Assembly (NCBI GenBank): GCA_038131245.1
Contig: JAYPPA010000010.1
Coordinates: forward strand, 983 to 64,982
Length of the DNA: 64,000 nucleotides
Direction: 5' to 3'
Origin: Rickettsia sp.
GTDB taxonomy: Bacteria > Pseudomonadota > Alphaproteobacteria > Rickettsiales > UBA1997
Below are positions 1-64,000 of the stretch, piece after piece. The stretch's first letter is position 1, and the number at the start of each line of letters is the position of its first letter. Both the position numbers and the translations under genes were made by a program. The notes beneath the pieces were generated by a model. The model had not been told where the DNA came from. It did not search any database and saw only the letters and a program-made list of their open reading frames with translations.

Positions 1-1074
1 AAAGGAATTTTTAGGAATATTTGACCTTGAAACCTCTTCGAGGCCTCTAGATAACAACTTCCATATAGTATTTAGACTTGACAAAGGTATCTTTTTTGCA
101 ATATCGATTAATATTTGCGTTGAGTCTTTATTATAGTCACTTGGCTCAATATTTACCAGCTTATATTTGGTTACATCATGGGTAATTAATGACAATTGTG
201 TAATTATTTGCGACAAATCTGATGATGTTTCATAAATTTTAGCAAATATATCTAAAGATTCTGCATATTTGGATTTTACAAGTAAATCAAAAAGCTCGAC
301 TATTTGACCCTTTTCATTAATCCCAAGCATTGAATTTAGAATCTCTGGGTCAATTTTTTTGTTGAAATTGTTAAATGAGATTAGTTGGTCGGTAATGGAC
401 AAAGCGTCTCTAACCGATCCTTCTGAATATTTTGCGATTGTTTGAGTTATTTGAGGCTCGAATTCATAGCCCTCTTTTTGTAGCACTGATCCAATGTGAG
501 TAGACAATTCATCCGCTGCGAGTCTTCTAAGGTCAAACCTTTGGCATCTTGATAAAATCGTAATTGGAACTTTTTTAATCTCAGTTGTAGCGAAAATGAA
601 CTTTACATATTTTGGCGGCTCTTCAAGGGTTTTTAATAAAGCATTAAAAGCCGAGTTAGAAAGCATGTGAACCTCATCAATAATATATATCTTATATTTA
701 GCAGAAACTGGGCTATATGCAATCGATTCTATGATTTCCCTTATGTCACCTACCCCGGTTTTACTTGCAGCATCCATCTCTATTACATCTTGATGTGAAT
801 AATTGCTAATTGATAGGCAATTGTCACATTTATTGCAACATTGTCCGGTTTTTACCGATTCTTCATCGCTACAATTGATGGTTTTAGCTATAATTCTTGC
901 AGTACTAGTTTTCCCAACCCCTCTTATACCAGTTAATATATAGGCGTGGTGCAGCTTGTTATTTTTTATTGCATTAGTTAGGGTTGTGACTAAGACTTCT
1001 TGGCCCACTAATTCGCTAAAGTCCTTCGGCCTGTATTTCCTAGCAAGAGCAATATAGTCGGTTTCTGCGCTCAT
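1..1074 (-). CDS. dnaX: DNA polymerase III subunit gamma/tau, N-terminal part (3' end runs off the window start)
   Basis: Own translation from ATG at 1074: MSAETDYIALARKYRPKDFSELVGQEVLV..GIRGVGKTSTARIIAK (Walker A), Cys cluster CCNKCDNC, IYIIDEVHMLS, ILSRCQRF. Absent from ORF track because it is edge-truncated. Confidence 0.9.
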   Translation of the reverse strand, partial: MSAETDYIALARKYRPKDFSELVGQEVLVTTLTNAIKNNKLHHAYILTGIRGVGKTSTARIIAKTINCSDEESVKTGQCCNKCDNCLSISNYSHQDVIEMDAASKTGVGDIREIIESIAYSPVSAKYKIYIIDEVHMLSNSAFNALLKTLEEPPKYVKFIFATTEIKKVPITILSRCQRFDLRRLAADELSTHIGSVLQKEGYEFEPQITQTIAKYSEGSVRDALSITDQLISFNNFNKKIDPEILNSMLGINEKGQIVELFDLLVKSKYAESLDIFAKIYETSSDLSQIITQLSLITHDVTKYKLVNIEPSDYNKDSTQILIDIAKKIPLSSLNTIWKLLSRGLEEVSRSNIPKNSF

Positions 1075-1100
1075 CTCATTATTTAGAGTATTATTATAAA

Positions 1101-1182
1101 GTGAGGGTAACCCAAAAACATATGTTATGGCTGCTTTATTTCTAACCTGACCAGATTGGCATACATCGTTGCCTACCCTCAC
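1101..1182 (-). ncRNA. ffs: SRP RNA (4.5S RNA)
   Basis: Minus-strand read GUGAGGGUAGG..CUGGUCAGGUUAGAAAUAAAGCAGCCAUA..UUACCCUCAC. It contains the conserved domain IV strings GGUCAGGU, a GAAA tetraloop and AAGCAGCCA, closed by a 9-bp terminal helix. It sits just upstream of dnaX, a known ffs position in many bacteria. Confidence 0.85.
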
Positions 1183-1189
1183 CTATTTA

Positions 1190-1218
1190 ATTATAACATA
1201 TTTTGAATAAAAATACAA
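1190..1218 (-). promoter_or_regulatory. sigma70-type promoter for ffs (TTGTAT-17-TATAAT)
   Basis: Minus strand TTGTAT, 17 nt spacer ttttattcaaaatatgt, TATAAT. The predicted start 7 nt downstream coincides with the 5' G of the SRP RNA helix. Confidence 0.65.
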
Positions 1219-1223
1219 GTATT

Positions 1224-1724
1224 TTATGAATTGCAAATTGTTTTAATTCTATTATATGCTTTAGCAATGCCTTTTAAGGAGTATTCATCAACAGCAAAAG
1301 TGCCAATGGAAGAATTTGATCTTACCAATAAATTCCTTTTATTAAGCATTTCTTGAATAATAAAGCTATCTTGGGCTTTAGTTTTGGTCCAGGCCATATC
1401 TTTATTAGTAACAAATGTGTATTTTAGGTCGTCTATTGCAATGAATATGTTACTATTTATCTTATATTCATAGCCTCCGTAGATTCCTATCTCTTCATAT
1501 CTTTCATTTTGATATCTAGTAATTATTATGTAAGGTTCTTTTCTAGAATGATGGTTGGTATTTTTCTTGACTGGATGACTGATCATGTAGCATTTTTTGT
1601 TACCATATGAATCAGATTTCATCTCATACACAGTCCAATTGTAGAAGGAACTATCAATAACCTGAGCAAATAGGCTCTGTGGCATAAATACTGTAAAAAT
1701 AATAAATAAACAGATTTTTTTCAT
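1224..1724 (-). CDS. secreted protein, invasion-associated locus B (IalB)-like
   Basis: ORF track 166 aa with an N-terminal signal peptide (MKKICLFIIFTVFMPQSLFA). The C-terminal pattern ..DEYSLKGIAKAYNRIKTIC resembles the IalB family from memory. No search was run. Confidence 0.55.
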   Translation of the reverse strand: MKKICLFIIFTVFMPQSLFAQVIDSSFYNWTVYEMKSDSYGNKKCYMISHPVKKNTNHHSRKEPYIIITRYQNERYEEIGIYGGYEYKINSNIFIAIDDLKYTFVTNKDMAWTKTKAQDSFIIQEMLNKRNLLVRSNSSIGTFAVDEYSLKGIAKAYNRIKTICNS

Positions 1725-2708
1725 CTACTTTGTTCTATTTAATGCAAAATTGACAATTTCAACTAAATGTTGCTTTTCTAGTGAATCTTGTATAGCTTTT
1801 AATGATTCTAAGGCCTTTTGGTGGTAAACTTTTGCATATTCAAAAGATTTTCCAAAAGAATCATAGCTATTTAAGATCTCAAGAATCTGTTCTAGATCTT
1901 GCTGAGTTGCCTTACCATCGTAACTTTTAGCAAAAAGCTCTTCAATTTTTTGGCGATCTTGCTCTTTGGCATCTCGGTAGCACAAAATAATAGGCAGAGT
2001 CACTTTTGACTCGAAAAAATCATCCCCAGCAGCCTTGCCAAGCTCACTAGTGTTGCTTGTGTAGTCAATAATATCATCAATAATTTGAAATAGCAATCCA
2101 AGATTATTACCATATTGATATAGCGCGAATTCTTGCTCTTTGGTTGCTTTAGCAATTGCCGCCCCAGAAGAACAAGCGCTAGCAAAAAGCACCGAGGTTT
2201 TGCCTTCTATTATTTCTAGGTACTTTTCGATACTAATTGATAGATCGTTTGAATTTTCAAGCTGGTTTACTTCGCCATCAGCTATTAAATTTGAAGCCCT
2301 AGACAATATATCCAAAATATATATCGACTTTGTTTTAACCATTAACTGAAACGCTAAAGAAAAAAGAAAGTCCCCAACCAATATCGATGCTTTATTATCC
2401 CATATTGAATTTGCGGTTTTTTTGCCTCTTCGTAGTTCACTATTATCAATCACATCGTCGTGAAGCAATGTTGCGGTGTGAATAAGCTCGGTTGCTGCAC
2501 ATAGATTGTGGTAATCTTTAGAGTCAGGGTCGGTTAATTTTGCGCAAATCGCAACAAGTATGGGCCGAATCTTCTTTCCTCCAGACGAGGTTATATATTT
2601 GGCAATTTCTTCGACAAGGTCGGACTTACCCTTACAGTGAAGCTTTATTATATCGTCAACTTTGGCTAAATCGCCTTGGTAACTATCTAAGACATCATTA
2701 AATTTCAT
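1725..2708 (-). CDS. ispB: octaprenyl/polyprenyl diphosphate synthase
   Basis: 327 aa with both aspartate-rich motifs of trans-prenyltransferases (LLHDDVID and QIIDDIIDY). Confidence 0.9.
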   Translation of the reverse strand: MKFNDVLDSYQGDLAKVDDIIKLHCKGKSDLVEEIAKYITSSGGKKIRPILVAICAKLTDPDSKDYHNLCAATELIHTATLLHDDVIDNSELRRGKKTANSIWDNKASILVGDFLFSLAFQLMVKTKSIYILDILSRASNLIADGEVNQLENSNDLSISIEKYLEIIEGKTSVLFASACSSGAAIAKATKEQEFALYQYGNNLGLLFQIIDDIIDYTSNTSELGKAAGDDFFESKVTLPIILCYRDAKEQDRQKIEELFAKSYDGKATQQDLEQILEILNSYDSFGKSFEYAKVYHQKALESLKAIQDSLEKQHLVEIVNFALNRTK

Positions 2709-2719
2709 AAATTAATATT

Positions 2720-2857
2720 TTAATGAGATGAATCATATAAATCCAGTCTATTTTTATAGACAGAATCCTTCACCTCTTTTTTCTTGTAATGAGCAACAGT
2801 TTCAGAGCAAGATGCTAAAAATAATGAAATTACAAGATATTTAACTATTTTGCTCAT
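2720..2857 (-). CDS. small lipoprotein, 45 aa (below ORF-track cutoff)
   Basis: Own translation: MSKIVKYLVISLFLASCSETVAHYKKKEVKDSVYKNRLDLYDSSH. It has a basic n-region, a hydrophobic core and a lipobox L-A-S-C. Its ATG overlaps the last 17 nt of the upstream 102-aa ORF. Confidence 0.5.
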   Translation of the reverse strand: MSKIVKYLVISLFLASCSETVAHYKKKEVKDSVYKNRLDLYDSSH

Positions 2858-3149
2858 AAATTTTCATTAAATTTTCTCGACATTTTCTTGATTTGTCTTG
2901 AATATCATTTAAAATAGCCCTAACTTCTTCAATTTTAACATGATCTTGTGAGTTTTTAACAATTTCTATATAGTTTTGAGTAAGCTTGTCAACCGACTCT
3001 TCTAGGTAAAGTATTGTTTTTTCAACCTCATCAAACTGACTTTTATTATATGGCTTGTTAGAATTAGAAGCCACAGAAACAATATTATCAGCTAAATCGT
3101 AAAATTTTACAAATTCATTATATGTTTTTTCTTGATTTGGAGTTGCCAT
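2841..3149 (-). CDS. hypothetical coiled-coil protein
   Basis: 102-aa ORF with no recognisable motif. It fills an otherwise empty interval. Confidence 0.5.
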   Translation of the reverse strand: MATPNQEKTYNEFVKFYDLADNIVSVASNSNKPYNKSQFDEVEKTILYLEESVDKLTQNYIEIVKNSQDHVKIEEVRAILNDIQDKSRKCRENLMKIYEQNS

Positions 3150-3266
3150 TGTTTTATAATTAAGTTAACACCATTTATTAAAAAAGGCGCAAAAAATAAT
3201 TTCCTATATATATTCTTGCAAATTTTTTTTTAAATGTCAAAATTTTATTGATAATTATGATAATTA

Positions 3267-3986
3267 ATGGTTAATTTTAATATATTTACATTATTTCCTG
3301 AGATTTATCCTGGCCCTTTTGGTTATTCGATCATGAAGGACGCCGTTGATGCTGGGATTTTTTCACTAAAACCCATTGACATAAAAGACTATGCAATTGG
3401 TAAGCACCGCCTGATAGATGATAAAATTTGCGGAGGTGGTTCTGGGATGTTGATGAGACCAGATGTTATTGAAGCTGCTTTAAAGTCAAATAATGTATCA
3501 AAAGGAGACAAAATTATATGCATGTCGGCAAAAGGTAAAAAATTTACGCAAAAAATAGCTCAGGATTTATCTAGATTAAATGATATTACGATAATCTGCC
3601 CAAGATATGAGGGTGTTGATCAAAGATTTATAGACGAGTATGAGGTTGAGGAATATTCTATCGGGGATTATGTGCTATCTAATGGCGACATTTCTGCTTA
3701 TATTGTGATAGATGCTATTGTCCGTAATATTGCTGGGGTGCTTGGTGATAAGAAAAGCCTACTTGATGAATCATTTTCAATGGATGGAGAATCTTGTTTA
3801 CTTGAATATCCACAATATACTAAGCCTAATATTTGGCAAGATAGAGAGGTTCCAGAGGTGCTTCTTTCGGGTAATCATGGCTTGATTAGAAAGTGGCAAA
3901 TTGAGAAATCTATCGAATATACTAAAAATAATAGGCCGGATTTATATTCAAAATATATTAACAAAAATGGAGGTGATGATGAGTAA
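3267..3986 (+). CDS. trmD: tRNA (guanine37-N1)-methyltransferase
   Basis: 239 aa with typical TrmD strings (FTLFPE, GGGSGMLM, RYEGVDQR, LLSGNH). Confidence 0.9.
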   Translation: MVNFNIFTLFPEIYPGPFGYSIMKDAVDAGIFSLKPIDIKDYAIGKHRLIDDKICGGGSGMLMRPDVIEAALKSNNVSKGDKIICMSAKGKKFTQKIAQDLSRLNDITIICPRYEGVDQRFIDEYEVEEYSIGDYVLSNGDISAYIVIDAIVRNIAGVLGDKKSLLDESFSMDGESCLLEYPQYTKPNIWQDREVPEVLLSGNHGLIRKWQIEKSIEYTKNNRPDLYSKYINKNGGDDE

Positions 3987-4527
3987 TATTTTAAGCTATC
4001 GAGGCGTCTTTCCTACTATTGCTGACAATTCATTTGTTGCTAGTAATGCAATAATTTCAGGAGACACCATCATAGGAGAAAAGTCCAGCATTTGGTATGG
4101 ATGCGTGGTTCGCGGCGATGTGTCTCATGTTAGGATTGGCTCTAATACCAATATACAAGACAATTCAGTAATTCATGTAACTAGGCCAAATCATGTGGCT
4201 AATAAAACTGGAGAGGCTGGGGCTCCGACAATTATTGGTGATAATGTAACTGTTGGTCATAGCGCGATTATTCATGCCTGCACCATTCAAAGCAATGCTT
4301 TTGTGGGTATGGGCAGTGTGGTTATGGATATGGCTATAGTTGAGGAGTATTCGATGCTTGCTGCTGGGGCTGTTTTGACTCCGGGCAAAGTGGTTAAATC
4401 CGGACAGCTTTGGGTTGGAAATCCAGCTAAATATTTTCGTGATTTAACTCAAAAAGAAAGGGATTATATAGCAGTATCGGCTGATAATTATTATGAATTG
4501 GCTATGGAATACAAAAATGCTAAATAA
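3976..4527 (+). CDS. gamma-class carbonic anhydrase-like / hexapeptide-repeat protein
   Basis: Left-handed beta-helix hexapeptide pattern (IWYGCVVRGDVSHVRIGSNTNIQDNSVIHV, IGDNVTVGHSAIIHAC). Start moved to the MMSNIL.. ATG just after a GGAGG. The track start at 3901 overlaps trmD. Confidence 0.8.
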   Translation: MMSNILSYRGVFPTIADNSFVASNAIISGDTIIGEKSSIWYGCVVRGDVSHVRIGSNTNIQDNSVIHVTRPNHVANKTGEAGAPTIIGDNVTVGHSAIIHACTIQSNAFVGMGSVVMDMAIVEEYSMLAAGAVLTPGKVVKSGQLWVGNPAKYFRDLTQKERDYIAVSADNYYELAMEYKNAK

Positions 4528-5317
4528 AAAAGATATTGAAAAATTAGTAGCAATTGCCAAGGAGGCTGGGGAAATTGCGGTTTCTTCAAGGAAATCTAGT
4601 GATTTTAAAATAAAGAAAAAGCTAGATGGCAGTAAAGTTTCAACTTCAGATATACTAGTTGACGAGTTCTTGCAAAAAAGTATTTTAAGCATAACTCCCG
4701 AGGTTAAAATAGTTTCTGAAGAGTCTGATTTGCCAAATCCAAAAGACTTAAAGGATGATTATTACTGGTTAATTGATCCAATTGATGGAACTTCGAATTT
4801 TTGCAGCGGAAAAGATGAATTTACGGTGAACCTGTGCTTATTAAAAGATCGAGAACCAATATTTTCGATAATTCACGCCCCCTTATACAAAATGGGAAAG
4901 ACTGCATATATAGATAAAAATAAAAATTTGGTGCTGGAATCGCTTGATTTGGAGTCAAATGACGATTCAAAACCAGTAATAGTAGCAAGTAGAGGAATAA
5001 ATGATGAAATAATAAAGAAATTTGTTGAAAAATATCTTTATTATGATGAAAATGGATATATAATAAAGAAAATGTCCTCGTCTGTTAAGTTTTTTGAGAT
5101 TTTAGAAGGAAGGTCTGACTTCTTTTTAATGCTTCACAGGACTAATGAGTGGGATGTGGCCGCTGGTCATGCGTTAATTGACTCTATTGGCGGGTCTATT
5201 TTTGAAATTGGTAATACTGACAAATTGCAAAAAATGCAGTATTTTAAAAAAGATTTTCTGAATAATAATTTAATTATTTCTTCAAATTATGGTAAAGAAA
5301 CTTGTCTTAAATTGTAA
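4517..5317 (+). CDS. inositol monophosphatase family protein (CysQ/SuhB-like)
   Basis: Motifs SEE.., WLIDPIDGTSNF, WDVAAGHAL. Start taken at the internal MLNKKDIEKL. Confidence 0.8.
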   Translation: MLNKKDIEKLVAIAKEAGEIAVSSRKSSDFKIKKKLDGSKVSTSDILVDEFLQKSILSITPEVKIVSEESDLPNPKDLKDDYYWLIDPIDGTSNFCSGKDEFTVNLCLLKDREPIFSIIHAPLYKMGKTAYIDKNKNLVLESLDLESNDDSKPVIVASRGINDEIIKKFVEKYLYYDENGYIIKKMSSSVKFFEILEGRSDFFLMLHRTNEWDVAAGHALIDSIGGSIFEIGNTDKLQKMQYFKKDFLNNNLIISSNYGKETCLKL

Positions 5318-5648
5318 CTTTCCATCTGGAACAGCGCCTGTGAATCTTTATATAGGTCAGCCATCTGATGATTCTCACCCTATTGAATTTCAATCTGAGT
5401 GGCTAGCTAATGAATATGGAGGATCGATTCCTTCTGAGATAATGGACTCCATGGAGGAGCTTCACACTATATCGATTAAGAATAAGTTAAATTTTGAGGA
5501 TTTATGTCAGCATGTTTTTAAAGAAGCTAACGAAATAAATGCTATTAACAAGGAAAAGGCCGTGCGCAGTAAGCAAATTGCACATATCAAAAAAATCGAT
5601 ACCATTTCTTCAGATTCAAATAATTCTAAACCAAATAGTGATAAATGA
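5289..5648 (+). CDS. conserved hypothetical protein (DUF2610-like, from memory only)
   Basis: 119-aa ORF. N-terminal ..CNFPSGTAPVNLYIGQPSDDSHPIEFQSEWL..GGSIPSEIMDS resembles a small alphaproteobacterial family. Unverified. Confidence 0.5.
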   Translation: MVKKLVLNCNFPSGTAPVNLYIGQPSDDSHPIEFQSEWLANEYGGSIPSEIMDSMEELHTISIKNKLNFEDLCQHVFKEANEINAINKEKAVRSKQIAHIKKIDTISSDSNNSKPNSDK

Positions 5649-6571
5649 ATAATAGTGAGCTAAAATCAAAGAAAATACTTGTTTTAATGGGAGGTTGGAA
5701 CGAAGAAAGAGAGGTTTCCTTGAAGTCTGGTGAGGCTGTGCTAAATGCCCTTTTGAGTGCTGGGTATAATGCGGTTGGCTTGGATTTTGACAGAAGCTTT
5801 ATCGACAAGATTTCAAAAATTGCACCAGATATTGTTTTTATAGCCCTTCATGGCAAGTTTGGCGAAGATGGCAGGGTTCAATCTATATTGGATTTCTTAC
5901 AAATTCCTTACACGCACTCTTCGTCACTACCCTGCTCTATTTGCATGAATAAAGAGATTACATTGAGCCTTGTAAAGCATCTTATCAATGTACCAAGAGG
6001 TCATATTTTACACAAAGGAGATGTTGATAAAAATAAAGAAAAGATAGCTGATATTGGTTACCCAATTGTCATAAAGCCTTTGGATAGTGGCTCTAGCGTT
6101 GGTGTTAATATAATATTACAACCAAACGATTTTGACATAGATCAATATGATTGGCCCTATGGAGATAGAATGATAGCTGAAGAGTATATCAAAGGTAAAG
6201 AGGTTCAAGTTGCGGTTATGAATAATTCTGCCATTGGTGCTATTGAAATTAGGCCTAAAAATAAATTTTATGACTATGAGAGTAAATATTCTGGGGGATC
6301 TGAATATATAATGCCAGCAGATATACCAGAAGAAATTTATAGCGAGTTACTAAAATCCTGCAAGGCGGTGCATGAGTACTTAAATTGTAGTGGAGTATCG
6401 AGGGTTGACTGTATATACAGCCCAGAAAAGAGAAAATTTTACTTTCTTGAAATTAATACTCACCCTGGTTTTACTGAAAATTCGCTACTTCCAAAAATTG
6501 CAAAATATCAAGGAATTAGCTTTCTTCAAATAGTTGAGTACCTACTAAATACAGCAAAATGCGATTTATAA
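5645..6571 (+). CDS. ddl: D-alanine--D-alanine ligase
   Basis: 308 aa ATP-grasp protein with typical Ddl strings (VLMGGWNEEREVSL, HGKFGEDG, EINTHPG). Sits in dcw context upstream of ftsQ. Confidence 0.9.
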   Translation: MNNSELKSKKILVLMGGWNEEREVSLKSGEAVLNALLSAGYNAVGLDFDRSFIDKISKIAPDIVFIALHGKFGEDGRVQSILDFLQIPYTHSSSLPCSICMNKEITLSLVKHLINVPRGHILHKGDVDKNKEKIADIGYPIVIKPLDSGSSVGVNIILQPNDFDIDQYDWPYGDRMIAEEYIKGKEVQVAVMNNSAIGAIEIRPKNKFYDYESKYSGGSEYIMPADIPEEIYSELLKSCKAVHEYLNCSGVSRVDCIYSPEKRKFYFLEINTHPGFTENSLLPKIAKYQGISFLQIVEYLLNTAKCDL

Positions 6572-7395
6572 GGAAAATATACAGGAAAATTACCGGACTT
6601 GGCAAAATTAGCTCTAGAGAGTTGAGGCTATTTGTGTCAAATAAAATAGTTTTAAATCTAGTGAGGCTTCTTGTGCTGTTAATTGTGCTCTTAGCTTTGT
6701 TTTGCCTATATATCTATATTTACAAGCCGCATTATATAGATAAGGCAAAAAATCGATCTATATATTTACTATCAAAATATACTGATATTAATTTCAATAA
6801 ATTTACTGTAGTAACCAAAGGAACCGTGAGATCCGACAAAGAGGCTATATCTCGAATTATACAAGAAAAATATCAAAATAAAAAGGCTTCTGAGTCTTTA
6901 AATGAGTTTGACGACCTAATAAAAGAGATTAAGCAAGATCAAAAGTGGATAGATTCGATACATATTTTTAGGTCACTTCCTAATAAAATTAATGTAAATA
7001 TTGTTGAATTTGTTCCTTTTGCTTTATGGAAAGATCTGGATAAATACTATGTAGTTGACAGTAATGGTCAAATAATTCCAATTGATAATGAAGAGGAGTT
7101 TGATTATCTGATAGTATTATCTGGCAAAAATGCCTATTTGCATGTCAAATCAATATTTAACATAATGGCCATTAATCCACAAATTAGCGCAAGAATCTAT
7201 TCTGCGACCTGGGTTGGCAACAGAAGGTGGGACTTAAGACTTGATAATTCTCTACTAATTAAGCTTCCTAGCTCAAAAATAACGAATTCTTGGAACAAAT
7301 TGGTAAGATTATACAACACAGAAGGGTCTTTTTACAACCTTAAGGTCATAGATCTTAGAATTAAAAACAAAATCTACCTTGAATATAAAGATTAA
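6559..7395 (+). CDS. ftsQ: cell division protein FtsQ
   Basis: 278 aa, a single N-terminal TM segment followed by a POTRA-like region. Positioned between ddl and ftsA. Confidence 0.8.
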   Translation: MRFIRKIYRKITGLGKISSRELRLFVSNKIVLNLVRLLVLLIVLLALFCLYIYIYKPHYIDKAKNRSIYLLSKYTDINFNKFTVVTKGTVRSDKEAISRIIQEKYQNKKASESLNEFDDLIKEIKQDQKWIDSIHIFRSLPNKINVNIVEFVPFALWKDLDKYYVVDSNGQIIPIDNEEEFDYLIVLSGKNAYLHVKSIFNIMAINPQISARIYSATWVGNRRWDLRLDNSLLIKLPSSKITNSWNKLVRLYNTEGSFYNLKVIDLRIKNKIYLEYKD

Positions 7396-7498
7396 AACAG
7401 TTAATATAGTAATTAGTGGTTATACTGGTTAAATTTCAAAATCTAGTATAATTTTAATTTTGAAGTTAAATTGTGTTACTTATGATTATATTTTTATA

Positions 7499-8743
7499 AT
7501 GCGTAGACTAAAAAAAGGGAAAATTATAGCTTGTCTTGATATTGGTTCTTCCAATATTATATGCACCATAGCATCTTTGTCATCGGATGGCGATGTCAGA
7601 ATTATGGGCTATTCTATGAAGGAAGCGAAAGGTGTATCAGGAGGCGCTATATCAGACATGAAGGTTGTCCAAAAATCAATAATCAATACCGTTTCAGAAG
7701 CCGAAAGGATGGCTAACATCAATATTGAAAAACTGTTAGTTTCAATCTCTGGAAGTATATTAAACTCAGACAGAATCGAAGAGAGAATTAAGATATCTTC
7801 TAGTTCGGTTAAATCTTCAGATATATCTAATTTAGCCAATAAAGTCAGAAATTCCTACAGAAAAACCTCAAAAGAGATGATTCATTTGATTCCTATGGAA
7901 TATAAAATTGACGATTCAATGCCCGTTCAAAACCCAAGATTAATGTCTGGAGAGTATTTATACGCCAAATTTCACGCAGTTTCAACCTCTAGAACCAACA
8001 TTTTAAATATTGAAAATTGTTTAAGATCATGTCAAATTTCAGTCAATAACTATATTATTGAACCCTACTCTAGCTACTTAGCTTCAGTTTCAGAAAGTGA
8101 AAAATCTGTTGGCAATCTAATAATTGACATAGGAGGAGATGTAACATCTTACGCTATTTTAATAGACGGAAAAATGATACATTGTGGAGGCTTTATTATG
8201 GCTGGAAAGCACATAACCAAAGATATTTCGACAATATTGGGGGTTAATTATGATTATGCTGAAAAAATTAAGAATTTAAATTCCACATTGATATTATCTC
8301 AAAGTGCAAAAAAGGAGATTATAAAATATAGAATTAGCAACCAAGATGAAACCTCCATGCTTAAAATGACCAAAGGAGATCTTCGAGAGATCATTAAATG
8401 CAGATTGGAGGAAATATTTGAAACTGTTAAATCTTCAATTGAAAGCGCTAAAATACCAGATTTTATATTTAGCAATGTGATACTTACTGGTGGAACTGCT
8501 AATATTATTGGAATTGATCAAGTTGCTAATGAGATTTTTTCGAAAAACACCAGGGTTGCTCATCCTTTTGATTTGGAAGGTTTTTCTAACGCTGAAGATA
8601 TTAATCGCCTGGAATTCTCTTCATCGATTGGAATGTTAATCTTTTTAAAGAAACTTGTTACAAAAGATAAAATAAAATCTAGCTTTGAGCACAAGGAGGT
8701 TGGCTTTCTTAAAAAGCTACTAGACAAGATTGTAGACTATTAA
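7499..8743 (+). CDS. ftsA: cell division protein FtsA
   Basis: Actin-like ATPase strings (LDIGSSNI, DIGGDVTSY, LTGGTANI). Start taken at MRRLKKGKIIACLDIGSS. Confidence 0.9.
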   Translation: MRRLKKGKIIACLDIGSSNIICTIASLSSDGDVRIMGYSMKEAKGVSGGAISDMKVVQKSIINTVSEAERMANINIEKLLVSISGSILNSDRIEERIKISSSSVKSSDISNLANKVRNSYRKTSKEMIHLIPMEYKIDDSMPVQNPRLMSGEYLYAKFHAVSTSRTNILNIENCLRSCQISVNNYIIEPYSSYLASVSESEKSVGNLIIDIGGDVTSYAILIDGKMIHCGGFIMAGKHITKDISTILGVNYDYAEKIKNLNSTLILSQSAKKEIIKYRISNQDETSMLKMTKGDLREIIKCRLEEIFETVKSSIESAKIPDFIFSNVILTGGTANIIGIDQVANEIFSKNTRVAHPFDLEGFSNAEDINRLEFSSSIGMLIFLKKLVTKDKIKSSFEHKEVGFLKKLLDKIVDY

Positions 8744-11259
8744 TATATTCCCATTGGGCTTTCATCTTCCATTAATCGCCCCTCACCCTTAACTTCTTCT
8801 TTATTAGATCTAAACTTAAAGATGCTATCATTATCATCATTTGATAATATTTTATACACATCATCAGTTTCTCTAAATGCCTCAAAGAATAGGTTTCTTT
8901 TATCGGTATTATATTTTGGAAGCTTGCCGGTTAATCTATCTATTTTAACAAATTTTATCGATGGTGGCACTCTAAATGGAGTTGATGGGGTATTTTTAAG
9001 TGCGCTTTTCATAAAATCATTAAATATAGGTAAAGCAATAGAAGATCCAGTCTCATATTTCCCTAGATTCTTTGGTTGATCAAATCCTACATAAACTCCA
9101 ACAATTAAATCTGGGGTAAATCCAACAAACCATGAATCGTAAGAATTGTTTGTTGTTCCAGTTTTTCCACCAATTATTCTACCTACGGATCTAGCTTTTC
9201 TTGCGGTTCCTCTCTCCACAACGCCTTGAAGCATATATGTAATTTGATAAGAGCTAGCCTCATCAAGCAACCTATCTCTTTCATTTATAAGGTCAGGGAA
9301 AAAGTCTTTATTTTCTATGGCATTATCTATTTGACAGCTTGGGCAGCTTCTGTCGTCTCTTTTGTATATTGTTTTTCCAGATCTATCTTGGATTTTCTCG
9401 ATCATAGACGGTTCAATCTTATAACCACCATTTATCATTATTGAATAGGCCCTGATAAGCTTCATAAGGCTGGTTTCGGTTGACCCTAAAACTAAAGAGT
9501 GAATAATCTTTGGATCTTCATTGACCCCTAAATCTTTAACCATTTTTGCAACCTTATCAAGACCAATTTGATCAGCCATTCTAACAGTGGTTACATTTCT
9601 TGACTTCTCAAGGCCGGTTCTTAAGGTTGTTGGGCCGTAAAATTCTCCAGAATAGTTACTTGGGCTGTATGGAGGTAAATCATCTCCTTGATCTAAGGTA
9701 ATTGGCTCATCTACTATTATAGATGCTGGGGTCATACCATTTTCCAGAGCAGTTAAATAGCCAAAGGTCTTCATGGTTGAGCCAGGCTGTCTACTTGCCT
9801 GAATGGCTCTGTTAAATTGATTTGGCAGATCTATATAACCACCCATCATGGCCAAAACCCTTCCAGTGTGAGGGTCCATAACTAATATAGCCCCGTTAAC
9901 TTCTGGAATTTGCCTCAAGGAATACTCCTCGGTAACTTCTATATCAGATGTTATCATTTTGTCTTCCGATATTAGGTCTTCGTTTATGGATCTTTCAACC
10001 ATTATGATGTCTCCAACATCAAAAACATCATCCGCTTTTCTAATTGGAGGACCAACCTTGTCAACTTCAATATATTTTGTTGCCCAAGTAATATCTTCTA
10101 GAGAGATTGTGCCGATTTTTGACTCTTCAGTAAAGATAAATGCACGATCTTTTTCTAAGGATGTTACGATGGCTTTTTTCCAGGAGGGGTCGTGGGCCTT
10201 TTCTGGGTCAAACTCATTTAAGAGTTCGACAATTTCCTCGTCAGTTTTATCCTTGAAGTTCTTGACATTCTTTAATGCTCCCCGGTAACCATGTCTTCTG
10301 TCATAGCTTTCTATTCCTGTTTTTATAGCCTGGTTTGCATATTTTTGATATTCAGAATTTAGCGTTGTTCGAACAAATATACCATTTTCAAATACATCGT
10401 CTGATCCATATAATTTAGTAAGTTCTGATTTTACTGAATCTGCAAAATAATCAGCTTGAGCAATATCTTTGTCATTTTTAGATAGTTTGAGCACTATTGG
10501 CTTTTCTTTGGCGGCCTTTTCCTGTTCAAGAGTTATAAACCCTTCGTCATACATTCTAGAAATTACCCAGTCTCTTCTGATTTTTGCTTTTGCAATATTT
10601 TTTCTTGGATCTAATTTTGAAGGAGCCTTAGGTAGCGTTGCCAGCAAAGCATATTCCTCGATCTCTAGGTCGTCTAGTGATTTATCAAAATAGACTTCTG
10701 ATGCTGCTGCTACTCCGTAGGATCCAGATCCAAGATATATTTGATTTAGATATAATTCTAGTATTTTTTCTTTTTCAAATTCTTTAGTAATTCGAATTGC
10801 TAATATTGCTTCTTTTATTTTTCTTTCAATGGTCCTCTCTTTTGTTAAGAGAAAGTTTTTTACTACCTGTTGAGTTATTGTTGAAGCACCACCCATCCTT
10901 TCTGAACCTGCAAATACGAAAGAAATAGTATTTTTTATAGCAGTTCTAAAAATCGCTAATATATCTATGCCAGAATTTCTATAAAAAGAAGAATCTTCAG
11001 CAGCAATGAAAGCATTTTTGAGGTCCTGAGACATCATTTCTATTGGAATAAAAACCCTTTTTTCTTTAGAATATTCGCTTATCAATTTTCCATCGGCAGC
11101 ATATAACCTTGTTGTAATTATCGGCTCGTAATCACGAAGCGATTCATAGTTTGGAAGGTCTTTAATGTTTTTACTTATTAAATATATTATAAATACCCCT
11201 ATAGCTATAGCAAACAGCATTCCGGAAATTACAATATATTTAACTAATTTTTTTTTCAT
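8740..11259 (-). CDS. mrcA: penicillin-binding protein 1A (class A, glycosyltransferase + transpeptidase)
   Basis: 839 aa with GT51 motifs (EDSSFYRNSG, GASTITQQ, RKIKE) and transpeptidase motifs STMK, SRN, KTGTT. Confidence 0.9.
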   Translation of the reverse strand: MKKKLVKYIVISGMLFAIAIGVFIIYLISKNIKDLPNYESLRDYEPIITTRLYAADGKLISEYSKEKRVFIPIEMMSQDLKNAFIAAEDSSFYRNSGIDILAIFRTAIKNTISFVFAGSERMGGASTITQQVVKNFLLTKERTIERKIKEAILAIRITKEFEKEKILELYLNQIYLGSGSYGVAAASEVYFDKSLDDLEIEEYALLATLPKAPSKLDPRKNIAKAKIRRDWVISRMYDEGFITLEQEKAAKEKPIVLKLSKNDKDIAQADYFADSVKSELTKLYGSDDVFENGIFVRTTLNSEYQKYANQAIKTGIESYDRRHGYRGALKNVKNFKDKTDEEIVELLNEFDPEKAHDPSWKKAIVTSLEKDRAFIFTEESKIGTISLEDITWATKYIEVDKVGPPIRKADDVFDVGDIIMVERSINEDLISEDKMITSDIEVTEEYSLRQIPEVNGAILVMDPHTGRVLAMMGGYIDLPNQFNRAIQASRQPGSTMKTFGYLTALENGMTPASIIVDEPITLDQGDDLPPYSPSNYSGEFYGPTTLRTGLEKSRNVTTVRMADQIGLDKVAKMVKDLGVNEDPKIIHSLVLGSTETSLMKLIRAYSIMINGGYKIEPSMIEKIQDRSGKTIYKRDDRSCPSCQIDNAIENKDFFPDLINERDRLLDEASSYQITYMLQGVVERGTARKARSVGRIIGGKTGTTNNSYDSWFVGFTPDLIVGVYVGFDQPKNLGKYETGSSIALPIFNDFMKSALKNTPSTPFRVPPSIKFVKIDRLTGKLPKYNTDKRNLFFEAFRETDDVYKILSNDDNDSIFKFRSNKEEVKGEGRLMEDESPMGIY

Positions 11260-11311
11260 ATCTATAAAATGGTATTTCTTTAATTCTATTATTTATCAAT
11301 TATAATGTCCA

Positions 11312-12439
11312 TTAATTTTTGAATTTAAAATATTCATCTATTGCATTTTGTATGCCTTTTACAACCTTTCTCTTATGGTGAATGTTGTTAAGCTGCTTTT
11401 CTTCAGATTTATTTGTCAAATAACCAAGCTCAATCAATATAGACACCATATCAGGAGCCGTAAGTACTGCGAATCCAGCAAATCTGTGGGTATTATGTAT
11501 TGTTTTAATATTTTGCCCCTGAATAGTATTAATTGCTAAATTTGCAAACCTAGAGGAATGATTCATGGCATTTCTTTGAGAAAGGTCAATCAAAGTTCGC
11601 GCAATATCTTGATGAGTGCCTTTAAAAGTCATACCAGCTATTGCTCCTGACATATTTTCTCTTGCAGCTAACTTTTCTGCCTCTTTATCTGAAGCTGTCT
11701 CAGATAAAGTATAGACCGAAAAGCCCTGGGCCCTTCTATTTGGAGACGAATTGGCATGTAAAGATATAAATAAATCGGCATTTAATTTTCGAGCTTTTTC
11801 TACCCTAAATTTTAAGGAAATAAACTTATCATTGTCTCTTGTTAAATATACCTTATATTTTCCAGTTCTTTTTAAAGATTTGTACAATTCTTTAGCATAT
11901 GATAAGGTTATTATTTTTTCTTTGGTTCTTAAATACCTACCAAGCGCCCCTGGGTCTTTTCCTCCATGTCCAGCATCAATAACTATAATTGGCTTAGATT
12001 TTTTCTTTTCGTAAGATTGTGAGGTTTTTTGCGCAAAGCTTTGCGAAGATATTTTACTGCTATCTGAAGTTATAATTGTGATTTTACCATATTTGTCGCC
12101 CCTTAATTTTGTGTATGAGGAGGAGCTTATGTTAATTGGCTTACTTAAATCAAAGACTATTCTAACTTTATTGGGATCGCTTGAGAATCTGACTGATTTT
12201 ACATTTTTGATATATTTAGGTGTTTTAATTCCAGAACCGCTAGCATCAAATATATCAACAACAATTCGATCAGGATTTTTTAGCGAAAATACTTTAAATC
12301 GAGTTTTTTTACTTACCTCTACATATAATCTATTGGAGTTTGTATAGCCGATTTTTTCGATATAGGCTTTGGCGTAGGAAGTGCTATGCGAAGCCAATAG
12401 TGCAAAAAATACTACTGTAATTAATCTAAATAAACCCAT
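11312..12439 (-). CDS. amiC: N-acetylmuramoyl-L-alanine amidase with AMIN domain (AmiC-like)
   Basis: 375 aa with a signal peptide, an AMIN-like N-domain (RIVVDI..VRIVFDL) and an Amidase_3 core (VIDAGHGGKDPGA, SLHANS). Confidence 0.85.
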   Translation of the reverse strand: MGLFRLITVVFFALLASHSTSYAKAYIEKIGYTNSNRLYVEVSKKTRFKVFSLKNPDRIVVDIFDASGSGIKTPKYIKNVKSVRFSSDPNKVRIVFDLSKPINISSSSYTKLRGDKYGKITIITSDSSKISSQSFAQKTSQSYEKKKSKPIIVIDAGHGGKDPGALGRYLRTKEKIITLSYAKELYKSLKRTGKYKVYLTRDNDKFISLKFRVEKARKLNADLFISLHANSSPNRRAQGFSVYTLSETASDKEAEKLAARENMSGAIAGMTFKGTHQDIARTLIDLSQRNAMNHSSRFANLAINTIQGQNIKTIHNTHRFAGFAVLTAPDMVSILIELGYLTNKSEEKQLNNIHHKRKVVKGIQNAIDEYFKFKN

Positions 12440-12441
12440 TT

Positions 12442-14196
12442 TTACTTTAATTGATTAACTTTCTGCATAATATTTGCAAATAATATTGCTGGCAAAGACC
12501 CCCCTGTAATGCCTTTAGTAGGAGTCCCGTCATCATTTCCAATCCAAACCCCAATAGCAACATCCTCATTTAAACCAATAAACCAAGCATCTCGATTATT
12601 TTGCGAAGTGCCAGTTTTTCCCATGATTTTAACATTTTCAACTCTGGCTTTTACTCCAGTTCCTTGCTCTATAACGCTTTGCAAAGAGCTTTTGATATAT
12701 TTTAGGGATCTATTTGATATTAACCTTGGCAATCCAGAAGATTCCTTGCTGTATAAATTTCCAAAATTTTCATCTTCAATTTTTATAATTGAACTAGGAA
12801 TAACCGCAGATCCATTGTTTATTATAGCAGCATACGCACAAGTCATATTAAGCAAGCTATCTTCAAAAGATCCAAGTGAAGATGTTAAGTCCAAAGATCC
12901 TGGATCTAAATCAACTCCCATTTTATTAGCAAATTTTGCAATATTTTTTACACCAAGCTCTTTGGAAAGTTGAATGGACACAGAATTAAGAGAATTTGAA
13001 AAAGCATTTAACAAATTAACTTTGCCGCGATATTTATCATCGTAATTTTTTGGTTCCCAGCCATCAGCAAATTCTAATTTTTTATCTTCTATTTTATCAT
13101 TTGGAGTAAATCCATTTTCAAATGCGTATAGATAGATAAAAGTTTTATACAAAGAGCCAATTTGTCTTTTTGCATATATTGCTCGGTTAAATTGACTTTT
13201 CTGATAATCCTTACCACCGGACATAGCCTTAATTGATCCATTTTTATCAACTACTACAACAGATATTTCGGCTCCGTCCATGGTCTTTTCATAACTTGCA
13301 AGAAAAATATTTAGCTCATTTTCGACTATATTTTGAAAATCCTCATCTAGCGTTGTTTGGATATTAACCTTTTCATAATTACCGGATTTAGCATATTGAC
13401 GATAATTCTTATAAACATAATCTGCAAAATAAAACTTCTGAAGTCTATTTTTTTTATAAGTTACCGGACTACTTATCGATTCTTGATAGCTGTTGGCATC
13501 TATAAACTTAGAGTTTATCATTTTTTCGAGTACTAAATCCGCCCTTTGATTAGCTATATCTCTATTTGCGACATTTGATAATGTTGAAGGCGCTTTTAGC
13601 AAAGCTGCTAACAAAGTTGACTCTTTTAAGGATATCTCAGAAACATCCTTACCAAAATAATATTTTGAAGCAGCCGAAACCCCGTAATTGCCAGATCCAA
13701 AATAAGTATTATTTAAATATAGGGTTATTATCTGTTCTTTTGTTAAGGCAGATTCTAGTCTGAAGGCTAGTATTAATTCCTTAATTTTCCTTTTCATCTT
13801 TTTTTCAGGTCCTAAAAATAGAATTTTTGCAAGTTGTTGAGTTATAGTACTTCCGCCCTGAACAATTTTACCAGATTGATGATTAACTGAAAAAGCTCTT
13901 ATAATTCCCTTTAAATCAAAGCCCTTATGGTTGAAAAAATTCTGATCTTCAACTGCTATAACAGCATTTATTAAATGAGTAGGCAGCTCGTAAAATTCCG
14001 CTTTAGATCGATTAGAACTACCATATCTGGTTATCTGATTACCATTAGAATAGTTAATTTGCACAACTTTTTCAGACCTCGAATCTAGATAATCTTGAAT
14101 ATTTGGCAGGTCGTAACCATAGTAAATATAGCCAAGCATCACCAAAATCGACAAAAATACCAGAAAAAAGCCTATAAATTTAGCTATAAATCGCAC
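12442..14196 (-). CDS. second class A penicillin-binding protein (bifunctional)
   Basis: 584 aa, GTG start. GT51 motifs (EDQNFFNHKG, GGSTITQQ, RKIKE) and transpeptidase motifs SLYK, SNS, KTGTS. Confidence 0.85.
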   Translation of the reverse strand: MRFIAKFIGFFLVFLSILVMLGYIYYGYDLPNIQDYLDSRSEKVVQINYSNGNQITRYGSSNRSKAEFYELPTHLINAVIAVEDQNFFNHKGFDLKGIIRAFSVNHQSGKIVQGGSTITQQLAKILFLGPEKKMKRKIKELILAFRLESALTKEQIITLYLNNTYFGSGNYGVSAASKYYFGKDVSEISLKESTLLAALLKAPSTLSNVANRDIANQRADLVLEKMINSKFIDANSYQESISSPVTYKKNRLQKFYFADYVYKNYRQYAKSGNYEKVNIQTTLDEDFQNIVENELNIFLASYEKTMDGAEISVVVVDKNGSIKAMSGGKDYQKSQFNRAIYAKRQIGSLYKTFIYLYAFENGFTPNDKIEDKKLEFADGWEPKNYDDKYRGKVNLLNAFSNSLNSVSIQLSKELGVKNIAKFANKMGVDLDPGSLDLTSSLGSFEDSLLNMTCAYAAIINNGSAVIPSSIIKIEDENFGNLYSKESSGLPRLISNRSLKYIKSSLQSVIEQGTGVKARVENVKIMGKTGTSQNNRDAWFIGLNEDVAIGVWIGNDDGTPTKGITGGSLPAILFANIMQKVNQLK

Positions 14197-14264
14197 TTTT
14201 ATCTTTAAATTAAATTAGAAATATATTATAATATATAATACTATATGAAAATATTTAAAATTAA

Positions 14265-15110
14265 ATGAAAAAATATACATTAATAGACAATAATATTGTC
14301 GACAAAGATTTAGCGCATATTTCAAGCGAAGATCGCGCTTTTCGCTTTGGAGACTCGACATTTCAAACTGTCAAAATACATAATTCAACTTTATATGACC
14401 TTGATAGCTATTTAAAGAGACTGTCTGATGCATCTAAAACTTTAAAATTCGACTTTAATTTTGACCACGATTCTTTAAAAAAGAAACTAAATGAATTGGT
14501 ATTAAAAAACTCTATAAAAAATGGAGTTTTAAGAATCAACCTATCCAGAGGAAGCGGCTCAATGGGGTACTTACCCTCTAAAAAAACCAAAGCATCCTTA
14601 GTCGCAAACTGCTATGATACAACCTTAAATAAAAACAACAAGGACATTATCGGCATTAGCGACACCTACCTTTGGGACTTGCCCCTAGAATTTGCTAAAA
14701 TTAAAAATTCTAGATCAATGAATTACATTATGGCCAAAATATCTGCCAATCAAAAAGGTCATTATGATGATATAATATTAACCAAAAAAGGTGAAGTAGC
14801 AGAATGCTCGTCTTCAAACATATTTTGGATAAAAAATTCGACTATTTATACTTCATCTGAAAAGTGCGGTATATACCCCGGTCACATTAGAGAAAAACTA
14901 ATTAGCAATAAAAACTTAAAAATAAGCCTCGCAACAGGAACTTTGGGTGATATAATAAATAGCGACGAAATATTTTTAACTAATTCCAATATTTTGGTTA
15001 AACCAATAAAAAAGCTAACAATAAATGGTGAATCTTACGATAAAAAAGTTGATATATCAAATCAAATATTTTCTTATATCACTGAGGATTTAGAAAAATA
15101 TTGCAAATAA
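14265..15110 (+). CDS. pabC: aminodeoxychorismate lyase / class IV aminotransferase fold
   Basis: 281 aa, class IV fold strings (AECSSSNIFWIKN). Abuts pabB with a 0-nt gap. Confidence 0.7.
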   Translation: MKKYTLIDNNIVDKDLAHISSEDRAFRFGDSTFQTVKIHNSTLYDLDSYLKRLSDASKTLKFDFNFDHDSLKKKLNELVLKNSIKNGVLRINLSRGSGSMGYLPSKKTKASLVANCYDTTLNKNNKDIIGISDTYLWDLPLEFAKIKNSRSMNYIMAKISANQKGHYDDIILTKKGEVAECSSSNIFWIKNSTIYTSSEKCGIYPGHIREKLISNKNLKISLATGTLGDIINSDEIFLTNSNILVKPIKKLTINGESYDKKVDISNQIFSYITEDLEKYCK

Positions 15111-16442
15111 ATGAAAAAAATAACTTCTAAAAATTGGATAGATCCAGATGATTTTGCAAGCCTAGTTGCAAGCAACTATACGGGCAATACATGGTCATAT
15201 TTAAAATCCGGACAGTTTAATGAAGTAAAATCCTCAAAATCGATAATTTTACTATTTGAAAAAGAGGAAATTATAGGCAAAGATCTTGACTTTTTAGTAA
15301 AAAACAAACTAAAAAGCAGCCACAATAAAAACTACCAAGATGGCTATTTAACGCTGTTATCATATGAATATAATCAAAAAATCGAAGCAAAATATTTACA
15401 ATCAAAAGAATCTTTTATCGAACTTCCCGTCTCATTATTTATAAAATTCTCAGTTATTTACGAATTTGATCATGACAAAAAAAAGCTGGCTATATACTAT
15501 GATGACAAGAAATACCTGGACGAAATTAGTCGCTTTTCAAAAGCGCCAAAAAACGCCAAGTTTAAAAACCCTACCCTTAAAGACATTAATTCAAATTTTT
15601 CATATGATGAATATTACCAAGCAATAGAAAATATTCAAGACAAAATAAGGGACGGCGTCTGCTATCAAAGTAACCTAACCAGAAAATTTTTCGGCCATTT
15701 CGTCCAAAAACCAAACCAACAAGAATCCTTAGGCGCCTTCTTGGAATTATCAAAAGAAAACCCCGCAAACTATTCTTGCTTCGTAAAATACCACAACAAA
15801 TACATCCTATCAAACAGCCCAGAACTATTCATAAAATCAAGAGCAAATACCGTGACATCACAGCCAATAAAAGGCACCTCTTCAAGATCGAAAAACTTTA
15901 TAATTGATTTTTTCAACAAAAAATACCTAACTTTTAGCAAAAAAGAACGGGCTGAAAATTTGATGATCACCGATCTTGTAAGAAACGATTTGTCGCTATT
16001 TTCCGACCCTGGATCTGTCTTTGTAGACAATCTTTTTAAGGTTGACAGCCACAATTCCTACCACCATTTATCAACCATAGTAAAGTCAAAATTATCCAAA
16101 AATAAAGATATTGCAGCTATCATAAAAGGCGCATTTCCGCCTGCTTCAATGACTGGCACCCCAAAAATCTCAGCCGCCAATGTTGCGTGCAGTCTAGAAA
16201 ACATGAAAAGAGGCATATATAGCGGTACAATAGGCCTTATAAATGGCAAAAAAGAAGCTAATTTATCGGTTGTTATTAGAACAATTATTATTGAAAATGA
16301 CAAGTTCGAATTTCAGGTCGGAGGCGCTATAACCATTGATTCTAAGCCCCACAAAGAGATCCAGGAAACCTTCACTAAGGCTAAAAAAATATGTAAAATT
16401 TTAAGCATAAAAAGCTTAAAAAATATTGACAAAAAAGTCTAA
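15111..16442 (+). CDS. pabB: aminodeoxychorismate synthase component I
   Basis: 443 aa chorismate-binding enzyme strings (SPELF, PIKGT, ERAENLMITDLVRNDL, GAFPPASMTG, GGAIT). Confidence 0.8.
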   Translation: MKKITSKNWIDPDDFASLVASNYTGNTWSYLKSGQFNEVKSSKSIILLFEKEEIIGKDLDFLVKNKLKSSHNKNYQDGYLTLLSYEYNQKIEAKYLQSKESFIELPVSLFIKFSVIYEFDHDKKKLAIYYDDKKYLDEISRFSKAPKNAKFKNPTLKDINSNFSYDEYYQAIENIQDKIRDGVCYQSNLTRKFFGHFVQKPNQQESLGAFLELSKENPANYSCFVKYHNKYILSNSPELFIKSRANTVTSQPIKGTSSRSKNFIIDFFNKKYLTFSKKERAENLMITDLVRNDLSLFSDPGSVFVDNLFKVDSHNSYHHLSTIVKSKLSKNKDIAAIIKGAFPPASMTGTPKISAANVACSLENMKRGIYSGTIGLINGKKEANLSVVIRTIIIENDKFEFQVGGAITIDSKPHKEIQETFTKAKKICKILSIKSLKNIDKKV

Positions 16443-16454
16443 TAGTGTTATAAT
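16426..16454 (+). promoter_or_regulatory. consensus sigma70 promoter TTGACA-17-TATAAT, no gene within about 460 bp
   Basis: TTGACA at 16426-16431, 17-nt spacer ending in TGT, TATAAT at 16449-16454. Lies in the last codons of pabB. Confidence 0.55.
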
Positions 16455-16810
16455 GTAAATAGGATTTAAGGCTCTATTTTAAAGGTCTTTAGCTGATTAT
16501 TTATACTAATTTTATTAATACAGTTCTTGTATTTTTTGCTGAAATACAATTTTGATGCAAAATAATAGCAATTTTGTCTCGAAATCTTCTAGTCAAGATA
16601 AATATTAAGAAAAATTAGGTTATTTTTAGTCAACTTAGGCCCTTTATTTATATAGATCTTTTCATTATGACCCGCTATAGAGGCTTATTATGCAGTGTAG
16701 AATAAAACTGTAACACTGATATAGCCTTTATATTACTTGATCCATAAAAATATTAAAATTTTTTTAAAATATCTTATGGACAATTAGAAAGAAATAATTT
16801 AAAAATATAA

Positions 16811-16858
16811 ATACAACATATAGTATCTATTTTAAAGAAATAATACTATATTTAGTGT
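16811..16858 (+). promoter_or_regulatory. pair of NrdR-box-like palindromic sites upstream of nrdA
   Basis: ATACAACATATAGTAT (16811-16826) and ATACTATATTTAGTGT (16843-16858) are near reverse complements. They lie 32 bp apart start to start and partly match the NrdR box (acaCwAtATaTwGtgt). Confidence 0.5.
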
Positions 16859-16916
16859 TAACAATTTAGTAAGATCACAAATGTTGTTTTTATATTAAAG
16901 TTATATTTGATACATT

Positions 16917-18833
16917 ATGTCAGTAAAAAAGAAGAAAAATACAAAGAATACATCCGAAAGCTCATCAAAAAAGGTTGATAATGTGATTTCTATCGAAGAG
17001 CATAGAAATACAAAAACCGTTAAGATTGATAAATCTAAGGATAACAAGCTAACTGATTTTGGAAAAGCCGTATTGCGAGACAGATATCTAATGCCTGGTG
17101 AAGATTTCCAGGACCTATTTGCAAGATCCGCAGTCGCCTACTCCGACAATCAAGAACATGCTCAAAGAATTTACGATTACATCTCAAATCTTTGGTTCAT
17201 GCCAGCAACCCCAGTTCTTAGCAATGGCGGAACGAAAAGAGGCTTGCCAATCTCATGCTTTTTAAATGAAGTTGACGACTCTTTGCATGGAATTGTTAAT
17301 TTATGGAATGAAAATGTATGGCTTGCGTCTAATGGTGGCGGAATCGGAAGCTACTGGGGCAACTTAAGGTCAATCGGCGAAACCGTTAAAGGAAACGGCA
17401 AAACTTCTGGGATCGTTCCTTTCATCAAGGTCATGGATTCGCAAACATTAGCCATCTCACAAGGAAGCCTAAGAAGAGGCAGTGCAGCAGTCTACTTGCC
17501 GATAAATCACCCTGAAATCGAAGAGTTTATCGACCTTAGAAGACCAACTGGCGGAGATCCAAACCGTAGATCTTTAAACCTACATCACGGAGTTGTCATA
17601 ACTGATGACTTTATGCATGCAGTTGAAAAAAATGAAGAATACGCCCTAAAAAGTCCATATACTGGAGAAACACTTGAAAAAGTTTCAGCAAGAGCAATAT
17701 GGATCAAGCTACTAAACGCTAGAATTGAAACTGGAGAGCCTTACATGCTATTTATCGACCATGTCAATAAAGCAGTTCCAAAGCACCATAAAGAGCTTGG
17801 CTTAAAAGTAAAAACCTCCAACCTATGTAGCGAAATCACTTTAGCAACAGGAAAAGACCATCTTGGCAAGGAAAGAACGGCGGTTTGTTGCCTATCTTCA
17901 CTAAATCTTGAATATTATGACGAATGGAAGGATAATCCGCTTATAATTGAAGATATCATGAGATTCTTAGACAATGTCTTACAAGACTTTATCGACAACG
18001 CCCCGGACCAAATGTCTAAAGCGAAATACTCCGCCATGAGAGAAAGAAGCGTTGGACTTGGCGTTATGGGCTTAAACTCCTTCTTGCAATCTAAAAATGT
18101 AGCTATCGAATCAGCAATGGCAAAAGTTTGGAACAAAAAAATCTTCCAACACATCAAGCAACAAGTTGACGCGGCTTCAATCACTCTTGGAGAGGAAAAA
18201 GGCCCTTGCCCAGACGCAAAAGAAGTTGGCAGCAAAGAAAGATTCACCAATAAAATGGCAATCGCCCCTACTGCATCAATTTCAATTATTGCCGGAAACT
18301 CTTCTCCTGGAATTGAGCCATACGCAGCCAACACATTTACGCAAAAGACCCTTACTGGATCATTTAGTGTTAGAAATAAAAATCTACTTAAACTTTTAGA
18401 GCAAAAAGGTAGAAATTCTGAGGATGTGTGGTCTTCAATTACAATTAATGAAGGATCTGTGCAGCATCTTGACTTTTTGGATGATCATGAAAAAATGGTC
18501 TTCAAAACAGCTCCAGAAATCGATCAAAAATGGATAATTGACTTAGCAGCAGACAGGCAGGAATATATCTGCCAAGCTCAAAGTCTAAACCTATTTATGG
18601 CAGGAAATGTTTCTAAAAAAGATCTTCATGAGGCTCATTTTAGGGCATGGCAAAAAGGCGTGAAAAGCTTATATTACTGCAGATCTACCTCGATTCAAAG
18701 AGCCGATAAGGTGTCTAATAAAATTGAGGAAAATCTTCTCTCGGTCACATTAGGGGAAAATGCAAAGAAACAAAAGCTAGCCATGCAGACCCCAGAGGCT
18801 GACAAATATGAAGAATGCTTGGCATGTCAATAA
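16917..18833 (+). CDS. nrdA: ribonucleoside-diphosphate reductase large subunit
   Basis: 638 aa with catalytic strings (SNLCSEI, PTASIS) and a C-terminal Cys pair (CLAC). The N-terminus is Lys-rich with no recognisable ATP-cone. Confidence 0.85.
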   Translation: MSVKKKKNTKNTSESSSKKVDNVISIEEHRNTKTVKIDKSKDNKLTDFGKAVLRDRYLMPGEDFQDLFARSAVAYSDNQEHAQRIYDYISNLWFMPATPVLSNGGTKRGLPISCFLNEVDDSLHGIVNLWNENVWLASNGGGIGSYWGNLRSIGETVKGNGKTSGIVPFIKVMDSQTLAISQGSLRRGSAAVYLPINHPEIEEFIDLRRPTGGDPNRRSLNLHHGVVITDDFMHAVEKNEEYALKSPYTGETLEKVSARAIWIKLLNARIETGEPYMLFIDHVNKAVPKHHKELGLKVKTSNLCSEITLATGKDHLGKERTAVCCLSSLNLEYYDEWKDNPLIIEDIMRFLDNVLQDFIDNAPDQMSKAKYSAMRERSVGLGVMGLNSFLQSKNVAIESAMAKVWNKKIFQHIKQQVDAASITLGEEKGPCPDAKEVGSKERFTNKMAIAPTASISIIAGNSSPGIEPYAANTFTQKTLTGSFSVRNKNLLKLLEQKGRNSEDVWSSITINEGSVQHLDFLDDHEKMVFKTAPEIDQKWIIDLAADRQEYICQAQSLNLFMAGNVSKKDLHEAHFRAWQKGVKSLYYCRSTSIQRADKVSNKIEENLLSVTLGENAKKQKLAMQTPEADKYEECLACQ

Positions 18834-18835
18834 CT

Positions 18836-18925
18836 TCACAGGAAATCACCACTTTCTGGTTTGAGGAGATTGACAAATCAAAATGACTTACAAGATAATC
18901 TTGATTACGAGATTAAGCACATGAA
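18836..18925 (+). pseudogene. remnant of a DUF924-type gene (N-terminal fragment, stop/frameshift)
   Basis: Reads QEITTFWFEEIDKSK then TGA. After a 1-nt shift it reads DLQDNLDYEIKH. Together these mimic the DUF924 N-terminus (FWFee..W..kD..lD.eI), recalled from memory. Confidence 0.35.
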
Positions 18926-18955
18926 AATTAAAGCCAAAAAATCATTTCCAATTAA

Positions 18956-19918
18956 TTACTCAACTCCTAAAACCTTAAAGATACCCTCTTTGTTGATTTT
19001 CTCATCTAAAGACGCAATCGCAGCTTGATAAGCTTCATTTCTTGAAATTGTGGAACTTCCCGAAGTTTCAACATCATTACTTGCCACAACTTTATTTTTA
19101 GAGTAATTCTTAAAATTAATTTTCAACTTCGTAACATAAGAACCATAAACCTCTCCAGTAGTTGATGAAGACGCAATATCCATAACTATTTGATTATCAA
19201 GATTGCTTTTAACCGAAGCAGTCACAACCCCAGATTTATTCAAATGCTTTTGGATTATTCTATAAATATCCGAATTACCCTTTGACTTAAAGTAAAATTC
19301 AAATTGGCTATTTAATTTAGAAAGCTCATATTTAGCATCAGAGACAACTTTCAACTTTTTCTTCAGATCACCAGTCGAAGCCGGATAAACTATCCTAGTG
19401 AGAATCTCAGACTGTCCACCAAGGTTAATAATCTTATTATAAGAAGATCTTTTTTGAATTATATTTTGATTTGCGACTGATTTTTGGATGTTGCTAATCT
19501 GATTATCTAAAAACTCAATTTTCTCTTTTTGTAAATCAACAAATTGTTTGCGATCAATCATCACCTCAACATAAGTCGAGCCATCCTTATTGGCCGATTT
19601 TGTGACTTCAAAATTTGGAAATTCAATCTTTTCAATATTTTGATTGATTTGCTGCCTAAATTCCTCATTCACATCATATTTATTTTCTTCTAATAATGAT
19701 GTTGAAGTAGAAGAAATAGTGGTTGATAACCGCGCAGAAGCATCCGACAAAGCAGATTTAGTGGCCTCCTCCAGACTTCGCCCTTGCCCTACCCCATATA
19801 TCGACTCTGCATTATTTTGAGTTGGTGATAAATACCAGGAAATATCACTTGAGGATTCTTTCGAACTTGAGCAAGAAAATACAAAGGTTAGAAAAATTAC
19901 TGAGAATAGCTTTTTCAT
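18956..19918 (-). CDS. lipoprotein with LPP20-like N-terminal domain
   Basis: 320 aa, lipobox FVFSC. The block YGVGQGRSLEEATKSALSDASARLS is typical of the LPP20 family. Confidence 0.65.
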   Translation of the reverse strand: MKKLFSVIFLTFVFSCSSSKESSSDISWYLSPTQNNAESIYGVGQGRSLEEATKSALSDASARLSTTISSTSTSLLEENKYDVNEEFRQQINQNIEKIEFPNFEVTKSANKDGSTYVEVMIDRKQFVDLQKEKIEFLDNQISNIQKSVANQNIIQKRSSYNKIINLGGQSEILTRIVYPASTGDLKKKLKVVSDAKYELSKLNSQFEFYFKSKGNSDIYRIIQKHLNKSGVVTASVKSNLDNQIVMDIASSSTTGEVYGSYVTKLKINFKNYSKNKVVASNDVETSGSSTISRNEAYQAAIASLDEKINKEGIFKVLGVE

Positions 19919-19976
19919 TAAATTTTACAAATTAAGTTCCTGATGCCACCTAAAACAAAGCAAAAACAAACACTTG

Positions 19977-20132
19977 TTAATCTATATCTCCAAACACAGA
20001 AGTCGCCCCAGACTGACTTGCGTTAATCCTATCTTGAGCAGCCCTTGATTTTTCAGTATTTGAAAGCTGTTTAGATCCAGAGCAAGCACTAAGTAAGGCT
20101 AGCCCAGCAAATAATATGATTAATTTTTTCAT
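19977..20132 (-). CDS. small lipoprotein, 51 aa (below ORF-track cutoff)
   Basis: Own translation: MKKLIILFAGLALLSACSGSKQLSNTEKSRAAQDRINASQSGATSVFGDIDstop. Lipobox L-S-A-C. Its ATG is 3 nt after the stop of the upstream lipoprotein gene. Confidence 0.6.
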   Translation of the reverse strand: MKKLIILFAGLALLSACSGSKQLSNTEKSRAAQDRINASQSGATSVFGDID

Positions 20133-20134
20133 AA

Positions 20135-20719
20135 TTAATTCCTTTCTTTTTCAAGTTCATCAAAAATCTTTTGTGAAGCTTTTTCAGAGTTATTGATATT
20201 TTCACGACCAATATTTGCCTCTTTCATGCTTTTTTCTAAAGTTTTTTGACTATTTTTCAAATATTTAGAGTAATCTTCATCGCGAAGTACCATGTGAACA
20301 TAAAGCGTTCCATCATCAGCCTGGAAAATGTTGATTCTCTTCACCCCAGATAAAGGTAAATTTTTAACAACTTCTTTGGTGGCCTGTGAGAAAAAATCCT
20401 CAACATCGTTAATGCCATTGACATTTGATTCACGAAGAGCCTCTTTGGTTACCCTATTGATTTCAGTTTGAATAGTTGCAGCAATATTTGCTTTAGCATC
20501 CATTTCGGCTTTTGGAATTTGGAATTTGATTCCGCCCCTAGAAGGAGGAGCAATACCAACGCCGCCAACACCATCTTCAACTACCGGGTCAAGTACCCAA
20601 GATGGAAGATCTGACAATTTTCCAGCATCTTTTTTATCGTCTTTGGTTCCTGAACATGAACTTAAACAAAGTGCGAAAATTGATAATATAGCTGTAACTT
20701 TCAAAAAAGAAGCTTTCAT
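20135..20719 (-). CDS. LPP20-family lipoprotein
   Basis: 194 aa, lipobox LSSC, followed by a GVGIAPPS..AKANIAATIQTEI block. Confidence 0.65.
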   Translation of the reverse strand: MKASFLKVTAILSIFALCLSSCSGTKDDKKDAGKLSDLPSWVLDPVVEDGVGGVGIAPPSRGGIKFQIPKAEMDAKANIAATIQTEINRVTKEALRESNVNGINDVEDFFSQATKEVVKNLPLSGVKRINIFQADDGTLYVHMVLRDEDYSKYLKNSQKTLEKSMKEANIGRENINNSEKASQKIFDELEKERN

Positions 20720-20750
20720 AAAATAAAAATTTATTAATAATCTATCTCTT

Positions 20751-20779
20751 ATTATAACATGCTAGCAAATCCTTGTCAA
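20751..20779 (-). promoter_or_regulatory. consensus sigma70 promoter for the lipoprotein operon
   Basis: Minus strand TTGACA, spacer aggatttgctagcatgt (17 nt), TATAAT. It lies 32 nt upstream of the ATG at 20719. Confidence 0.65.
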
Positions 20780-20824
20780 GAATATTCGTAAAAATCTCAA
20801 ATAATTGTTGCAAAAAGCACCATT

Positions 20825-22081
20825 TTAAGAAAAACTTAGTATTTTTTCATCCAGATTTTTAACTTTTCCAATAGCGGCAAAACTCGCCTGATTTTTTGAC
20901 TTAAATAATGAAGTCGCCATATTAATTACATCTTTTTTAGTTACTACAGAAACTTTGTCGAGCTTTTCTTTTTCAGAAATGATTTTATTGCGCGATAAAA
21001 TATCAAAACCAAGCTTTTGCATTCTAGAGCTGGTGCTTTCTTTGGCCATAAGAATTCCGGACTCGAACTGGGTTTTGGCGCGCTGTAATTCTTCGTCAGT
21101 GATTTTGCTGCAGACTTTATCGATCTCTTTTTTAGTGGCATCAATGAATTTCTCGACCTTATCTGGAGAGCATCCACCGTAAATTCCAAAAATCCCGCAA
21201 TCAATGTGGTTGAAGTTAAACGCATAGACGCTGTAGGCTAGACCTAGATTTTCACGCACTTCTTGGAAAAGGCGCGAAGACATTCCGCCACCTAAAATAT
21301 TTGCTAAAAGCCAAACTTTGTAATAATCTGGATCGTTATACGACAAAGATTTAAAGCCCATAACAAGATTTACTTGCTCTAAAGATTTATTTTTTAGGTA
21401 AATTCCGCCGCCATAATTGGCTTTTTCTGGATTTTTGATGGATTTTTCTCCTAAATTATTAAAATATTTCTCAGTATATTTTACCAAATCTTTTTGAGAA
21501 ATATTGCCGGCCGCAACTACTGCTATATTCGAGTAATTATATTGCTTTGAAACATAGTCAACGAAGTCTTGGCGCGTAAATTTCTTGATATTTTTAGCTG
21601 GCCCTAAAATACAGCGCCCAAGGGCTTGATCTGGGTAGGCTTTTTCTTGGAAATAATCAAAGACAATATCATCTGGCGTGTCATTAGTCATGGCAATTTC
21701 TTGCAGGATGACTCCCCTCTCCTTTTCAAGCTCGGCCTCATCAAATGTTGAATTTTGTAAGATATCAGCTAAAAATTCTACAGCAAACTCGGCATGTTGC
21801 TTAAGCACCTTAACATAATAAACAGTGCGCTCTTTAGAGGTATAGGCATTGATTCGACCGCCAATATTTTCGAATTCTTCAGCAATTTGACGCGCATTTC
21901 GAGTTTTCGTGCCTTTAAAGGCCATGTGTTCAAGGAAATGTGAAATTCCGTTGATTTTAGGAATCTCGTTGCGGCTTCCCGTGCCAACAAATACGCCAAT
22001 TGAAACGGTTTCAACCTCCTTCATTTGGTCAGCAGCAACTCTTAAGCCATTTTTTAGCGTAACAATCTCTTGATTTGTCAT
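20825..22081 (-). CDS. M16 family zinc peptidase (pitrilysin / MPP-like)
   Basis: 418 aa with the inverted zinc motif HFLEHMAFKGT. Confidence 0.85.
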   Translation of the reverse strand: MTNQEIVTLKNGLRVAADQMKEVETVSIGVFVGTGSRNEIPKINGISHFLEHMAFKGTKTRNARQIAEEFENIGGRINAYTSKERTVYYVKVLKQHAEFAVEFLADILQNSTFDEAELEKERGVILQEIAMTNDTPDDIVFDYFQEKAYPDQALGRCILGPAKNIKKFTRQDFVDYVSKQYNYSNIAVVAAGNISQKDLVKYTEKYFNNLGEKSIKNPEKANYGGGIYLKNKSLEQVNLVMGFKSLSYNDPDYYKVWLLANILGGGMSSRLFQEVRENLGLAYSVYAFNFNHIDCGIFGIYGGCSPDKVEKFIDATKKEIDKVCSKITDEELQRAKTQFESGILMAKESTSSRMQKLGFDILSRNKIISEKEKLDKVSVVTKKDVINMATSLFKSKNQASFAAIGKVKNLDEKILSFS

Positions 22082-22098
22082 AAAATATCTTCTATAAT
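22070..22098 (+). promoter_or_regulatory. sigma70-type promoter for the ABC-F gene (TTGATT-17-TATAAT)
   Basis: TTGATT at 22070-22075, 17-nt spacer, TATAAT at 22093-22098. It lies 31 nt upstream of the ATG. Confidence 0.5.
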
Positions 22099-22129
22099 TA
22101 AGTTTTTATTAATTTGTAGCTAATTATAC

Positions 22130-23956
22130 ATGGCCTCACCTTTATTGTCAATCAGAGAAGGATCGATTTCCTTTGCCAAAAAGATGATTTTCGAAGAACT
22201 GACCTTGCATTTATTCAGTGGCGACAAGATTTGTTTGATCGGCAAGAATGGCGCTGGGAAAACGACTTTGATGAATGCGATTTTTGGACGAATTGACCTT
22301 GATAGCGGCGTGCATTTTTTGGCTCCGAATAATACTATTGGCTATTTAGAGCAAGATGAGCGAATGACGCTGGATATTACTGTAAGTGAATATTTACGCG
22401 AAAATCTAGAAATTGATGATCACAAGGAATATTTGATCGATATAGTCTGTGAAAATCTGAAGATTGATAAAAATCAAACTACCAACAGCCTTTCTGGTGG
22501 GCAGAGACGCCGTGCGAATTTGGCTAAAGCATTAATTTTTGAGCCAGATATTTTGCTGCTGGATGAGCCGACGAATCACCTTGATCTTGAGATTATTCAG
22601 TGGCTTGAGGTTTACTTAAATTCCTATAAAGGCTGTCTTTTGATTATTAGCCATGATCGTGAATTTCTGAAAAAAGTTACGAATAAGATTTTTTGGCTTC
22701 GTGCAGGTAAAATTGTCGTAAATGACCAAGGTTACAAGAATTTTGAGCGCTGGTCGAGTGAAATTATCGAGTTCGAGACTAGGACGATGCAAAATCTAGA
22801 GAAAAAAGTCGAGCTTGAAAGTGGCTGGCTGCAAACTGGAGTTACTGCGAGGCGAAAAAGAAATATTGGTCGCCTACATCTTTTACAAGATTTACGTGGT
22901 CAATTGGCTGAGCAAAAACGCCTAGTTGCGGCGAATAAAAACCAAATGAAGATTAATGCTTTTGATAAATTTGATGGCGATGGACCGCAGGTGATTGCTT
23001 CGCTAAATAATGTGTCGAAAAGTTATGGCGAAAAAAATCTGATCGCAAATTTCGATCTAAAAATTTTACGCGGTGAAAAAATTGGCATAATTGGTAAAAA
23101 TGGCGCTGGTAAATCGACTTTCCTAAAAATGTTGGTTGGCCAAGTTGCACCCGATACTGGTAATGTAAAAATTGCGCGCGATCTGGAATTTTCTTATTTT
23201 GATCAAGATCGATCATCTTTAAGAAAAGGCGCAACGATTAAAGAATTTTTGTGCGAAAATGATGGCGACCAAGTAGTTTTAGCGGGCGGTAAAACTCGCC
23301 ATGTTTGCGGTTATTTACAGGATTTTCTGTTTGATCCAAGGGATATTGATACTTTAATTTCAACTTTATCGGGTGGTCAGCAAAATCGGCTATTTTTGGC
23401 AAAAACCTTGGCTAATCCGGGGAATTTTCTGATTTTGGACGAGCCGACAAATGATCTTGATATGGAAAGCCTAGATATTTTGGAGGATTATTTGTGCAAA
23501 TATAAGGGAACCCTAATTGTAGTGAGTCATGATCGTGATTTTTTAGATAATGTTGCGACTTCGATTTTGGCTTTTGAAGGCGAAGGTGTTATCTTTGCTA
23601 ATTTAGGTGGATATTCTGATTATTTAGAGTATAAAAATAATCTTAAGAAAAATAGCAAGCAAAATTCTACCACTTTTTCTAAAAACCATGAAAAAGAAAA
23701 TAGTAAAGATGATTATCTTAAGCAAAAACAGAATCAAAAGGAAATTAGGCTATTAAAAACCGAGCTAAATAAATTACCAGATAGAATAGAGCGACTTGAG
23801 GCCAAGATTAATGATCTTAGCGAAGAATTAAATGATCCGGAAAATCTAAATCCAACTGATATTGCGATTATTTCCAGTCAAATTGGTGAGCTGCAAGATA
23901 AAATTGAGCAATATGAGGCTAGATGGGTCGAGCTAGAAGAGATGCTTGGTAATTAA
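22130..23956 (+). CDS. uup: ABC-F family ATPase (Uup-like)
   Basis: 608 aa with two ABC cassettes (GKNGAGKTT and GKNGAGKST; LSGGQ twice), no TM domain and a C-terminal coiled coil. Confidence 0.85.
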   Translation: MASPLLSIREGSISFAKKMIFEELTLHLFSGDKICLIGKNGAGKTTLMNAIFGRIDLDSGVHFLAPNNTIGYLEQDERMTLDITVSEYLRENLEIDDHKEYLIDIVCENLKIDKNQTTNSLSGGQRRRANLAKALIFEPDILLLDEPTNHLDLEIIQWLEVYLNSYKGCLLIISHDREFLKKVTNKIFWLRAGKIVVNDQGYKNFERWSSEIIEFETRTMQNLEKKVELESGWLQTGVTARRKRNIGRLHLLQDLRGQLAEQKRLVAANKNQMKINAFDKFDGDGPQVIASLNNVSKSYGEKNLIANFDLKILRGEKIGIIGKNGAGKSTFLKMLVGQVAPDTGNVKIARDLEFSYFDQDRSSLRKGATIKEFLCENDGDQVVLAGGKTRHVCGYLQDFLFDPRDIDTLISTLSGGQQNRLFLAKTLANPGNFLILDEPTNDLDMESLDILEDYLCKYKGTLIVVSHDRDFLDNVATSILAFEGEGVIFANLGGYSDYLEYKNNLKKNSKQNSTTFSKNHEKENSKDDYLKQKQNQKEIRLLKTELNKLPDRIERLEAKINDLSEELNDPENLNPTDIAIISSQIGELQDKIEQYEARWVELEEMLGN

Positions 23957-24082
23957 CTTGATACAGCTGACTCGATTTTTCTACACAAATCCCTCACCTA
24001 CTGAATCATCCGCAACAAAAACCATCCCACCAGAATTATGGAGACCAAGATCCCAATCTATATAAGTTGGTACGAATGATAA

Positions 24083-24171
24083 TGGTGCGATCGAGAGGAC
24101 TTGAACCTCCACAGGGAGTTAACCCCATAACGACCTCAACGTTACGCGTCTACCAGTTCCGCCACGATCGC
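24083..24171 (-). tRNA. tRNA-Leu (anticodon GAG)
   Basis: Hand-folded. Acceptor GCGATCG/CGATCGC, D-arm GCG-GAACTGGTAGA-CGC, anticodon stem TAACG/CGTTA with loop TTGAGGT, long variable arm, T-arm GGAGG-TTCAAGT-CCTCT, encoded ACCA. Confidence 0.9.
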
Positions 24172-24200
24172 ACATAAAAATAAAATAAATTACTAGTTTT

Positions 24201-24264
24201 TGGTTCACAGCTTTGCCATGGAAAAAAACTCAAAAGCGTCTACCAACTTTCGCCACTACTGCAC
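24201..24264 (-). pseudogene. decayed partial copy of the tRNA-Leu 5' half
   Basis: Plus strand ctcaaaagcgtctaccaactttcgccactactgcac aligns with ctcaacgttacgcgtctaccagttccgccacgatcgcac of the intact gene. No T-arm is present. Confidence 0.45.
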
Positions 24265-24269
24265 AAAAC

Positions 24270-27200
24270 TCAAGTAGCTATTGGCTTTAACCTATTAAGT
24301 ACAATGATAAATATTGAAATATCTTGAATTGTATCAAGCTTAATTTCTTTAATAAAGTTATAGTATCTTTCAACTGAAAAGCCGTGAGACTCCGCCCAAG
24401 ACTCAACAGATTCGATACTGCAACCATCTTTTTTATTACATTTATCCCTAACAATATTTTGCGATATTTTCATTTGATAGGTATATAAATCTTCAGTAAT
24501 AGTTTTTTTAGATATCCTATCCCAGTGACTTTCAACCTCGATTCGTAAAAGCTGACCTCTTAGCCACTTTAATGAGAATTTCGTACCAACCTCAAAATAT
24601 ATAGTTGCAATAGTTTTTAAATCAAAAACAGAATTCGTAGCTATTTCTGAAATGTCGAATGCTGCTGCTAATGGATCTAGCGATGCTATTTTCTTAACAA
24701 AAGACTTGCTAGATACCGATTTAGACTCCAGATCTTTAATTTTCTCATCAAAAACAAATTTAGAATCTTGAGCCATAACCTCAGGAAGTATTGAGATCAA
24801 CTCCTCTGAAACTTTTTGATAGCGAGCAATGATACTGGTTAAATCTTCCTCCATTTCGTGCCTTAAAAGCCACAGTACAGCCCTTTCAAGTAACTTACTA
24901 ACACTATGGAACATTTCAGATTGCGTTTTATGATCCACTGGAGCTTCGATTTGACTTATGCGCTGCCAAATATCTTGCAACCCAAAAGAATCAACAGCAA
25001 TAATAATAGAGCGCACTACTTCAGAAATTTTGTAACCATTTTCTTGAGCAACTTGGCTTGCGAAATATATTCCAGTATAATTAACCACATAGTTAGTAAT
25101 TTGCGTGGCTATTATTTCTTTCTTCAAGCTATGACCAGTAATTTCATCTACGAAATCTTTTCTCATTTTTCTTGGAAAGTAAGAAATTAATTCTTTTTCC
25201 AAATATTTATCATTTAAAAGATCCGATTGAAGAAGCTCTTGATAGATCTCCATTTTTGCATATGAAAGCATCACGCAAAATTCAGGCCTAGTAAATCCAA
25301 TACCATCAGCTTTGCGCTTGTTAATTTCTTTAGTTGATGGCAGGAACTCAACCTCTCTATTTAAAAACCCATCATTTTCAAGTCTAGAAATGTAGTTCGC
25401 AAACACGGTGGAGCGCTCTGGTCCATGATTTACAGCATTTGATACTGCTTGTGATTGCAAGAAATTATCGCTAAGAACAAGATCCGCAACCTCATCTGTC
25501 ATTAACTCAAGAATTTTATTTCTTTTTTCAATGTCGATTTTTTTGTTTTGAATAGCAGCAGTTAAAGCAATTTTAATATTCACTTCATGGTCAGAGCAAT
25601 CAACCCCAGCTGAATTATCCATTGAATCAGTATTAATATGGCCGCCATTTAATGCAAATTCAATTCTTCCAAGTTGCGTAAATCCAAGGTTTCCACCCTC
25701 GCCGACTATTTTACAGCCAAGCTCTTCGCCATTTACTCTTAATGGATCATTGGTTCTATCACCAACATCAGCATGTCCTTCTGATGTAGATTTAACATAA
25801 GTTCCAATTCCACCATTCCAAAGTAGGTCAACTTTAGCCTTCAAGATAGCCTTGATAAGTTTATCTGGAGTAAGCTCATTATCTTCCACTCCTAGAAGCT
25901 CTTTAATTTGCTTGGTTAATTTGATCGACTTAGCAGATCTTTCAAATATGCCTCCACCTTTAGAAATTAGTGATTTATTGTAATCAAGCCAACTTGATCT
26001 TGGTAGATTAAATAATCTCTCTCTTTCTTTGTAAGATTTAGCAGCATTTGGCTCTGGGTCAATAAAAATATGCATATGGTTAAATGCAGCCACCAGCTTT
26101 GTTGCTTTTGAGCATAACATTCCATTACCAAAAACATCTCCGGCCATGTCGCCAATACCAACGCAGGTAAATTCTTCTTTTTGACAATCAATACCAATTT
26201 CCCTGAAGTGCCTAGTAACACAAACCCATGCACCTTTAGCAGTGATTCCCATTTTCTTATGATCATAACCAACAGATCCACCAGAAGCAAAAGCATCACC
26301 AAGCCAGAAATTATATTCAGCAGAAACAGAATTAGCAATATCAGAAAAAGTAGCCGTACCTTTATCCGCAGCCACCACAAGATATGGATCGGCCTCATCA
26401 TGGCATATTACACCTTTTGGATGGATTACTTTATTTGAAACAATATTATCGGTTACATCCAAAATTCCTCTCAAGAACTGCTTGTAACACTTAATACCCT
26501 GATTCATAAACTCTTCACGAGACAGATCCGATAGATCTTCCTTGATTACAAAACCACCTTTAGAACCAACAGGAACAATAACAGCATTTTTGGTCATTTG
26601 CGCCTTAACAAGACCAAGAACCTCAGTTCTAAAGTCAACTTGACGGTCTGACCATCTTAATCCCCCTCTGGCAACTTTACCACCTCTTAAGTGAACACCT
26701 TCCATTGAATTTGAATGAACAAATATCTCAGCATAAGGAACCGGTAAGGGCAAACCAGGAATTCTTTTGCAGTTAAATTTCAAAGAAATGTAATCTTTAA
26801 AATTACCATGAGCGTCTTTTTGATAAAAATTAGTTCTCAAAGTTGCATCCACTATGTGATAGAATCTTCTAATAACATCATCATGAGTAGCATTGCTAAT
26901 TTTATTTAATTTAGATCTAATAGATTTAATAAATACCTCAGCCTTTTCCTTTCTATTATTAAGTGAAAGTTCTAAAGATGGATCAAATTTAACTTTAAAT
27001 AATTCTATGATTTCCTTGGTTGCTTCGATGTTTTTAATCATTACTTCAGATATAAAATCCTGATCTGATCTAAGTCCAGTTTGAAATAAATACTTAACAT
27101 ATGACTTGATCAAAGAAATAGTTCTCCAATCAAGATTCGCAGCCAATAGTAGTTTATTCAAAGACCCCAAGCCCAAACTCTTATCCCACGCCTTATATAG

Positions 27201-29054
27201 AGCTTCTTGAAACTTTTCCTTGAGATCTTCATTGACAGAATCCGCTTTATCCAAAGAAATCCTAAAATAATTAACTCTTATCTCAGAAGAATCCTCAAGG
27301 GTAACCAGATAGGTATGTTCATGAATCACCTCAAGACCAAAACTTTCCAAAACTGGCATAGTATGCGAAAGATGTATCTCTTTTTTTGGATTAAATATTT
27401 TTAACTCACCTAATTTATCTTTTATACAAAAATCGAAAGTTACCTCTTGATCTTTTAAGCATTTTTCCATTAATTGTATATCATGAGCAGCCTGAGCGGG
27501 AGTAAACCTACTAACATAACTAACTCCAAAAGCATTACCGTAATTTTTATATTGATCACCACCAACTTTATTATTGGAAATTTTATAAATTTCTTCTTTC
27601 AATAAATAATTCCAAGGCTTAGATAATTCAACTATTTCTTGCTCTAAAATATCCTCTCTTAAATCATCAATTTGTTCATCAATTTTTATAATGACTTGAA
27701 ATCTAATAAGGCTAGATTCAGTAATCTCAATATATAAATCAGAAACTGAACCATTATAAAAAGCAGCCAAATGTTCTTTAATTTTACCTCTCAATATGGC
27801 GTTGCTTTGCTCTTTTGGCATAAATACCAAACAGTTAATAAATCTATTGAATTTATCTTTTCTAGCAAAAACCTTGATTTGATTTCTGCCACATATCATC
27901 ACTATCGCCGTAGAAATCCTGAGCAAATCCTCAACATCTATCTGAAACAATTCATCTCTAGGATAGTGTTTAAGAACTGATAATAAGTCTTTATAATTGT
28001 GACTTCTTTTTGAATAGCCTGATTTTTTTATAACCGTTTCAATTTTTCCTTTAATAAAAGGAATTGAAGTAGGACTTTGATAGTAAGCAGTAGAAGTAAA
28101 AAGACCAATTATTCGATATTCTCCAACAACCTCTCCTTTGCTTGAGAATTTTTGGATTCTGATTCTTTCTGAATTGACAAATCTATGTATTCTACTTTTG
28201 TAACTTGATTTAAGGATCTCTATGGTGTATGGATTTTTAATCGCATATGAGATCTCTTCATGATTTGAATTAGTAACAATGTTTGGTCTAAAGGCTTTAT
28301 GCTTAGATCTAAAAACACCAAGAGGTGGATTATTTTTATTTTCACAAACATAATATTTACCACTTTTATCTTTCTTATAATCAATTTCTATAAAACCCAA
28401 AAATATAAAACCTTTTTTTATAAGCCAATTTATGAAATCTCCAACCTCTTGAACATCCTTACTAGGCTCTTTTAAGCTGGTAAATTGCTCTTGACTTTTC
28501 TTCAGTTGATCAACAATTTTTTGCCAATCATCTACAACAATTGCAATATTAAGTAGAGTTTCTTCGATTTTTTTCTCAAGTAGCTTTGCTTCTTCATCAG
28601 TAATTAAATCTTTAAGATGAACTTGTATTACTGATTCAACACTCTCTTTAGGGTCTTCATCGCTATATGCTTTGAATTCACTAATTTTTCCACTTGCTGA
28701 CCTTTTGACATAAAAAATGGGATGCATTATATTTAATATATCAAAGCCCGATTCTTTAATTAAAGCAACAACCGAGTCCACTAAGAACGGGCTATCACTG
28801 GTCACAATGTCAATTATACTATGATTAGCAAAAGAACTTTCAATATTTGTGATTTGGATTTTATTTTCAGACTCACCTCTTTGCTGAAGGAAATCAAAGC
28901 TCTGCCTGGCGTATAGCGTCATCTCTGCCTCGTTATAATTCTGAAAATCTCGAGCATGATTTTGCGAATAAAACTCTTCTACGAATTGAGCAAGATCCTT
29001 TGGTTGCTTTTTTTCCGTCGCTAACTTTACTACTTTTTTTAAAAAACCTTTCAT
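24270..29054 (-). CDS. gdhB: large NAD-specific glutamate dehydrogenase (about 180 kDa class)
   Basis: 1594 aa. Size and central catalytic region (GGLRWSDR, VPVGSKGGF, AADKGTA, GDMAGDVFGNG) match the bacterial large NAD-GDH family. Confidence 0.85.
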   Translation of the reverse strand: MKGFLKKVVKLATEKKQPKDLAQFVEEFYSQNHARDFQNYNEAEMTLYARQSFDFLQQRGESENKIQITNIESSFANHSIIDIVTSDSPFLVDSVVALIKESGFDILNIMHPIFYVKRSASGKISEFKAYSDEDPKESVESVIQVHLKDLITDEEAKLLEKKIEETLLNIAIVVDDWQKIVDQLKKSQEQFTSLKEPSKDVQEVGDFINWLIKKGFIFLGFIEIDYKKDKSGKYYVCENKNNPPLGVFRSKHKAFRPNIVTNSNHEEISYAIKNPYTIEILKSSYKSRIHRFVNSERIRIQKFSSKGEVVGEYRIIGLFTSTAYYQSPTSIPFIKGKIETVIKKSGYSKRSHNYKDLLSVLKHYPRDELFQIDVEDLLRISTAIVMICGRNQIKVFARKDKFNRFINCLVFMPKEQSNAILRGKIKEHLAAFYNGSVSDLYIEITESSLIRFQVIIKIDEQIDDLREDILEQEIVELSKPWNYLLKEEIYKISNNKVGGDQYKNYGNAFGVSYVSRFTPAQAAHDIQLMEKCLKDQEVTFDFCIKDKLGELKIFNPKKEIHLSHTMPVLESFGLEVIHEHTYLVTLEDSSEIRVNYFRISLDKADSVNEDLKEKFQEALYKAWDKSLGLGSLNKLLLAANLDWRTISLIKSYVKYLFQTGLRSDQDFISEVMIKNIEATKEIIELFKVKFDPSLELSLNNRKEKAEVFIKSIRSKLNKISNATHDDVIRRFYHIVDATLRTNFYQKDAHGNFKDYISLKFNCKRIPGLPLPVPYAEIFVHSNSMEGVHLRGGKVARGGLRWSDRQVDFRTEVLGLVKAQMTKNAVIVPVGSKGGFVIKEDLSDLSREEFMNQGIKCYKQFLRGILDVTDNIVSNKVIHPKGVICHDEADPYLVVAADKGTATFSDIANSVSAEYNFWLGDAFASGGSVGYDHKKMGITAKGAWVCVTRHFREIGIDCQKEEFTCVGIGDMAGDVFGNGMLCSKATKLVAAFNHMHIFIDPEPNAAKSYKERERLFNLPRSSWLDYNKSLISKGGGIFERSAKSIKLTKQIKELLGVEDNELTPDKLIKAILKAKVDLLWNGGIGTYVKSTSEGHADVGDRTNDPLRVNGEELGCKIVGEGGNLGFTQLGRIEFALNGGHINTDSMDNSAGVDCSDHEVNIKIALTAAIQNKKIDIEKRNKILELMTDEVADLVLSDNFLQSQAVSNAVNHGPERSTVFANYISRLENDGFLNREVEFLPSTKEINKRKADGIGFTRPEFCVMLSYAKMEIYQELLQSDLLNDKYLEKELISYFPRKMRKDFVDEITGHSLKKEIIATQITNYVVNYTGIYFASQVAQENGYKISEVVRSIIIAVDSFGLQDIWQRISQIEAPVDHKTQSEMFHSVSKLLERAVLWLLRHEMEEDLTSIIARYQKVSEELISILPEVMAQDSKFVFDEKIKDLESKSVSSKSFVKKIASLDPLAAAFDISEIATNSVFDLKTIATIYFEVGTKFSLKWLRGQLLRIEVESHWDRISKKTITEDLYTYQMKISQNIVRDKCNKKDGCSIESVESWAESHGFSVERYYNFIKEIKLDTIQDISIFIIVLNRLKPIAT

Positions 29055-29096
29055 AATTTTAAATTGTAGTTTAATATTTCGATATTGTTTACAAGA

Positions 29097-29618
29097 TTAC
29101 GCTTTGTTGCTTACGAATATTACTATTAGTTGCATTCCCTCTAACTTAGGGCTAGCTTCTGGCTTTGCATATGGCTCAACTATTTGTATTACCTCGTTAA
29201 TCATATCCTTGGCAATATCAATATGAGTAATTTCTCTACCTCTCATCCTCATACTAACCTTTACCTTATTACCAGCAGCAATAAATTTCTCAATCTTGGA
29301 TATTTTTGTCATAAAGTCACCGCGCCCAATGTTAAAAGACATCTTCACCTCTTTTAACTCAACTACTTTTTGCCTTTTTTTAGCATCAGCAGCTTTTTTC
29401 TGCATCTCATATCTCATCTTACCAAAATTTCCAATCTTACAAACAGGAGGGCTTACATGCGGAGACACCTCAATTAGGTCCAGCCCAGCATCTTGAGCCT
29501 TATCAAGGGCCTTATGAGTAGAAATAACTCCTAGCATTTCACCGTTTTCATCAATCAATCTCACCTCAAGAGCCTTGATTTCTTCATTAACTGCAAATGT
29601 TTTACCTTTATTTTTCAC
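29097..29618 (-). CDS. infC: translation initiation factor IF-3
   Basis: 173 aa, GTG start. Strings NEEIKALEVRLIDENGE..VCKIGNFGKMRYE. Confidence 0.9.
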   Translation of the reverse strand: MKNKGKTFAVNEEIKALEVRLIDENGEMLGVISTHKALDKAQDAGLDLIEVSPHVSPPVCKIGNFGKMRYEMQKKAADAKKRQKVVELKEVKMSFNIGRGDFMTKISKIEKFIAAGNKVKVSMRMRGREITHIDIAKDMINEVIQIVEPYAKPEASPKLEGMQLIVIFVSNKA

Positions 29619-29708
29619 TTATATATGTTTGTTTATATTTATTATTTTGGTACTTATTATTAATTATACCACTAACTAACAAAAATATCAAGAAAAATAT
29701 AATATTCT

Positions 29709-30533
29709 CTATTTTTTTAAAGCTAAGGCGATTTCGTATATTTTTTTCCTATTTAAACCATATATTTCAGATAGTTCGCCACTAATGTCCTTGCTAGAAT
29801 AGCCATTTTTAAGCATTTCTTCAATTTTAGCCGCAATTTCGTCTTCACTAATTAATTTTTCGAGGGTTTTTTCAACTATTACCACAAACTCTCCCCTTAA
29901 TTTGTCAGAATTAGCCTCAAAATAGCCAATTATATTAGAAATATCATCTGTTATCACCTGTTCGTGAATTTTGGTAATTTCCCTAGCAATTGTTACCTTT
30001 CTATCTCCCATATGCTTCAAAATCTCTTCCAAAACACCTAATAACCTGGTTGATCTTTCAAAAAAGATAAAGCTTATTTGCTGGTCAAGATCTTTAAGCT
30101 GAGCAACTCTCTTAGCAGAACTTGCTGGTAAAAATCCCAAAAATAAAAACTTATCAAGAGCCAACCCCGATACAGACAAAGCCGCTGTTACACTTGAACA
30201 GCCAGCTATTGGTGTTACTTTTATACTATTTTCCTTAAGTAGCTTGATTAATTTTTGTCCAGGATCAGAAATTAATGGCGTTCCAGCATCGCTAACCAAG
30301 GCTACATCCTCAGTTTGCAAGATATTAAGTATCTTTAATCGATCTTTAGAGCTGCTTAAATCATTGTAAATTAGTAGCTTTTTGTCATAAATTTCATATT
30401 TTTGCAATAAACGACTTGTAATTCTAGTATCTTCGCATAAAATAGTATTAACGGATTTTAAAATATCCAAAGCTCTTAGTGTAATATCTCTTAGATTACC
30501 TATGGGAGTAGCAACAACATATAATTCTGACAT
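29709..30533 (-). CDS. rsmI: 16S rRNA (cytidine1402-2'-O)-methyltransferase
   Basis: 274 aa. Starts LYVVATPIGNLRDITLRALDILK. Divergent from lpoA, as in E. coli. Confidence 0.9.
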   Translation of the reverse strand: MSELYVVATPIGNLRDITLRALDILKSVNTILCEDTRITSRLLQKYEIYDKKLLIYNDLSSSKDRLKILNILQTEDVALVSDAGTPLISDPGQKLIKLLKENSIKVTPIAGCSSVTAALSVSGLALDKFLFLGFLPASSAKRVAQLKDLDQQISFIFFERSTRLLGVLEEILKHMGDRKVTIAREITKIHEQVITDDISNIIGYFEANSDKLRGEFVVIVEKTLEKLISEDEIAAKIEEMLKNGYSSKDISGELSEIYGLNRKKIYEIALALKK

Positions 30534-31869
30534 GAGAAATTTAATTTTTATTATTTTATCTATAATTCTACTACAAAGTTGTAAATCATCAAGTGATTTA
30601 TTTGTCGAAGATTATAATCCTGGCCAAGACGATATATTGCAACCTTATGAAACTGCAAATGTTTTTTCCAGTAGAGACCTAGAAACACTATATTCTAACA
30701 AGAAAAAGGTTAAAGTCGCACTATTCTTGCCAATGTCTGGTAATAATGCCAATTTAGGAGAATTACTCTATCAATCAGCTTTAATATCATTATTTGATAA
30801 TGATAGAAATCACAATATTGAATTAGTTTTGGTTGATTCTGGCGATAATCCAATTGATTCGTCACAAATATTTAAAAAAGAGATAGTAAAAAAAGGTATA
30901 AAAACCGTAATAGGGCCAATATTTAGCAATCAAATAGATATTATCTCTAGGAACGCCTTAAGATATAATGTAAATGTTATTTCTCTTTCCAATAATCAAG
31001 AAATGATAGGGAAAATTGAATCTGATAGTGCGATTTTCATAGCTGGATTCTTACCGGACCAGCAAATAGACGCGATGATTAGTCACTTACAGGAAAATGA
31101 TATTAATGATGTGGCGGTAGTTGCTCCGAATAATTCATACGGAATAGCTATGTCTAAAATTATTAAAGAGACCCTTAAAAGTCGAGACGCAACGCTAATT
31201 CAATCCGACCTTTATGATAATTCTTCAAACACTTTAGCAAAAGTTATAGAAAGAACAATCAAAGCTTACAAGGTTCCAACTGAAATGACGGAAGGCGGAG
31301 GAAGAAGATTCGAAGAGGATTATCGAATATTAGAATCGGACAAAAGATATGCAAAAGCAATAATAGTTGCTGATTCTGCAAATAATACCGCTGAGATATC
31401 TACTTTGATAAAAAAATACAATAAAACTCAAAGAGAGATAATATTGGTTGGCATAGGTAGCTGGGATGACAAATCTATAACCGAAAAAGATTTTGCCACA
31501 AGAGTTTTATACTCCGCTCCAGATCCATCAAAATTCAACAAATTTGAGAGATCTTTTTACAGATATTACTCAAAATATCCACCAAGAATATCTTCTATTG
31601 TTTATGACTCGGTCGCAACAATCGCTCAAATAGTTGATAGAAATGGCAATAGAGTCCCTTCTACTCAAGATTTTATCGAATATAAAGATGCTGACCGAAT
31701 AGGGTTTTCTGGAATTGATGGACGATTTAGATTCCTCGAAAATGGCTTAGTACAAAGACTTTACCCAATCTTAGAATTAAAAGATGGAAAATTTAGCGAA
31801 ATCAAAGCTCCAAGCGAAAAGTTTCTTGAAATAAAAAAAGAAGAAGATCTTGCTGTGAATCCAACCTAA
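30532..31869 (+). CDS. lpoA: LpoA/LppC-like lipoprotein (penicillin-binding protein activator, type 1 periplasmic binding fold)
   Basis: Start taken at MRNLIFIILSIILLQSC (lipobox). Has a periplasmic-binding-protein-like body and the conserved divergent pairing with rsmI. Confidence 0.6.
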   Translation: MRNLIFIILSIILLQSCKSSSDLFVEDYNPGQDDILQPYETANVFSSRDLETLYSNKKKVKVALFLPMSGNNANLGELLYQSALISLFDNDRNHNIELVLVDSGDNPIDSSQIFKKEIVKKGIKTVIGPIFSNQIDIISRNALRYNVNVISLSNNQEMIGKIESDSAIFIAGFLPDQQIDAMISHLQENDINDVAVVAPNNSYGIAMSKIIKETLKSRDATLIQSDLYDNSSNTLAKVIERTIKAYKVPTEMTEGGGRRFEEDYRILESDKRYAKAIIVADSANNTAEISTLIKKYNKTQREIILVGIGSWDDKSITEKDFATRVLYSAPDPSKFNKFERSFYRYYSKYPPRISSIVYDSVATIAQIVDRNGNRVPSTQDFIEYKDADRIGFSGIDGRFRFLENGLVQRLYPILELKDGKFSEIKAPSEKFLEIKKEEDLAVNPT

Positions 31870-32139
31870 GTAGCCACCTTACTTCTAAGGAGGGGTAAAC
31901 ATCACTCTTACGCTTAAGGCATAAGCGGTAATTCGGCCTTCCCATCCTCTAAAAGACTCCTCTTTAGCGTGAATTTAGAGCGCTATTATGCTACTCAATT
32001 TGATTGATTAGAAGAAGTGAAGCCTTGTAAATCTATCTGCAAATGAAAGTCTTTATAAAGCAAATAAATCCAATAGGGAATAGAAAAATAGATTCCTTAA
32101 TGCATCTTAATGTAAAAAAGTATGTAATCAGCAGACTTT

Positions 32140-32174
32140 ATAAAGAGGCTTTAAGATCTTTTAAAGCCTCTTAT
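32140..32174. terminator. bidirectional hairpin between convergent genes
   Basis: 12-bp perfect stem AAGAGGCTTTAA / TTAAAGCCTCTT with an 8-nt loop (gatctttt), flanked by A/T runs. It ends 5 nt from the TAXI gene stop. Confidence 0.6.
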
Positions 32175-32178
32175 AAAT

Positions 32179-33141
32179 TTAAAATAGATTCTTCTCTTTG
32201 AAATATTTTACAGAACCTTCGTGAAGAGGAATATCACCAGATCTCATCATTGCTTTCTTATTTAAAGATGTAAAGACCGGATGTAAAGTTTTGAAATTGT
32301 CAAAATTATCAAACACAGCCTTAACCATCTCATAAACAACTTTATCAGATGTATTTTTAGTAGTCACAACAGCAGATCTAACCCCAAAAGTATTTATATT
32401 CTTAGGATTTCTTGGATACATTCCGCCAGGAATTTGAGCCCTAACATAAAATGAATTTTGTTCAATAACCTTATTGACAGTTTTCTTATCTATATCAAGA
32501 ATTCTGATGCTACAAGTTTGAGCAGCTTCTTGCAATACACCATTTGGATTTCCAGACATATAAACCATTGCGTCTATTTCTCCATCGCAAAGAGATTTTG
32601 GTTGCTCAGACGGTCTCAAATAAGTCACTTCTTTAAAATCCTTTTCAGAAAAACCCTTGGTCTTCATAAGCATTTCCATTGTAGCAAACATACCAGAGCC
32701 TCTCAACCCATAATTTACTCTTTTATCTTTTAGATCAGCTATAGATTTTATATTTGAAGATTTTCTAACTGCAATTGCCAAAGTTTCTGTATATAGTGAA
32801 AATACAGATCTTAAATCAGAAAAAGGTTTTTGATCAGCAAAAAAACCAGTTCCATAATATGAATGATACTGCCAGTCTGACTGAACAATTGCAAAATCAA
32901 GAGTTTTGTTTCTAATTGCATTTAAGTTAGAAACAGACCCACCTGTAGATTCAACAGAACATCTAATGCCATGATCTTTTCTTCCTCTATTTACCAATCG
33001 ACATATCGCACCCCCAGCTGGATAATACACGCCAGTAATTGCACCCGTCCCCACAGAAACATATTTAGTCCTAGCAAAAGACTCGGAAACAATAGATGTT
33101 GATATTGTTGCAATAAATATTATTTTTAATACTAGTTTCAT
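32179..33141 (-). CDS. TAXI-family TRAP transporter solute-binding protein
   Basis: 320 aa with a signal peptide and the TAXI-typical VGTGAITGVYYPAGGAICRL block. Confidence 0.8.
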   Translation of the reverse strand: MKLVLKIIFIATISTSIVSESFARTKYVSVGTGAITGVYYPAGGAICRLVNRGRKDHGIRCSVESTGGSVSNLNAIRNKTLDFAIVQSDWQYHSYYGTGFFADQKPFSDLRSVFSLYTETLAIAVRKSSNIKSIADLKDKRVNYGLRGSGMFATMEMLMKTKGFSEKDFKEVTYLRPSEQPKSLCDGEIDAMVYMSGNPNGVLQEAAQTCSIRILDIDKKTVNKVIEQNSFYVRAQIPGGMYPRNPKNINTFGVRSAVVTTKNTSDKVVYEMVKAVFDNFDNFKTLHPVFTSLNKKAMMRSGDIPLHEGSVKYFKEKNLF

Positions 33142-33298
33142 AACTTAATTAAATTTATTCATATTCCTTCAATATTACATATTAAAGCTAATATTAGTAA
33201 ATGTAAACCCTTTTTTTATAATTTTTTTACAATTATTAGCCAATTACCCTAAAAGACACCTAAAATAGCCTTATTTTTCATAGGTTAGTTAAAATAGT

Positions 33299-33327
33299 TT
33301 GACATTTAACTTAAAATTTTTTAAGAT
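33299..33327 (+). promoter_or_regulatory. sigma70-type promoter (TTGACA-17-TAAGAT)
   Basis: TTGACA at 33299-33304, 17-nt spacer, TAAGAT at 33322-33327. It lies 51 nt upstream of the symporter ATG. Confidence 0.5.
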
Positions 33328-33378
33328 AGAAGGTGATTACTTAAAAAAGGTAAAATGATATTAATTAATTTTTAAGCT

Positions 33379-34608
33379 ATGAAATTATGGAAGCAGGTAT
33401 TAATAGGATTAGCCCTAGGTGTAGTGGCAGGTATCGTTCTTAAAGAAGACGCCATCTATCTCAAAATCTTTGGAACAATCTTTATATCCCTAATTAAAAT
33501 GGTTATCGTGCCGTTGATTTTCTTTGCACTACTTGCTGGTATCACATCTATGCAAGGCCAAGGAAACTTTACCAGGATAGGTATTAAGGGCTTTGCAAGC
33601 TACTTACTTACTGCGGTATTTGCAGTTTTCATCGGATTATCCGCTGGAGCCATATTTCAGCCAGGTGCTGGTGTAGACTTATCTTCTATGCTTGAATCAA
33701 CTGGTGCTGCTGCTGGTGCAATAAAAACCGTTGCTCCTCCAACTGCTAGTGAATTTTTACTAAATTTGATACCAAAAAACCCTATCAAAGCAATGGCCAC
33801 TGATCAATTCTTGCAAATCATTGTATTTTCGATCTTTAGTGGAATTACCATTAACTTAGTTGGTAGCAAGGCTGAGCCAGTTAAAGAACTTATTGCTTCT
33901 GCCTCTTTAGTTACCTTTAAAATGATTGAATTAATCATTAAATTGGCTCCTCTTGGTGCTTTTGGTTATATTTCTTGGGTAGTTGGAACTCAAGGTATGG
34001 ATATACTTAAAGCCTTAACAATGCTTGTTATAACCTTGATTGTAGCTTGTATTTTCCAATATCTAGTGTTCGGTGTATTTATCGCACTTGTTGGAAGATT
34101 GAATCCAATGCCTTTTTACAGAAAAATACTATTTACCCAGTCAATTGCTTTTGCAACAAGTAGTAGTAAAGCTACCTTGTCAACTGCTATGGAACAGCTA
34201 CAAACTAGGCTTGGTGTATCCAAAACTAACTCTAACTTCTTGCTACCTCTTGGGGTTTGTATAAACATGGATGGTACGGCTATTTATCTAGGTATTGCCG
34301 CCCTATTCTTCTCGCAAGCATATGGAATTGACCTTACATTTCAAAATTACTTAATGTTGATTTTGACTTGTACTTTAGGATCAATTGGTGCTGCTGGGAT
34401 ACCTAGTGGATCAATCATCTTTATGAGTATGGTTCTTGGATCTGTTGGACTACCAATTGAAGGTATTGGAATTATCTTGGGTGTAGATAGAGTTTTAGAC
34501 ATGCTTAGAACTACTATTAACATTACTGGCGACTCTGCTATCACTATGATTGTTGATAGGACTGAAGGTGGCCTTGATGAAAAAGTATATTATTCAAAAG
34601 ATAATTAA
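33379..34608 (+). CDS. dicarboxylate/amino acid:cation symporter (GltP/DctA family)
   Basis: 409 aa polytopic protein with family strings (SSSKATL, NMDGTA, DRVLDMLRT). Confidence 0.85.
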   Translation: MKLWKQVLIGLALGVVAGIVLKEDAIYLKIFGTIFISLIKMVIVPLIFFALLAGITSMQGQGNFTRIGIKGFASYLLTAVFAVFIGLSAGAIFQPGAGVDLSSMLESTGAAAGAIKTVAPPTASEFLLNLIPKNPIKAMATDQFLQIIVFSIFSGITINLVGSKAEPVKELIASASLVTFKMIELIIKLAPLGAFGYISWVVGTQGMDILKALTMLVITLIVACIFQYLVFGVFIALVGRLNPMPFYRKILFTQSIAFATSSSKATLSTAMEQLQTRLGVSKTNSNFLLPLGVCINMDGTAIYLGIAALFFSQAYGIDLTFQNYLMLILTCTLGSIGAAGIPSGSIIFMSMVLGSVGLPIEGIGIILGVDRVLDMLRTTINITGDSAITMIVDRTEGGLDEKVYYSKDN

Positions 34609-34623
34609 ATATACCAATGAAAT

Positions 34624-35262
34624 ATGAAAGCAGAATATCTAGACAGATTATCATTAAAAATCTTGCTGTTATTCTGCTTTCTTTTTCTATTTACAAATAA
34701 AGTAGAGGCATCCTACAAGGCTTCCAGCTTGGAAAGCTCATACCTTTTAAAAATAGAGAATTTCTTAAATGGTATAAAAAATCTCTCATCTGATTTTACT
34801 CAAGAAAATAATAATGGGGCTGATGCTGTTGGGAAATTTTATATCTCTAGACCAGGTAAAATGAGGATCGAATATCGCTCAAATCCTAAAATGCTAATAA
34901 CGGTAAATGGTTCAGTTTTAACATATAAAGATTTGGATCTAGATGAGATCTCAAACTTGTCAACTAATACGACTCCGGCCTCTCTTTTAACGAGAAAAAA
35001 CATATCTTTTAAGGCTAAAGATATTTTAATTGATAGTTTGAAAGTTAATCAAAATCAAGTGTCGGTTACTGTAATTAAAAAGAATCGTCCGGAAGCTGGG
35101 AAATTTCGCCTAATTTTCAACAAAGAAGTAACTGAGTTTAAAAAAATGGAAGTAATTGACGATCTTGGTCAAGTTGTGACGGTTAAGCTCTCTAATGTGA
35201 CTTATCCTGGCCACTTGCCCTCTAATTTATTTTATATAAAAAGTAGCAATCTACCATTTTAA
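34624..35262 (+). CDS. lolA: LolA-like outer-membrane lipoprotein carrier protein
   Basis: 212 aa with a signal peptide. The block SSDFTQ..GKFYISRPGKMRIEY..VNGSVLTYKD is typical of LolA. Confidence 0.65.
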   Translation: MKAEYLDRLSLKILLLFCFLFLFTNKVEASYKASSLESSYLLKIENFLNGIKNLSSDFTQENNNGADAVGKFYISRPGKMRIEYRSNPKMLITVNGSVLTYKDLDLDEISNLSTNTTPASLLTRKNISFKAKDILIDSLKVNQNQVSVTVIKKNRPEAGKFRLIFNKEVTEFKKMEVIDDLGQVVTVKLSNVTYPGHLPSNLFYIKSSNLPF

Positions 35263-35269
35263 TATAACT

Positions 35270-35695
35270 ATGTACAATAAATTTTCGAACAAAAAAAATA
35301 GAAAAAAAACAAACTATATCAGTGATATAAATGTTACTCCTTTTGTGGATGTATTACTGGTATTGCTGATTGTTTTTATGATTACCGCGCCAATACTTAC
35401 TGGATCAGTGGATATCGACCTTCCTAATGGAGACTCTTCCAAACAAATTAAAGAAAAAACTAAACCAGTTGTTGTTTCCATTACCAAAAAAGAAGAAATA
35501 ATAATTTCTGACTCAAAAGTAGCAATCGATGATATAAAAAAAGCCCTTATCGAGGCCACTTCTAACGACTTAAATCAAAAAATTTACATCAAAGGAGATG
35601 TGTCGGTTGATTATGGGTTTATAATGAATATCATAAAAAGTATTAACGAATCTGGGTTTTCCAAAGTAATATTAGTTACTAATATCTCAAAATGA
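35270..35695 (+). CDS. tolR: ExbD/TolR family protein
   Basis: 141 aa. ISDINVTPFVDVLLVLLIVFMIT followed by a periplasmic domain. Confidence 0.8.
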   Translation: MYNKFSNKKNRKKTNYISDINVTPFVDVLLVLLIVFMITAPILTGSVDIDLPNGDSSKQIKEKTKPVVVSITKKEEIIISDSKVAIDDIKKALIEATSNDLNQKIYIKGDVSVDYGFIMNIIKSINESGFSKVILVTNISK

Positions 35696-36444
35696 TTAGA
35701 AATATTCTCTATTCAATTTGCTTGCATCTATTATTTTTAATTGCTATTTATAGTAGCATAAAAAATATAGATTTTTCTGATCAAGATCAGGCTATCGAAG
35801 GCATTTCTGTTGGCGTAAAAGAGCTGGATGAAAAAAAGAAACTTCCCGCTGAGAAACCTCCTGAGCCAGAAAAGGAAAAAGAATTTGTAAAACCTGCGGA
35901 AAAAAAGGAAGAGGAACCAAAAAAACAAGAGCCCGAAATTAAGAATGAACCTAAAAAGAAAACTGAGCAAGATGTTAAGCTTCCGCCTGCTGAAAAAAAA
36001 GAAATAAAAAAAATAATTAAGAAAATTGAAAAAAAATTAGAAAAAAAAGAAGATATACCGGATCTGACAATTAGAAAGGTATATCAAAATGATACATATA
36101 CAGATAGCGTTGATAGTCTTGATCTATCTTCAATCCACACCAGGTCTATCAAAAATCACTTAAATTTTTGCTTTGCTTCAATATTAGAAGGACAAGATAA
36201 GTCCCTTGAAATGGTTGAAGAAATCGAAGTAATATTTGATGTATCAAAATCTGGCGTTATTAAATTCGACTTTAAGAGAAATGCTGATGAAAAACTTTTA
36301 AAAGATCAAAAATTCGCAAATTATCAGGAAATCATTAGAAAAATCGAAAATTCCACTAAAAATTGCGCTATATTTCGTAATTTACCAAGTGATAAATATG
36401 AAATATGGCGAGAGTTTAAGGTGCTGCTTACTTCAAAAAAATAA
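35692..36444 (+). CDS. tolA: TolA/TonB-like protein (N-terminal anchor, Lys/Glu/Pro-rich linker)
   Basis: 250 aa with one TM segment, then a PEPEKEKE..KKQEPEIKNEPKKK linker and a small C-terminal domain. Its start overlaps the tolR stop. Confidence 0.65.
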   Translation: MIRNILYSICLHLLFLIAIYSSIKNIDFSDQDQAIEGISVGVKELDEKKKLPAEKPPEPEKEKEFVKPAEKKEEEPKKQEPEIKNEPKKKTEQDVKLPPAEKKEIKKIIKKIEKKLEKKEDIPDLTIRKVYQNDTYTDSVDSLDLSSIHTRSIKNHLNFCFASILEGQDKSLEMVEEIEVIFDVSKSGVIKFDFKRNADEKLLKDQKFANYQEIIRKIENSTKNCAIFRNLPSDKYEIWREFKVLLTSKK

Positions 36445-36470
36445 AAATTTGCTATTTTTTAATATTTTAC

Positions 36471-36499
36471 TTGCATAAATCTTCAAAATGTGTTATAAT
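36471..36499 (+). promoter_or_regulatory. sigma70 promoter TTGCAT-17-TATAAT
   Basis: TTGCAT at 36471-36476, 17-nt spacer ending in TGT, TATAAT at 36494-36499. Confidence 0.6.
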
Positions 36500-36537
36500 G
36501 AAACTAGGGCATAAAATATTATTAAATTTTATTGATT

Positions 36538-36741
36538 ATGGCTATTATAAATAATAAAAACTACCCTGAAAATAAAACTCCAATAGATGAGGAGCAAAGA
36601 GAGATTCTGGCTGCTGTTGACGACCTTGGTCATCATGCGCAAGAATGCTTAAAATCTTTCAATCGCTCGTTACCTGCACAGCCACTCAAAAATCCGGCTG
36701 CAGAGCGATCAATGGATGGTCAAGATAATCGCACAAGATAG
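36538..36741 (+). CDS. small hypothetical protein, 67 aa
   Basis: ATG 38 nt after the promoter -10 (the track used an upstream TTG). No recognisable motif. Coding status is uncertain. Confidence 0.4.
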   Translation: MAIINNKNYPENKTPIDEEQREILAAVDDLGHHAQECLKSFNRSLPAQPLKNPAAERSMDGQDNRTR

Positions 36742-36742
36742 A

Positions 36743-37027
36743 TTATTTCTCTTGCTGGCTATTCTTTAAAATCAAATGCAATAATATAATATTTGCAGAG
36801 CTGATCATGATGTAAGACATTATAACCTCTATCATATTGTTGATTAAGAAGCTATTTTTTGAAGAAAAGAAGATTATGACGATTAAAAATGTAACATGCA
36901 TCAATATAAAAAACATAACCATCTTGGGTTGTTCCTTACTAAAATAAGATAGCAAGAAATAGCCAATAAACAAGGCTATCAAGCAATATAATAAGATATT
37001 TTCAATTATATTTTCTAAGAAATCCAT
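36743..37027 (-). CDS. hypothetical small membrane protein (about 3 TM)
   Basis: 94-aa ORF with three hydrophobic stretches and no motif. Confidence 0.4.
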   Translation of the reverse strand: MDFLENIIENILLYCLIALFIGYFLLSYFSKEQPKMVMFFILMHVTFLIVIIFFSSKNSFLINNMIEVIMSYIMISSANIILLHLILKNSQQEK

Positions 37028-37096
37028 AGATTTTTTATTTTTTTATTATATAATATTATATTATAGGATGAATTATTAATTAATCAATTTTTTGTT

Positions 37097-38101
37097 ATGA
37101 CAAATGTATCTATTAATGGACTTGGAAGAATCGGTAGATGTGTTTTAAGAGCCCTATTTGAAGAAGATAAATATTCAAGCTTCAATTTAGTTGCTGTTAA
37201 TGCTTCTGCGCCACTTGAGACGCTGCGCCATATCCTAAAATATGATTCAGTTCATGGTCAATTTAACAAGAATATTGAAATTTCGCAAAATGATCATTCT
37301 TTGGTTATTGATGGTAAAAAGGTTAAAGTTATTGCCGAAAGAAACCCAGAGCTCCTACCTTGGAAGGATTTAGCTGTAGATATCGTTTTTGAATGTACTG
37401 GGCAATTTACTAAAAAAGAAGATGCCAGCAAGCACCTTACTGCTGGGGCTAAAAAAGTGATTTTGTCCGCTCCTTCAAAATCTGATGATGTTAAAACTGT
37501 AATTTATCAAGTAAATTCAGATACTTTAACCGCAAAAGACCAAATAATCTCAGTTGGATCATGTACTACGAATTGTTTAGCGCCTGTTGCTAAGGCTTTG
37601 AATGATGCAGTTGGCATCAAACAAGGTTTTATGACGACGATTCATGCTTATACTAATGATCAAAATATCGTGGATAATGCTCATCGCGATCTTAAGCGAG
37701 CTAGAGCCTGCGCGATGTCGATGATTCCGACTTCGACTGGGGCGGCTAAAGCGATTGGACTTGTGCTTCCTGAACTTAAGGGTAAGCTTGATGGCGGGGC
37801 TGTGCGCGTCCCTACCCCTAATGTTTCGATGGTTGATCTGACTTTTGTTTCAGAAAAAGCCACTACGGCAGAAGAAATTAATGCTATCATGAAAAAAACC
37901 AGTGAAACTACGATGAATGAGGTTTTAAGATATGTTGACGAACCACTTGTTTCGATTGATTTTAATCACACAGTACATAGCTCTTGTTTTGATTCAACAT
38001 TGACTAAAGCCAATGGTAACTTGGTTAAGATTGCTTCTTGGTATGATAATGAATGGGCATTTTCATTTAGAATGCTTGATATTGCTAGATTAGTGGCTTA
38101 A
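37097..38101 (+). CDS. gap: glyceraldehyde-3-phosphate dehydrogenase
   Basis: 334 aa. INGLGRIGR NAD-binding start and active site SCTTNCLAP. Confidence 0.92.
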   Translation: MTNVSINGLGRIGRCVLRALFEEDKYSSFNLVAVNASAPLETLRHILKYDSVHGQFNKNIEISQNDHSLVIDGKKVKVIAERNPELLPWKDLAVDIVFECTGQFTKKEDASKHLTAGAKKVILSAPSKSDDVKTVIYQVNSDTLTAKDQIISVGSCTTNCLAPVAKALNDAVGIKQGFMTTIHAYTNDQNIVDNAHRDLKRARACAMSMIPTSTGAAKAIGLVLPELKGKLDGGAVRVPTPNVSMVDLTFVSEKATTAEEINAIMKKTSETTMNEVLRYVDEPLVSIDFNHTVHSSCFDSTLTKANGNLVKIASWYDNEWAFSFRMLDIARLVA

Positions 38102-39066
38102 AGGTACAGCGAATCTAGATCTTTGTTCTTTGCGACCTTATCGACTAGTTTAGCTTTTGCTGGGTCCGAGCTTGGAGCCTCAGCAGCGCTAGCAGCATCT
38201 CCATCTAATAGACCTAACATTAAGCTTTCTAGCTCGTCTTGAACCCCCATAGATGACACAACTTCGTCTATCTTGTGAATGCGATCCGGATATAAATCCT
38301 TAAGCTCAGATATTAGATCTTCACTTATTTCATCTAAAGATTCTGTTATTAAATAATTCACAATATTTTCATAGCTTGACTTTTTCTCCTCTTCTTGGCC
38401 ATCTTCCAATCTGCATAATATTGATAATGGATGAAATAAATAAGATTCCTCAGTCTCTAAAGAGTCAAAAGCTGCCCGATGATTCTCTGCTAAATATTTT
38501 ACAGCTCTAAAATTTCCATAACCAGCCGCCAAATGCAAAGCATTAAACTCTGTATCTTCATGTAAAACTGTATCGCGAATATTTGCACCATTATCCAATA
38601 AATACTGGACTATTTCAAATTCCTCCATTGCAAGAGCAAGCTGAAGAGCGCCCCAACCTGATTTGCCCTTTTGCCTAATATAACTCTGCGCAGAAGGGGA
38701 TTGCGACCCTTCTTCCAATTTAGCACTGATGTGACCAATTATTGCTCGAACTATATCATTATTGCGCCCTAAGACTGCCTGATAAAGAGTGGTATTTTCA
38801 TCAAGGTCTTCTTGAAAAATATCAGCGCCATTTTCAACAAATAAGTCAAATAGATCTTTACGACCTTGAGCGCATGCATAGTGAAGAAGGCTTGGGTCAT
38901 CTTGTGATGGATGAAAATCTATCGCAAAATTATCTTGATTAATTTTATCTTTAATTTCAGCAATATCATATTCGCCACTCAAAATAGCACGCTTGACAAA
39001 TTCGTAGATCTCGAAATTTGATTCTTTGACAATTTTAGCCCTTTTCGCTCTGGTTTCTGTTGGCAT
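38098..39066 (-). CDS. ankyrin-repeat protein
   Basis: 322 aa with at least four ANK-like units (SLLHYACAQGRKDLFDLFVENGADI; TTLYQAVLGRNNDIVRAII; GALQLALAMEEFEIVQYLLDNGANI; NALHLAAGYGNFRAVKYLAE). The C-terminus is acidic. Confidence 0.8.
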   Translation of the reverse strand: MPTETRAKRAKIVKESNFEIYEFVKRAILSGEYDIAEIKDKINQDNFAIDFHPSQDDPSLLHYACAQGRKDLFDLFVENGADIFQEDLDENTTLYQAVLGRNNDIVRAIIGHISAKLEEGSQSPSAQSYIRQKGKSGWGALQLALAMEEFEIVQYLLDNGANIRDTVLHEDTEFNALHLAAGYGNFRAVKYLAENHRAAFDSLETEESYLFHPLSILCRLEDGQEEEKKSSYENIVNYLITESLDEISEDLISELKDLYPDRIHKIDEVVSSMGVQDELESLMLGLLDGDAASAAEAPSSDPAKAKLVDKVAKNKDLDSLYL

Positions 39067-39072
39067 ATAAGT

Positions 39073-40416
39073 TTACAATATAAATTTCGACAAATCATTT
39101 TTCGCATCAGCCAAGTCTCCAAGATGCTTTTGAACATATTTAGCGTCAATTTTTATTATTTGACCTTTCATATCACAGGCATTAAAACTGACCTCTTCGA
39201 GAATCTTTTCCATCAAAGTATGAAGCCTTCTTGCGCCGATATTTTCTACTTCACCATTAATATCATGAGCAATCTTGGAAATTTCCTTGGCTCCAGATTT
39301 CTCAAAATTTAAAGTGACATTTTCAGCCTCAAGCAAAGCAACATACTGCCTAACTAAAGAAGATTCTGGCTCGGTTAAAATTCTAAGCAAATCATCTTGC
39401 GTCAAAGGCTTAAGCTGTACGCGAATCGGAAAACGACCTTGAAGCTCCGCTAATAGATCCGAAGGTTTAGATGAGTGAAAAGCCCCAGAAGCAATAAACA
39501 AAATATGATCCGTCTTGATAAGTCCGTATTTTGTGCTTACTGTAGTACCTTCGACTAGTGGCAGAAGATCGCGCTGGACACCTTCGCGACTAACCTCTCC
39601 GCCTCGAGCATTATTATTGGTGCAAATTTTATCGATCTCGTCAATAAAAACAATCCCATCATTTTCAACTGATTTCAGCGCATCCTTAGTAGCCTTATCT
39701 TCGTCGATCATTTTTACAGATTCTTCGTCAGTCAAAATTTCAAAAGCCTCTTTAACGGTAGTTTTAAGCTTTTTGGTTTTTTCGCCACCAATAGCCTTGC
39801 CAAGCATCTCGCCAATATTAATCATCCCAACATGTCCACCAGGAATATCAAAACCAGAAGCCACCGGATTTCCAGAATCAAGCACATCAACTTCGATTTC
39901 TCTATCATCAAGAGTTCCATTATCAAGCATTTTCAAGAACTTTTCGTAAGTCTCCCCAGAGGCACTTTCTCCAACCAAAATAGTAACAATCGCCTTTCTA
40001 GCTTCATCTTTGGCCTTTTCCTTAACCTCATCTTTCATTTTTTGCTTAGTTTCCTTAATTGCAACATCCAAAAGGTCGCGGATAATAGACTCTACATCAC
40101 GGCCAACATAGCCTACTTCGGTAAATTTTGTGGCTTCGACTTTAATAAATGGAGCGTGAGCCAATTTTGCAAGCCTTCGGGCGATTTCAGTTTTACCAAT
40201 CCCAGTTGGCCCAATACAAAGTATATTTTTTGGCATAATTTCTTCCCTTAAAGGGCTTGCCACAGCTTGTCTACGATATCGATTACGAAGAGCGATCGCG
40301 ACTGCTTTTTTTGCATCATCTTGACCAATAATATAACGATCTAGCTCTTTAACTATATCTTTTGGAGTTAAATTTGATGTTAAAACCTCTTTTTCTTTAG
40401 TATTTTTTATTTTCAT
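39073..40416 (-). CDS. hslU: ATP-dependent protease ATPase subunit HslU
   Basis: 447 aa. [33 protein letters not shown], Walker [25 protein letters not shown]. Confidence 0.92.
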
Positions 40417-40531
40417 TATTATTTTCGATTTGTTTATCTTTACGAATTTTTTCGTAACTGCTATAATTTAATATAAGCATAAAAAAAATTATTACAAGAC
40501 TTGTACCTATGATTATTAGCAAAAATTTCAT
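40397..40531 (-). CDS. possible small membrane protein, 44 aa
   Basis: Own translation: [44 protein letters not shown]. Starts 3 nt after the engB stop and overlaps the hslU start by 20 nt. No homology evidence. Confidence 0.3.
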
Positions 40532-40534
40532 AAA

Positions 40535-41179
40535 TTATTGCAAAATTAAAGTCACAATTTCACGCTTTATTTGATCAAAGCCATCATTTCTTTTGACAGA
40601 ACAGCTTAAAATCTCTGGGTGAAGAGCTGGCCACAACTTAGAGCCAGCAATAATATCATTTTTAGCCTTTTCAAGCTCACTTGGTTTCAACTTATCAGTT
40701 TTAGTGAGAATTATTTGATAAGAAAGGCCGATCGTATTAAAAACATTAGCCATCTCATGATCAGTCTCTTTTAAACCCTTAATTGGATCAATCAGCAAAA
40801 ACACCTTTTTAAGCTGCTTTCTAGTCGCAAAATACTCAAGACTGGTCTTTTGCCAATGCTCAATATGTTTATTTTTCGCCTTAGCAAAGCCATATCCAGG
40901 CATATCAACAAGCATCAACCTTTGCGAAAGCAGAAAAAAGTTGAGCTGACGCGTTCTTCCTGGGGTATTTGAAACTATAGCAACTTTTTGCGAAGTTAAT
41001 GAATTAACCAAGCTAGACTTCCCCACATTAGAAGCCCCAATAAAAGCAATTTCAGGATAATAAGTCTCAGGGAATTGACCTGGATTATGAGCACCAAGAA
41101 CAAATTCACAGGCTTTTTGACCATCCTTAGGAAAAAACTTTTCAATTTGAGCTTTGGTTAGCTGTTTTTTATCTGACAT
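40535..41179 (-). CDS. engB: ribosome biogenesis GTP-binding protein YihA/EngB
   Basis: 214 aa. G1 GASNVGKSSLVNSL, G3 DMPGYG, G4 TKTDK. Confidence 0.9.
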   Translation of the reverse strand: MSDKKQLTKAQIEKFFPKDGQKACEFVLGAHNPGQFPETYYPEIAFIGASNVGKSSLVNSLTSQKVAIVSNTPGRTRQLNFFLLSQRLMLVDMPGYGFAKAKNKHIEHWQKTSLEYFATRKQLKKVFLLIDPIKGLKETDHEMANVFNTIGLSYQIILTKTDKLKPSELEKAKNDIIAGSKLWPALHPEILSCSVKRNDGFDQIKREIVTLILQ

Positions 41180-41234
41180 TTCACTTTATCTATTTAAAAT
41201 TAGAGAAATAATTATACTCTAGGTATGATATATT

Positions 41235-41978
41235 TTATTTCTGAGAGCTTATTTCAAGAGTAACATTTTCAAGGTCTCTTTTGGTATCCACCGATATTGG
41301 TGAATCAGAAACAACCTTCACAGCAATCTTCATGTCATTTTCCATAGCACGAAGCTGCTCTAGCGACTCTCTTTTTTCTAGCTGCGATGGCTGTAAATTA
41401 ACAAACCTCTCTAAAGCCTTCCTTTTATATGCGTAAATTCCAATGTGATGATAATATGTTTGATCATCATTTTTAGAGTAAGGAATCACGGAGCGTGAAA
41501 AATAAAGCGCAATTCCAGAGGTTTTCTGTTGATCCTTAAAGGAAATAGCGACTTTAACATTGTTTGGATCATTTATCTCCTCCTCATCATCAATAATATT
41601 TGCAACTGTAGCAATATCGGCGTCGCTTTCTTTTATTGCAGATATTGCTGCTTCGATGGTTTTTGGGTCAATATTGGGTAAATCACCTTGTAAATTCACA
41701 ATTATGTCGAAATTTTCGTCAATTTCTTGTAAAGCAGCATAAATCCGATCAGTCCCGGAAGGTAAATTCGAATCAGTCAAAATCGCAAACCCGCCAAGAT
41801 TTTCGATTTCTTGCTTAACTTCATTGCTATCACAAGCCACAAAAACTTTCGCATTATTAACTTGAATGGCTTTTTTATAGACTCTTGCGATCATGGTTTG
41901 ACCAAGGATATCTACCAATGGCTTATTTAAAAGCCTAGTAGAAGCAAGTCTAGCTGGAATAATTATTGCAACGCTCAT
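41235..41978 (-). CDS. kdsB: 3-deoxy-manno-octulosonate cytidylyltransferase
   Basis: 247 aa. IIPARLASTRL.. and NLQGDLP motifs. Confidence 0.9.
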   Translation of the reverse strand: MSVAIIIPARLASTRLLNKPLVDILGQTMIARVYKKAIQVNNAKVFVACDSNEVKQEIENLGGFAILTDSNLPSGTDRIYAALQEIDENFDIIVNLQGDLPNIDPKTIEAAISAIKESDADIATVANIIDDEEEINDPNNVKVAISFKDQQKTSGIALYFSRSVIPYSKNDDQTYYHHIGIYAYKRKALERFVNLQPSQLEKRESLEQLRAMENDMKIAVKVVSDSPISVDTKRDLENVTLEISSQK

Positions 41979-42052
41979 AATTCACTGTTTTAATAATATT
42001 ACATATATTATAGCAGATTTAAAGGTAAAATGCAAGAAAAAGCGTATATTTA

Positions 42053-43402
42053 TTATAAATCTAGAGATTCCATTTTTGGCTTTCCAGGGCCAGCTAAGGC
42101 GCTGCTTGTGACTGGGGATATTTTTACGCCAGGCGCAATCGTGATTTTGCCACTTTCGACGCCCGCATCAATTTCTGCCTTAAATCGCCTCAATTCTTCA
42201 AGCTCACGTCTTTCTTCTAATGATAGCGATAACCTTGATATAGAAGCCCCAGCAGCAGCTCGAGGCGACGGAGTGGTTACCTCCTCCTCATCATCAGACG
42301 ATAGCAACTCGTCAGTATATTTTTTACGATTTGTATAGTGATTTTCAGTGGCTGCTTTTTGCATAGCAGCAAGGCTATCTAGAACTGCGCCGGATATTTG
42401 AGCAGGATTATTGTATCCAGGCCAACCGGTTCTTTCATCCTTAATAAAGGCGCTAACAAAACTACTTACTAAACCCTTAGTATCAAAAATTTTCGGCATT
42501 TGTGGAAAAGCCGCGAATGTTAGATGAAGATGCCTTGCTAAAACATAAGTTAATTTATTGCCATCATTATCGCGGGCTTTAGCGGTTTTTTTAGCGCCAT
42601 TGGTTAATGTAAACCCCCTATGTTCACCCAATATATCTTTAGCTTTTTTATCGCCCTTATCAGTAATTTGCGGATAATGAATTAAAGATAAAACAAGAGG
42701 CATTATCTCACGATTTAGCTTTGTAGTCAGAGCTGGAGAGTCTTTTGCTATACGCCGCGCCTCTTCTATTTTTTGCTTTATATCTCTGATAGATTTGGAA
42801 ACTGCTGCTCCTTCTCCTGGTGGAGCCTTAAAGCCTTCAATTGCAAAAAATGCAGTAAGAGGTATTTTGTTATAAAATGTCATCAAATAGCGACTAGCCT
42901 CAGTGAAAAAATCCCTCAGCAATTCTCCATTAAATTTATAAGAAGCATCTATTCCTCCTAAAACGCCAGATAAAGACCTTGCATCAAGATCATCGTTTTG
43001 TTGCGCCGATCTTGTATCAACTCTTAAGGTTGTTTTCTTGTGCCTCTTTTTTTGATATTCAGCAAGCATGCCATCTATAACATCATATAAAATTTTGGTA
43101 TTCTCGGGGTTTTCTAAAGATCCTAAAATACTGACAAAATTATATAATTTAGACCTCTTGTCTCTTAAAGAATTTCTATTACTCATTGATGATAGACCAA
43201 AAACCTCTTCGTCTGTGAGGTCAGATAAGGCATTATAAAGAGCCTCTTCAATTAATCGATATGCGGTAACATGGTCACCTTGAGACTTTCCTAAGACAGA
43301 TGGTGCCCTATCCTTAATCACAAGTGGGCTTGGGGTACCGTCGGGGGTCTTAACATATGATACACTTATGGAACTGCTAGCCTTTTTGGGACTTTTAGAC
43401 AT
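42053..43402 (-). CDS. orphan protein, 449 aa, no recognisable domain (candidate secreted effector)
   Basis: Long ORF that is visibly GC-richer than its neighbours. Has an acidic Ser cluster (SSDDEEE) and a C-terminal coiled coil (LEERRELEELRRFKAEID). Lies immediately 3' of tRNA-Lys. Confidence 0.7.
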   Translation of the reverse strand: MSKSPKKASSSISVSYVKTPDGTPSPLVIKDRAPSVLGKSQGDHVTAYRLIEEALYNALSDLTDEEVFGLSSMSNRNSLRDKRSKLYNFVSILGSLENPENTKILYDVIDGMLAEYQKKRHKKTTLRVDTRSAQQNDDLDARSLSGVLGGIDASYKFNGELLRDFFTEASRYLMTFYNKIPLTAFFAIEGFKAPPGEGAAVSKSIRDIKQKIEEARRIAKDSPALTTKLNREIMPLVLSLIHYPQITDKGDKKAKDILGEHRGFTLTNGAKKTAKARDNDGNKLTYVLARHLHLTFAAFPQMPKIFDTKGLVSSFVSAFIKDERTGWPGYNNPAQISGAVLDSLAAMQKAATENHYTNRKKYTDELLSSDDEEEVTTPSPRAAAGASISRLSLSLEERRELEELRRFKAEIDAGVESGKITIAPGVKISPVTSSALAGPGKPKMESLDL

Positions 43403-43425
43403 AGTATATAATAGTAAATAAATGA

Positions 43426-43464
43426 AGAAGAAAAGTCACCACCACCAAAGAAAAGTGATGGTGA
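43426..43464 (-). terminator. rho-independent terminator after tRNA-Lys
   Basis: Minus-strand RNA UCACCAUCAC-uuuucuuug-GUGGUGGUGA (10 bp, one G-U pair) followed by CUUUUCUUCUUC. The 5' arm includes the tRNA ACCA end. Confidence 0.6.
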
Positions 43465-43534
43465 GCACGGTTGGGATCGAACCAACGACAACCTGATTAA
43501 AAGTCAGGTGCTCTACCAACTGAGCTACGTGCTC
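43459..43534 (-). tRNA. tRNA-Lys (anticodon UUU)
   Basis: Hand-folded. GAGCACG-TA-GCTC-AGTTGGTA-GAGC-A-CCTGA-CTTTTAA-TCAGG-TTGTC-GTTGG-TTCGATC-CCAAC-CGTGCTC-ACCA. Confidence 0.92.
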
Positions 43535-43591
43535 AAAAAACCCGCTCTTTTTAACTTACTAGATCGAGTTTTTTAATAAAACAATAACTTA

Positions 43592-43620
43592 ATTATAATA
43601 TTTAATTGTAATAAAGTCAA
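43592..43620 (-). promoter_or_regulatory. consensus-like promoter TTGACT-17-TATAAT upstream of tRNA-Lys
   Basis: Minus strand TTGACT, spacer ttattacaattaaatat (17 nt), TATAAT. It lies 57 nt before the tRNA 5' end. Confidence 0.6.
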
Positions 43621-43628
43621 GAAAAAAA

Positions 43629-45101
43629 TTAATCCTCATATTTCTTAACTAAATTGTCAAGCAATCTAATGCCAAAGCCAGTCGCGCCCTTAGCAGCCAA
43701 AGGATCACCCTTACCTTTCCAGGCAACTCCGGCAATATCCAAATGAGCCCATTTTGTCTCGCCAATAAATCTTTTTAGAAACTGAGCAGCCGTGGTACTT
43801 CCTGCGCCGCGCCCTGATCCAACATTTTTCATATCAGCAATATCAGAATTGATCATTTCGTCAAATTCCTTACCAACAGGCAATCTCCACAGGCGATCAC
43901 CAGTTTTTTCGCCAGATTCTAGTAATTCTTTGGCCAAATCTTCGTCATTAGAAAATAATCCACCATAAACATCCGCTAAACTCACTACAACAGCGCCAGT
44001 TAAAGTGGCCAAATCAACAATGAATTTTGGCTTAAATTTGGTATTTGTGTAATGCAAAGCATCAGCCAAGACAAGCCTTCCTTCTGCGTCGGTATTGATT
44101 ACTTCGACGGTTTGACCTGACATTGATTGAATCACATCACCTGGTCTTTGGGCAGTAGAAGATGGCATATTTTCCACTAATCCAATCACGCCAACTGCGT
44201 TGACTTTAGCATTTCTTTGAGCCAAATTACGCATTAAACCAACAACGGCAGCAGATCCACCCATATCAGTTTTCATATCTTCCATATTATTTGATGGTTT
44301 GATCGAAATTCCACCAGTATCAAAAGTTACACCTTTTCCAACAAAAGCTATTGGTGCTTCGGTTTTTTTCTTACCACCTAACCATTTCATCACAACTAAT
44401 TTTGATTCAAATGCACTACCCTGACCAACGCCAAGTAAAGCATTCATGCCAAGTTTAGTCATTTCCTTTTCACCAAGAACTTCAACTGTCAAGCCGTCTT
44501 TCTTAAGGTCTTTGCAAATATCAGAATAGCTTTCAGGATTTAAGACATTTCCAGGCTCTGATACTAGGTCTCTTACCAAAAATACATTATTAGCTAAAAT
44601 TTCAAGCTCTTTAAAATCATCTTCAGCCGCTTTTTTATCTGCGCAATTAATTGCTATTTCTTTAACATTGAATTTTTTTCCTTCAATTTTATTTTCAAAA
44701 TATTTATTAAAACGATAGCTTCTAAGCATGATTCCAAAGGCTAATTCACAGATATCCTTACTATCTTTTGCTTTAATTTTTGAGGATTTGTCAATTTTAG
44801 ATCCAAAAAATATTTCAGCAGCTAAAATTTTGCTAGCATTTAAATATTCAGCAATTTTTGCACCTAATTTTTGTATTTGTAAAGCATCAAGATCCTTATC
44901 TTTACCAAGACCAACAAGAATTACTAAATTTCCTTGCAATTGAGAAGTGCAAATTTTACCAAAGCCAGCATCAAAATCGAAATGTTTTTTTGCATAATCA
45001 ATAAATTCAGCCTTTTCTTTTAGTTGAGCTTCGCTAATTGTTACTACGGCTACTTTCTTAGCATCTTTAATAGAAAGATTATCACAAAAATTTATTTTCA
45101 T
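43629..45101 (-). CDS. pepA: leucyl aminopeptidase (M17)
   Basis: 490 aa. VGKGVTFDTGGISIKP and NTDAEGRLVLADAL motifs. Confidence 0.92.
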   Translation of the reverse strand: MKINFCDNLSIKDAKKVAVVTISEAQLKEKAEFIDYAKKHFDFDAGFGKICTSQLQGNLVILVGLGKDKDLDALQIQKLGAKIAEYLNASKILAAEIFFGSKIDKSSKIKAKDSKDICELAFGIMLRSYRFNKYFENKIEGKKFNVKEIAINCADKKAAEDDFKELEILANNVFLVRDLVSEPGNVLNPESYSDICKDLKKDGLTVEVLGEKEMTKLGMNALLGVGQGSAFESKLVVMKWLGGKKKTEAPIAFVGKGVTFDTGGISIKPSNNMEDMKTDMGGSAAVVGLMRNLAQRNAKVNAVGVIGLVENMPSSTAQRPGDVIQSMSGQTVEVINTDAEGRLVLADALHYTNTKFKPKFIVDLATLTGAVVVSLADVYGGLFSNDEDLAKELLESGEKTGDRLWRLPVGKEFDEMINSDIADMKNVGSGRGAGSTTAAQFLKRFIGETKWAHLDIAGVAWKGKGDPLAAKGATGFGIRLLDNLVKKYED

Positions 45102-45171
45102 TTTTTATAGTAATTTAATTGGTTATATTGTATAATTTGTACCTATATATAATATATGAGTTTTTTTAAAA

Positions 45172-45888
45172 ATGCAAATTGATAATTACGAAATAGCAAT
45201 AATTTTAATAACCTTATTTAATATGGGCTTTTTTGGGGGTTTTTTACATTGCTCATCAATGTGCTCTCCGTTTATATTACATCAAGTATCTTCAAGACTC
45301 AAAAATCAGGAATTGGAAAAATATCAAGGATTCGAGAGATTAAAAAACCTGGCTTTAATGCCTTATCATTTAGGTAGAATTGCGACTTATTCAATTATTG
45401 GGGCTTTTTGCTCTTTTTTAGCGGGAAATGTCAGAGATTTTGCAAATTTTCAGCTATTTTCAGGAATTATCTTAATTTTAGCCGCAATTTTGATGATTCT
45501 AGCGGTTTTTAAGAAAAAAATCGGATTTTTTAGTAATTTTTTTACAAAACTTCCTAAAATCAACATTTTTAAGAAGTTTTTAGCTGAATTATTTGCCAAT
45601 CCAACCTCTTATCGAGGCTTTATTTTAGGTATTATCTTGGGATTTTTACCTTGCGGATTACTGTATTCTGCATTTGCTTTGGTTGCTTCGATTGATAATG
45701 TGGCTATTGCTTTTTTTGCTATGATGATTTTTGGCTTTGCAACCTTTCCAGCCTTATTTTTAATAGCCTCTAGCAGCTATATTTTTCTAAATTATGCAAA
45801 AAGTTATATAAAATTCATCGCAAGACTTGTAATTTTAATTAATTCTGCTACTATATTATTTATGGGAATAAATTTAATTGTAAATTGA
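45172..45888 (+). CDS. polytopic membrane protein, DsbD_2 / TauE-SafE-like
   Basis: 238 aa with about 6 TM segments. The GGFLHCSSMCSPF motif in TM1 resembles the HCxxMCGP motif of the DsbD_2 family (from memory). Lies upstream of ccoN. Confidence 0.5.
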   Translation: MQIDNYEIAIILITLFNMGFFGGFLHCSSMCSPFILHQVSSRLKNQELEKYQGFERLKNLALMPYHLGRIATYSIIGAFCSFLAGNVRDFANFQLFSGIILILAAILMILAVFKKKIGFFSNFFTKLPKINIFKKFLAELFANPTSYRGFILGIILGFLPCGLLYSAFALVASIDNVAIAFFAMMIFGFATFPALFLIASSSYIFLNYAKSYIKFIARLVILINSATILFMGINLIVN

Positions 45889-45894
45889 TTATTT

Positions 45895-47340
45895 ATGGCT
45901 AACACTAATTTAAAAACTGTTGAGTATAATTATGATATAGTAAAGCTATTTACTATAGCTGCTGTGTTTTGGGGAGTGGCTGGATTTGCGGCTGGAACTA
46001 CGCTGGCATGGCAATTGGTATTTCCGGCACTAAACCTTGACTCTGAATTTTTTAGCTTTGGCAGGCTGCGCCCTCTTCATACTAGCGCGGTAATTTTTGC
46101 ATTTGGTGGAAATGTACTACTTGCGACAAGCTTTTTCGTTGTGCAAAGAACCTCGCACGCTAGGATTTGGGGTAGCGAAAATTTGCTTAAATTTATTTTC
46201 TGGGGCTATCAATTATTTATTGTTTTAGCTGCTGTTGGATATTTACTTGGAGTTACTCAAGGTAAAGAATACGCAGAGCCAGAATGGTATGTCGATTTGC
46301 TTGTAACAGTAATTTTTGTATGTTACTTTTTGGTTTATGTAATGACATTAAAAAAGCGCTCAGAGCCTCACATCTATGTAGCGAACTGGTTTTATCTTGC
46401 ATTTATAGTGACTGTTGCAATATTACATATTGTTAATAATTTGGCGATTCCTCTTGCTATTGACTCTAGTGCGAGCTATCCCATTTTCGGCGGAGTCCAA
46501 AGTGCAATGATTCAATGGTGGTATGGCCATAACGCAGTTGGATTCTTCTTAACCGCTGGTTTTATTGGAATTATGTATTATTTCGTTCCAAAAAGAGTCA
46601 ATCGCCCAGTGTATTCTTACCGCTTATCAATTTTACACTTTTGGGCCTTGACCTTCATTTATGTTTGGGCTGGACCACACCATTTGCATTATACTGCCTT
46701 GCCTGATTGGGTTCAGACCCTTGGGATGACTTTCTCGATTATTTTATGGATGCCGTCTTGGGGTGGTATGATTAACGGGATTATGACGCTTTCTGGCGCT
46801 TGGGATAAGCTTAGAAACGATCATGTACTTAGATTCTTAATCACCGCAGTAGCTTTCTATGGTATGTCAACTTTTGAAGGGCCTTTAATGGCAATAAAAG
46901 AAGTTAACGCTTTGTCGCATTATACTGATTGGACTGTTGGACATGTACATTCTGGTGCTCTTGGTTGGGTCGCAATGATAAGCTTTGGTGCTTTATATCA
47001 CATGGTTCCTGTTTTATGGAAAAGAAGAGACATATACTCCAACAAATTAGTTGGTGTACATTTTTGGCTAGCAACAATTGGTATCGTACTTTACATTACC
47101 TCAATGTGGGTTTCAGGAATTACTCAAGGCCTAATGTGGAGATCCTATGACGAAATGGGCTTTTTAAGCTATTCATTTGTTGAAACTATTGTTGCAATCA
47201 AACCAATGTTTGCTGTGCGGGCAATCGGTGGATTATTCTTCTTGGCCGGCGCCTTAGTTATGACCTATAATATTTACAAAACAATTAAAGGTGAAAGAGT
47301 CGAGGAAGATTTTGACTTTAGCTTGGAAAAAAATAAATAA
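45895..47340 (+). CDS. ccoN: cytochrome cbb3 oxidase subunit I
   Basis: 481 aa haem-copper oxidase core ([42 protein letters not shown]). Confidence 0.92.
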
Positions 47341-47351
47341 ATATATTAGAT

Positions 47352-48095
47352 ATGAAATTTAGTCACGAAAAAGTAGAGAAAAATTCGGTATTGCTGCTAA
47401 TTTTAGTAGTAATTGTAGTTTCCATTGGTGGATTAGTGGAAATTGTGCCACTTTTTAGAAAGGAAGTTGTTATCGAAAAAGTTGAAGGCATGCGCCCATA
47501 TACCCCACTTGAACTTGCTGGTTTTAATATTTACAAAAGAGAAGGTTGCTATGGTTGCCACTCTCAACAAGTCAGAGTTCTTCGTGACGAGGTAGAGCGT
47601 TATGGTCCATACTCTTTGGCTGCTGAATCTATGTATGACTACCCATTTCAATGGGGCTCGAAAAGGACTGGTCCTGATTTAGCTAGAGTTGGTGGTAGAT
47701 ATTCTGATGATTGGCACGTTCGCCACTTGATTAACCCTAGAGATGTAGTTCCTGAATCTATAATGCCTGGCTATAAATTTTTGGTTAATAGAGATGTAAA
47801 TGTGGCTGAATTAGAGGATCATATGCGAGTTCTAAAGATCATCGGAGTTCCTTACACTGAGGAGATGATTCAAAATGCGGTGAGTGATGCTGTGGTTCAA
47901 GCTTCAAATGATCGCGATACTGAAGGTTTTGAAAAACGCTATGGCAAGAAAGTTAACATTAGGGACTTTGATGAAAATCCAAATAGAGTTTCTGAAATGG
48001 ATGCTTTAGTGGCTTATTTACAAGTCCTAGGCACTATGGTAGATTTTTCTAAATATGAGCCAGTTGATTTAAAAAAGGAGAAAAATAATGATTGA
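47352..48095 (+). CDS. ccoO: cytochrome cbb3 oxidase monohaem subunit II
   Basis: 247 aa with an N-terminal anchor and the haem c site CYGCHS. Confidence 0.9.
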
Positions 48096-48237
48096 TCTGA
48101 TTGTCAAAAACATTCCTACGATTGCAACTATTGGTTTTGTCATAGGTTTTGCTTATATTATTTATAATGTATTTTTTAAAACCAGCAAAAAAGAGCATGA
48201 TGATCATTCAAAGATTCCACTCAAGGACGAGGATTAG
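48088..48237 (+). CDS. ccoQ: cbb3 oxidase small subunit CcoQ/FixQ-like, 49 aa (below ORF-track cutoff)
   Basis: Own translation: [49 protein letters not shown]. One TM segment plus an acidic tail. Its ATG overlaps the ccoO stop. Confidence 0.6.
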
Positions 48238-48287
48238 GTTAATTCACTTGAATTTTTGAGGATTTGCCATAGCAAAGTATATTTTCA

Positions 48288-48316
48288 TTGCAATTTAACA
48301 TCATACTCGCTATAAT
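48288..48316 (+). promoter_or_regulatory. promoter TTGCAA-17-TATAAT for tRNA-Ser
   Basis: TTGCAA at 48288-48293, 17-nt spacer, TATAAT at 48311-48316. The tRNA 5' end is 11 nt downstream. Confidence 0.65.
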
Positions 48317-48327
48317 TAATAAATATT

Positions 48328-48417
48328 GGAGACATGGCCGAGTGGTCGAAGGCGCTTTCCTGCTAAGAAAGTATACGGGTGACTGTATCGAGGGTTCGAA
48401 TCCCTCTGTCTCCGCCA
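48328..48417 (+). tRNA. tRNA-Ser (anticodon GCU)
   Basis: Hand-folded. GGAGACA acceptor, D-arm GCC-GAGTGGTCGAA-GGC, anticodon stem CTTTC/GAAAG with loop CTGCTAA, long variable arm, T-arm GAGGG-TTCGAAT-CCCTC, encoded GCCA end. Confidence 0.92.
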
Positions 48418-48463
48418 TAAAATATTTAAATAGTCTGCGTAGCGGATTATTTAAATATTTTAT
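48417..48463. repeat. perfect 15-bp inverted repeat abutting the tRNA-Ser 3' end
   Basis: ATAAAATATTTAAAT (48417-48431) and ATTTAAATATTTTAT (48449-48463) flank a 17-nt loop agtctgcgtagcggatt. Confidence 0.7.
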
Positions 48464-48865
48464 AGTGGGCTTGGATGAGAACCCGAGCAGAGGGTTCGCC
48501 AATTTTAGTAATTTTTCTTAATAAGCGTAGCGAATTTAGAAAAATCTTGAAAATTGTAAGTGAGCGCAGCGAACGCCATCCCGACTGTCTGTCGCCATCC
48601 GCTTACGCTATCGCTACAGCGTGATTAGGCGAAGTGATTTATAGTGGGTTTGGATGAGAAGTAAGAAGAAGAGGGTTCAATGAAAAGCTGTAATTTTATT
48701 AGAACGAACGAAGTAAGTTCAATAAAATAAGCATTCAGGGCGAGTTAAGCGAGCCACAATTTTAGTAATTTTCTTAATGAGCATAGCGAATTTAGAATTA
48801 CAGATGATCTGCTACGGCCGAAAAGGGAGTTAATCCCTGAAATCTGTCGCCATCCGCTTTCGCTT
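48461..48865 (+). repeat. two degenerate tandem units (about 180 and 225 bp) carrying tRNA-Ser 3'-half-like fragments
   Basis: Shared blocks occur in the same order in both units. TATAGTGGGYTTGGATGAGAA is at 48461 and 48640. AGAGGGTTC (T-arm-like) follows. CAATTTTAGTAATTTTCTTAATRAGCRTAGCGAATTTAGAA is at 48500 and 48757. CTGTCGCCATCCGCTT is at 48589 and 48844, compared with the tRNA end CTGTCTCCGCCAT. Confidence 0.65.
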
Positions 48866-48875
48866 TACACCTCAC

Positions 48876-49481
48876 TCACAACTCCTCAGCCTTAAACTCG
48901 TTATAGCCTTCGTAAAAATAGCTAGCATCAAGTCCTCTCATAAATATCGCGCGGTCATTGATTTTGTCTGTTAGGGCTTTTTTTAGCAGATCTTTAATCT
49001 CGATGTCTTTAACTGGACTGCGTTTCATTGCTGATAAATAATCTTCTTTATCTACTAAATTCCAATCAATGACCTGTTTTATTTCTTTTTTTAGAATTAG
49101 ATCCAGCCAAATCCTAGTAGCCCTGCCATTACCTTCTCTGAAAGGGTGAGCAATGTTCATTTCGACATATTTTTCGATAATTTCATCAAAATTGCCTTGA
49201 GGCATTTTATTTATATGCTCTAGTGACTGTTTTAAATACATTGCAGGGGCAAAACGAAAATCATTTTTAGCAATATTGACCTCGCGTATTTTACCTGCAA
49301 AATCGTAAATATCCTCAAAAAGATAATTGTGAATATAAGCAAGTGAGGCAAAAGTCCCAACTTTCGTTTTATCAATGTCGCCACTTTCAAAAAGCTGCTT
49401 AGCCTTTGTTTTACTGATACGCTCTTCGGCTTTGTTAAGCTGCGCCTGATTAGTTATATTTAATTTATTTTCTAGCAACAT
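48876..49481 (-). CDS. fic: Fic-domain protein (AMPylator-type), class III-like
   Basis: 201 aa with the canonical Fic motif [12 protein letters not shown] and a C-terminal SYFYEG that matches the inhibitory (S/T)xxxE(G/N) motif. Confidence 0.88.
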
Positions 49482-49528
49482 ATTATTATTGGTAAATTAT
49501 CCATCACATATCACTTTAATTACAACTA

Positions 49529-49557
49529 ATTATAGCAGATATTTTGCTAAATTGCAA
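49529..49557 (-). promoter_or_regulatory. promoter TTGCAA-17-TATAAT for fic
   Basis: Minus strand TTGCAA, spacer tttagcaaaatatctgc (17 nt), TATAAT. It lies 47 nt upstream of the fic ATG. Confidence 0.6.
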
Positions 49558-49595
49558 TAAAAAAGCTTGGAGAAACTGGATTGTCACGATTTTCC

Positions 49596-49624
49596 TTGAC
49601 AAAAGTCTTAAAATGTGCTATAAT
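49596..49624 (+). promoter_or_regulatory. consensus promoter TTGACA-17-TATAAT for the thioredoxin-like gene
   Basis: TTGACA at 49596-49601, 17-nt spacer ending in TGC, TATAAT at 49619-49624. Confidence 0.65.
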
Positions 49625-49679
49625 GGAATTATAAAGATAAAGTTTTCACTTTTATACCAGCTAAAAAAACAAACAAAAT

Positions 49680-50228
49680 ATGCCCCTTACCTACTCATCA
49701 ATGTTAAAACTAGGTACCATGGTACCTTCTTTTGAACTTACCAATACGATTGACGCTAAAAAGTTCAATTCAGACTCTTTATCGGCCGAAAAAGGCAAAC
49801 TAGTAATGTTTATTTGCAACCACTGCCCTTATGTAGTTCATTATCATGAGCAAATTGTCGATATTTACAAGAAATATGGCTCAAAGATTGAGTTTGTAGC
49901 AATAAGCTCCAACGACGCAACAGCCTATCCAGAAGATGGCCCAGAAGAAATGCGTGAGTTATTTAGCGAGCTAGGTCTTGATTTTCCGTATTTATATGAT
50001 GAAACTCAAGAAATTGCTAAGAAGTACAAGGCCGAGTGCACTCCAGAATTTTATCTCTTTAACAAAGAAAATGAGTTAGTTTATCGCGGTAGAATGGACG
50101 GCACTTCGCCTGGATCTGGAAATCCAACCGGAGAAGATTTACGCGCCGCAATTGACGCTTCACTTGCTAAAAAAGAAGTCACACCAGATCAAAAGCCATC
50201 AATGGGATGCAATATTAAGTGGAAGTAG
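49680..50228 (+). CDS. thioredoxin-fold protein (AhpC/TSA-like thiol-disulfide oxidoreductase)
   Basis: 182 aa. The CNHCPYV CxxC motif sits in a thioredoxin-like context (KLVMFICNHCPYVVH..AISSND). Confidence 0.75.
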   Translation: MPLTYSSMLKLGTMVPSFELTNTIDAKKFNSDSLSAEKGKLVMFICNHCPYVVHYHEQIVDIYKKYGSKIEFVAISSNDATAYPEDGPEEMRELFSELGLDFPYLYDETQEIAKKYKAECTPEFYLFNKENELVYRGRMDGTSPGSGNPTGEDLRAAIDASLAKKEVTPDQKPSMGCNIKWK

Positions 50229-50344
50229 TTTAAAATTTAGTGAAATTTTATTAATCCTATATTATAATAAATCAAGCTAAAGGACTTCAAAATTAAATAA
50301 AGAAAGTTTTAGAATTTATTTACAATTTAATTAAAAAATTAGGC

Positions 50345-51571
50345 GTGAATATAATAAAAATGAAGAAATTAGGATTAAAGATTTCTATAGCAATATTTAT
50401 TTATGGAGTAATTTTAAGTAGTCCATTTTTACTATCTAATACAGAAAAAGCCATTTTTGGAGTGTTTTTCTATGCTGTGCCATTGATTGTTAACCTTAGC
50501 AAAAGAGCAACTAATCTAGCTAAAGTACATTCAATATGGTTTGGCGTATTTATGGTTTTACAGTCTATATTAATCTTTTCAATTTTTAATATTGACTATA
50601 TTACTTTACTACCTAATCTTGATCAAAAAATAGATGTAAAGGAAGGTGCTCTTTCAAATATTACTGGTGTTCAACATATTATAACTGATGAAAAAGGCTT
50701 TAGAGTTACTAAAAAAATAAATTATGAGAATAAGCCAAATAATAAATATAGAATTTTTGCCATTGGAGCCTCTACAACAGAACAAATATATCTTGATCAA
50801 GAAAAAAGCTGGACCCATCTTTTGCAAAAAAAATTAGATGATAAAAATCAAAACCTAGATTTTGAAGTAATTAATACAGGGGTGTCTGGTCTTAGAGCTA
50901 TTAATCATATAGACACCTTAAAGGAAATATTAAAATATAAACCAGACATGGTTATTTTCTTGATAGGAATTAATGATTGGAATCACCATATTAAACAACA
51001 TCATAAAAATGGTTATGATAAGTTTATAAATAATTTGCCAGATTTTATGATTGGTGTACCATATGATGAAGCTTTAAGAAGATTTGTAAGAAATTTAAAA
51101 AAGAAAAAAAGGGAAAGTTGGAACGCAGAATTAAAAGAGGCTTATTTTGCTTATGGGTCTTTAAACAAAGAAAACAAAAAAACCTTTAAGCCTCACGAGG
51201 TATTGAATTCCTATAAAAAAGAATTGAATAAAATAAGTCAAATTTGCAATAAAAATAACATTGATTGTGTTTTTGCAACTCAACCAAATGGTTATAAAGA
51301 GTATGTCTCTCAAGATTATAAAGATTTATTTTGGATGACCCCTCCAGAAGAAGATTACACACTTAATTTTGACTCAATGGTTTATATTTCTGATCTTTAC
51401 AATAAATACATGATTCAATTTTCAAGCAAAACAGGTAATAAATTGTGCGATCTTGATAGCAAAATTCCAGCTTCTTTGGATTATATGTATGATGATTGTC
51501 ACTTTAATGTTAAGGGAGCAGAAAAAGTGTCAGAAATTCTATTTGATTGTATAGGGATTCCTCAGAATTAG
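50345..51571 (+). CDS. membrane-anchored SGNH/GDSL-family hydrolase
   Basis: 408 aa with about three N-terminal TM segments, then SGNH blocks: I (IFAIGASTTEQ), II (GVSG), III (GINDW), V (DDCHF). GTG start in the track, with an ATG 5 codons in. Confidence 0.7.
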   Translation: MNIIKMKKLGLKISIAIFIYGVILSSPFLLSNTEKAIFGVFFYAVPLIVNLSKRATNLAKVHSIWFGVFMVLQSILIFSIFNIDYITLLPNLDQKIDVKEGALSNITGVQHIITDEKGFRVTKKINYENKPNNKYRIFAIGASTTEQIYLDQEKSWTHLLQKKLDDKNQNLDFEVINTGVSGLRAINHIDTLKEILKYKPDMVIFLIGINDWNHHIKQHHKNGYDKFINNLPDFMIGVPYDEALRRFVRNLKKKKRESWNAELKEAYFAYGSLNKENKKTFKPHEVLNSYKKELNKISQICNKNNIDCVFATQPNGYKEYVSQDYKDLFWMTPPEEDYTLNFDSMVYISDLYNKYMIQFSSKTGNKLCDLDSKIPASLDYMYDDCHFNVKGAEKVSEILFDCIGIPQN

Positions 51572-51588
51572 ATACTTTCTATATTTTA

Positions 51589-51666
51589 ATGGAGATTGAG
51601 GCTTTGTTGACTGGGGGTAAAATATCAGCTGATCAAAAGCCTTCGATGTGCTGTAATATTAAATGA
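51589..51666 (+). pseudogene. 3'-terminal remnant of a paralogue of the thioredoxin-fold gene
   Basis: Reads MEIEALLTGGKISADQKPSMCCNIKstop. Compare the C-terminus of the 49680 gene, AAIDASLAKKEVTPDQKPSMGCNIKWKstop. Confidence 0.55.
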
Positions 51667-51675
51667 AAAAACTAA

Positions 51676-52104
51676 GTGGCCGATTATTTTGAATTACTCG
51701 CTTTATTCTTCTCATCCCTTTTAGCAGCAACCATATTTCCAACTCAATCAGAAATGGTTCTAGTCGCAATGTCTCTTGGCGGCAAATATTCTTCAGCCTT
51801 ATTACTAACAATTGCCACTGTCGGAAATGTACTTGGGTCCTTGTTCAACTGGCTCTTAGGCTTTTATATTGCAAAGTTCAAAGACAAGAAATATTTTCCA
51901 GTTAATGAAAAGCAACTCAGTAAATATTCTAAGATTTATGAAAAGTGGGGCGTGTGGTCGCTATTACTGGCTTGGGTACCAATAATTGGAGATCCGCTGA
52001 CTGTTGTTGCTGGGATATTTCGCACTAATATTTGGTTATTTTTACTATTGGTAACTATCGGAAAATTCACGCGCTATTTTATTTTAATAATTTCGCTACA
52101 ATAA
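51676..52104 (+). CDS. YqaA/DedA-type (SNARE-associated) membrane protein
   Basis: 142 aa, GTG start, four hydrophobic segments. The ..GDPLTVVAG.. motif is typical of the family. Confidence 0.65.
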   Translation: MADYFELLALFFSSLLAATIFPTQSEMVLVAMSLGGKYSSALLLTIATVGNVLGSLFNWLLGFYIAKFKDKKYFPVNEKQLSKYSKIYEKWGVWSLLLAWVPIIGDPLTVVAGIFRTNIWLFLLLVTIGKFTRYFILIISLQ

Positions 52105-52199
52105 TTTAAAAAATCGTTAATATTTCTTGTATTTAAATAAAAAATATTATACTGTATAAATATGAGATAGAATTATCTATTTCATAAATAATATTAAAA

Positions 52200-52730
52200 A
52201 TGAAAAAATTTGCCTATATTTTATTCATTATACTTTCTTTAAGCGCTTCTTCATATGCTAATCAGGCTGCTTGGAATATGAAATTTGTAGTACCTGACCC
52301 AAGAGCATCCGTTGATTTTTGCAAGAAAATTCTAGAGATGCACGAAACTGGAATTCCCAATCAAGTAAAATTTAGAGACTCACCCTTAGAATTACATTTT
52401 TTTAGACTAACAAATAACGACCCTGAATATTTATCTTCTTTAAATAGAATGACCTTAGAAAATACTTTTATAAAAAACCATGCAACAGTAGTAGTTAACG
52501 ATCTTGATTATTATTTAGAAAGATTTATTAAAAACAATATTCGTTTCTTAGGGCCAATAGGACGACATGACGGTATATACCAGGTATATTTTGAGATTCC
52601 TAACCATGCTTATCTTGAATTTCAATCAAGAAAAATGCCCAAATTAGCAAAAACAATTAGAATGAGAAATGTGAATATAAAAACAGAAGTCAAACAAGAG
52701 CCTCAGCTAGATCCGTTTTATAACCACTAA
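52200..52730 (+). CDS. hypothetical secreted protein
   Basis: 176 aa with a signal peptide (MKKFAYILFIILSLSASSYA). No confident family. Confidence 0.5.
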   Translation: MKKFAYILFIILSLSASSYANQAAWNMKFVVPDPRASVDFCKKILEMHETGIPNQVKFRDSPLELHFFRLTNNDPEYLSSLNRMTLENTFIKNHATVVVNDLDYYLERFIKNNIRFLGPIGRHDGIYQVYFEIPNHAYLEFQSRKMPKLAKTIRMRNVNIKTEVKQEPQLDPFYNH

Positions 52731-52787
52731 GATAAGAAAAACCAAGGCCTTTATTTTAAAAAATAAAGACCTTGGTCAAAAAATAGA

Positions 52788-52991
52788 CTAATCTACTTTA
52801 ATTTTTACAGCAGACTGTCTGCCTCTGTTTTCTTCGATTTCGTAAGAAATAGATTGACCTTCTTGCAAATTAGCAATTCCTTGCTTTTGTAATTCGCTAA
52901 TATGAACAAAAACATCCTTGCTTTTGTCACTTGGCTCGATAAATCCGAAGCCTTTGGTAGGGTTAAACCATTTTACCTTTCCAGTTTCCAT
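52788..52991 (-). CDS. cspA: cold-shock domain protein
   Basis: [27 protein letters not shown] carries the RNP1/RNP2 motifs. Start moved to the ATG, because the track start at 53024 is a TTG inside a palindrome. Confidence 0.9.
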
Positions 52992-53018
52992 AATTTTATT
53001 ATTATAGTTAATATTATT

Positions 53019-53034
53019 GGACAATTAATTGTCC
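53019..53034. promoter_or_regulatory. perfect 16-bp palindrome GGACAATTAATTGTCC in the csp 5' region
   Basis: Read directly. Lies 28 nt upstream of the csp ATG. Function unknown (operator or 5'-UTR hairpin). Confidence 0.4.
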
Positions 53035-53242
53035 TTAGCTAGTGTAATAGTTGATTTTAGCAATAATAAGAAACTCTAATAAAGTAAAATTTTACGACCT
53101 TATAAGGCAGGAGCTTACCCCGACATATAATAATTAAACTAAGCCATATCTATATTATACTCCATCCTTTCATTATAAGCAACATAAATTTTCATATATT
53201 TATATTTTATTATAAAATATAGCTTAAAAAAACCGATTTTTC

Positions 53243-53271
53243 TTGACAAGCTCATCAAAATATGCTATAAT
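53243..53271 (+). promoter_or_regulatory. consensus promoter TTGACA-17-TATAAT
   Basis: TTGACA at 53243-53248, 17-nt spacer ending in TGC, TATAAT at 53266-53271. It lies 40 nt upstream of the ATG at 53312. Confidence 0.65.
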
Positions 53272-53311
53272 TGATATATAAGCAGTAAAACAACTAGAAA
53301 TTTTTTAGCTT

Positions 53312-53950
53312 ATGCTTAGAATCGCGGCGATTACAACATTTCTAATACTCTTCATAGCCCCACCGGATATACTTGCACGCCCTATTTCTTATTCTGGTGG
53401 CTCTACGATAATGGCGATGAGTGGTCCGATAAAAAGCTCAATTCATGCACATTATTCGCCTACTTACAAATATTCAGTTGGCTATAAGGCAGAGTATCTA
53501 AGGCGAAGCCAAATTGCTTTAAATGGGGCTCAGCTCAATAATTTGCTCAAAAGGTGGAATTTACCGGCTGCGCAAGGTAATTTATACCTCAAATCTTCTA
53601 TTGGTAATGCAAATAAGTCTGGAGAGGATGAGGCTTATGGGTTTGTGGGTGTGGCTGGGGATTTTGAAACTAGGAAATATTTTGTTTCTTACGAGAATCG
53701 CTATTATAAGTCGGATGGTGGGATTTTGAGTCAATTTGAGCAATCAGCTAGAGTTGGCGTGGCTCCTTATGTGGCGGAATATGGAAATTTACACACATGG
53801 TTGATGCTTCAGGTTGATCATGTGCCAAAGTTTAAAGGTGACGAGGTCATTGCAACCCCGCTAGTTAGGCTCTTCAAGGGGCTTCACATGGCGGAATTTG
53901 GCGTGAGCACCAATAAGAGATTTATGCTTAACTTTATTGCCCGCTTTTAA
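53312..53950 (+). CDS. putative small outer-membrane beta-barrel protein
   Basis: 212 aa with a signal peptide, alternating aromatic/hydrophilic strands and a C-terminal Phe (..NFIARF). Family unknown. Confidence 0.5.
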   Translation: MLRIAAITTFLILFIAPPDILARPISYSGGSTIMAMSGPIKSSIHAHYSPTYKYSVGYKAEYLRRSQIALNGAQLNNLLKRWNLPAAQGNLYLKSSIGNANKSGEDEAYGFVGVAGDFETRKYFVSYENRYYKSDGGILSQFEQSARVGVAPYVAEYGNLHTWLMLQVDHVPKFKGDEVIATPLVRLFKGLHMAEFGVSTNKRFMLNFIARF

Positions 53951-53951
53951 T

Positions 53952-54233
53952 ATGATTAAAAAAATTATTACTGTAACATTTTTGGTGTTTTTTTCCACTA
54001 GTGTCAGCGCTAAAGAGATCAATGTTGATGTTAATGGCCTAGTTTGTGAGTTTTGCGCAGTCACTATTGAGAAGAATTTCATGAAATTGAAGGATATAGT
54101 GCAAAAAATTGAAGTCAGCCTTGGCAAAAAGAAGGTTTTTATTGAATTTAAGCCCGGCAAGGATCTATCAGACAAGGAAATCACTGATATTATCGTCAAT
54201 AATGGCTATAATGTAGTTAAAATTAACAGATAA
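53952..54233 (+). CDS. periplasmic heavy-metal-associated (HMA) domain protein, MerP/CopZ-like
   Basis: Start at MIKKIITVTFLVFFSTSVSA (signal peptide), then VNGLVCEFCAVTIEKNF, the CxxC metal-binding loop of the HMA fold. Confidence 0.7.
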   Translation: MIKKIITVTFLVFFSTSVSAKEINVDVNGLVCEFCAVTIEKNFMKLKDIVQKIEVSLGKKKVFIEFKPGKDLSDKEITDIIVNNGYNVVKINR

Positions 54234-54241
54234 TATATATA

Positions 54242-54610
54242 ATGAGAATTAAAGAGACTATTTTACCATTTTTTGGTTTATTTACTTCGCTTTCAACGAT
54301 TTTATGTTGCGCGCTGCCAATTATTCTGGTGACACTTGGCATGGGAGCAGTATTTGCAAGTCTGACTGCGAATTTTCCTTTTGTGATTTGGTTAGCTGAA
54401 CGCTCTGTTTATTTATTTACTATTACCGGGATTTTGTTGGCTCTAGGTGGGTACTTTATATTTATTTATCCGCAAGAATGCCCTGCGGACAAGAAAATGG
54501 CTGAGATTTGTGCTAAAACCAAAAAATTCAACAAGATAGTTTGGTGGATTTCGGTGGTGATTTTGCTGATAAGTCTGTTTTTTAAATATGGGCTGATTTT
54601 ATTTATTTAA
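54242..54610 (+). CDS. small membrane protein with vicinal Cys pair in TM1 (MerT/MerC-like metal transporter)
   Basis: 122 aa. LSTILCCALPIILV in the first TM segment and a second Cys pair in a loop (ECPADKKMAEIC). The family call is from memory only. Confidence 0.5.
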   Translation: MRIKETILPFFGLFTSLSTILCCALPIILVTLGMGAVFASLTANFPFVIWLAERSVYLFTITGILLALGGYFIFIYPQECPADKKMAEICAKTKKFNKIVWWISVVILLISLFFKYGLILFI

Positions 54611-54646
54611 TTCTTATAATTTTAAATTTTTGTCTTACAAAAAATC

Positions 54647-54675
54647 TTGACTTTATTTTGATGAAATGTTATAAT
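54647..54675 (+). promoter_or_regulatory. promoter TTGACT-17-TATAAT for the giant exoprotein gene
   Basis: TTGACT at 54647-54652, 17-nt spacer ending in TGT, TATAAT at 54670-54675. It lies 53 nt upstream of the ATG at 54729. Confidence 0.6.
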
Positions 54676-54728
54676 GGAACTTAGCCTTTATTAAAGATAA
54701 TGTAGATTTTAATAGAAATAAACCAAAG

Positions 54729-57700
54729 ATGCAAACCCACATATATTTGACATCACCATTGTTAAATATGATTATTATTAAAGCTTTTGATAGGGCTTTA
54801 AAATATTTTCTGATTTACCTTCTGACTTTTTTACCTGTTAATATCCTGGTTGCTTCAAAATCCTACGCAAATATCCCTGGTCAGCTTCCTGTTGTGGCTG
54901 ATGGGAGTACGAATACTGTTGTGACTAGGGCTGCAAATGGGGTTAATGTTGTGAATATTGCGACTCCGGATGGGGGCGGTGTTTCTCGAAATAATTTTAG
55001 TGACTATAATGTTGATCGAGCTGGCTTGGTAATCAATAATGCTGCGGTTGATAGATATAGTAGTGGGATTGTTAACACCGGGATTGCTGGGCTTATACTG
55101 ACGAATCCGAATTTGAATGAGGCTGGTGGGGCTAATGTTATTTTAAATCAGGTGACTTCAAATAGGATTACCCGGATTGATGGTTATACCGAGGTGGCTG
55201 GGCAAAGAGCGGATTTGATTATTGCTAACCCCAACGGGATTATGATTAATTCAGGCGGATTTATTAATACTGACCGCTTGAGTATGATTGTTGGGCGTGA
55301 AGTTGTTGGGACTGGGTCTGGGGTTGTTAATAATGGGGATTTGCGATTTAGACTTACTTCTGCGCCTCATCTTGAGTCTGGATTTCTGCCTGAGCTGACG
55401 ATTTCTGGGGCTGGTATTGATTTAACCAGGGTTGCTCAGACTGAATTTGTCGCGAATTTAATTAGGCTTACTGGTGAGGCTGGGGTTTATGCTGGCGATA
55501 ATGATGTTAGGTTTTTGACTGGAGATGGTGAGTATGGCTATCAAGCGAATGCTGTAGCTTCTGTTGCTGTTGATGGAGATGGTGGCGGTGCTTCGCAAAT
55601 TGCGATTGATGCTTCTTCATTGTCGCAAATTCAAGCTGGAAATATTTTTATGGTGGCTAGCAAAGAGGGTTTTGGTGTTAAATATTCAGGGTTGATGCTG
55701 GCGAATTTGGGAGATATTAATGTTACAGCGGCTGGGGATATTGAGTTTGAGGATTTTATTGGTGTGAGTAGGGATTTTTCGGCTGTTTCTGGCGGGGATT
55801 TGGCGGTTGATGGAAGTGATATTGTTGCGACTGGTAATGTGGCTTTGGATGGGCAAGATGTTACGGTGATAGGTGACTCGAATGTTGTTGCTGATGGGGG
55901 TGTGGCTTTGACTGGAAGTGGGAATTTAACGGTGGATTCTAGTCATATTGAGGCGGTAAATGTTGAGATGAGTTTTGAAAATGGCGATACTTTACTTGAA
56001 TCTTTTGGCTCGTTATCTAATAATTTTTCATTATTAAGTGGTGGAAATATTGATGTTGAGGGTAGTTCTATAATATTGTCAGATGAGATTAACTTGAATT
56101 CTGGAGGTAATATTGTTATTGATTCAAGTAATTTACGGGCTATAAATGAGGCGAATCTAGCTTCTCGAGATTTGACTATTTCAAATGGTTCGGGCGTTGT
56201 TGCTAGTAATTTACTATTAAATACTAACGGTGCAGATTTTGAGGTTGATGGAAGTAATGTTGTGGCTGGTGAGGCGAGCTTTTTAAATGGAAGGAATTTT
56301 CTGCTGGTAAATGATAGTAATTTTATTGTGAATGGGAATGTTGACATTGATTTTGCCGGGTCTATTAATGTTAATGGAAGTAGGATTGAAGGTAATAATG
56401 TTGATTTAAATGCGGCTGGAGTGACTGTTGAGAATAATTCGGTTGTTGTTGGAAGTGAGGATGTTGATTTGAGTTCTGATGGGATTTTAAGAGTTGATGA
56501 AAGTGATATTGGGTTTGGTAATACTTTGAATTTAAGTGGTTTAAACGGAGTTAATGTAGTTAATTCTTCGAATATTATTTCTGATGGTGGAAGTACCACC
56601 CTTGCCTCTTTATCTGGAGATATTAATGTTAATTTAGGGTACATTAGAGCTAATGGAGTTAATTTTGATGGTAGAAATATTTTAATTGGTGGATCTGTTA
56701 TTGATTCTAGCTCTATTGATTTAGATCCTAATGTTGGTAATATTACTATAAATTCTAGTGATTTAATAGCTGATGATATATTGATATCGTCAACGACCAA
56801 TAATTTATTGGTTGAGAATGATTCGAATATTATTGTTACTAATGGTGCTAATATTGATATTACTGGGGATCTTCGAGTTAATTTGAGTAGGATTGAAGGC
56901 GGCAGTGTTGCTTTAAATGCGGCTGGAGTGACTGTTGAGAATAATTCGGCTATTGTTGGTGGTGAGGATGTTAATGTTGTTTCGAGTGAAGCTTTGAGAA
57001 TTGATTCAAGCGATGTTGGTTCTTTTAATGGAGATGTAGCTCTAAGTTCTAGCAATATTGTAATTGGTAATTCTTCGAATGTAATTGCTAGTGCAGGAAT
57101 TATTGGTATTACTTCTGACACTGATATTATACTTGATTCTAGTTACACTGGGGCAAGTAACTTGAGATTGAATTCTGGTAGGGATATTTATTTACGAAAT
57201 TCTTCTAATGTTGTTAGTAATTTAAATGCTAGTTTTGCTTCTCATGGGGATTTTAATTTAGAAGCAAGCAATATTCAATCAAGCAGATTAAGGGTTGATT
57301 CTGGGGGTATTATTAATATAGGTAATTCCAATATTATTAGTGAGAATGTGGATTTTGATTCAAGTGCTGCTACTTCCGTAAGATCAAGTAATATTATAGC
57401 TGATAATTTAGATTTTGATGTAAATGGTTTATTGGTTGAAGGTGATTCGAACATTGTTGTAACTGGTGATGTTAATGTTGATTCTAATAATTATATTAGG
57501 TTGAATTTAAGTAGGATTGAAGGTAATGATGTTACTTTAGATGGGGCCGGAGTGACTATTGAAAATAATTCGGTTATTGTTGGATCTCAAGATGTTACTT
57601 TAAACTCAAGTAATGATATAATTATTGATTCTAGTGATGTTGGTTTTGTTAACCAAAACTCTTCTGGAAATATAAATTTCAGTTCCAGTAATGATATTAT

Positions 57701-60700
57701 TCTTAGAAACTCTTCCAATATAATTATTGATCAAGGTAGTGTTGATTTTCTTTCTGGAGGGTCTATTTTATTAGACGATAGCTATATTAGATCTGATAAT
57801 TCAATCTTAAATGCCAATTCTATTGCAATTGCAAATAATTCTAATATTTTAACTAATTATATAGAGCTAAATTCTAATCATGGCGATATTACTATAAATT
57901 CTAGCAATATTATTACTGAGGATATATTGATATCAGCATCAACAAACAATTTTTTAATTGAAAATTCTTCTAATCTTAGCGTTGGTAATGATATGGATAT
58001 TGAAACCGCTGGAAGTATTAGAATAAATCTAAGTAGAATTGATGCTGATAGCGTTAATTTGGATAGCAATTCTATAATTATTGAGAATAATTCGGTTGTT
58101 GTTGGAAGTGAGGATGTTGATTTGAGTTCTGATGGGATTTTAAGAGTTGATGAAAGTGATATTGGGTTTGGTAATACTTTGAATTTAAGTGGTTTAAACG
58201 GAGTTAATGTAGTTAATTCTTCGAATATTATTTCTGATGGTGGAAGTACCACCCTTGCCTCTTTATCTGGAGATATTAATGTTAATTTAGGGTACATTAG
58301 AGCTAATGGAGTTAATTTTGATGGTAGAAATATTTTAATTGGTGGATCTGTTATTGATTCTAGCTCTATTGATTTAGATCCTAATGTTGGTAATATTACT
58401 ATAAATTCTAGTGATTTAATAGCTGATGATATATTGATATCGTCAACGACCAATAATTTATTGGTTGAGAATGATTCGAATATTATTGTTACTAATGGTG
58501 CTAATATTGATATTACTGGGGATCTTCGAGTTAATTTGAGTAATATTTTTGCTAGCAATATCAATTTTAATGCAAATGACATTAAAGTTGAAAATGATTC
58601 AAGTGTAGTTGCAGAAGGAGATATTAATGTAAATTCTAATATTGATGTAGCTTTAGATATGGGGAATATCGGCTCTTTCAATGGCAATATTTCGCTGACT
58701 TCTGGTGATGAAGTTATAGCTAGGAATTTTTCTAGTGTGATTGCTGATAACGGAAATATTGACTTTAATTCGACTGCTAATACTCAAATAGCTGCTAGTT
58801 ATATTGGGGCGAATGATTTGAATTTAGCTGGAAGTAGCATTGCGATTGTTGCTGGGGCTAATATAGTTGTTAATAATGTGAATTTGTTGTCAACTGGTCC
58901 AAATGTTACTGTTGGATCTAGTAATATTATAGCTGATAATTTAAATTTTGATGTAAATAGCTTGTTGGTTGAGGGTGATTCGAACATTATTGTAACTGGT
59001 GATGTTGATGTTGATTCTAGTGGCTATATTAGGTTGAATTTAAGTAGGATTGAAGGCGGCAGTGTTGCTTTAAATGCGGCTGGAGTTACTATTGAGAATA
59101 ATTCGGTTATTGTTGGTGGTGAGGATGTTAATGTTGCTTTGAGTGGAACTTTGAGAATTGATTCAAGTGATGTTGGCTCTTTTGATGGAGATATAATTTT
59201 AGCTGCCAATAATATTAACACTATAAATTCTTCAAATTTAATTGCTAATCAAGGGGATGTTCAAATTAATTCGATTACAGATAACATACTTGATTCCAGC
59301 TATATTGATGCAAATAATTTAACTATAAATACTGGTGGAAATATTTATATTAGAAACTCTTCTGAAATTATTACCGATCTAGATGTTAATTTAATTTCTG
59401 GTGAATCCGTAACTTTACAAGCAAGCTACATTCAATCATCTGGATTAAATGTTAATTCTGGAAAAGCTGTGAATGTAAATAATTCTAATATTCTTAGTGA
59501 AAATATAAATTTTGATTCAAGTGGTAATACCAATATTAACTCAAGTAATATTGTATCTAATAATAATTTAAATTTTGATATTACTGATTTGATTAGTGCC
59601 AATTCAAACATTATTGCAACTGAAAATATTAATATAAACTCAACTGGAAATGTTGCTGTTAACTTAGGTAGAATCGAGGCAAATAGAATTAACATTATTG
59701 CAAATAATGTGGTTGCTGAAAATAATTCTAATATTATTACTAGCCAAGATGTTGAATTTATTTTAACCGGCGACTTTACTGCGGACTCTAGTAATATTGG
59801 ATCTTTCAATGGAAATATACTATTAAGTGCAAACAATATTGCGATTAATAACTCTTCTAATGTAATTTCTAGCACAGGAGATGTTGAAATTACTTCAAAC
59901 GAAAATATTATAATCGATTCTAGTTATGTCGAAACAAATATACTGACTGCAAACTCTGCTGGAGGTATAAATTTAATATCGAGCTACGCTGAATTAAATG
60001 AACTAAACATCGATTCTTCAGATACCTCTATTGCAAATTCTGATATTTTTGCTGAAGATATAAACCTCAATTCAAGTAACTCTATTAGCATAATATCAAG
60101 TGACATCATAGCTAGCAATGATTTGAATTTTGATGCAAACAACTTGTCAATAGAAGCCAGGTCAAATATTGTCGCAACTGGTGATTTTGATGCTAATACA
60201 ACTGGCAATATTAATATCAATTTATCAAGAATTGAAAATGAGAGTATAAATTTTAATGCAAATAATATAACTATTGGGGCCATTTCTAACATTATCGCAA
60301 ATGAAAATATTTCCATGACTTCGAATAATGATATATTATCTGACGCGAGTAATATCGGCTCTTTCAATGGTAATATTTCGCTGACTTCTGGTGATGAAGT
60401 TATAGCTAGGAATTTTTCTAGTGTTATTGCTGATAACGGAAATATTGACTTTAATTCGACTGCTAATACTCAAATAGCTGCTAGTTATATTGGGGCGAAT
60501 GATTTGAATTTAGCTGGAAGTAGCATTGCGATTGTTGCTGGGGCTAATATAGTTGTTAATAATGTGAATTTGTTGTCAACTGGTCCAAATGTTACTGTTG
60601 GATCTAGTAATATTATAGCTGATAATTTAAATTTTGATGTAAATAGCTTGTTGGTTGAGGGTGATTCGAACATTATTGCAACTGGTGATGTTAATGTTGA

Positions 60701-63700
60701 TTCTAGTGGTTATATTAGGTTGAATTTAAGTAGGATTGAAGGTAATAATGTTGATTTAAATGCGGCTGGAGTGACTGTTGAGAATAATTCGGTTGTTGTT
60801 GGAAGTGAGGATGTTGATTTGAGTTCTGATGGGATTTTAAGAGTTGATGAAAGTGATATTGGGTTTGGTAATACTTTGAATTTAAGTGGTTTAAACGGAG
60901 TTAATGTAGTTAATTCTTCGAATATTATTTCTGATGGTGGAAGTACCACCCTTGCCTCTTTATCTGGAGATATTAATGTTAATTTAGGGTACATTAGAGC
61001 TAATGGAGTTAATTTTGATGGTAGAAATATTTTAATTGGTGGATCTGTTATTGATTCTAGTTCTATTGATTTAAATCCTAATATTGGTAATATTACTATA
61101 AATTCTAGTGATATCATAACTAACAACCTATCAATCACACCAACAGTAAATTATTTGTTAGTTGAAAATAATTCTAATATTGATTTAATCAATGCAAACG
61201 ACATAAATTTTATTGTTAATGGTGACTTTAGAATTAACCTAAGTAATATTTTCACCAATCAAGCAAATATTACTGCAAATAATATTTTTATTGAAAATGA
61301 TTCCAATATAATTGCACGGAACAATGTTAATCTTAACTCCAATAATCAGATCCATTTAAATTCGGGAAACATTAGATCTTATAATGATTTAAATTTAGCT
61401 GCAAATTTGATATTAGTTGCAAATAACTCAAAAATAATTACCGATCAAAATTCAAGCATCAACTCTACCACAGACATAATAACTAATCTAGGTTATATAA
61501 GATCTGGTAACCTAAATTTTAATAGCAATAGAGTAATATTTGCAAATAATTCAAATATTATTGGAAATTATGTTAATATAAATCCAAATAGTGGCAATAT
61601 AACAGCAAATTCCAGTAATATTATAGCTCAAAATATAAATATAGATCAAAATACCAATAATATTTTAGTTGAAAATGAATCAAATATCGTCATTGCCAAT
61701 GATTTTAATCTTAATATTAATGGTAATGTGATGGTAAACTTAAGCAACATCTTTGCCGACGATATAAACTTTAATTCTAATGGTCATATTACATTTGAGA
61801 ACAGCTCAAATGTAATATCCCAAGGTGAATCTAGATTAAACTCGTCAGACAATATAAGGCTTGATTCTGCAAATATTAGCGCTAGTGGATTATATTTGGT
61901 AGGTAATAATCTAAATATCGTAAATAATTCTAATATAATATCTGATTCAAGTGTTGGACTAAACTCCACAGCAACCATTAACATTAATAATAGCGACATT
62001 AGGTCAAATAATATGTTTGCAAACGCTAATATCATTAACTTAGAAAATAACTCTAATATTGCCGCTGGTGAAAATGTAAATTTCCTTACCACTCAAGGAT
62101 TTATCAATGTTAATTACTCCAATATTCGATCTAACAATATAAATCTTATTAGTGCAAATAACCTAACTATTGCAAATAATGCCAATATCGTAGCAAATAA
62201 TAGCTCCAACCTAACATCTAACACAAATCTACTCGTTAATAATGCCAATGTTAGAGCAAGCACTCTTAATGCTAGCGCAAATTCTGTTGTTTTTGAAAAT
62301 AATTCAAACTTAGTAAGTGAAAATATTGCCAATATATCATCTTTTTTAGATCTTAGATTTACTTCAAGCAATGTAAGATCAAGCAACTTAAATTTAAGGG
62401 GTAGCAGAATATTTATCAACGACAACTCTAATATAGTAGCGCTCGGAGCTAACAGTAATTTTACTTCCAATACAGATATAGAATTTAATTTAAGTGACGC
62501 AACTTTGAGTAATATCACTTTTAATGCTAAAAACACATCATTTGTTAATTTCTCAAATGCAGCAATAGGAAATGCTACCTTTAATATTACCGGCGATATA
62601 GACAACAACAGCAGGGTTGCAATTGATCAATCTTCAAAAATTTTAAGCACCACAAATACCGATAGATCCTCTAATACTATAAACATGACTTCAAATGACC
62701 GCAGAACTGGCGTTGATTTTGCAACTATAGCTAACTCCAATAGAATCGATTTTATCAACAATGGACAAATTATTTCTGAAAATGGCCTATCCATAATATC
62801 TGATGGTAATATTTCTCTACTTGCCAATAGTGTACTTTCTTCTGCAAATGAAACTTATGTTGAATCTAGGCATGGTAATATTCGTAACATACCAGGTGCA
62901 GAAATAATTACCGGCGGCAGCCTGACCTTAAGCGCTATAAACGGCTTAGTTGGTCAATATAGTAGAAATAGTGTGTCTGTTGATGGTAATCACATTATCT
63001 CCGCTGCGAGCTACACAAATACCGGAAGAGTTGATATTTCTGGCGACTTAACAATGAATATCACAAATGACTTGATTAATGAGGCCGGAGCCTTGATTTA
63101 CGCTGGAAATGATATGTTTTTAAATATTGGTAATAATTTAATTAACAATCAAAATGCAGCCATTTATGCTGGAAATAATTTAACGATCAGAAAATTAGAT
63201 CCAACTGCTCCTGGGTATGATGCAAACAACAATAATTTAAATCAAATAGACAATATCGCAGGAACAATTGAATCCGGCAGAAGTATTCTAATTAATGCAA
63301 GCGCTTTAAATAATACTGGAATTGATTATGACCCTGATACGAGTGGATTCTTTGGGTATAACATCAATTACCTAGTTCACAGAGGTGGACATGGAGAAAA
63401 TTTCTACAACTTAATGCAAGAAGATCAGGCTGTTTCTACCTTAAGGACCATTCAAGCATTTATTAGCTCTGGTGAAAACATAACCATTAATAATGCCAAT
63501 GTTCACAACTACAGTAGCTCAATTACAGCCCAAGGAAATATCTCCATTAACAACGGATCACTTAATAACGAAACCTCATCAAGACTTGTTACTGGACTTA
63601 GAAGGCAATATGGCAAACACTGGAGAACAAAACACCATAGGTGTAATTGGAGACGCTGCAGTCATTATGAGGTTGATCATTGGCACGATTATTGGCAAAC

Positions 63701-64000
63701 CTACGATGTAAACATAAGATCATCAGAAAATGCAAATATAAAAGCCGGAGGAAACTTTACCTTAAATGGAGTTAATCAAATTAATAATGGTTACCTTAAT
63801 AACTCACTTGGCGCTCAGATTTTAGTAACAAACCCACTATTAATAACAGATATTTTAGACACCGGCGCGATCGCCATCGATTTTAGCGAATATTTCACTG
63901 ATATTAGTGCTCAAAGCGTCACCGCCCAAACAGAATCCATCACAGCTCAAAATTCTGCCTCACTATCTGAAAACCGAAGTATCAATAGCAACGCACGAAA
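54729..64000 (+). CDS. giant TpsA-type (filamentous haemagglutinin-like, two-partner secretion) exoprotein; more than 3090 codons, 3' end beyond the window
   Basis: Own translation. Signal peptide [47 protein letters not shown]. TPS domain ..[35 protein letters not shown].., with NPNL at 55104 and ANPNGI at 55227. Then kilobases of N/S/I/D/G/V-rich beta-helix-type repeats. Stretches at 55941-58140, 59220-59760 and 63480-64000 were translated by hand with no stop. No plus-strand ORF is listed here, which is consistent with edge truncation. Confidence 0.88.
   Translation, partial: [3090 protein letters not shown]
56428..56889 (+). repeat. cassette A copy 1 (462 bp)
   Basis: Reads identical to 58081-58542 by eye. 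Confidence 0.85.
56888..57040 (+). repeat. cassette C copy 1 (about 150 bp)
   Basis: Roughly 90 percent identical by eye to 59045-59197. Offset 2157 bp (3 x 719). Confidence 0.65.
58081..58542 (+). repeat. cassette A copy 2 (462 bp)
   Basis: Offset from copy 1 is 1653 bp (3 x 551), so it is in frame. Confidence 0.85.
58665..59056 (+). repeat. cassette B copy 1 (about 392 bp)
   Basis: Matches 60351-60742 with about 5 mismatches by eye. Confidence 0.8.
59045..59197 (+). repeat. cassette C copy 2 (about 150 bp)
   Basis: See copy 1. Here it follows cassette B rather than cassette A. Confidence 0.65.
60351..60742 (+). repeat. cassette B copy 2 (about 392 bp)
   Basis: Offset from copy 1 is 1686 bp (3 x 562). 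Runs directly into cassette A copy 3. Confidence 0.8.
60731..61112 (+). repeat. cassette A copy 3 (partial, about 382 bp)
   Basis: Matches 56381-56762 with 3 mismatches seen by eye. Offset 4350 bp (3 x 1450). Confidence 0.8.

Follow-up and report, generated by a model that had tools for sequence, protein, structure and literature searches.

A giant FhaB-type tpsA gene with a predicted stalk lengthened by recent internal duplications in an AT-rich bacterium

The window analysed here, a stretch of 64,000 nt, ends in a giant gene, the features of which are collected in Table 1. The plus-strand frame that begins at ATG 54729 contains no stop codon across 54729-64000 (9,272 nt, i.e. 3,090 codons plus 2 nt), which bears out an earlier note on this DNA, and the other five frames of the same interval contain 277, 569, 76, 348 and 196 stops; the chance of 3,090 open codons, computed from the base composition, is approximately 1e-113. 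ATG 54729 is the first start codon past an in-frame stop at 54672, and an alternative start is present at ATG 54768 (M14). The gene is missing from the ORF listing of the window because that listing omits ORFs still open where a sequence ends, and the minus-strand ORFs that lie within it (e.g. 55943-57121) were rejected as antisense shadows. Its DNA has a GC content of 33 % and is free of stops and frameshifts over 9.27 kb, and its codon usage resembles that of the housekeeping genes of the window. A foreign or island origin is unsupported, since codon usage is housekeeping-like and no integrase was seen nearby. At position 54647, where a promoter had been proposed, a near-consensus candidate site was found that matches the sigma-70-type hexamers at 11 of 12 positions and carries the extended -10 TG, this being a consensus match only.

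Table 1. Coordinates of the giant gene and its features within the 64,000-nt window
Feature	Position	Strand	Remarks
Promoter-like site, sigma-70-type	54647..54675	+	TTGACT, 17-nt spacer, TATAAT, extended -10 TG
Start codon and predicted Sec signal peptide, aa 1-47	54729..54869	+	Cleavage after S-Y-A
TPS secretion domain, aa 55-339	54891..55745	+	PF05860, TIGR01901, NPNL and NPNG motifs
Post-TPS beta-helix stretch, aa 340-481	55746..56171	+	Precedes repeat array
Lineage-specific repeat array, aa 482-2580	56172..62468	+	Predicted beta-solenoid stalk
462-nt perfect repeat, copy 1	56428..56889	+	100 % identical to 58081-58542
462-nt perfect repeat, copy 2	58081..58542	+	
Asn/Ser-rich non-array linker, aa 2581-2702	62469..62834	+	
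Family-conserved block, aa 2703-3056	62835..63896	+	~aa 550-1070 in relatives
Last visible codons, aa 3057-3090 plus 2 nt	63897..64000	+	No stop; gene runs past window edge

The translation begins with a predicted signal peptide, recognized by inspection and alignment, that has a basic n-region (K18, R22 and K25), a hydrophobic core (aa 26-42) and an S-Y-A sequence ending at A47; in the alignment the core is conserved and A47 is nearly invariant among relatives. The TPS domain, which had been claimed from the letters, passed its decisive profile test. When the first 350 aa were scanned alone, the only form of the search in which the match was obtained, the Pfam TPS profile PF05860 scored 127.6 bits against a cutoff of 33.5 (E = 1e-36, residues 55-339, profile positions 3-251 of 252) and TIGR01901 scored 62.7 bits against 29.1. 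Scanning of the full-length protein against Pfam and NCBIfam profiles with hmmscan gave zero hits; this is a masking artefact, and in view of the score of the N-terminus alone we reject it as evidence against the domain. The peptide VNVVNIATPDGGGVSRNNFSDYNV (aa 72-95), NPNL (aa 126-129) and ANPNGI (aa 166-171), all quoted in the earlier note, were found in the translation, and N126 of NPNL together with N167, P168, N169 and G170 of NPNG (aa 167-170) are invariant across 12 aligned sequences. By sequence the region matches the FHA secretion domain 1RWR (E = 4.6e-25, aa 62-383, ~29 % identity in the TPS domain), and an AF2 model of the N-terminus, of moderate quality (pLDDT 63, pTM 0.69), matches the same structure in Foldseek (1.8e-11, TM 0.73 normalized to target), all of its top 15 matches being TPS domains. 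Beta-strands go on past the TPS domain to approximately aa 390 in the AF2 model, and self-comparison revealed no internal paralogous matches in aa 340-481. Autotransporter and RTX-adhesin readings were rejected, as a TPS domain is present and neither an RTX nor an autotransporter-barrel match was found. A haemolysin of the ShlA/HpmA type (~1,600 aa, encoded directly after tpsB) was likewise rejected: the HpmA sequence match (E ~1e-18) is confined to aa 65-196, the protein has at least 3,090 aa and there is no upstream tpsB.

The stretch following the TPS domain gives way to an array of 20-21-aa coils grouped into super-repeats of 169 or 208 aa. Chunked self-queries of the protein identified 2,099 residues with internal paralogues, 823 of them with a copy at 80 % identity or above. 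Identity among the copies rises by degrees from 61 % to 100 %, their junctions are unique, and besides the perfect 462-nt repeat there are long repeats of 513 nt at 94 % and 509 nt at 91 %. Every duplication offset is a multiple of 3, with no frame break over 6.3 kb, and dN/dS between copies ranges from 0.45 to 0.92. Judged from its sequence, the array arose as segments of 8 or 10 coils were repeatedly duplicated in frame, and on the same basis the 462-nt identical copies indicate very recent duplication or gene conversion. An AF2 model of aa 522-898 supports the beta-helix reading that had been given to the repeats, being confident (pLDDT 95.6, pTM 0.89) and all-beta, with short strands only; Foldseek comparison of this model with solved beta-helices returned weak beta-helix matches and none that was significant. 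Among haemagglutinin-repeat models, the best score in the visible protein was that of Fil_haemagg (FHA-1, PF05594), at 14.8 bits against a cutoff of 21.5. In blastp searches the array sequence had no match in relatives of ~2,100 aa. Stalk length varies widely and independently among the relatives, in which the same post-TPS site has been expanded independently, and it is because of the inserted array that the conserved block, at about residue 600 in relatives, has moved to about 2700 here.

Between the array and the conserved block, the linker matched neither relatives nor the array. The block itself is recognizable in alignment by the motifs DYDPD..GF.GYN, TLRT.QA.I and NNYSSSI.A and by the Cys pair CNWRRC, and in blastp it is ~34 % identical to relatives L007, L011, L006, L008 and L010. 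An exhaustive HMMER search of 1.84 billion representatives returned only 43 matches to it, the best being P0056 at 50 % identity, and comparison with PDB sequences found nothing. Since relatives run ~1,000-1,300 aa past the block and the frame here is open to the last base, the gene is cut by the window edge, just as the earlier note had held that the C-terminus lies beyond it. No relative was found when genome contigs were searched with the last 590 aa, and word-index searches returned nothing with either the last 190 or the last 590 aa, low-complexity words dominating the latter. Exact-protein look-ups yielded short Logan contigs alone, some ending at 54264 and others lying in different parts of the window.

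The closest homologues, at 45-62 % identity (35-48 % in a second comparison), come from Rickettsiales MAGs and carry the name filamentous haemagglutinin, and the nearest TPS relatives are those of freshwater Rickettsiales and alphaproteobacterial MAGs. After the conserved block, relatives continue with an ET..F..GS.Y motif, FHA-2 repeats (Fil_haemagg_2, PF13332) and DUF637 (PF04830), the last being present in L007, L011 and L087. An xENN motif precedes a variable C-terminus in L007, L011, P0061 and L090, and six relatives (L007, L011, P0061, P0067, P0073 and L090) have DUF637 and/or (A/G/S)ENN 126-230 aa before the stop; the similarity between L007 and L011 stops exactly at the motif. Neither an xENN motif nor a DUF637 match was found in P0056 and P0057, the two closest homologues of the block, or in L013, L020 and L025. 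At the L007 locus a 73-aa ORF overlaps the tpsA stop and is followed by a lipobox ORF and then by tpsB.

A TpsB transporter (ShlB barrel PF03865 plus POTRA_2 PF08479) was sought with a custom HMM built from the Pfam-validated TpsBs of L007, L024 and L048, and at E <= 10 no frame of the 64-kb window gave a match. The earlier note was therefore right that no TpsB lies upstream, and the absence extends to the whole window, but it is not the puzzle that had been made of it: relatives' tpsB is usually unlinked, so that its absence upstream is normal, and what is missing here is only adjacency within the window. A TpsB was confirmed downstream of the gene in L007 and upstream in L024, but at most loci of relatives tpsB is not linked, and at several of the complete ones both flanks are without it. 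Because most relatives have none nearby, a TpsB elsewhere in the genome would be at least as likely as one downstream. The larger ORFs of the window all belong by profile search to other protein families, including those of TpsB size (584, 608 and 638 aa). So do the candidates of this size in relatives L010, L012, L025, L022 and L019, the families of the TpsB-sized candidates being PBP, ABC-F, RNR, GmrSD, CobT, GroEL, a photolyase-related protein and histidine kinase. The upstream 212-aa ORF, once noted as a barrel candidate, starts with a signal peptide and ends in ...ARF; as a TpsB it was rejected, being far too small and showing no POTRA/ShlB similarity. The other upstream neighbours are also as had been described, namely an ORF with an HMA domain and another that weakly resembles MerT (23.5 bits, the cutoff being 32.9).

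We interpret the gene, with a probability of about 0.9, as a chromosomal tpsA of an AT-rich bacterium, present here with its 5' 9.27 kb and coding for a type Vb exoprotein of the FhaB/CdiA class. On established TPS biology, the protein would be exported by Sec, its TPS domain would bind the POTRA domains of a TpsB of the Omp85 type, and the chain would pass through the TpsB barrel and fold outside into a rigid filament, to which the array, at ~4.8 angstroms per coil, might add ~50 nm of reach. By extension from relatives, a further ~1,000 aa beyond the window would carry the ET..F..GS.Y motif, FHA-2 repeats and DUF637, and the C-terminus would be an adhesive tip or else a polymorphic toxin bounded by xENN. 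The TpsB would be encoded downstream or, as is more often the case among relatives, at an unlinked site. Because the 64 kb contain no TpsB, secretion competence in this organism is only predicted, and because the C-terminus is outside the window, function is extrapolated from relatives at 34-50 % identity.

It is close to an even prospect that this TpsA acts purely as an adhesin, in the manner of FHA, HMW1 and EtpA, attaching the cell to a eukaryotic host or prey cell, with repeats that merely lengthen its reach. The best solved match is the secretion domain of Bordetella FHA and the wide, independent variation in stalk length among relatives points the same way, as does published work: the ectosymbiont Ca. 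Deianiraea vastatrix has FhaB/FhaC homologues for which a part in its attachment to Paramecium was proposed, and the exoprotein family is treated as putative adhesins of extracellular host-associated Rickettsiales (Castelli et al., 2024). However, a profile scan of the visible protein found no receptor-binding or lectin-like domain, and many relatives have toxin-type C-termini. The latter suggest, more tentatively, a contact-dependent toxin of the CdiA/BcpA type, in which the stalk would present a C-terminal toxin bounded by a VENN-like motif and a small immunity gene would follow the stop. This is the architecture to which the six relatives with DUF637 and/or (A/G/S)ENN and the abrupt end of L007-L011 similarity point; the gene order at L007 matches bcpAIOB (PMC3415462), and haemagglutinin-like toxins with CDI-type toxin/antidote modules have been reported from Rickettsiales (PMC11077975). 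Against this, the window stops ~1,000 aa short of any such motif, and the five relatives lacking the motif include the two closest to the conserved block.

That the gene is instead an orphan remnant, a tpsA without a working transporter whose product goes unsecreted and which is becoming a pseudogene, is very improbable. The 64 kb hold no TpsB, one paper states that CdiB is missing from Rickettsiales genomes and reports pseudogenized haemagglutinin-like toxins (PMC11077975), and dN/dS between the array copies is only mildly below 1; yet the 33 %-GC frame is unbroken and preceded by a near-consensus promoter candidate, the motifs of the TPS domain are intact, TpsBs exist in related MAGs, and FhaC has been reported in Deianiraeaceae and Gamibacteraceae. 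It is less improbable, though still unlikely, that the gene is real but that its array owes part of its size to assembly, with exact repeats causing copies to be collapsed, expanded or put in the wrong order. Copy number in the array is vulnerable to assembly error because exact repeats reach 462 nt, and this perfect repeat is the place where it is least certain; the 94 % and 91 % repeats add to the concern, independent short-read Logan contigs of the same organism end at 54264, before the gene, and MAG homologues, lying at contig ends, tend to be 'partial'. The graded identity of the copies, their unique junctions and the in-frame spacing of all offsets over 6.3 kb argue against such an artefact. 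We also consider it improbable that the array is a tunable-length device and that export needs no dedicated TpsB linked to the gene and takes place through a shared, unlinked transporter or some other route. Near-identical super-repeats of 169 and 208 aa could let recombination gain or lose 8-10 coils at once, and populations of an epibiotic or predatory Rickettsiales-like bacterium would then vary the reach of their surface filaments.

The giant gene is thus real but of an ordinary kind, an FhaB-type TpsA with a stalk greatly lengthened by recent internal duplications, and it leaves the current understanding of type Vb secretion unchanged. In many Gram-negative bacteria the main adhesins or contact-dependent toxins are TpsA filaments, and the gene therefore probably marks a way in which the organism touches other cells. 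FhaB/FhaC-type systems of environmental Rickettsiales have already been published (Castelli et al., 2024, and the work on Ca. Deianiraea vastatrix), with a role in host-cell attachment proposed for the filaments, as have haemagglutinin-like toxins of Rickettsiales (PMC11077975). Stalk length evolves fast, by independent in-frame segmental duplication at one site, and could be used to study selection on filament reach. There are also consequences for annotation: because a whole-protein hmmscan misses the TPS domain, pipelines could call this gene the largest 'hypothetical protein' of its genome, and because tpsA is usually unlinked from tpsB in the family, adjacency is unsuitable as a calling criterion.

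Of the known systems, Bordetella FhaB/FhaC shares with this locus the signal peptide, a TPS domain with NPNL and NPNG (matched here through 1RWR), a multi-thousand-residue beta-helical filament of ~20-aa coils, in our case predicted, and a transporter gene that is not immediately upstream. The fhaC gene of Bordetella lies downstream, beyond the fim genes. In contrast, TPS-domain identity is only ~29 %, the Pfam FHA repeat models stay under threshold here, and FhaB is without the young array of 169/208-aa super-repeats that dominates this stalk. The HpmA and ShlA haemolysins and HMW1, EtpA and HxuA have the TPS fold in common with it (HMW1, HxuA and EtpA being among the fold matches) but differ in size, repeat organization and the conserved middle block. 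In shlBA and hpmBA, tpsB adjoins the exoprotein gene on its upstream side, unlike the arrangement here.

The likeness to CdiA/BcpA (E. coli cdiBAI; Burkholderia bcpAIOB) is found in the relatives, which have the TPS domain, an FHA-1-like region, the middle block, FHA-2 (PF13332), DUF637, an xENN boundary and a variable C-terminus, and in the L007 order of tpsA, small ORF, lipoprotein ORF and tpsB, which is that of bcpAIOB (PMC3415462). Any of the defining C-terminal features would fall outside the window, however, most loci of the family have no linked tpsB, and despite the Burkholderia-like gene order the boundary in relatives is (A/G/S)ENN rather than the Nx(E/Q)LYN of Burkholderia. The TPS systems of Ca. 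Deianiraea vastatrix, Deianiraeaceae, Gamibacteraceae and basal Rickettsiales share an AT-rich alphaproteobacterial context and exoproteins divergent from classical TpsAs, with attachment and/or toxicity as their proposed role. In Ca. Deianiraea vastatrix the transporter is two locus tags from fhaB (DeiVas_00243, DeiVas_00245), and the effectors are of 595 and 1,997 aa; the exoprotein described here, of at least 3,090 aa, is longer because an array was inserted in its stalk.

Translation from ATG 54729, the first start codon past an in-frame stop at 54672 (codon 14 is also an ATG), bears out in every detail the unlisted 9.2-kb open frame described in the earlier note. Counted over this 9.27 kb, stops number 76 to 569 in the five alternative frames, and the chance of 3,090 open codons, computed from base composition (32 % A, 35 % T), is about 1e-113. 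The ORF track contains only antisense shadow ORFs here because frames extending past the end of the source are left out of it. Codon usage of the gene is similar to that of the window's housekeeping genes. GC skew across 54001-60000 is +0.30 to +0.39, far above the remaining window; it stems from the biased codons and amino acids of the repeats (G 20 % versus C 13 %), not from replication.

Coordinates of features in the window, in loci of relatives carrying homologues (L) and in a homologous protein (P)
Feature	Source	Position	Strand	Details
Giant open frame	window	54729-64000	+	3,090 codons + 2 nt, no stop
Promoter-like site	window	54647-54675	+	TTGACT, 17 nt, TATAAT, extended -10 TG
Perfect repeat pair	window	56428-56889 = 58081-58542	+	462 nt, 100 % identity
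Three-gene set	window	53312-54610		upstream of giant gene; 212-aa ORF, HMA-domain ORF, MerT-like ORF
Sigma-70 consensus	window	53243-53271		ahead of three-gene set; 12/12 match + extended -10 TG
NAD-specific glutamate dehydrogenase, large	window	24270-29054	-	1,594 aa, full ACT + helical-motif architecture
Array	L014	aa 383-1137		unit 384 aa
Array	L019	aa 421-1428		unit ~420 aa
Array	P0059	aa 245-2205		unit 138 aa
tpsA to tpsB locus	L007	9887-19708		tpsA 2,358 aa (DUF637, KNAAENNAL boundary), 73-aa ORF, 229-aa ORF, tpsB
tpsB	L007	17897-19708		~900 nt downstream of tpsA; Pfam-validated
tpsB	L024	6591-8417		immediately upstream of tpsA
tpsA	L087	8093-14413		complete, ~2,100 aa; TPS + DUF637 by Pfam
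tpsA	L089	8183-14467		complete, ~2,100 aa; neighbouring ORF pattern as L087, by size

The interpretation of this frame as a two-partner-secretion exoprotein (TpsA), made earlier from a signal peptide, a TPS domain and NPNL and NPNG motifs, is supported on each of these points. Scanning the first 350 aa alone gave a match to nearly the entire TPS secretion domain profile PF05860 (127.6 bits, cutoff 33.5) and to TIGR01901 (62.7 bits). Both motifs and approximately 40 further positions are invariant in an alignment with eleven homologues, and inspection along with this alignment revealed a signal-peptide-like segment upstream of the TPS domain; its last residues, S-Y-A, end in A47, which is nearly invariant. 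Sequence searches showed direct homology of the N-terminus to the crystallized secretion domains of Bordetella FHA (1RWR; E = 4.6e-25, aa 62-383) and Proteus HpmA. An N-terminal AlphaFold model of moderate quality (pTM 0.69) retrieved 1RWR as the top fold match, followed solely by other TPS domains (HpmA, HMW1, HxuA, EtpA). The whole 3,090-aa translation matched zero families in Pfam and NCBIfam by hmmscan, an artefact of how a long, compositionally extreme protein is scored; a reading of that scan as absence of a TPS domain is ruled out by the 127.6-bit match. Annotation pipelines working on whole proteins could leave this gene labelled 'hypothetical'.

Over the whole protein, Asn accounts for 17 % of residues, Ser for 13 % and Ile for 12 %, and the sequence shows autocorrelation peaks at 20-21, 169 and 208 aa; the 208-aa unit differs from the 169-aa unit by an insertion of two coils. 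Chunked self-comparison found internal paralogues for aa 482-2580 (2,099 aa), 823 residues having a copy of at least 80 % identity. The DNA of this array is patched together from segmental duplications that keep the reading frame and, besides the perfect pair, include segments of 513 nt (94 % identity) and 509 nt (91 %), the remaining copies grading down to ~61 %. The beta-helix-type character proposed for this region agrees with a very confident model of two consecutive units, built with the other units as alignment, which is all-beta with short strands (pLDDT 95.6, pTM 0.89); Foldseek searches of solved structures with this model returned no significant match, all weak hits being beta-helix proteins. 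With about 20.5 aa and a rise of 4.8 angstroms per beta-helix coil, the array would lengthen the stalk by about 100 coils (roughly 50 nm). dN/dS between array copies (0.45-0.92) indicates weak purifying selection. Nothing corresponding to the 2,000-aa array occurs in relatives sharing the conserved block described below or in ordinary-size members; this very large, young, lineage-specific stalk is the sole distinctive feature of the gene. Other giants (L014, L019, P0059) have arrays of their own in the equivalent place after the TPS domain, and the differing unit lengths point to repeated, independent stalk expansion at this site. Array copy number is at risk from assembly because of the exact 462-nt repeats. 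Logan short-read contigs match the window at 100 % (SRR26337539) and 99.97 % (SRR26337541) identity; since they stop at 54264 or lie in other regions, they provide no independent verification of the gene.

Rickettsiales or alphaproteobacterial MAGs of freshwater and other environmental origin supply the closest TPS domains (35-62 % identity), mostly in 'partial' genes at contig ends. Beyond the array, aa 2703-3056 align at ~34-50 % identity to positions ~550-1070 of relatives of 2,000-2,700 aa, and an exhaustive HMMER search of 1.84 billion representatives found this block in only 43 proteins. The relatives extend ~1,000-1,300 aa past it, through a motif ETRSQF..GSDY and Fil_haemagg_2 repeats, with DUF637 in L007, L011 and L087. 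As the window ends just ahead of the expected ET..F motif, the gene is cut by the window edge and its C-terminus lies beyond, as had been proposed; we infer a total length of ~4,100-4,400 aa. In L011 (970-7737) the TPS match begins at 970 and the long open frame only at 1531, which suggests that the 5' part of this tpsA contains a frameshift, stop or sequencing error.

The earlier note had also found no upstream transporter (TpsB) and placed the partner downstream or elsewhere. Indeed, a profile built from three Pfam-validated TpsBs gave no match in any reading frame of the 64-kb window, even at E <= 10, and the window's larger ORFs belong to housekeeping genes (two class A PBPs, RNR, ABC-F, the 1,594-aa NAD-GDH, HslU, PepA, CcoN, CcoO and others). 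This absence is the norm in the family, since most relatives' loci have no TpsB nearby: a dozen or more loci whose sequence reaches 5-10 kb upstream have none on that side, and none lies within ~8 kb upstream or ~6.4 kb downstream of the L087 and L089 genes, the former flanked by housekeeping genes (AspRS and a D12 methyltransferase upstream; ExoD, ThyX and Der downstream). Linked TpsBs are the exception, being divergent in L018, convergent in L026, downstream of tpsA in L007 and immediately upstream in L024. Judged by these loci, the partner of the window protein could well be encoded apart from tpsA and not simply downstream of it.

Elsewhere in the window, the 212-aa ORF of the three-gene set has a signal peptide, a C-terminal ...ARF and a small outer-membrane-barrel-like character, with no match in a Pfam scan; the MerT-like membrane ORF matched below threshold. 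The glutamate dehydrogenase gene is the second largest in the window and unrelated to the giant tpsA. Right after tRNA-Ser(GCT) comes a Fic/DOC-family gene on the minus strand (48328-49481); no integrase was seen, and thus nothing points to an island.

Genes of this kind are already known in the group: FhaB/FhaC two-partner systems, tentatively tied to attachment to hosts, to toxicity or to competition between bacteria, are reported from Deianiraeaceae, from Gamibacteraceae and from basal families of the Rickettsiales (PMC10847448; PMC9352585), Deianiraea effectors are 595 and 1,997 aa long (bioRxiv 10.1101/479196), and several Rickettsiales are described as encoding haemagglutinin-like polymorphic toxins that carry CDI-type toxin/antidote modules (PMC11077975). 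By established TPS biology, the window protein would be exported by Sec, its TPS domain would be recognized by the POTRA domains of TpsB, and the chain would pass through the TpsB barrel, folding vectorially into a right-handed beta-helix. That its tip is a CdiA-like toxin is a tentative reading, with odds of perhaps one in three; in L007, L011, P0061 and L090 an (A/G/S)ENN motif lies 126-230 aa before the stop and similarity between alleles ceases there, which is the signature of polymorphic CdiA-type toxins. No such motif was found in the closest two block homologues, P0056 and P0057. An adhesin tip has a probability not far short of even. ShlB/POTRA-type TpsBs adjoin Rickettsiales-like tpsA genes in L007 and L024, whereas CdiB is said to be lacking from all Rickettsiales genomes (PMC11077975); taxonomic labels of the MAGs are unreliable (e.g. 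37 % GC under the name 'uncultured Rhizobium sp.', lake MAGs labelled 'Rickettsia typhi'). In L007, a locus of an alphaproteobacterial MAG, the 73-aa ORF overlaps the tpsA stop and the 229-aa ORF carries a lipobox (LLLSSC); the gene order is like that of Burkholderia bcpAIOB, but the boundary motif is VENN-like and not NxxLYN.

Follow-up and report, generated by a model that had tools for sequence, protein, structure and literature searches.

Probable gene conversion between units of a tandem repeat array in a two-partner-secretion exoprotein gene of Rickettsia sp.

Concerted evolution by gene conversion is a general population-genetic mechanism, which is detected by tests of the Sawyer/GENECONV type. 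Segmental gene conversion from silent donors is known for msp2, vlsE and pilE. In meningococcal tpsA/cdiA, cassettes at the 3' end are exchanged with silent cassettes lying downstream (PMC3848433). TpsA exoproteins of two-partner (type Vb) secretion include FhaB, CdiA, HpmA/ShlA, EtpA and CdrA (reviewed in PMC5422565, PMC9086364). The TpsA adhesin CdrA is also one of the periscope proteins, surface proteins of variable length with highly identical tandem repeats, and recombination among near-identical repeats of surface-protein genes is well documented (PMC8201768, PMC9704523).

In this work we analysed a 64,000-nucleotide stretch of Rickettsia sp. DNA, hereafter the window, in which near-identical cassettes had been predicted to be reshuffled inside an exoprotein gene at one fixed crossover point. 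Like other TpsA exoproteins, the product has an N-terminal TPS domain followed by a very large, repeat-rich passenger predicted to be all-beta; unlike them, it is built on a super-repeat of 170 aa that matched none of the Pfam FHA repeat families. With the periscope proteins it shares a long array of structured repeats in the stalk of a surface or secreted protein, and near-identical stretches of DNA, between which intragenic recombination should be able to alter the length in frame. It departs from them in that most units are only 49-65% identical, below the high identity of their tandem repeats, and in that the near-identical tracts are partial units lying 3-8 units apart rather than side by side.

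The exchange of in-frame modules by homologous recombination at conserved sequences of a surface or secreted protein gene is common to this locus, the meningococcal cassettes, msp2, vlsE and pilE. In those systems silent donors external to the expressed gene supply a new functional end or variable region, whereas here donors and recipients would be units of one expressed array: a blastn and tblastn search of the array against positions 1-54700 of the window revealed no further cassette copies, and the tracts do not share a single dedicated crossover site. The resemblance to concerted evolution of repeats is closer, and no difference in kind was found. Here too, identity tracts of a few hundred bp and of several ages lie inside diverged paralogues, their synonymous sites are identical, and their ends fall in conserved islands, with diverged flanks beginning at positions that differ between pairs.

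The product is a TpsA/FHA-like exoprotein of two-partner secretion (Table 1). Its TPS domain also matches PDB entry 1rwr (FHA; E 4.7e-25) and hemolysins of the HpmA type (E about 1e-18). A hydrophobic stretch ending in SKSYA, a candidate signal peptide ahead of the TPS domain, aligns with ...SS.VYA of the relatives, right before the conserved LP..DGSTNT. The putative promoter fits 11 of 12 consensus positions and has a TG extension. Comparison with relatives suggests that approximately 1900 further residues follow past the window end. No TpsB gene (ShlB/FhaC with POTRA domains) was found among the larger ORFs scanned in the 54.7 kb upstream; in the relative L006 it lies directly downstream of tpsA, and the equivalent position here is past the window end. 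A Pfam scan of the whole protein came back empty, in contrast to the strong TPS match of the N-terminal part alone, probably because so long and biased a sequence was filtered.

Table 1. Positions of the exoprotein gene, its repeat array and the near-identical tracts, counted from the first nucleotide of the window.
Feature	Position	Strand	Details
Sigma-70-like promoter TTGACT-17-TATAAT, upstream of exoprotein gene	54647..54675	+	consensus match only
Exoprotein (TpsA/FHA-like) ORF	54729..63998	+	open from 54675; likely ATG 54729; >3090 aa, 3' end beyond window
TPS secretion domain, residues 55-339	54891..55745	+	PF05860 E 2.1e-36; TIGR01901 E 2.8e-17
Degenerate units, 5' edge of array	55710..56372	+	unit HMM domains E 6e-15 and 1e-15
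Eleven full super-repeat units, U1-U11	56373..62237	+	unit HMM E 1e-47 to 6e-66
Cassette A1, U1 position 56 to 10 nt into U2	56428..56889	+	462 bp identical to A2
Junction motif AATTTRAGTAGGATTGAAGG (N-L-S-R-I-E-G), marks unit boundary	56880..56899	+	exact also at 57504, 59037, 60723
Cassette C1, head of U2	56886..57035	+	150 bp, 10 mismatches (93%) vs C2, offset 2157
Older tail-plus-head block over U2/U3 boundary	57374..57584	+	homologues 58907-59117, 60593-60803, 88-95%
Cassette A2, U4 position 56 to 10 nt into U5	58081..58542	+	462 bp, 0 mismatches vs A1, offset 1653
Cassette B1, U5 position 133 to 20 nt into U6	58665..59056	+	392 bp, 5 mismatches vs B2, offset 1686
Cassette C2, head of U6	59043..59192	+	150-bp partner of C1
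Cassette B2, U8 position 133 to 20 nt into U9	60351..60742	+	392-bp partner of B1
Cassette A3, U9 positions 6-390	60728..61112	+	385 bp, 3 mismatches vs 56378-56762, offset 4350
Degenerate unit, 3' edge of array	62238..62660	+	unit HMM E 2e-13
Post-array region common to relatives, residues 2678-3056	62760..63896	+	50% identity to residues 688-1077 of L004 TpsA

The nearest relatives, 36-47% identical in the N-terminal region, have either DUF637 pretoxin regions or a TNT toxin. Three of them sharing this region, L004 (TNT), L006 and L009 (both DUF637), are respectively 50%, 30% and 29% identical to our protein in the post-array region. The exoprotein, whose own C-terminus lies beyond the window, is probably a CdiA/FhaB-like filament, and may have a CdiA-like function. 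Between the TPS domain and the conserved region downstream lie approximately 210 aa in the relatives versus approximately 2220 aa here, which indicates that the array is a lineage-specific expansion; the unit HMM found nothing in the TpsA genes of 14 relatives. Scans of genomes and metagenomes with the post-array region and U1-U3 returned no relatives, and the junction 20-mer gave two chance matches, devoid of protein similarity, among metagenome contigs.

Although the cassettes of the original prediction are real, it missed that the body of the gene is a regular tandem array. The unit HMM delimited 11 full and 2 degenerate units of approximately 170 aa each between 55710 and 62660, in the order and number of one draft assembly. 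Full units begin at 56373, 56880, 57504, 58026, 58533 and 59037 (U1-U6) and at 59661, 60219, 60723, 61236 and 61737 (U7-U11). Each comprises 167-208 aa and about four sub-repeats of 42 aa, spaced by 123-129 nt, and U2 and U6 both carry an insertion of 39-42 aa. The background DNA identity between units is 49-65%, with U1/U4/U9 and U5/U8 as exceptions, and neighbouring units are never near-identical in pairwise comparison. Tandem Repeats Finder did not report the array, its units being too diverged and its period exceeding 500.

AF2 models of one and of two units were all-beta (pLDDT 95.5 and 93.7, respectively). Foldseek searches of both against the PDB gave nothing at E < 0.001, and the weak matches were mostly beta-helices, including EtpA (TM 0.17-0.46). 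From the AF2 secondary structure the shaft is probably a beta-solenoid, and the array may be rod-shaped. The unit profile had no match among PDB sequences and only 27 weak matches among 1.84 billion proteins, and the U4-U6 repeat region found nothing in the protein database.

The tracts were measured by ungapped diagonal comparison of the gene with itself. For A1/A2 and B, lengths and mismatch counts were exactly those predicted; cassette C, expected at roughly 90% identity, reached 93%, and the four offsets are indeed all multiples of 3. The third copy of A starts 3 nt before the predicted 60731; its mismatch count (at 56711, 56724 and 56733 of A1) was as predicted. The neighbours of the cassettes differ between copies, as had been claimed: A is followed either by C or by B, and B either by C or by A. 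Inside the recent tracts identity is 99-100%, versus the background given above, and mismatches gather near the tract ends. Across all tracts the identities are graded (100%, 99%, 93% and 88%), which indicates that they differ in age. In a Sawyer-type runs test, 2000 permutations never produced a run as long as that observed for U1-U4, U1-U9, U4-U9, U5-U8 or U2-U6 (p < 5e-4); the test was not significant for the controls, U6-U7 and U10-U11 (p = 0.54 and 0.90). The predicted recent homologous recombination or gene conversion is thus supported by this test, by identity at synonymous sites and by the 50-65% background.

We consider it likely that the near-identical tracts reflect concerted evolution, by in-register gene conversion between paralogous units. 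A lineage-specific tandem array, with about 13 units of some 170 aa each, would have extended the shaft of a TPS exoprotein, and conversion tracts of 385-462 bp, together with older, decayed ones, would have been copied in register between non-adjacent units, presumably by general homologous recombination. In the most economical history, U1 would have been the donor to U4 (56428-56889) and U9 (56378-56762). Because strand exchange needs local identity, tract ends should fall preferentially in conserved DNA islands, and as the unit boundary encoding N-L-S-R-I-E-G is the strongest of these, several ends would meet there. As a by-product, long perfect direct repeats would arise, through which the gene should be able to lose or duplicate 1653, 1686, 2697 or 4350 bp in frame (551 to 1450 aa of shaft).

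An assembly artefact, by which the order, copy number or perfect identity of the cassettes would be wrong, appears unlikely. Repeats could have been collapsed or expanded, the entries and exits of the 283-462-bp shared core could have been paired wrongly, or polishing could have made the copies uniform. The window is nearly all of a 65,995-bp draft or MAG contig, with the gene cut at or near its end; the independent Logan contigs of run SRR26337539, retrieved through exact matches of neighbouring proteins, measure only 2.8 and 5.9 kb and end ahead of the gene, at 54264; and TpsA genes of related MAGs often stop at contig ends. Repeated 31-mers of the whole window are confined to 56378-61060, the 462-bp perfect repeat exceeds a typical short read, and searches of protein, genome and metagenome collections turned up no second copy or assembly of the gene. 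The assembly risk raised by the original prediction is real for order and copy number. The junctions A>C, A>B, B>C and B>A each hold unique 31-mers. At three junctions, the stretches that match one and the other partner exactly have just 4, 14 and 15 nt in common, which makes it unlikely that the local mosaic is a k-mer (de Bruijn, k >= 21) chimera; on these overlaps, k-mer chimeras at the motif were rejected. Moreover, A3 has 3 and B has 5 private differences, the tract limits vary between copies, and mis-pairing would reorder the blocks, not abolish the mosaic. The frame is open over 9.3 kb, a weak argument since all offsets are multiples of 3.

Programmed shuffling, in which N-L-S-R-I-E-G would be a dedicated recombination site for antigenic or length variation, is highly improbable, and a dedicated cassette system with one fixed crossover site is not the best explanation of the mosaic. 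The motif AATTTRAGTAGGATTGAAGG occurs at the four positions of Table 1 exactly and at 56373 with 2 mismatches, versus 0.03 matches on average in shuffled sequence. The three recent tracts end at unit positions 6, 10, 20, 56, 133 and 390. Half of these six ends thus fall inside this 20-nt motif, more than a uniform distribution predicts, so that some local preference exists, and all exchanges are in frame. The original prediction, which placed all junctions on the motif, holds for these three ends; the left end of A1/A2 (position 56), the left end of B (133) and the right end of A1/A3 (390) lie elsewhere. The motif is present at junctions, but as the boundary of the unit, and its copy at 57504 has no recent tract end.

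The same motif forms the 5' edge of an 81-nt head block common to five units, the best conserved DNA of the unit (81-98% identity over the first 81 nt of U1, U2, U3, U6 and U9), so that ordinary homologous recombination predicts an equal preference. Most tract ends lie in locally conserved DNA, at conservation percentiles of 98, 94, 91, 89 and 78, with two exceptions (56 and 29). Older homology passes unbroken through the motif at three boundaries (the tail-plus-head blocks of Table 1), and, like the ends lying off the motif, this speaks against a single fixed crossover point. The upstream search described above yielded no silent donor cassettes over 54.7 kb, a scan of neighbouring genes revealed no recombinase, and the motif is non-palindromic and accounted for by its coding role. 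The pattern of ends is consistent with homologous recombination of the RecA type, acting without a special site.

We see only a very slim chance that multi-unit blocks were duplicated in tandem by unequal crossing-over and then diverged without gene conversion. An offset of three units does recur, in U1-U4, U5-U8, the tails of U2-U5 and the heads of U3-U6 and U6-U9. Such duplication, however, predicts uniform identity over the 1.65-kb period, whereas identity drops from 100% to approximately 60% within one unit, and on this patchiness simple block duplication was rejected. Since single-offset tracts cover 462 bp of the 1653-bp period, a recent duplication of the whole block does not fit. U3-U7, U4-U7 and U7-U10 are only 53-55% identical, and the relationships U1-U9 and U2-U6, spanning 8 and 4 units, are out of step with the period. 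Purifying selection on the protein, to which the conserved protein-level motifs common to the units might point, has a negligible probability and is already refuted as the source of identity, the tracts having no synonymous difference over the 462 bp of A1/A2 and only 1-3 elsewhere, while other unit pairs differ at 35-50% of sites.

Gene conversion between units indicates no new mechanism: the shuffling of repeats is real but familiar for repetitive surface-protein genes. If the structure is right, the gene would clearly exemplify concerted evolution within a single gene, one coding for a secreted filament in a bacterial lineage of which little is known, with a shaft longer by about 2200 residues than in its nearest relatives and a repeat nearly absent from public protein data. 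It is doubtful that the array is a working length-variation device of a CdiA-like filament in an uncultured Rickettsiales-type bacterium. Were it so, in-frame variants shorter or longer by 551, 562, 899 or 1450 aa would coexist in the population and alter the reach of the filament tip towards a host or competitor cell, and recurrent gene conversion, by holding a few units identical, would preserve the switch. The periscope idea would then extend to a toxin-delivering TpsA, with a repeat type that has almost no known relatives. The repeat region is where draft assemblies are least trustworthy, and also the place to seek in-frame length variants in reads.

Self-comparison of the relatives' genes at a threshold of at least 90% identity detected intragenic repeats in one Rickettsiales-type relative (L003), and none in the remaining 9 Rickettsiales-type relatives, L016 or L037. 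A distant Sulfurimonas locus (L028) carries one repeat of 1014 bp, which is out of frame.

Direct diagonal comparison of positions 54675-64000 reproduced the three families of near-identical cassettes with in-frame offsets that the original prediction had placed inside the exoprotein gene. Copies A1 (56428-56889) and A2 (58081-58542) of cassette A are identical over 462 bp at an offset of 1653 bp, and the region 56378-56762 matches the partial copy A3 (60728-61112) over 385 bp with 3 mismatches at an offset of 4350 bp. Cassette B (58665-59056 and 60351-60742) extends over 392 bp with 5 mismatches at an offset of 1686 bp, and cassette C (56886-57035 and 59043-59192) over 150 bp with 10 mismatches at an offset of 2157 bp, each offset being a multiple of 3. 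The coordinates and identities needed only two corrections, as A3 starts at 60728 instead of 60731, and C is 93% identical. No cassette copy was found elsewhere in the window.

The sequence N-L-S-R-I-E-G recurs with a regular period along the protein, and cutting at this sequence yielded 11 units (U1 to U11) of 167-208 aa, which align over their whole length. The unit HMM recovers all 11 (E 1e-47 to 6e-66) and adds a degenerate unit on either side. Each unit comprises about four 42-aa sub-repeats (a 51-nt motif family with a spacing of 123-129 nt). An extra insert brings U2 and U6 to 208 aa, versus approximately 169 aa, and U7 holds a shorter version of it.

The mosaic was read from codon-aligned units and a sliding comparison. 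Against a background DNA identity of generally 49-65% among units, U1 matches U4 from unit position 56 through to the unit end and U9 between positions 6 and 390, and U5 matches U8 from position 133 onwards to the unit end. U2 and U6 are 85-95% alike over their first ~160 nt, the final 129 nt of U2, U5 and U8 share 88-98% identity, and the first 81 nt of U1, U2, U3, U6 and U9 are 81-98% alike. With identities of 100%, 99%, 93% and 88%, the tracts are of several ages; their mismatches are bunched close to the tract ends. A tail-plus-head block of ~210 bp with 88-95% identity was also observed at every third unit boundary (57374-57584, 58907-59117 and 60593-60803), and several further unit relationships likewise lie at a three-unit offset. 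These patterns hint at an older three-unit higher-order period, later blurred by conversions.

A perfect repeat of 462 bp is a known assembly hazard, and the original prediction had warned of collapse or expansion. The window is nearly all of one 65,995-bp NCBI contig, and its proteins were found on one NCBI contig and on Logan contigs of run SRR26337539. Two of the latter match the window at 100% (48325-54264 and 43506-46298), and both stop before the exoprotein gene. Neither 185,579 species genomes nor JGI metagenomes yielded a second assembly of this gene, so that unit order and copy number rest on one assembly, and the source species was absent from the GTDB r232 representative genomes searched. 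The exoprotein product was absent from the protein collection searched, which is consistent with a product cut by the contig end. If entries and exits of a shared core had been wrongly paired during assembly, the unit order would be unreliable, but such mis-pairing permutes blocks and leaves a mosaic in place. The repeated 31-mers of the window are confined to 56378-61060, unique 31-mers span every junction, and the stretches that match the two partner copies exactly share no more than 4, 14 and 15 nt; the junctions could therefore not come from a de Bruijn chimera at usual k. The warning holds for order and copy number; the local mosaic is the more robust part of the reconstruction.

Recent duplication of a whole block does not fit an identical tract that covers only 462 bp of a 1653-bp period and whose flanks drop to ~60% identity. 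Tracts of this size are what non-reciprocal copying of a few hundred bp from one unit to another would leave. The identity includes synonymous sites and so cannot be put down to selection on the protein: A1 and A2 show no synonymous difference over their 462 bp, and the other recent tracts show only 1-3. In a runs test on polymorphic sites, 0 of 2000 permutations reached the observed run in each of five related pairs, and two control pairs gave nothing. Synonymous-site identity, the runs test and tract length relative to the period thus all agree with the proposal that the cassettes are products of recombination or gene conversion. Stretches of a few hundred bp would have been copied non-reciprocally from unit to unit; as U1 matches U9 on its left and U4 on its right, it would in the simplest history be the donor to both. 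The mechanism would be an ordinary one, concerted evolution by gene conversion within a tandem repeat.

The proposal of a single fixed crossover point proved overstated. The 20-nt motif encoding N-L-S-R-I-E-G, AATTTRAGTAGGATTGAAGG, occurs exactly at 56880, 57504, 59037 and 60723 and with two mismatches at 56373, compared with 0.03 matches on average in shuffled sequence. Three of the six recent tract ends fall inside it (unit positions 6, 10 and 20), the remaining three lying at positions 56, 133 and 390. Along units without recent tracts, conservation peaks in the first 9 nt. Local conservation is high around most tract ends (percentiles 98, 94, 91, 89 and 78), with two exceptions (56 and 29). 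The older ~210-bp homology crosses the motif uninterrupted at three boundaries, no recent tract ends at the copy at 57504, and the scan of neighbouring genes turned up no recombinase. Together with the lack of cassette copies elsewhere in the window, this argues that the motif is a preferred spot for ordinary homologous exchange rather than a dedicated crossover site.

The exoprotein gene lies in a frame that stays open from 54675 to the end of the window, its likely ATG being at 54729. The secretion domain at its N-terminus identifies the exoprotein as the TpsA protein of a two-partner secretion (TPS) system. Scanned against Pfam as a whole, the 3090-aa translation hit no family, and the first 391 residues alone gave the TPS domain at E 2e-36; the miss probably reflects a filter acting on a long, biased sequence, and automated annotation of such genes should be treated with caution. 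The minus-strand ORFs overlapping the gene are most likely spurious, arising from its biased and repetitive coding sequence. Directly upstream (53952-54610) lie two small genes, one with a weak HMA-domain match and one for a weakly matching MerT-like membrane protein (E 6e-5, under the Pfam threshold). The window has a G+C content of 33.8% and otherwise bears ordinary chromosomal genes, including those for NAD-glutamate dehydrogenase, two class A penicillin-binding proteins, ribonucleotide reductase, cbb3 oxidase, FtsA and an ABC-F protein. The CcoN protein has 85% identity to its nearest relative, and its named relatives come from Rickettsiales MAGs at 75-78%.

Features of the window and of TpsA loci of relatives (L003, L004, L006, L009)
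Feature	Position	Strand	Remarks
Candidate sigma-70-like promoter	54647-54675	+	TTGACT-17 nt-TATAAT with TG extension; near-consensus match; 54 nt upstream of ATG
TPS secretion domain	residues 55-339		PF05860 E 2e-36; TIGR01901 E 3e-17; PDB 1rwr (Bordetella FHA) E 5e-25
Degenerate units	55710-56372, 62238-62660	+	added by unit HMM
Extra insert of U2 and U6	57180-57300, 59337-59460		39-42 aa, about one sub-repeat
Long ORFs overlapping the exoprotein gene	55943-57121, 57878-58687, 59432-59875, 59984-60367, 60710-61138, 61784-62092, 62114-62608	minus	102-392 aa
Fic-domain gene	48876-49481	minus	
TNT toxin domain	L004 16430-18829		NAD-glycohydrolase type; end of TpsA
DUF637 pretoxin region and TpsB gene	L006 14561-16960 and 17897-19708		tpsB directly downstream of tpsA
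DUF637 pretoxin region	L009 11280-13679		
Intragenic repeats	L003 8920-10090		90% identical; periods 366-384 and 750-768 nt

The unit gave no match in Pfam, NCBIfam or PDB sequences. Its profile retrieved 27 hits at E < 1e-3 (best 3e-19) from 1.84 billion representative proteins, the best being unrelated D/N-rich repeat proteins, and by this measure the 170-aa super-repeat (56373-62237) appears nearly an orphan. AlphaFold2 models, built for one unit and for a consecutive pair of units with the paralogous units as alignment input, reached pLDDT values of 95.5 and 93.7 and contain short strands only. Foldseek found no significant match to these models in the PDB, the weak hits being mostly beta-helices, including the TpsA adhesin EtpA. 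The models suggest that the array likely forms a solenoid shaft.

FhaBC-type systems occur in basal and some crown Rickettsiales (PMC10847448), and the TPS region has as its best relatives "filamentous hemagglutinin, partial" proteins of Rickettsiales/Rickettsiaceae MAGs (39-48%). The TPS region of the relative L004, whose ORF has 2982 aa, aligns to residues 22-454 of the exoprotein, and L004 residues 688-1077 are 50% identical to exoprotein residues 2678-3056. The two conserved parts are separated by ~210 residues in L004 versus ~2220 in the exoprotein, which marks the array as a lineage-specific expansion. The relatives run on for ~1900 residues further. As the closest TpsA relatives carry toxins, the gene, cut at the window end, may encode a CdiA/FhaB-like filament protein, with its 3' part and partner gene presumably beyond the window. 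The array occupies a place equivalent to the first repeat region of CdiA, an extended scaffold presenting the receptor-binding domain at its tip (PMC9086364). Intragenic repeats of ~90% identity were seen only in L003 among 10 Rickettsiales-type relatives with long ORFs, a count that may be an underestimate because MAG assemblies are biased against contigs across such repeats. Three partial FHA-like proteins of Rickettsiales MAGs (P0002, P0004 and P0005) bear near-identical ~100-aa tandem repeats, and these proteins stop at contig ends.

The finding is real and was well described, and its mechanism is already familiar. In Periscope proteins, among them the TpsA adhesin CdrA, near-identical tandem repeats recombine and change the length of the surface protein (PMC8201768, PMC9704523). 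In contrast, most units of the present gene have diverged and fall short of the identity by which Periscope proteins are recognised, and its identical tracts cover only parts of non-adjacent units. Meningococcal tpsA exchanges 3' toxin cassettes from silent donors outside the gene (PMC3848433), whereas for the present gene no such donor was found in the window. In-frame length variants differing by 1653, 1686, 2697 and 4350 bp are predicted for the exoprotein gene.
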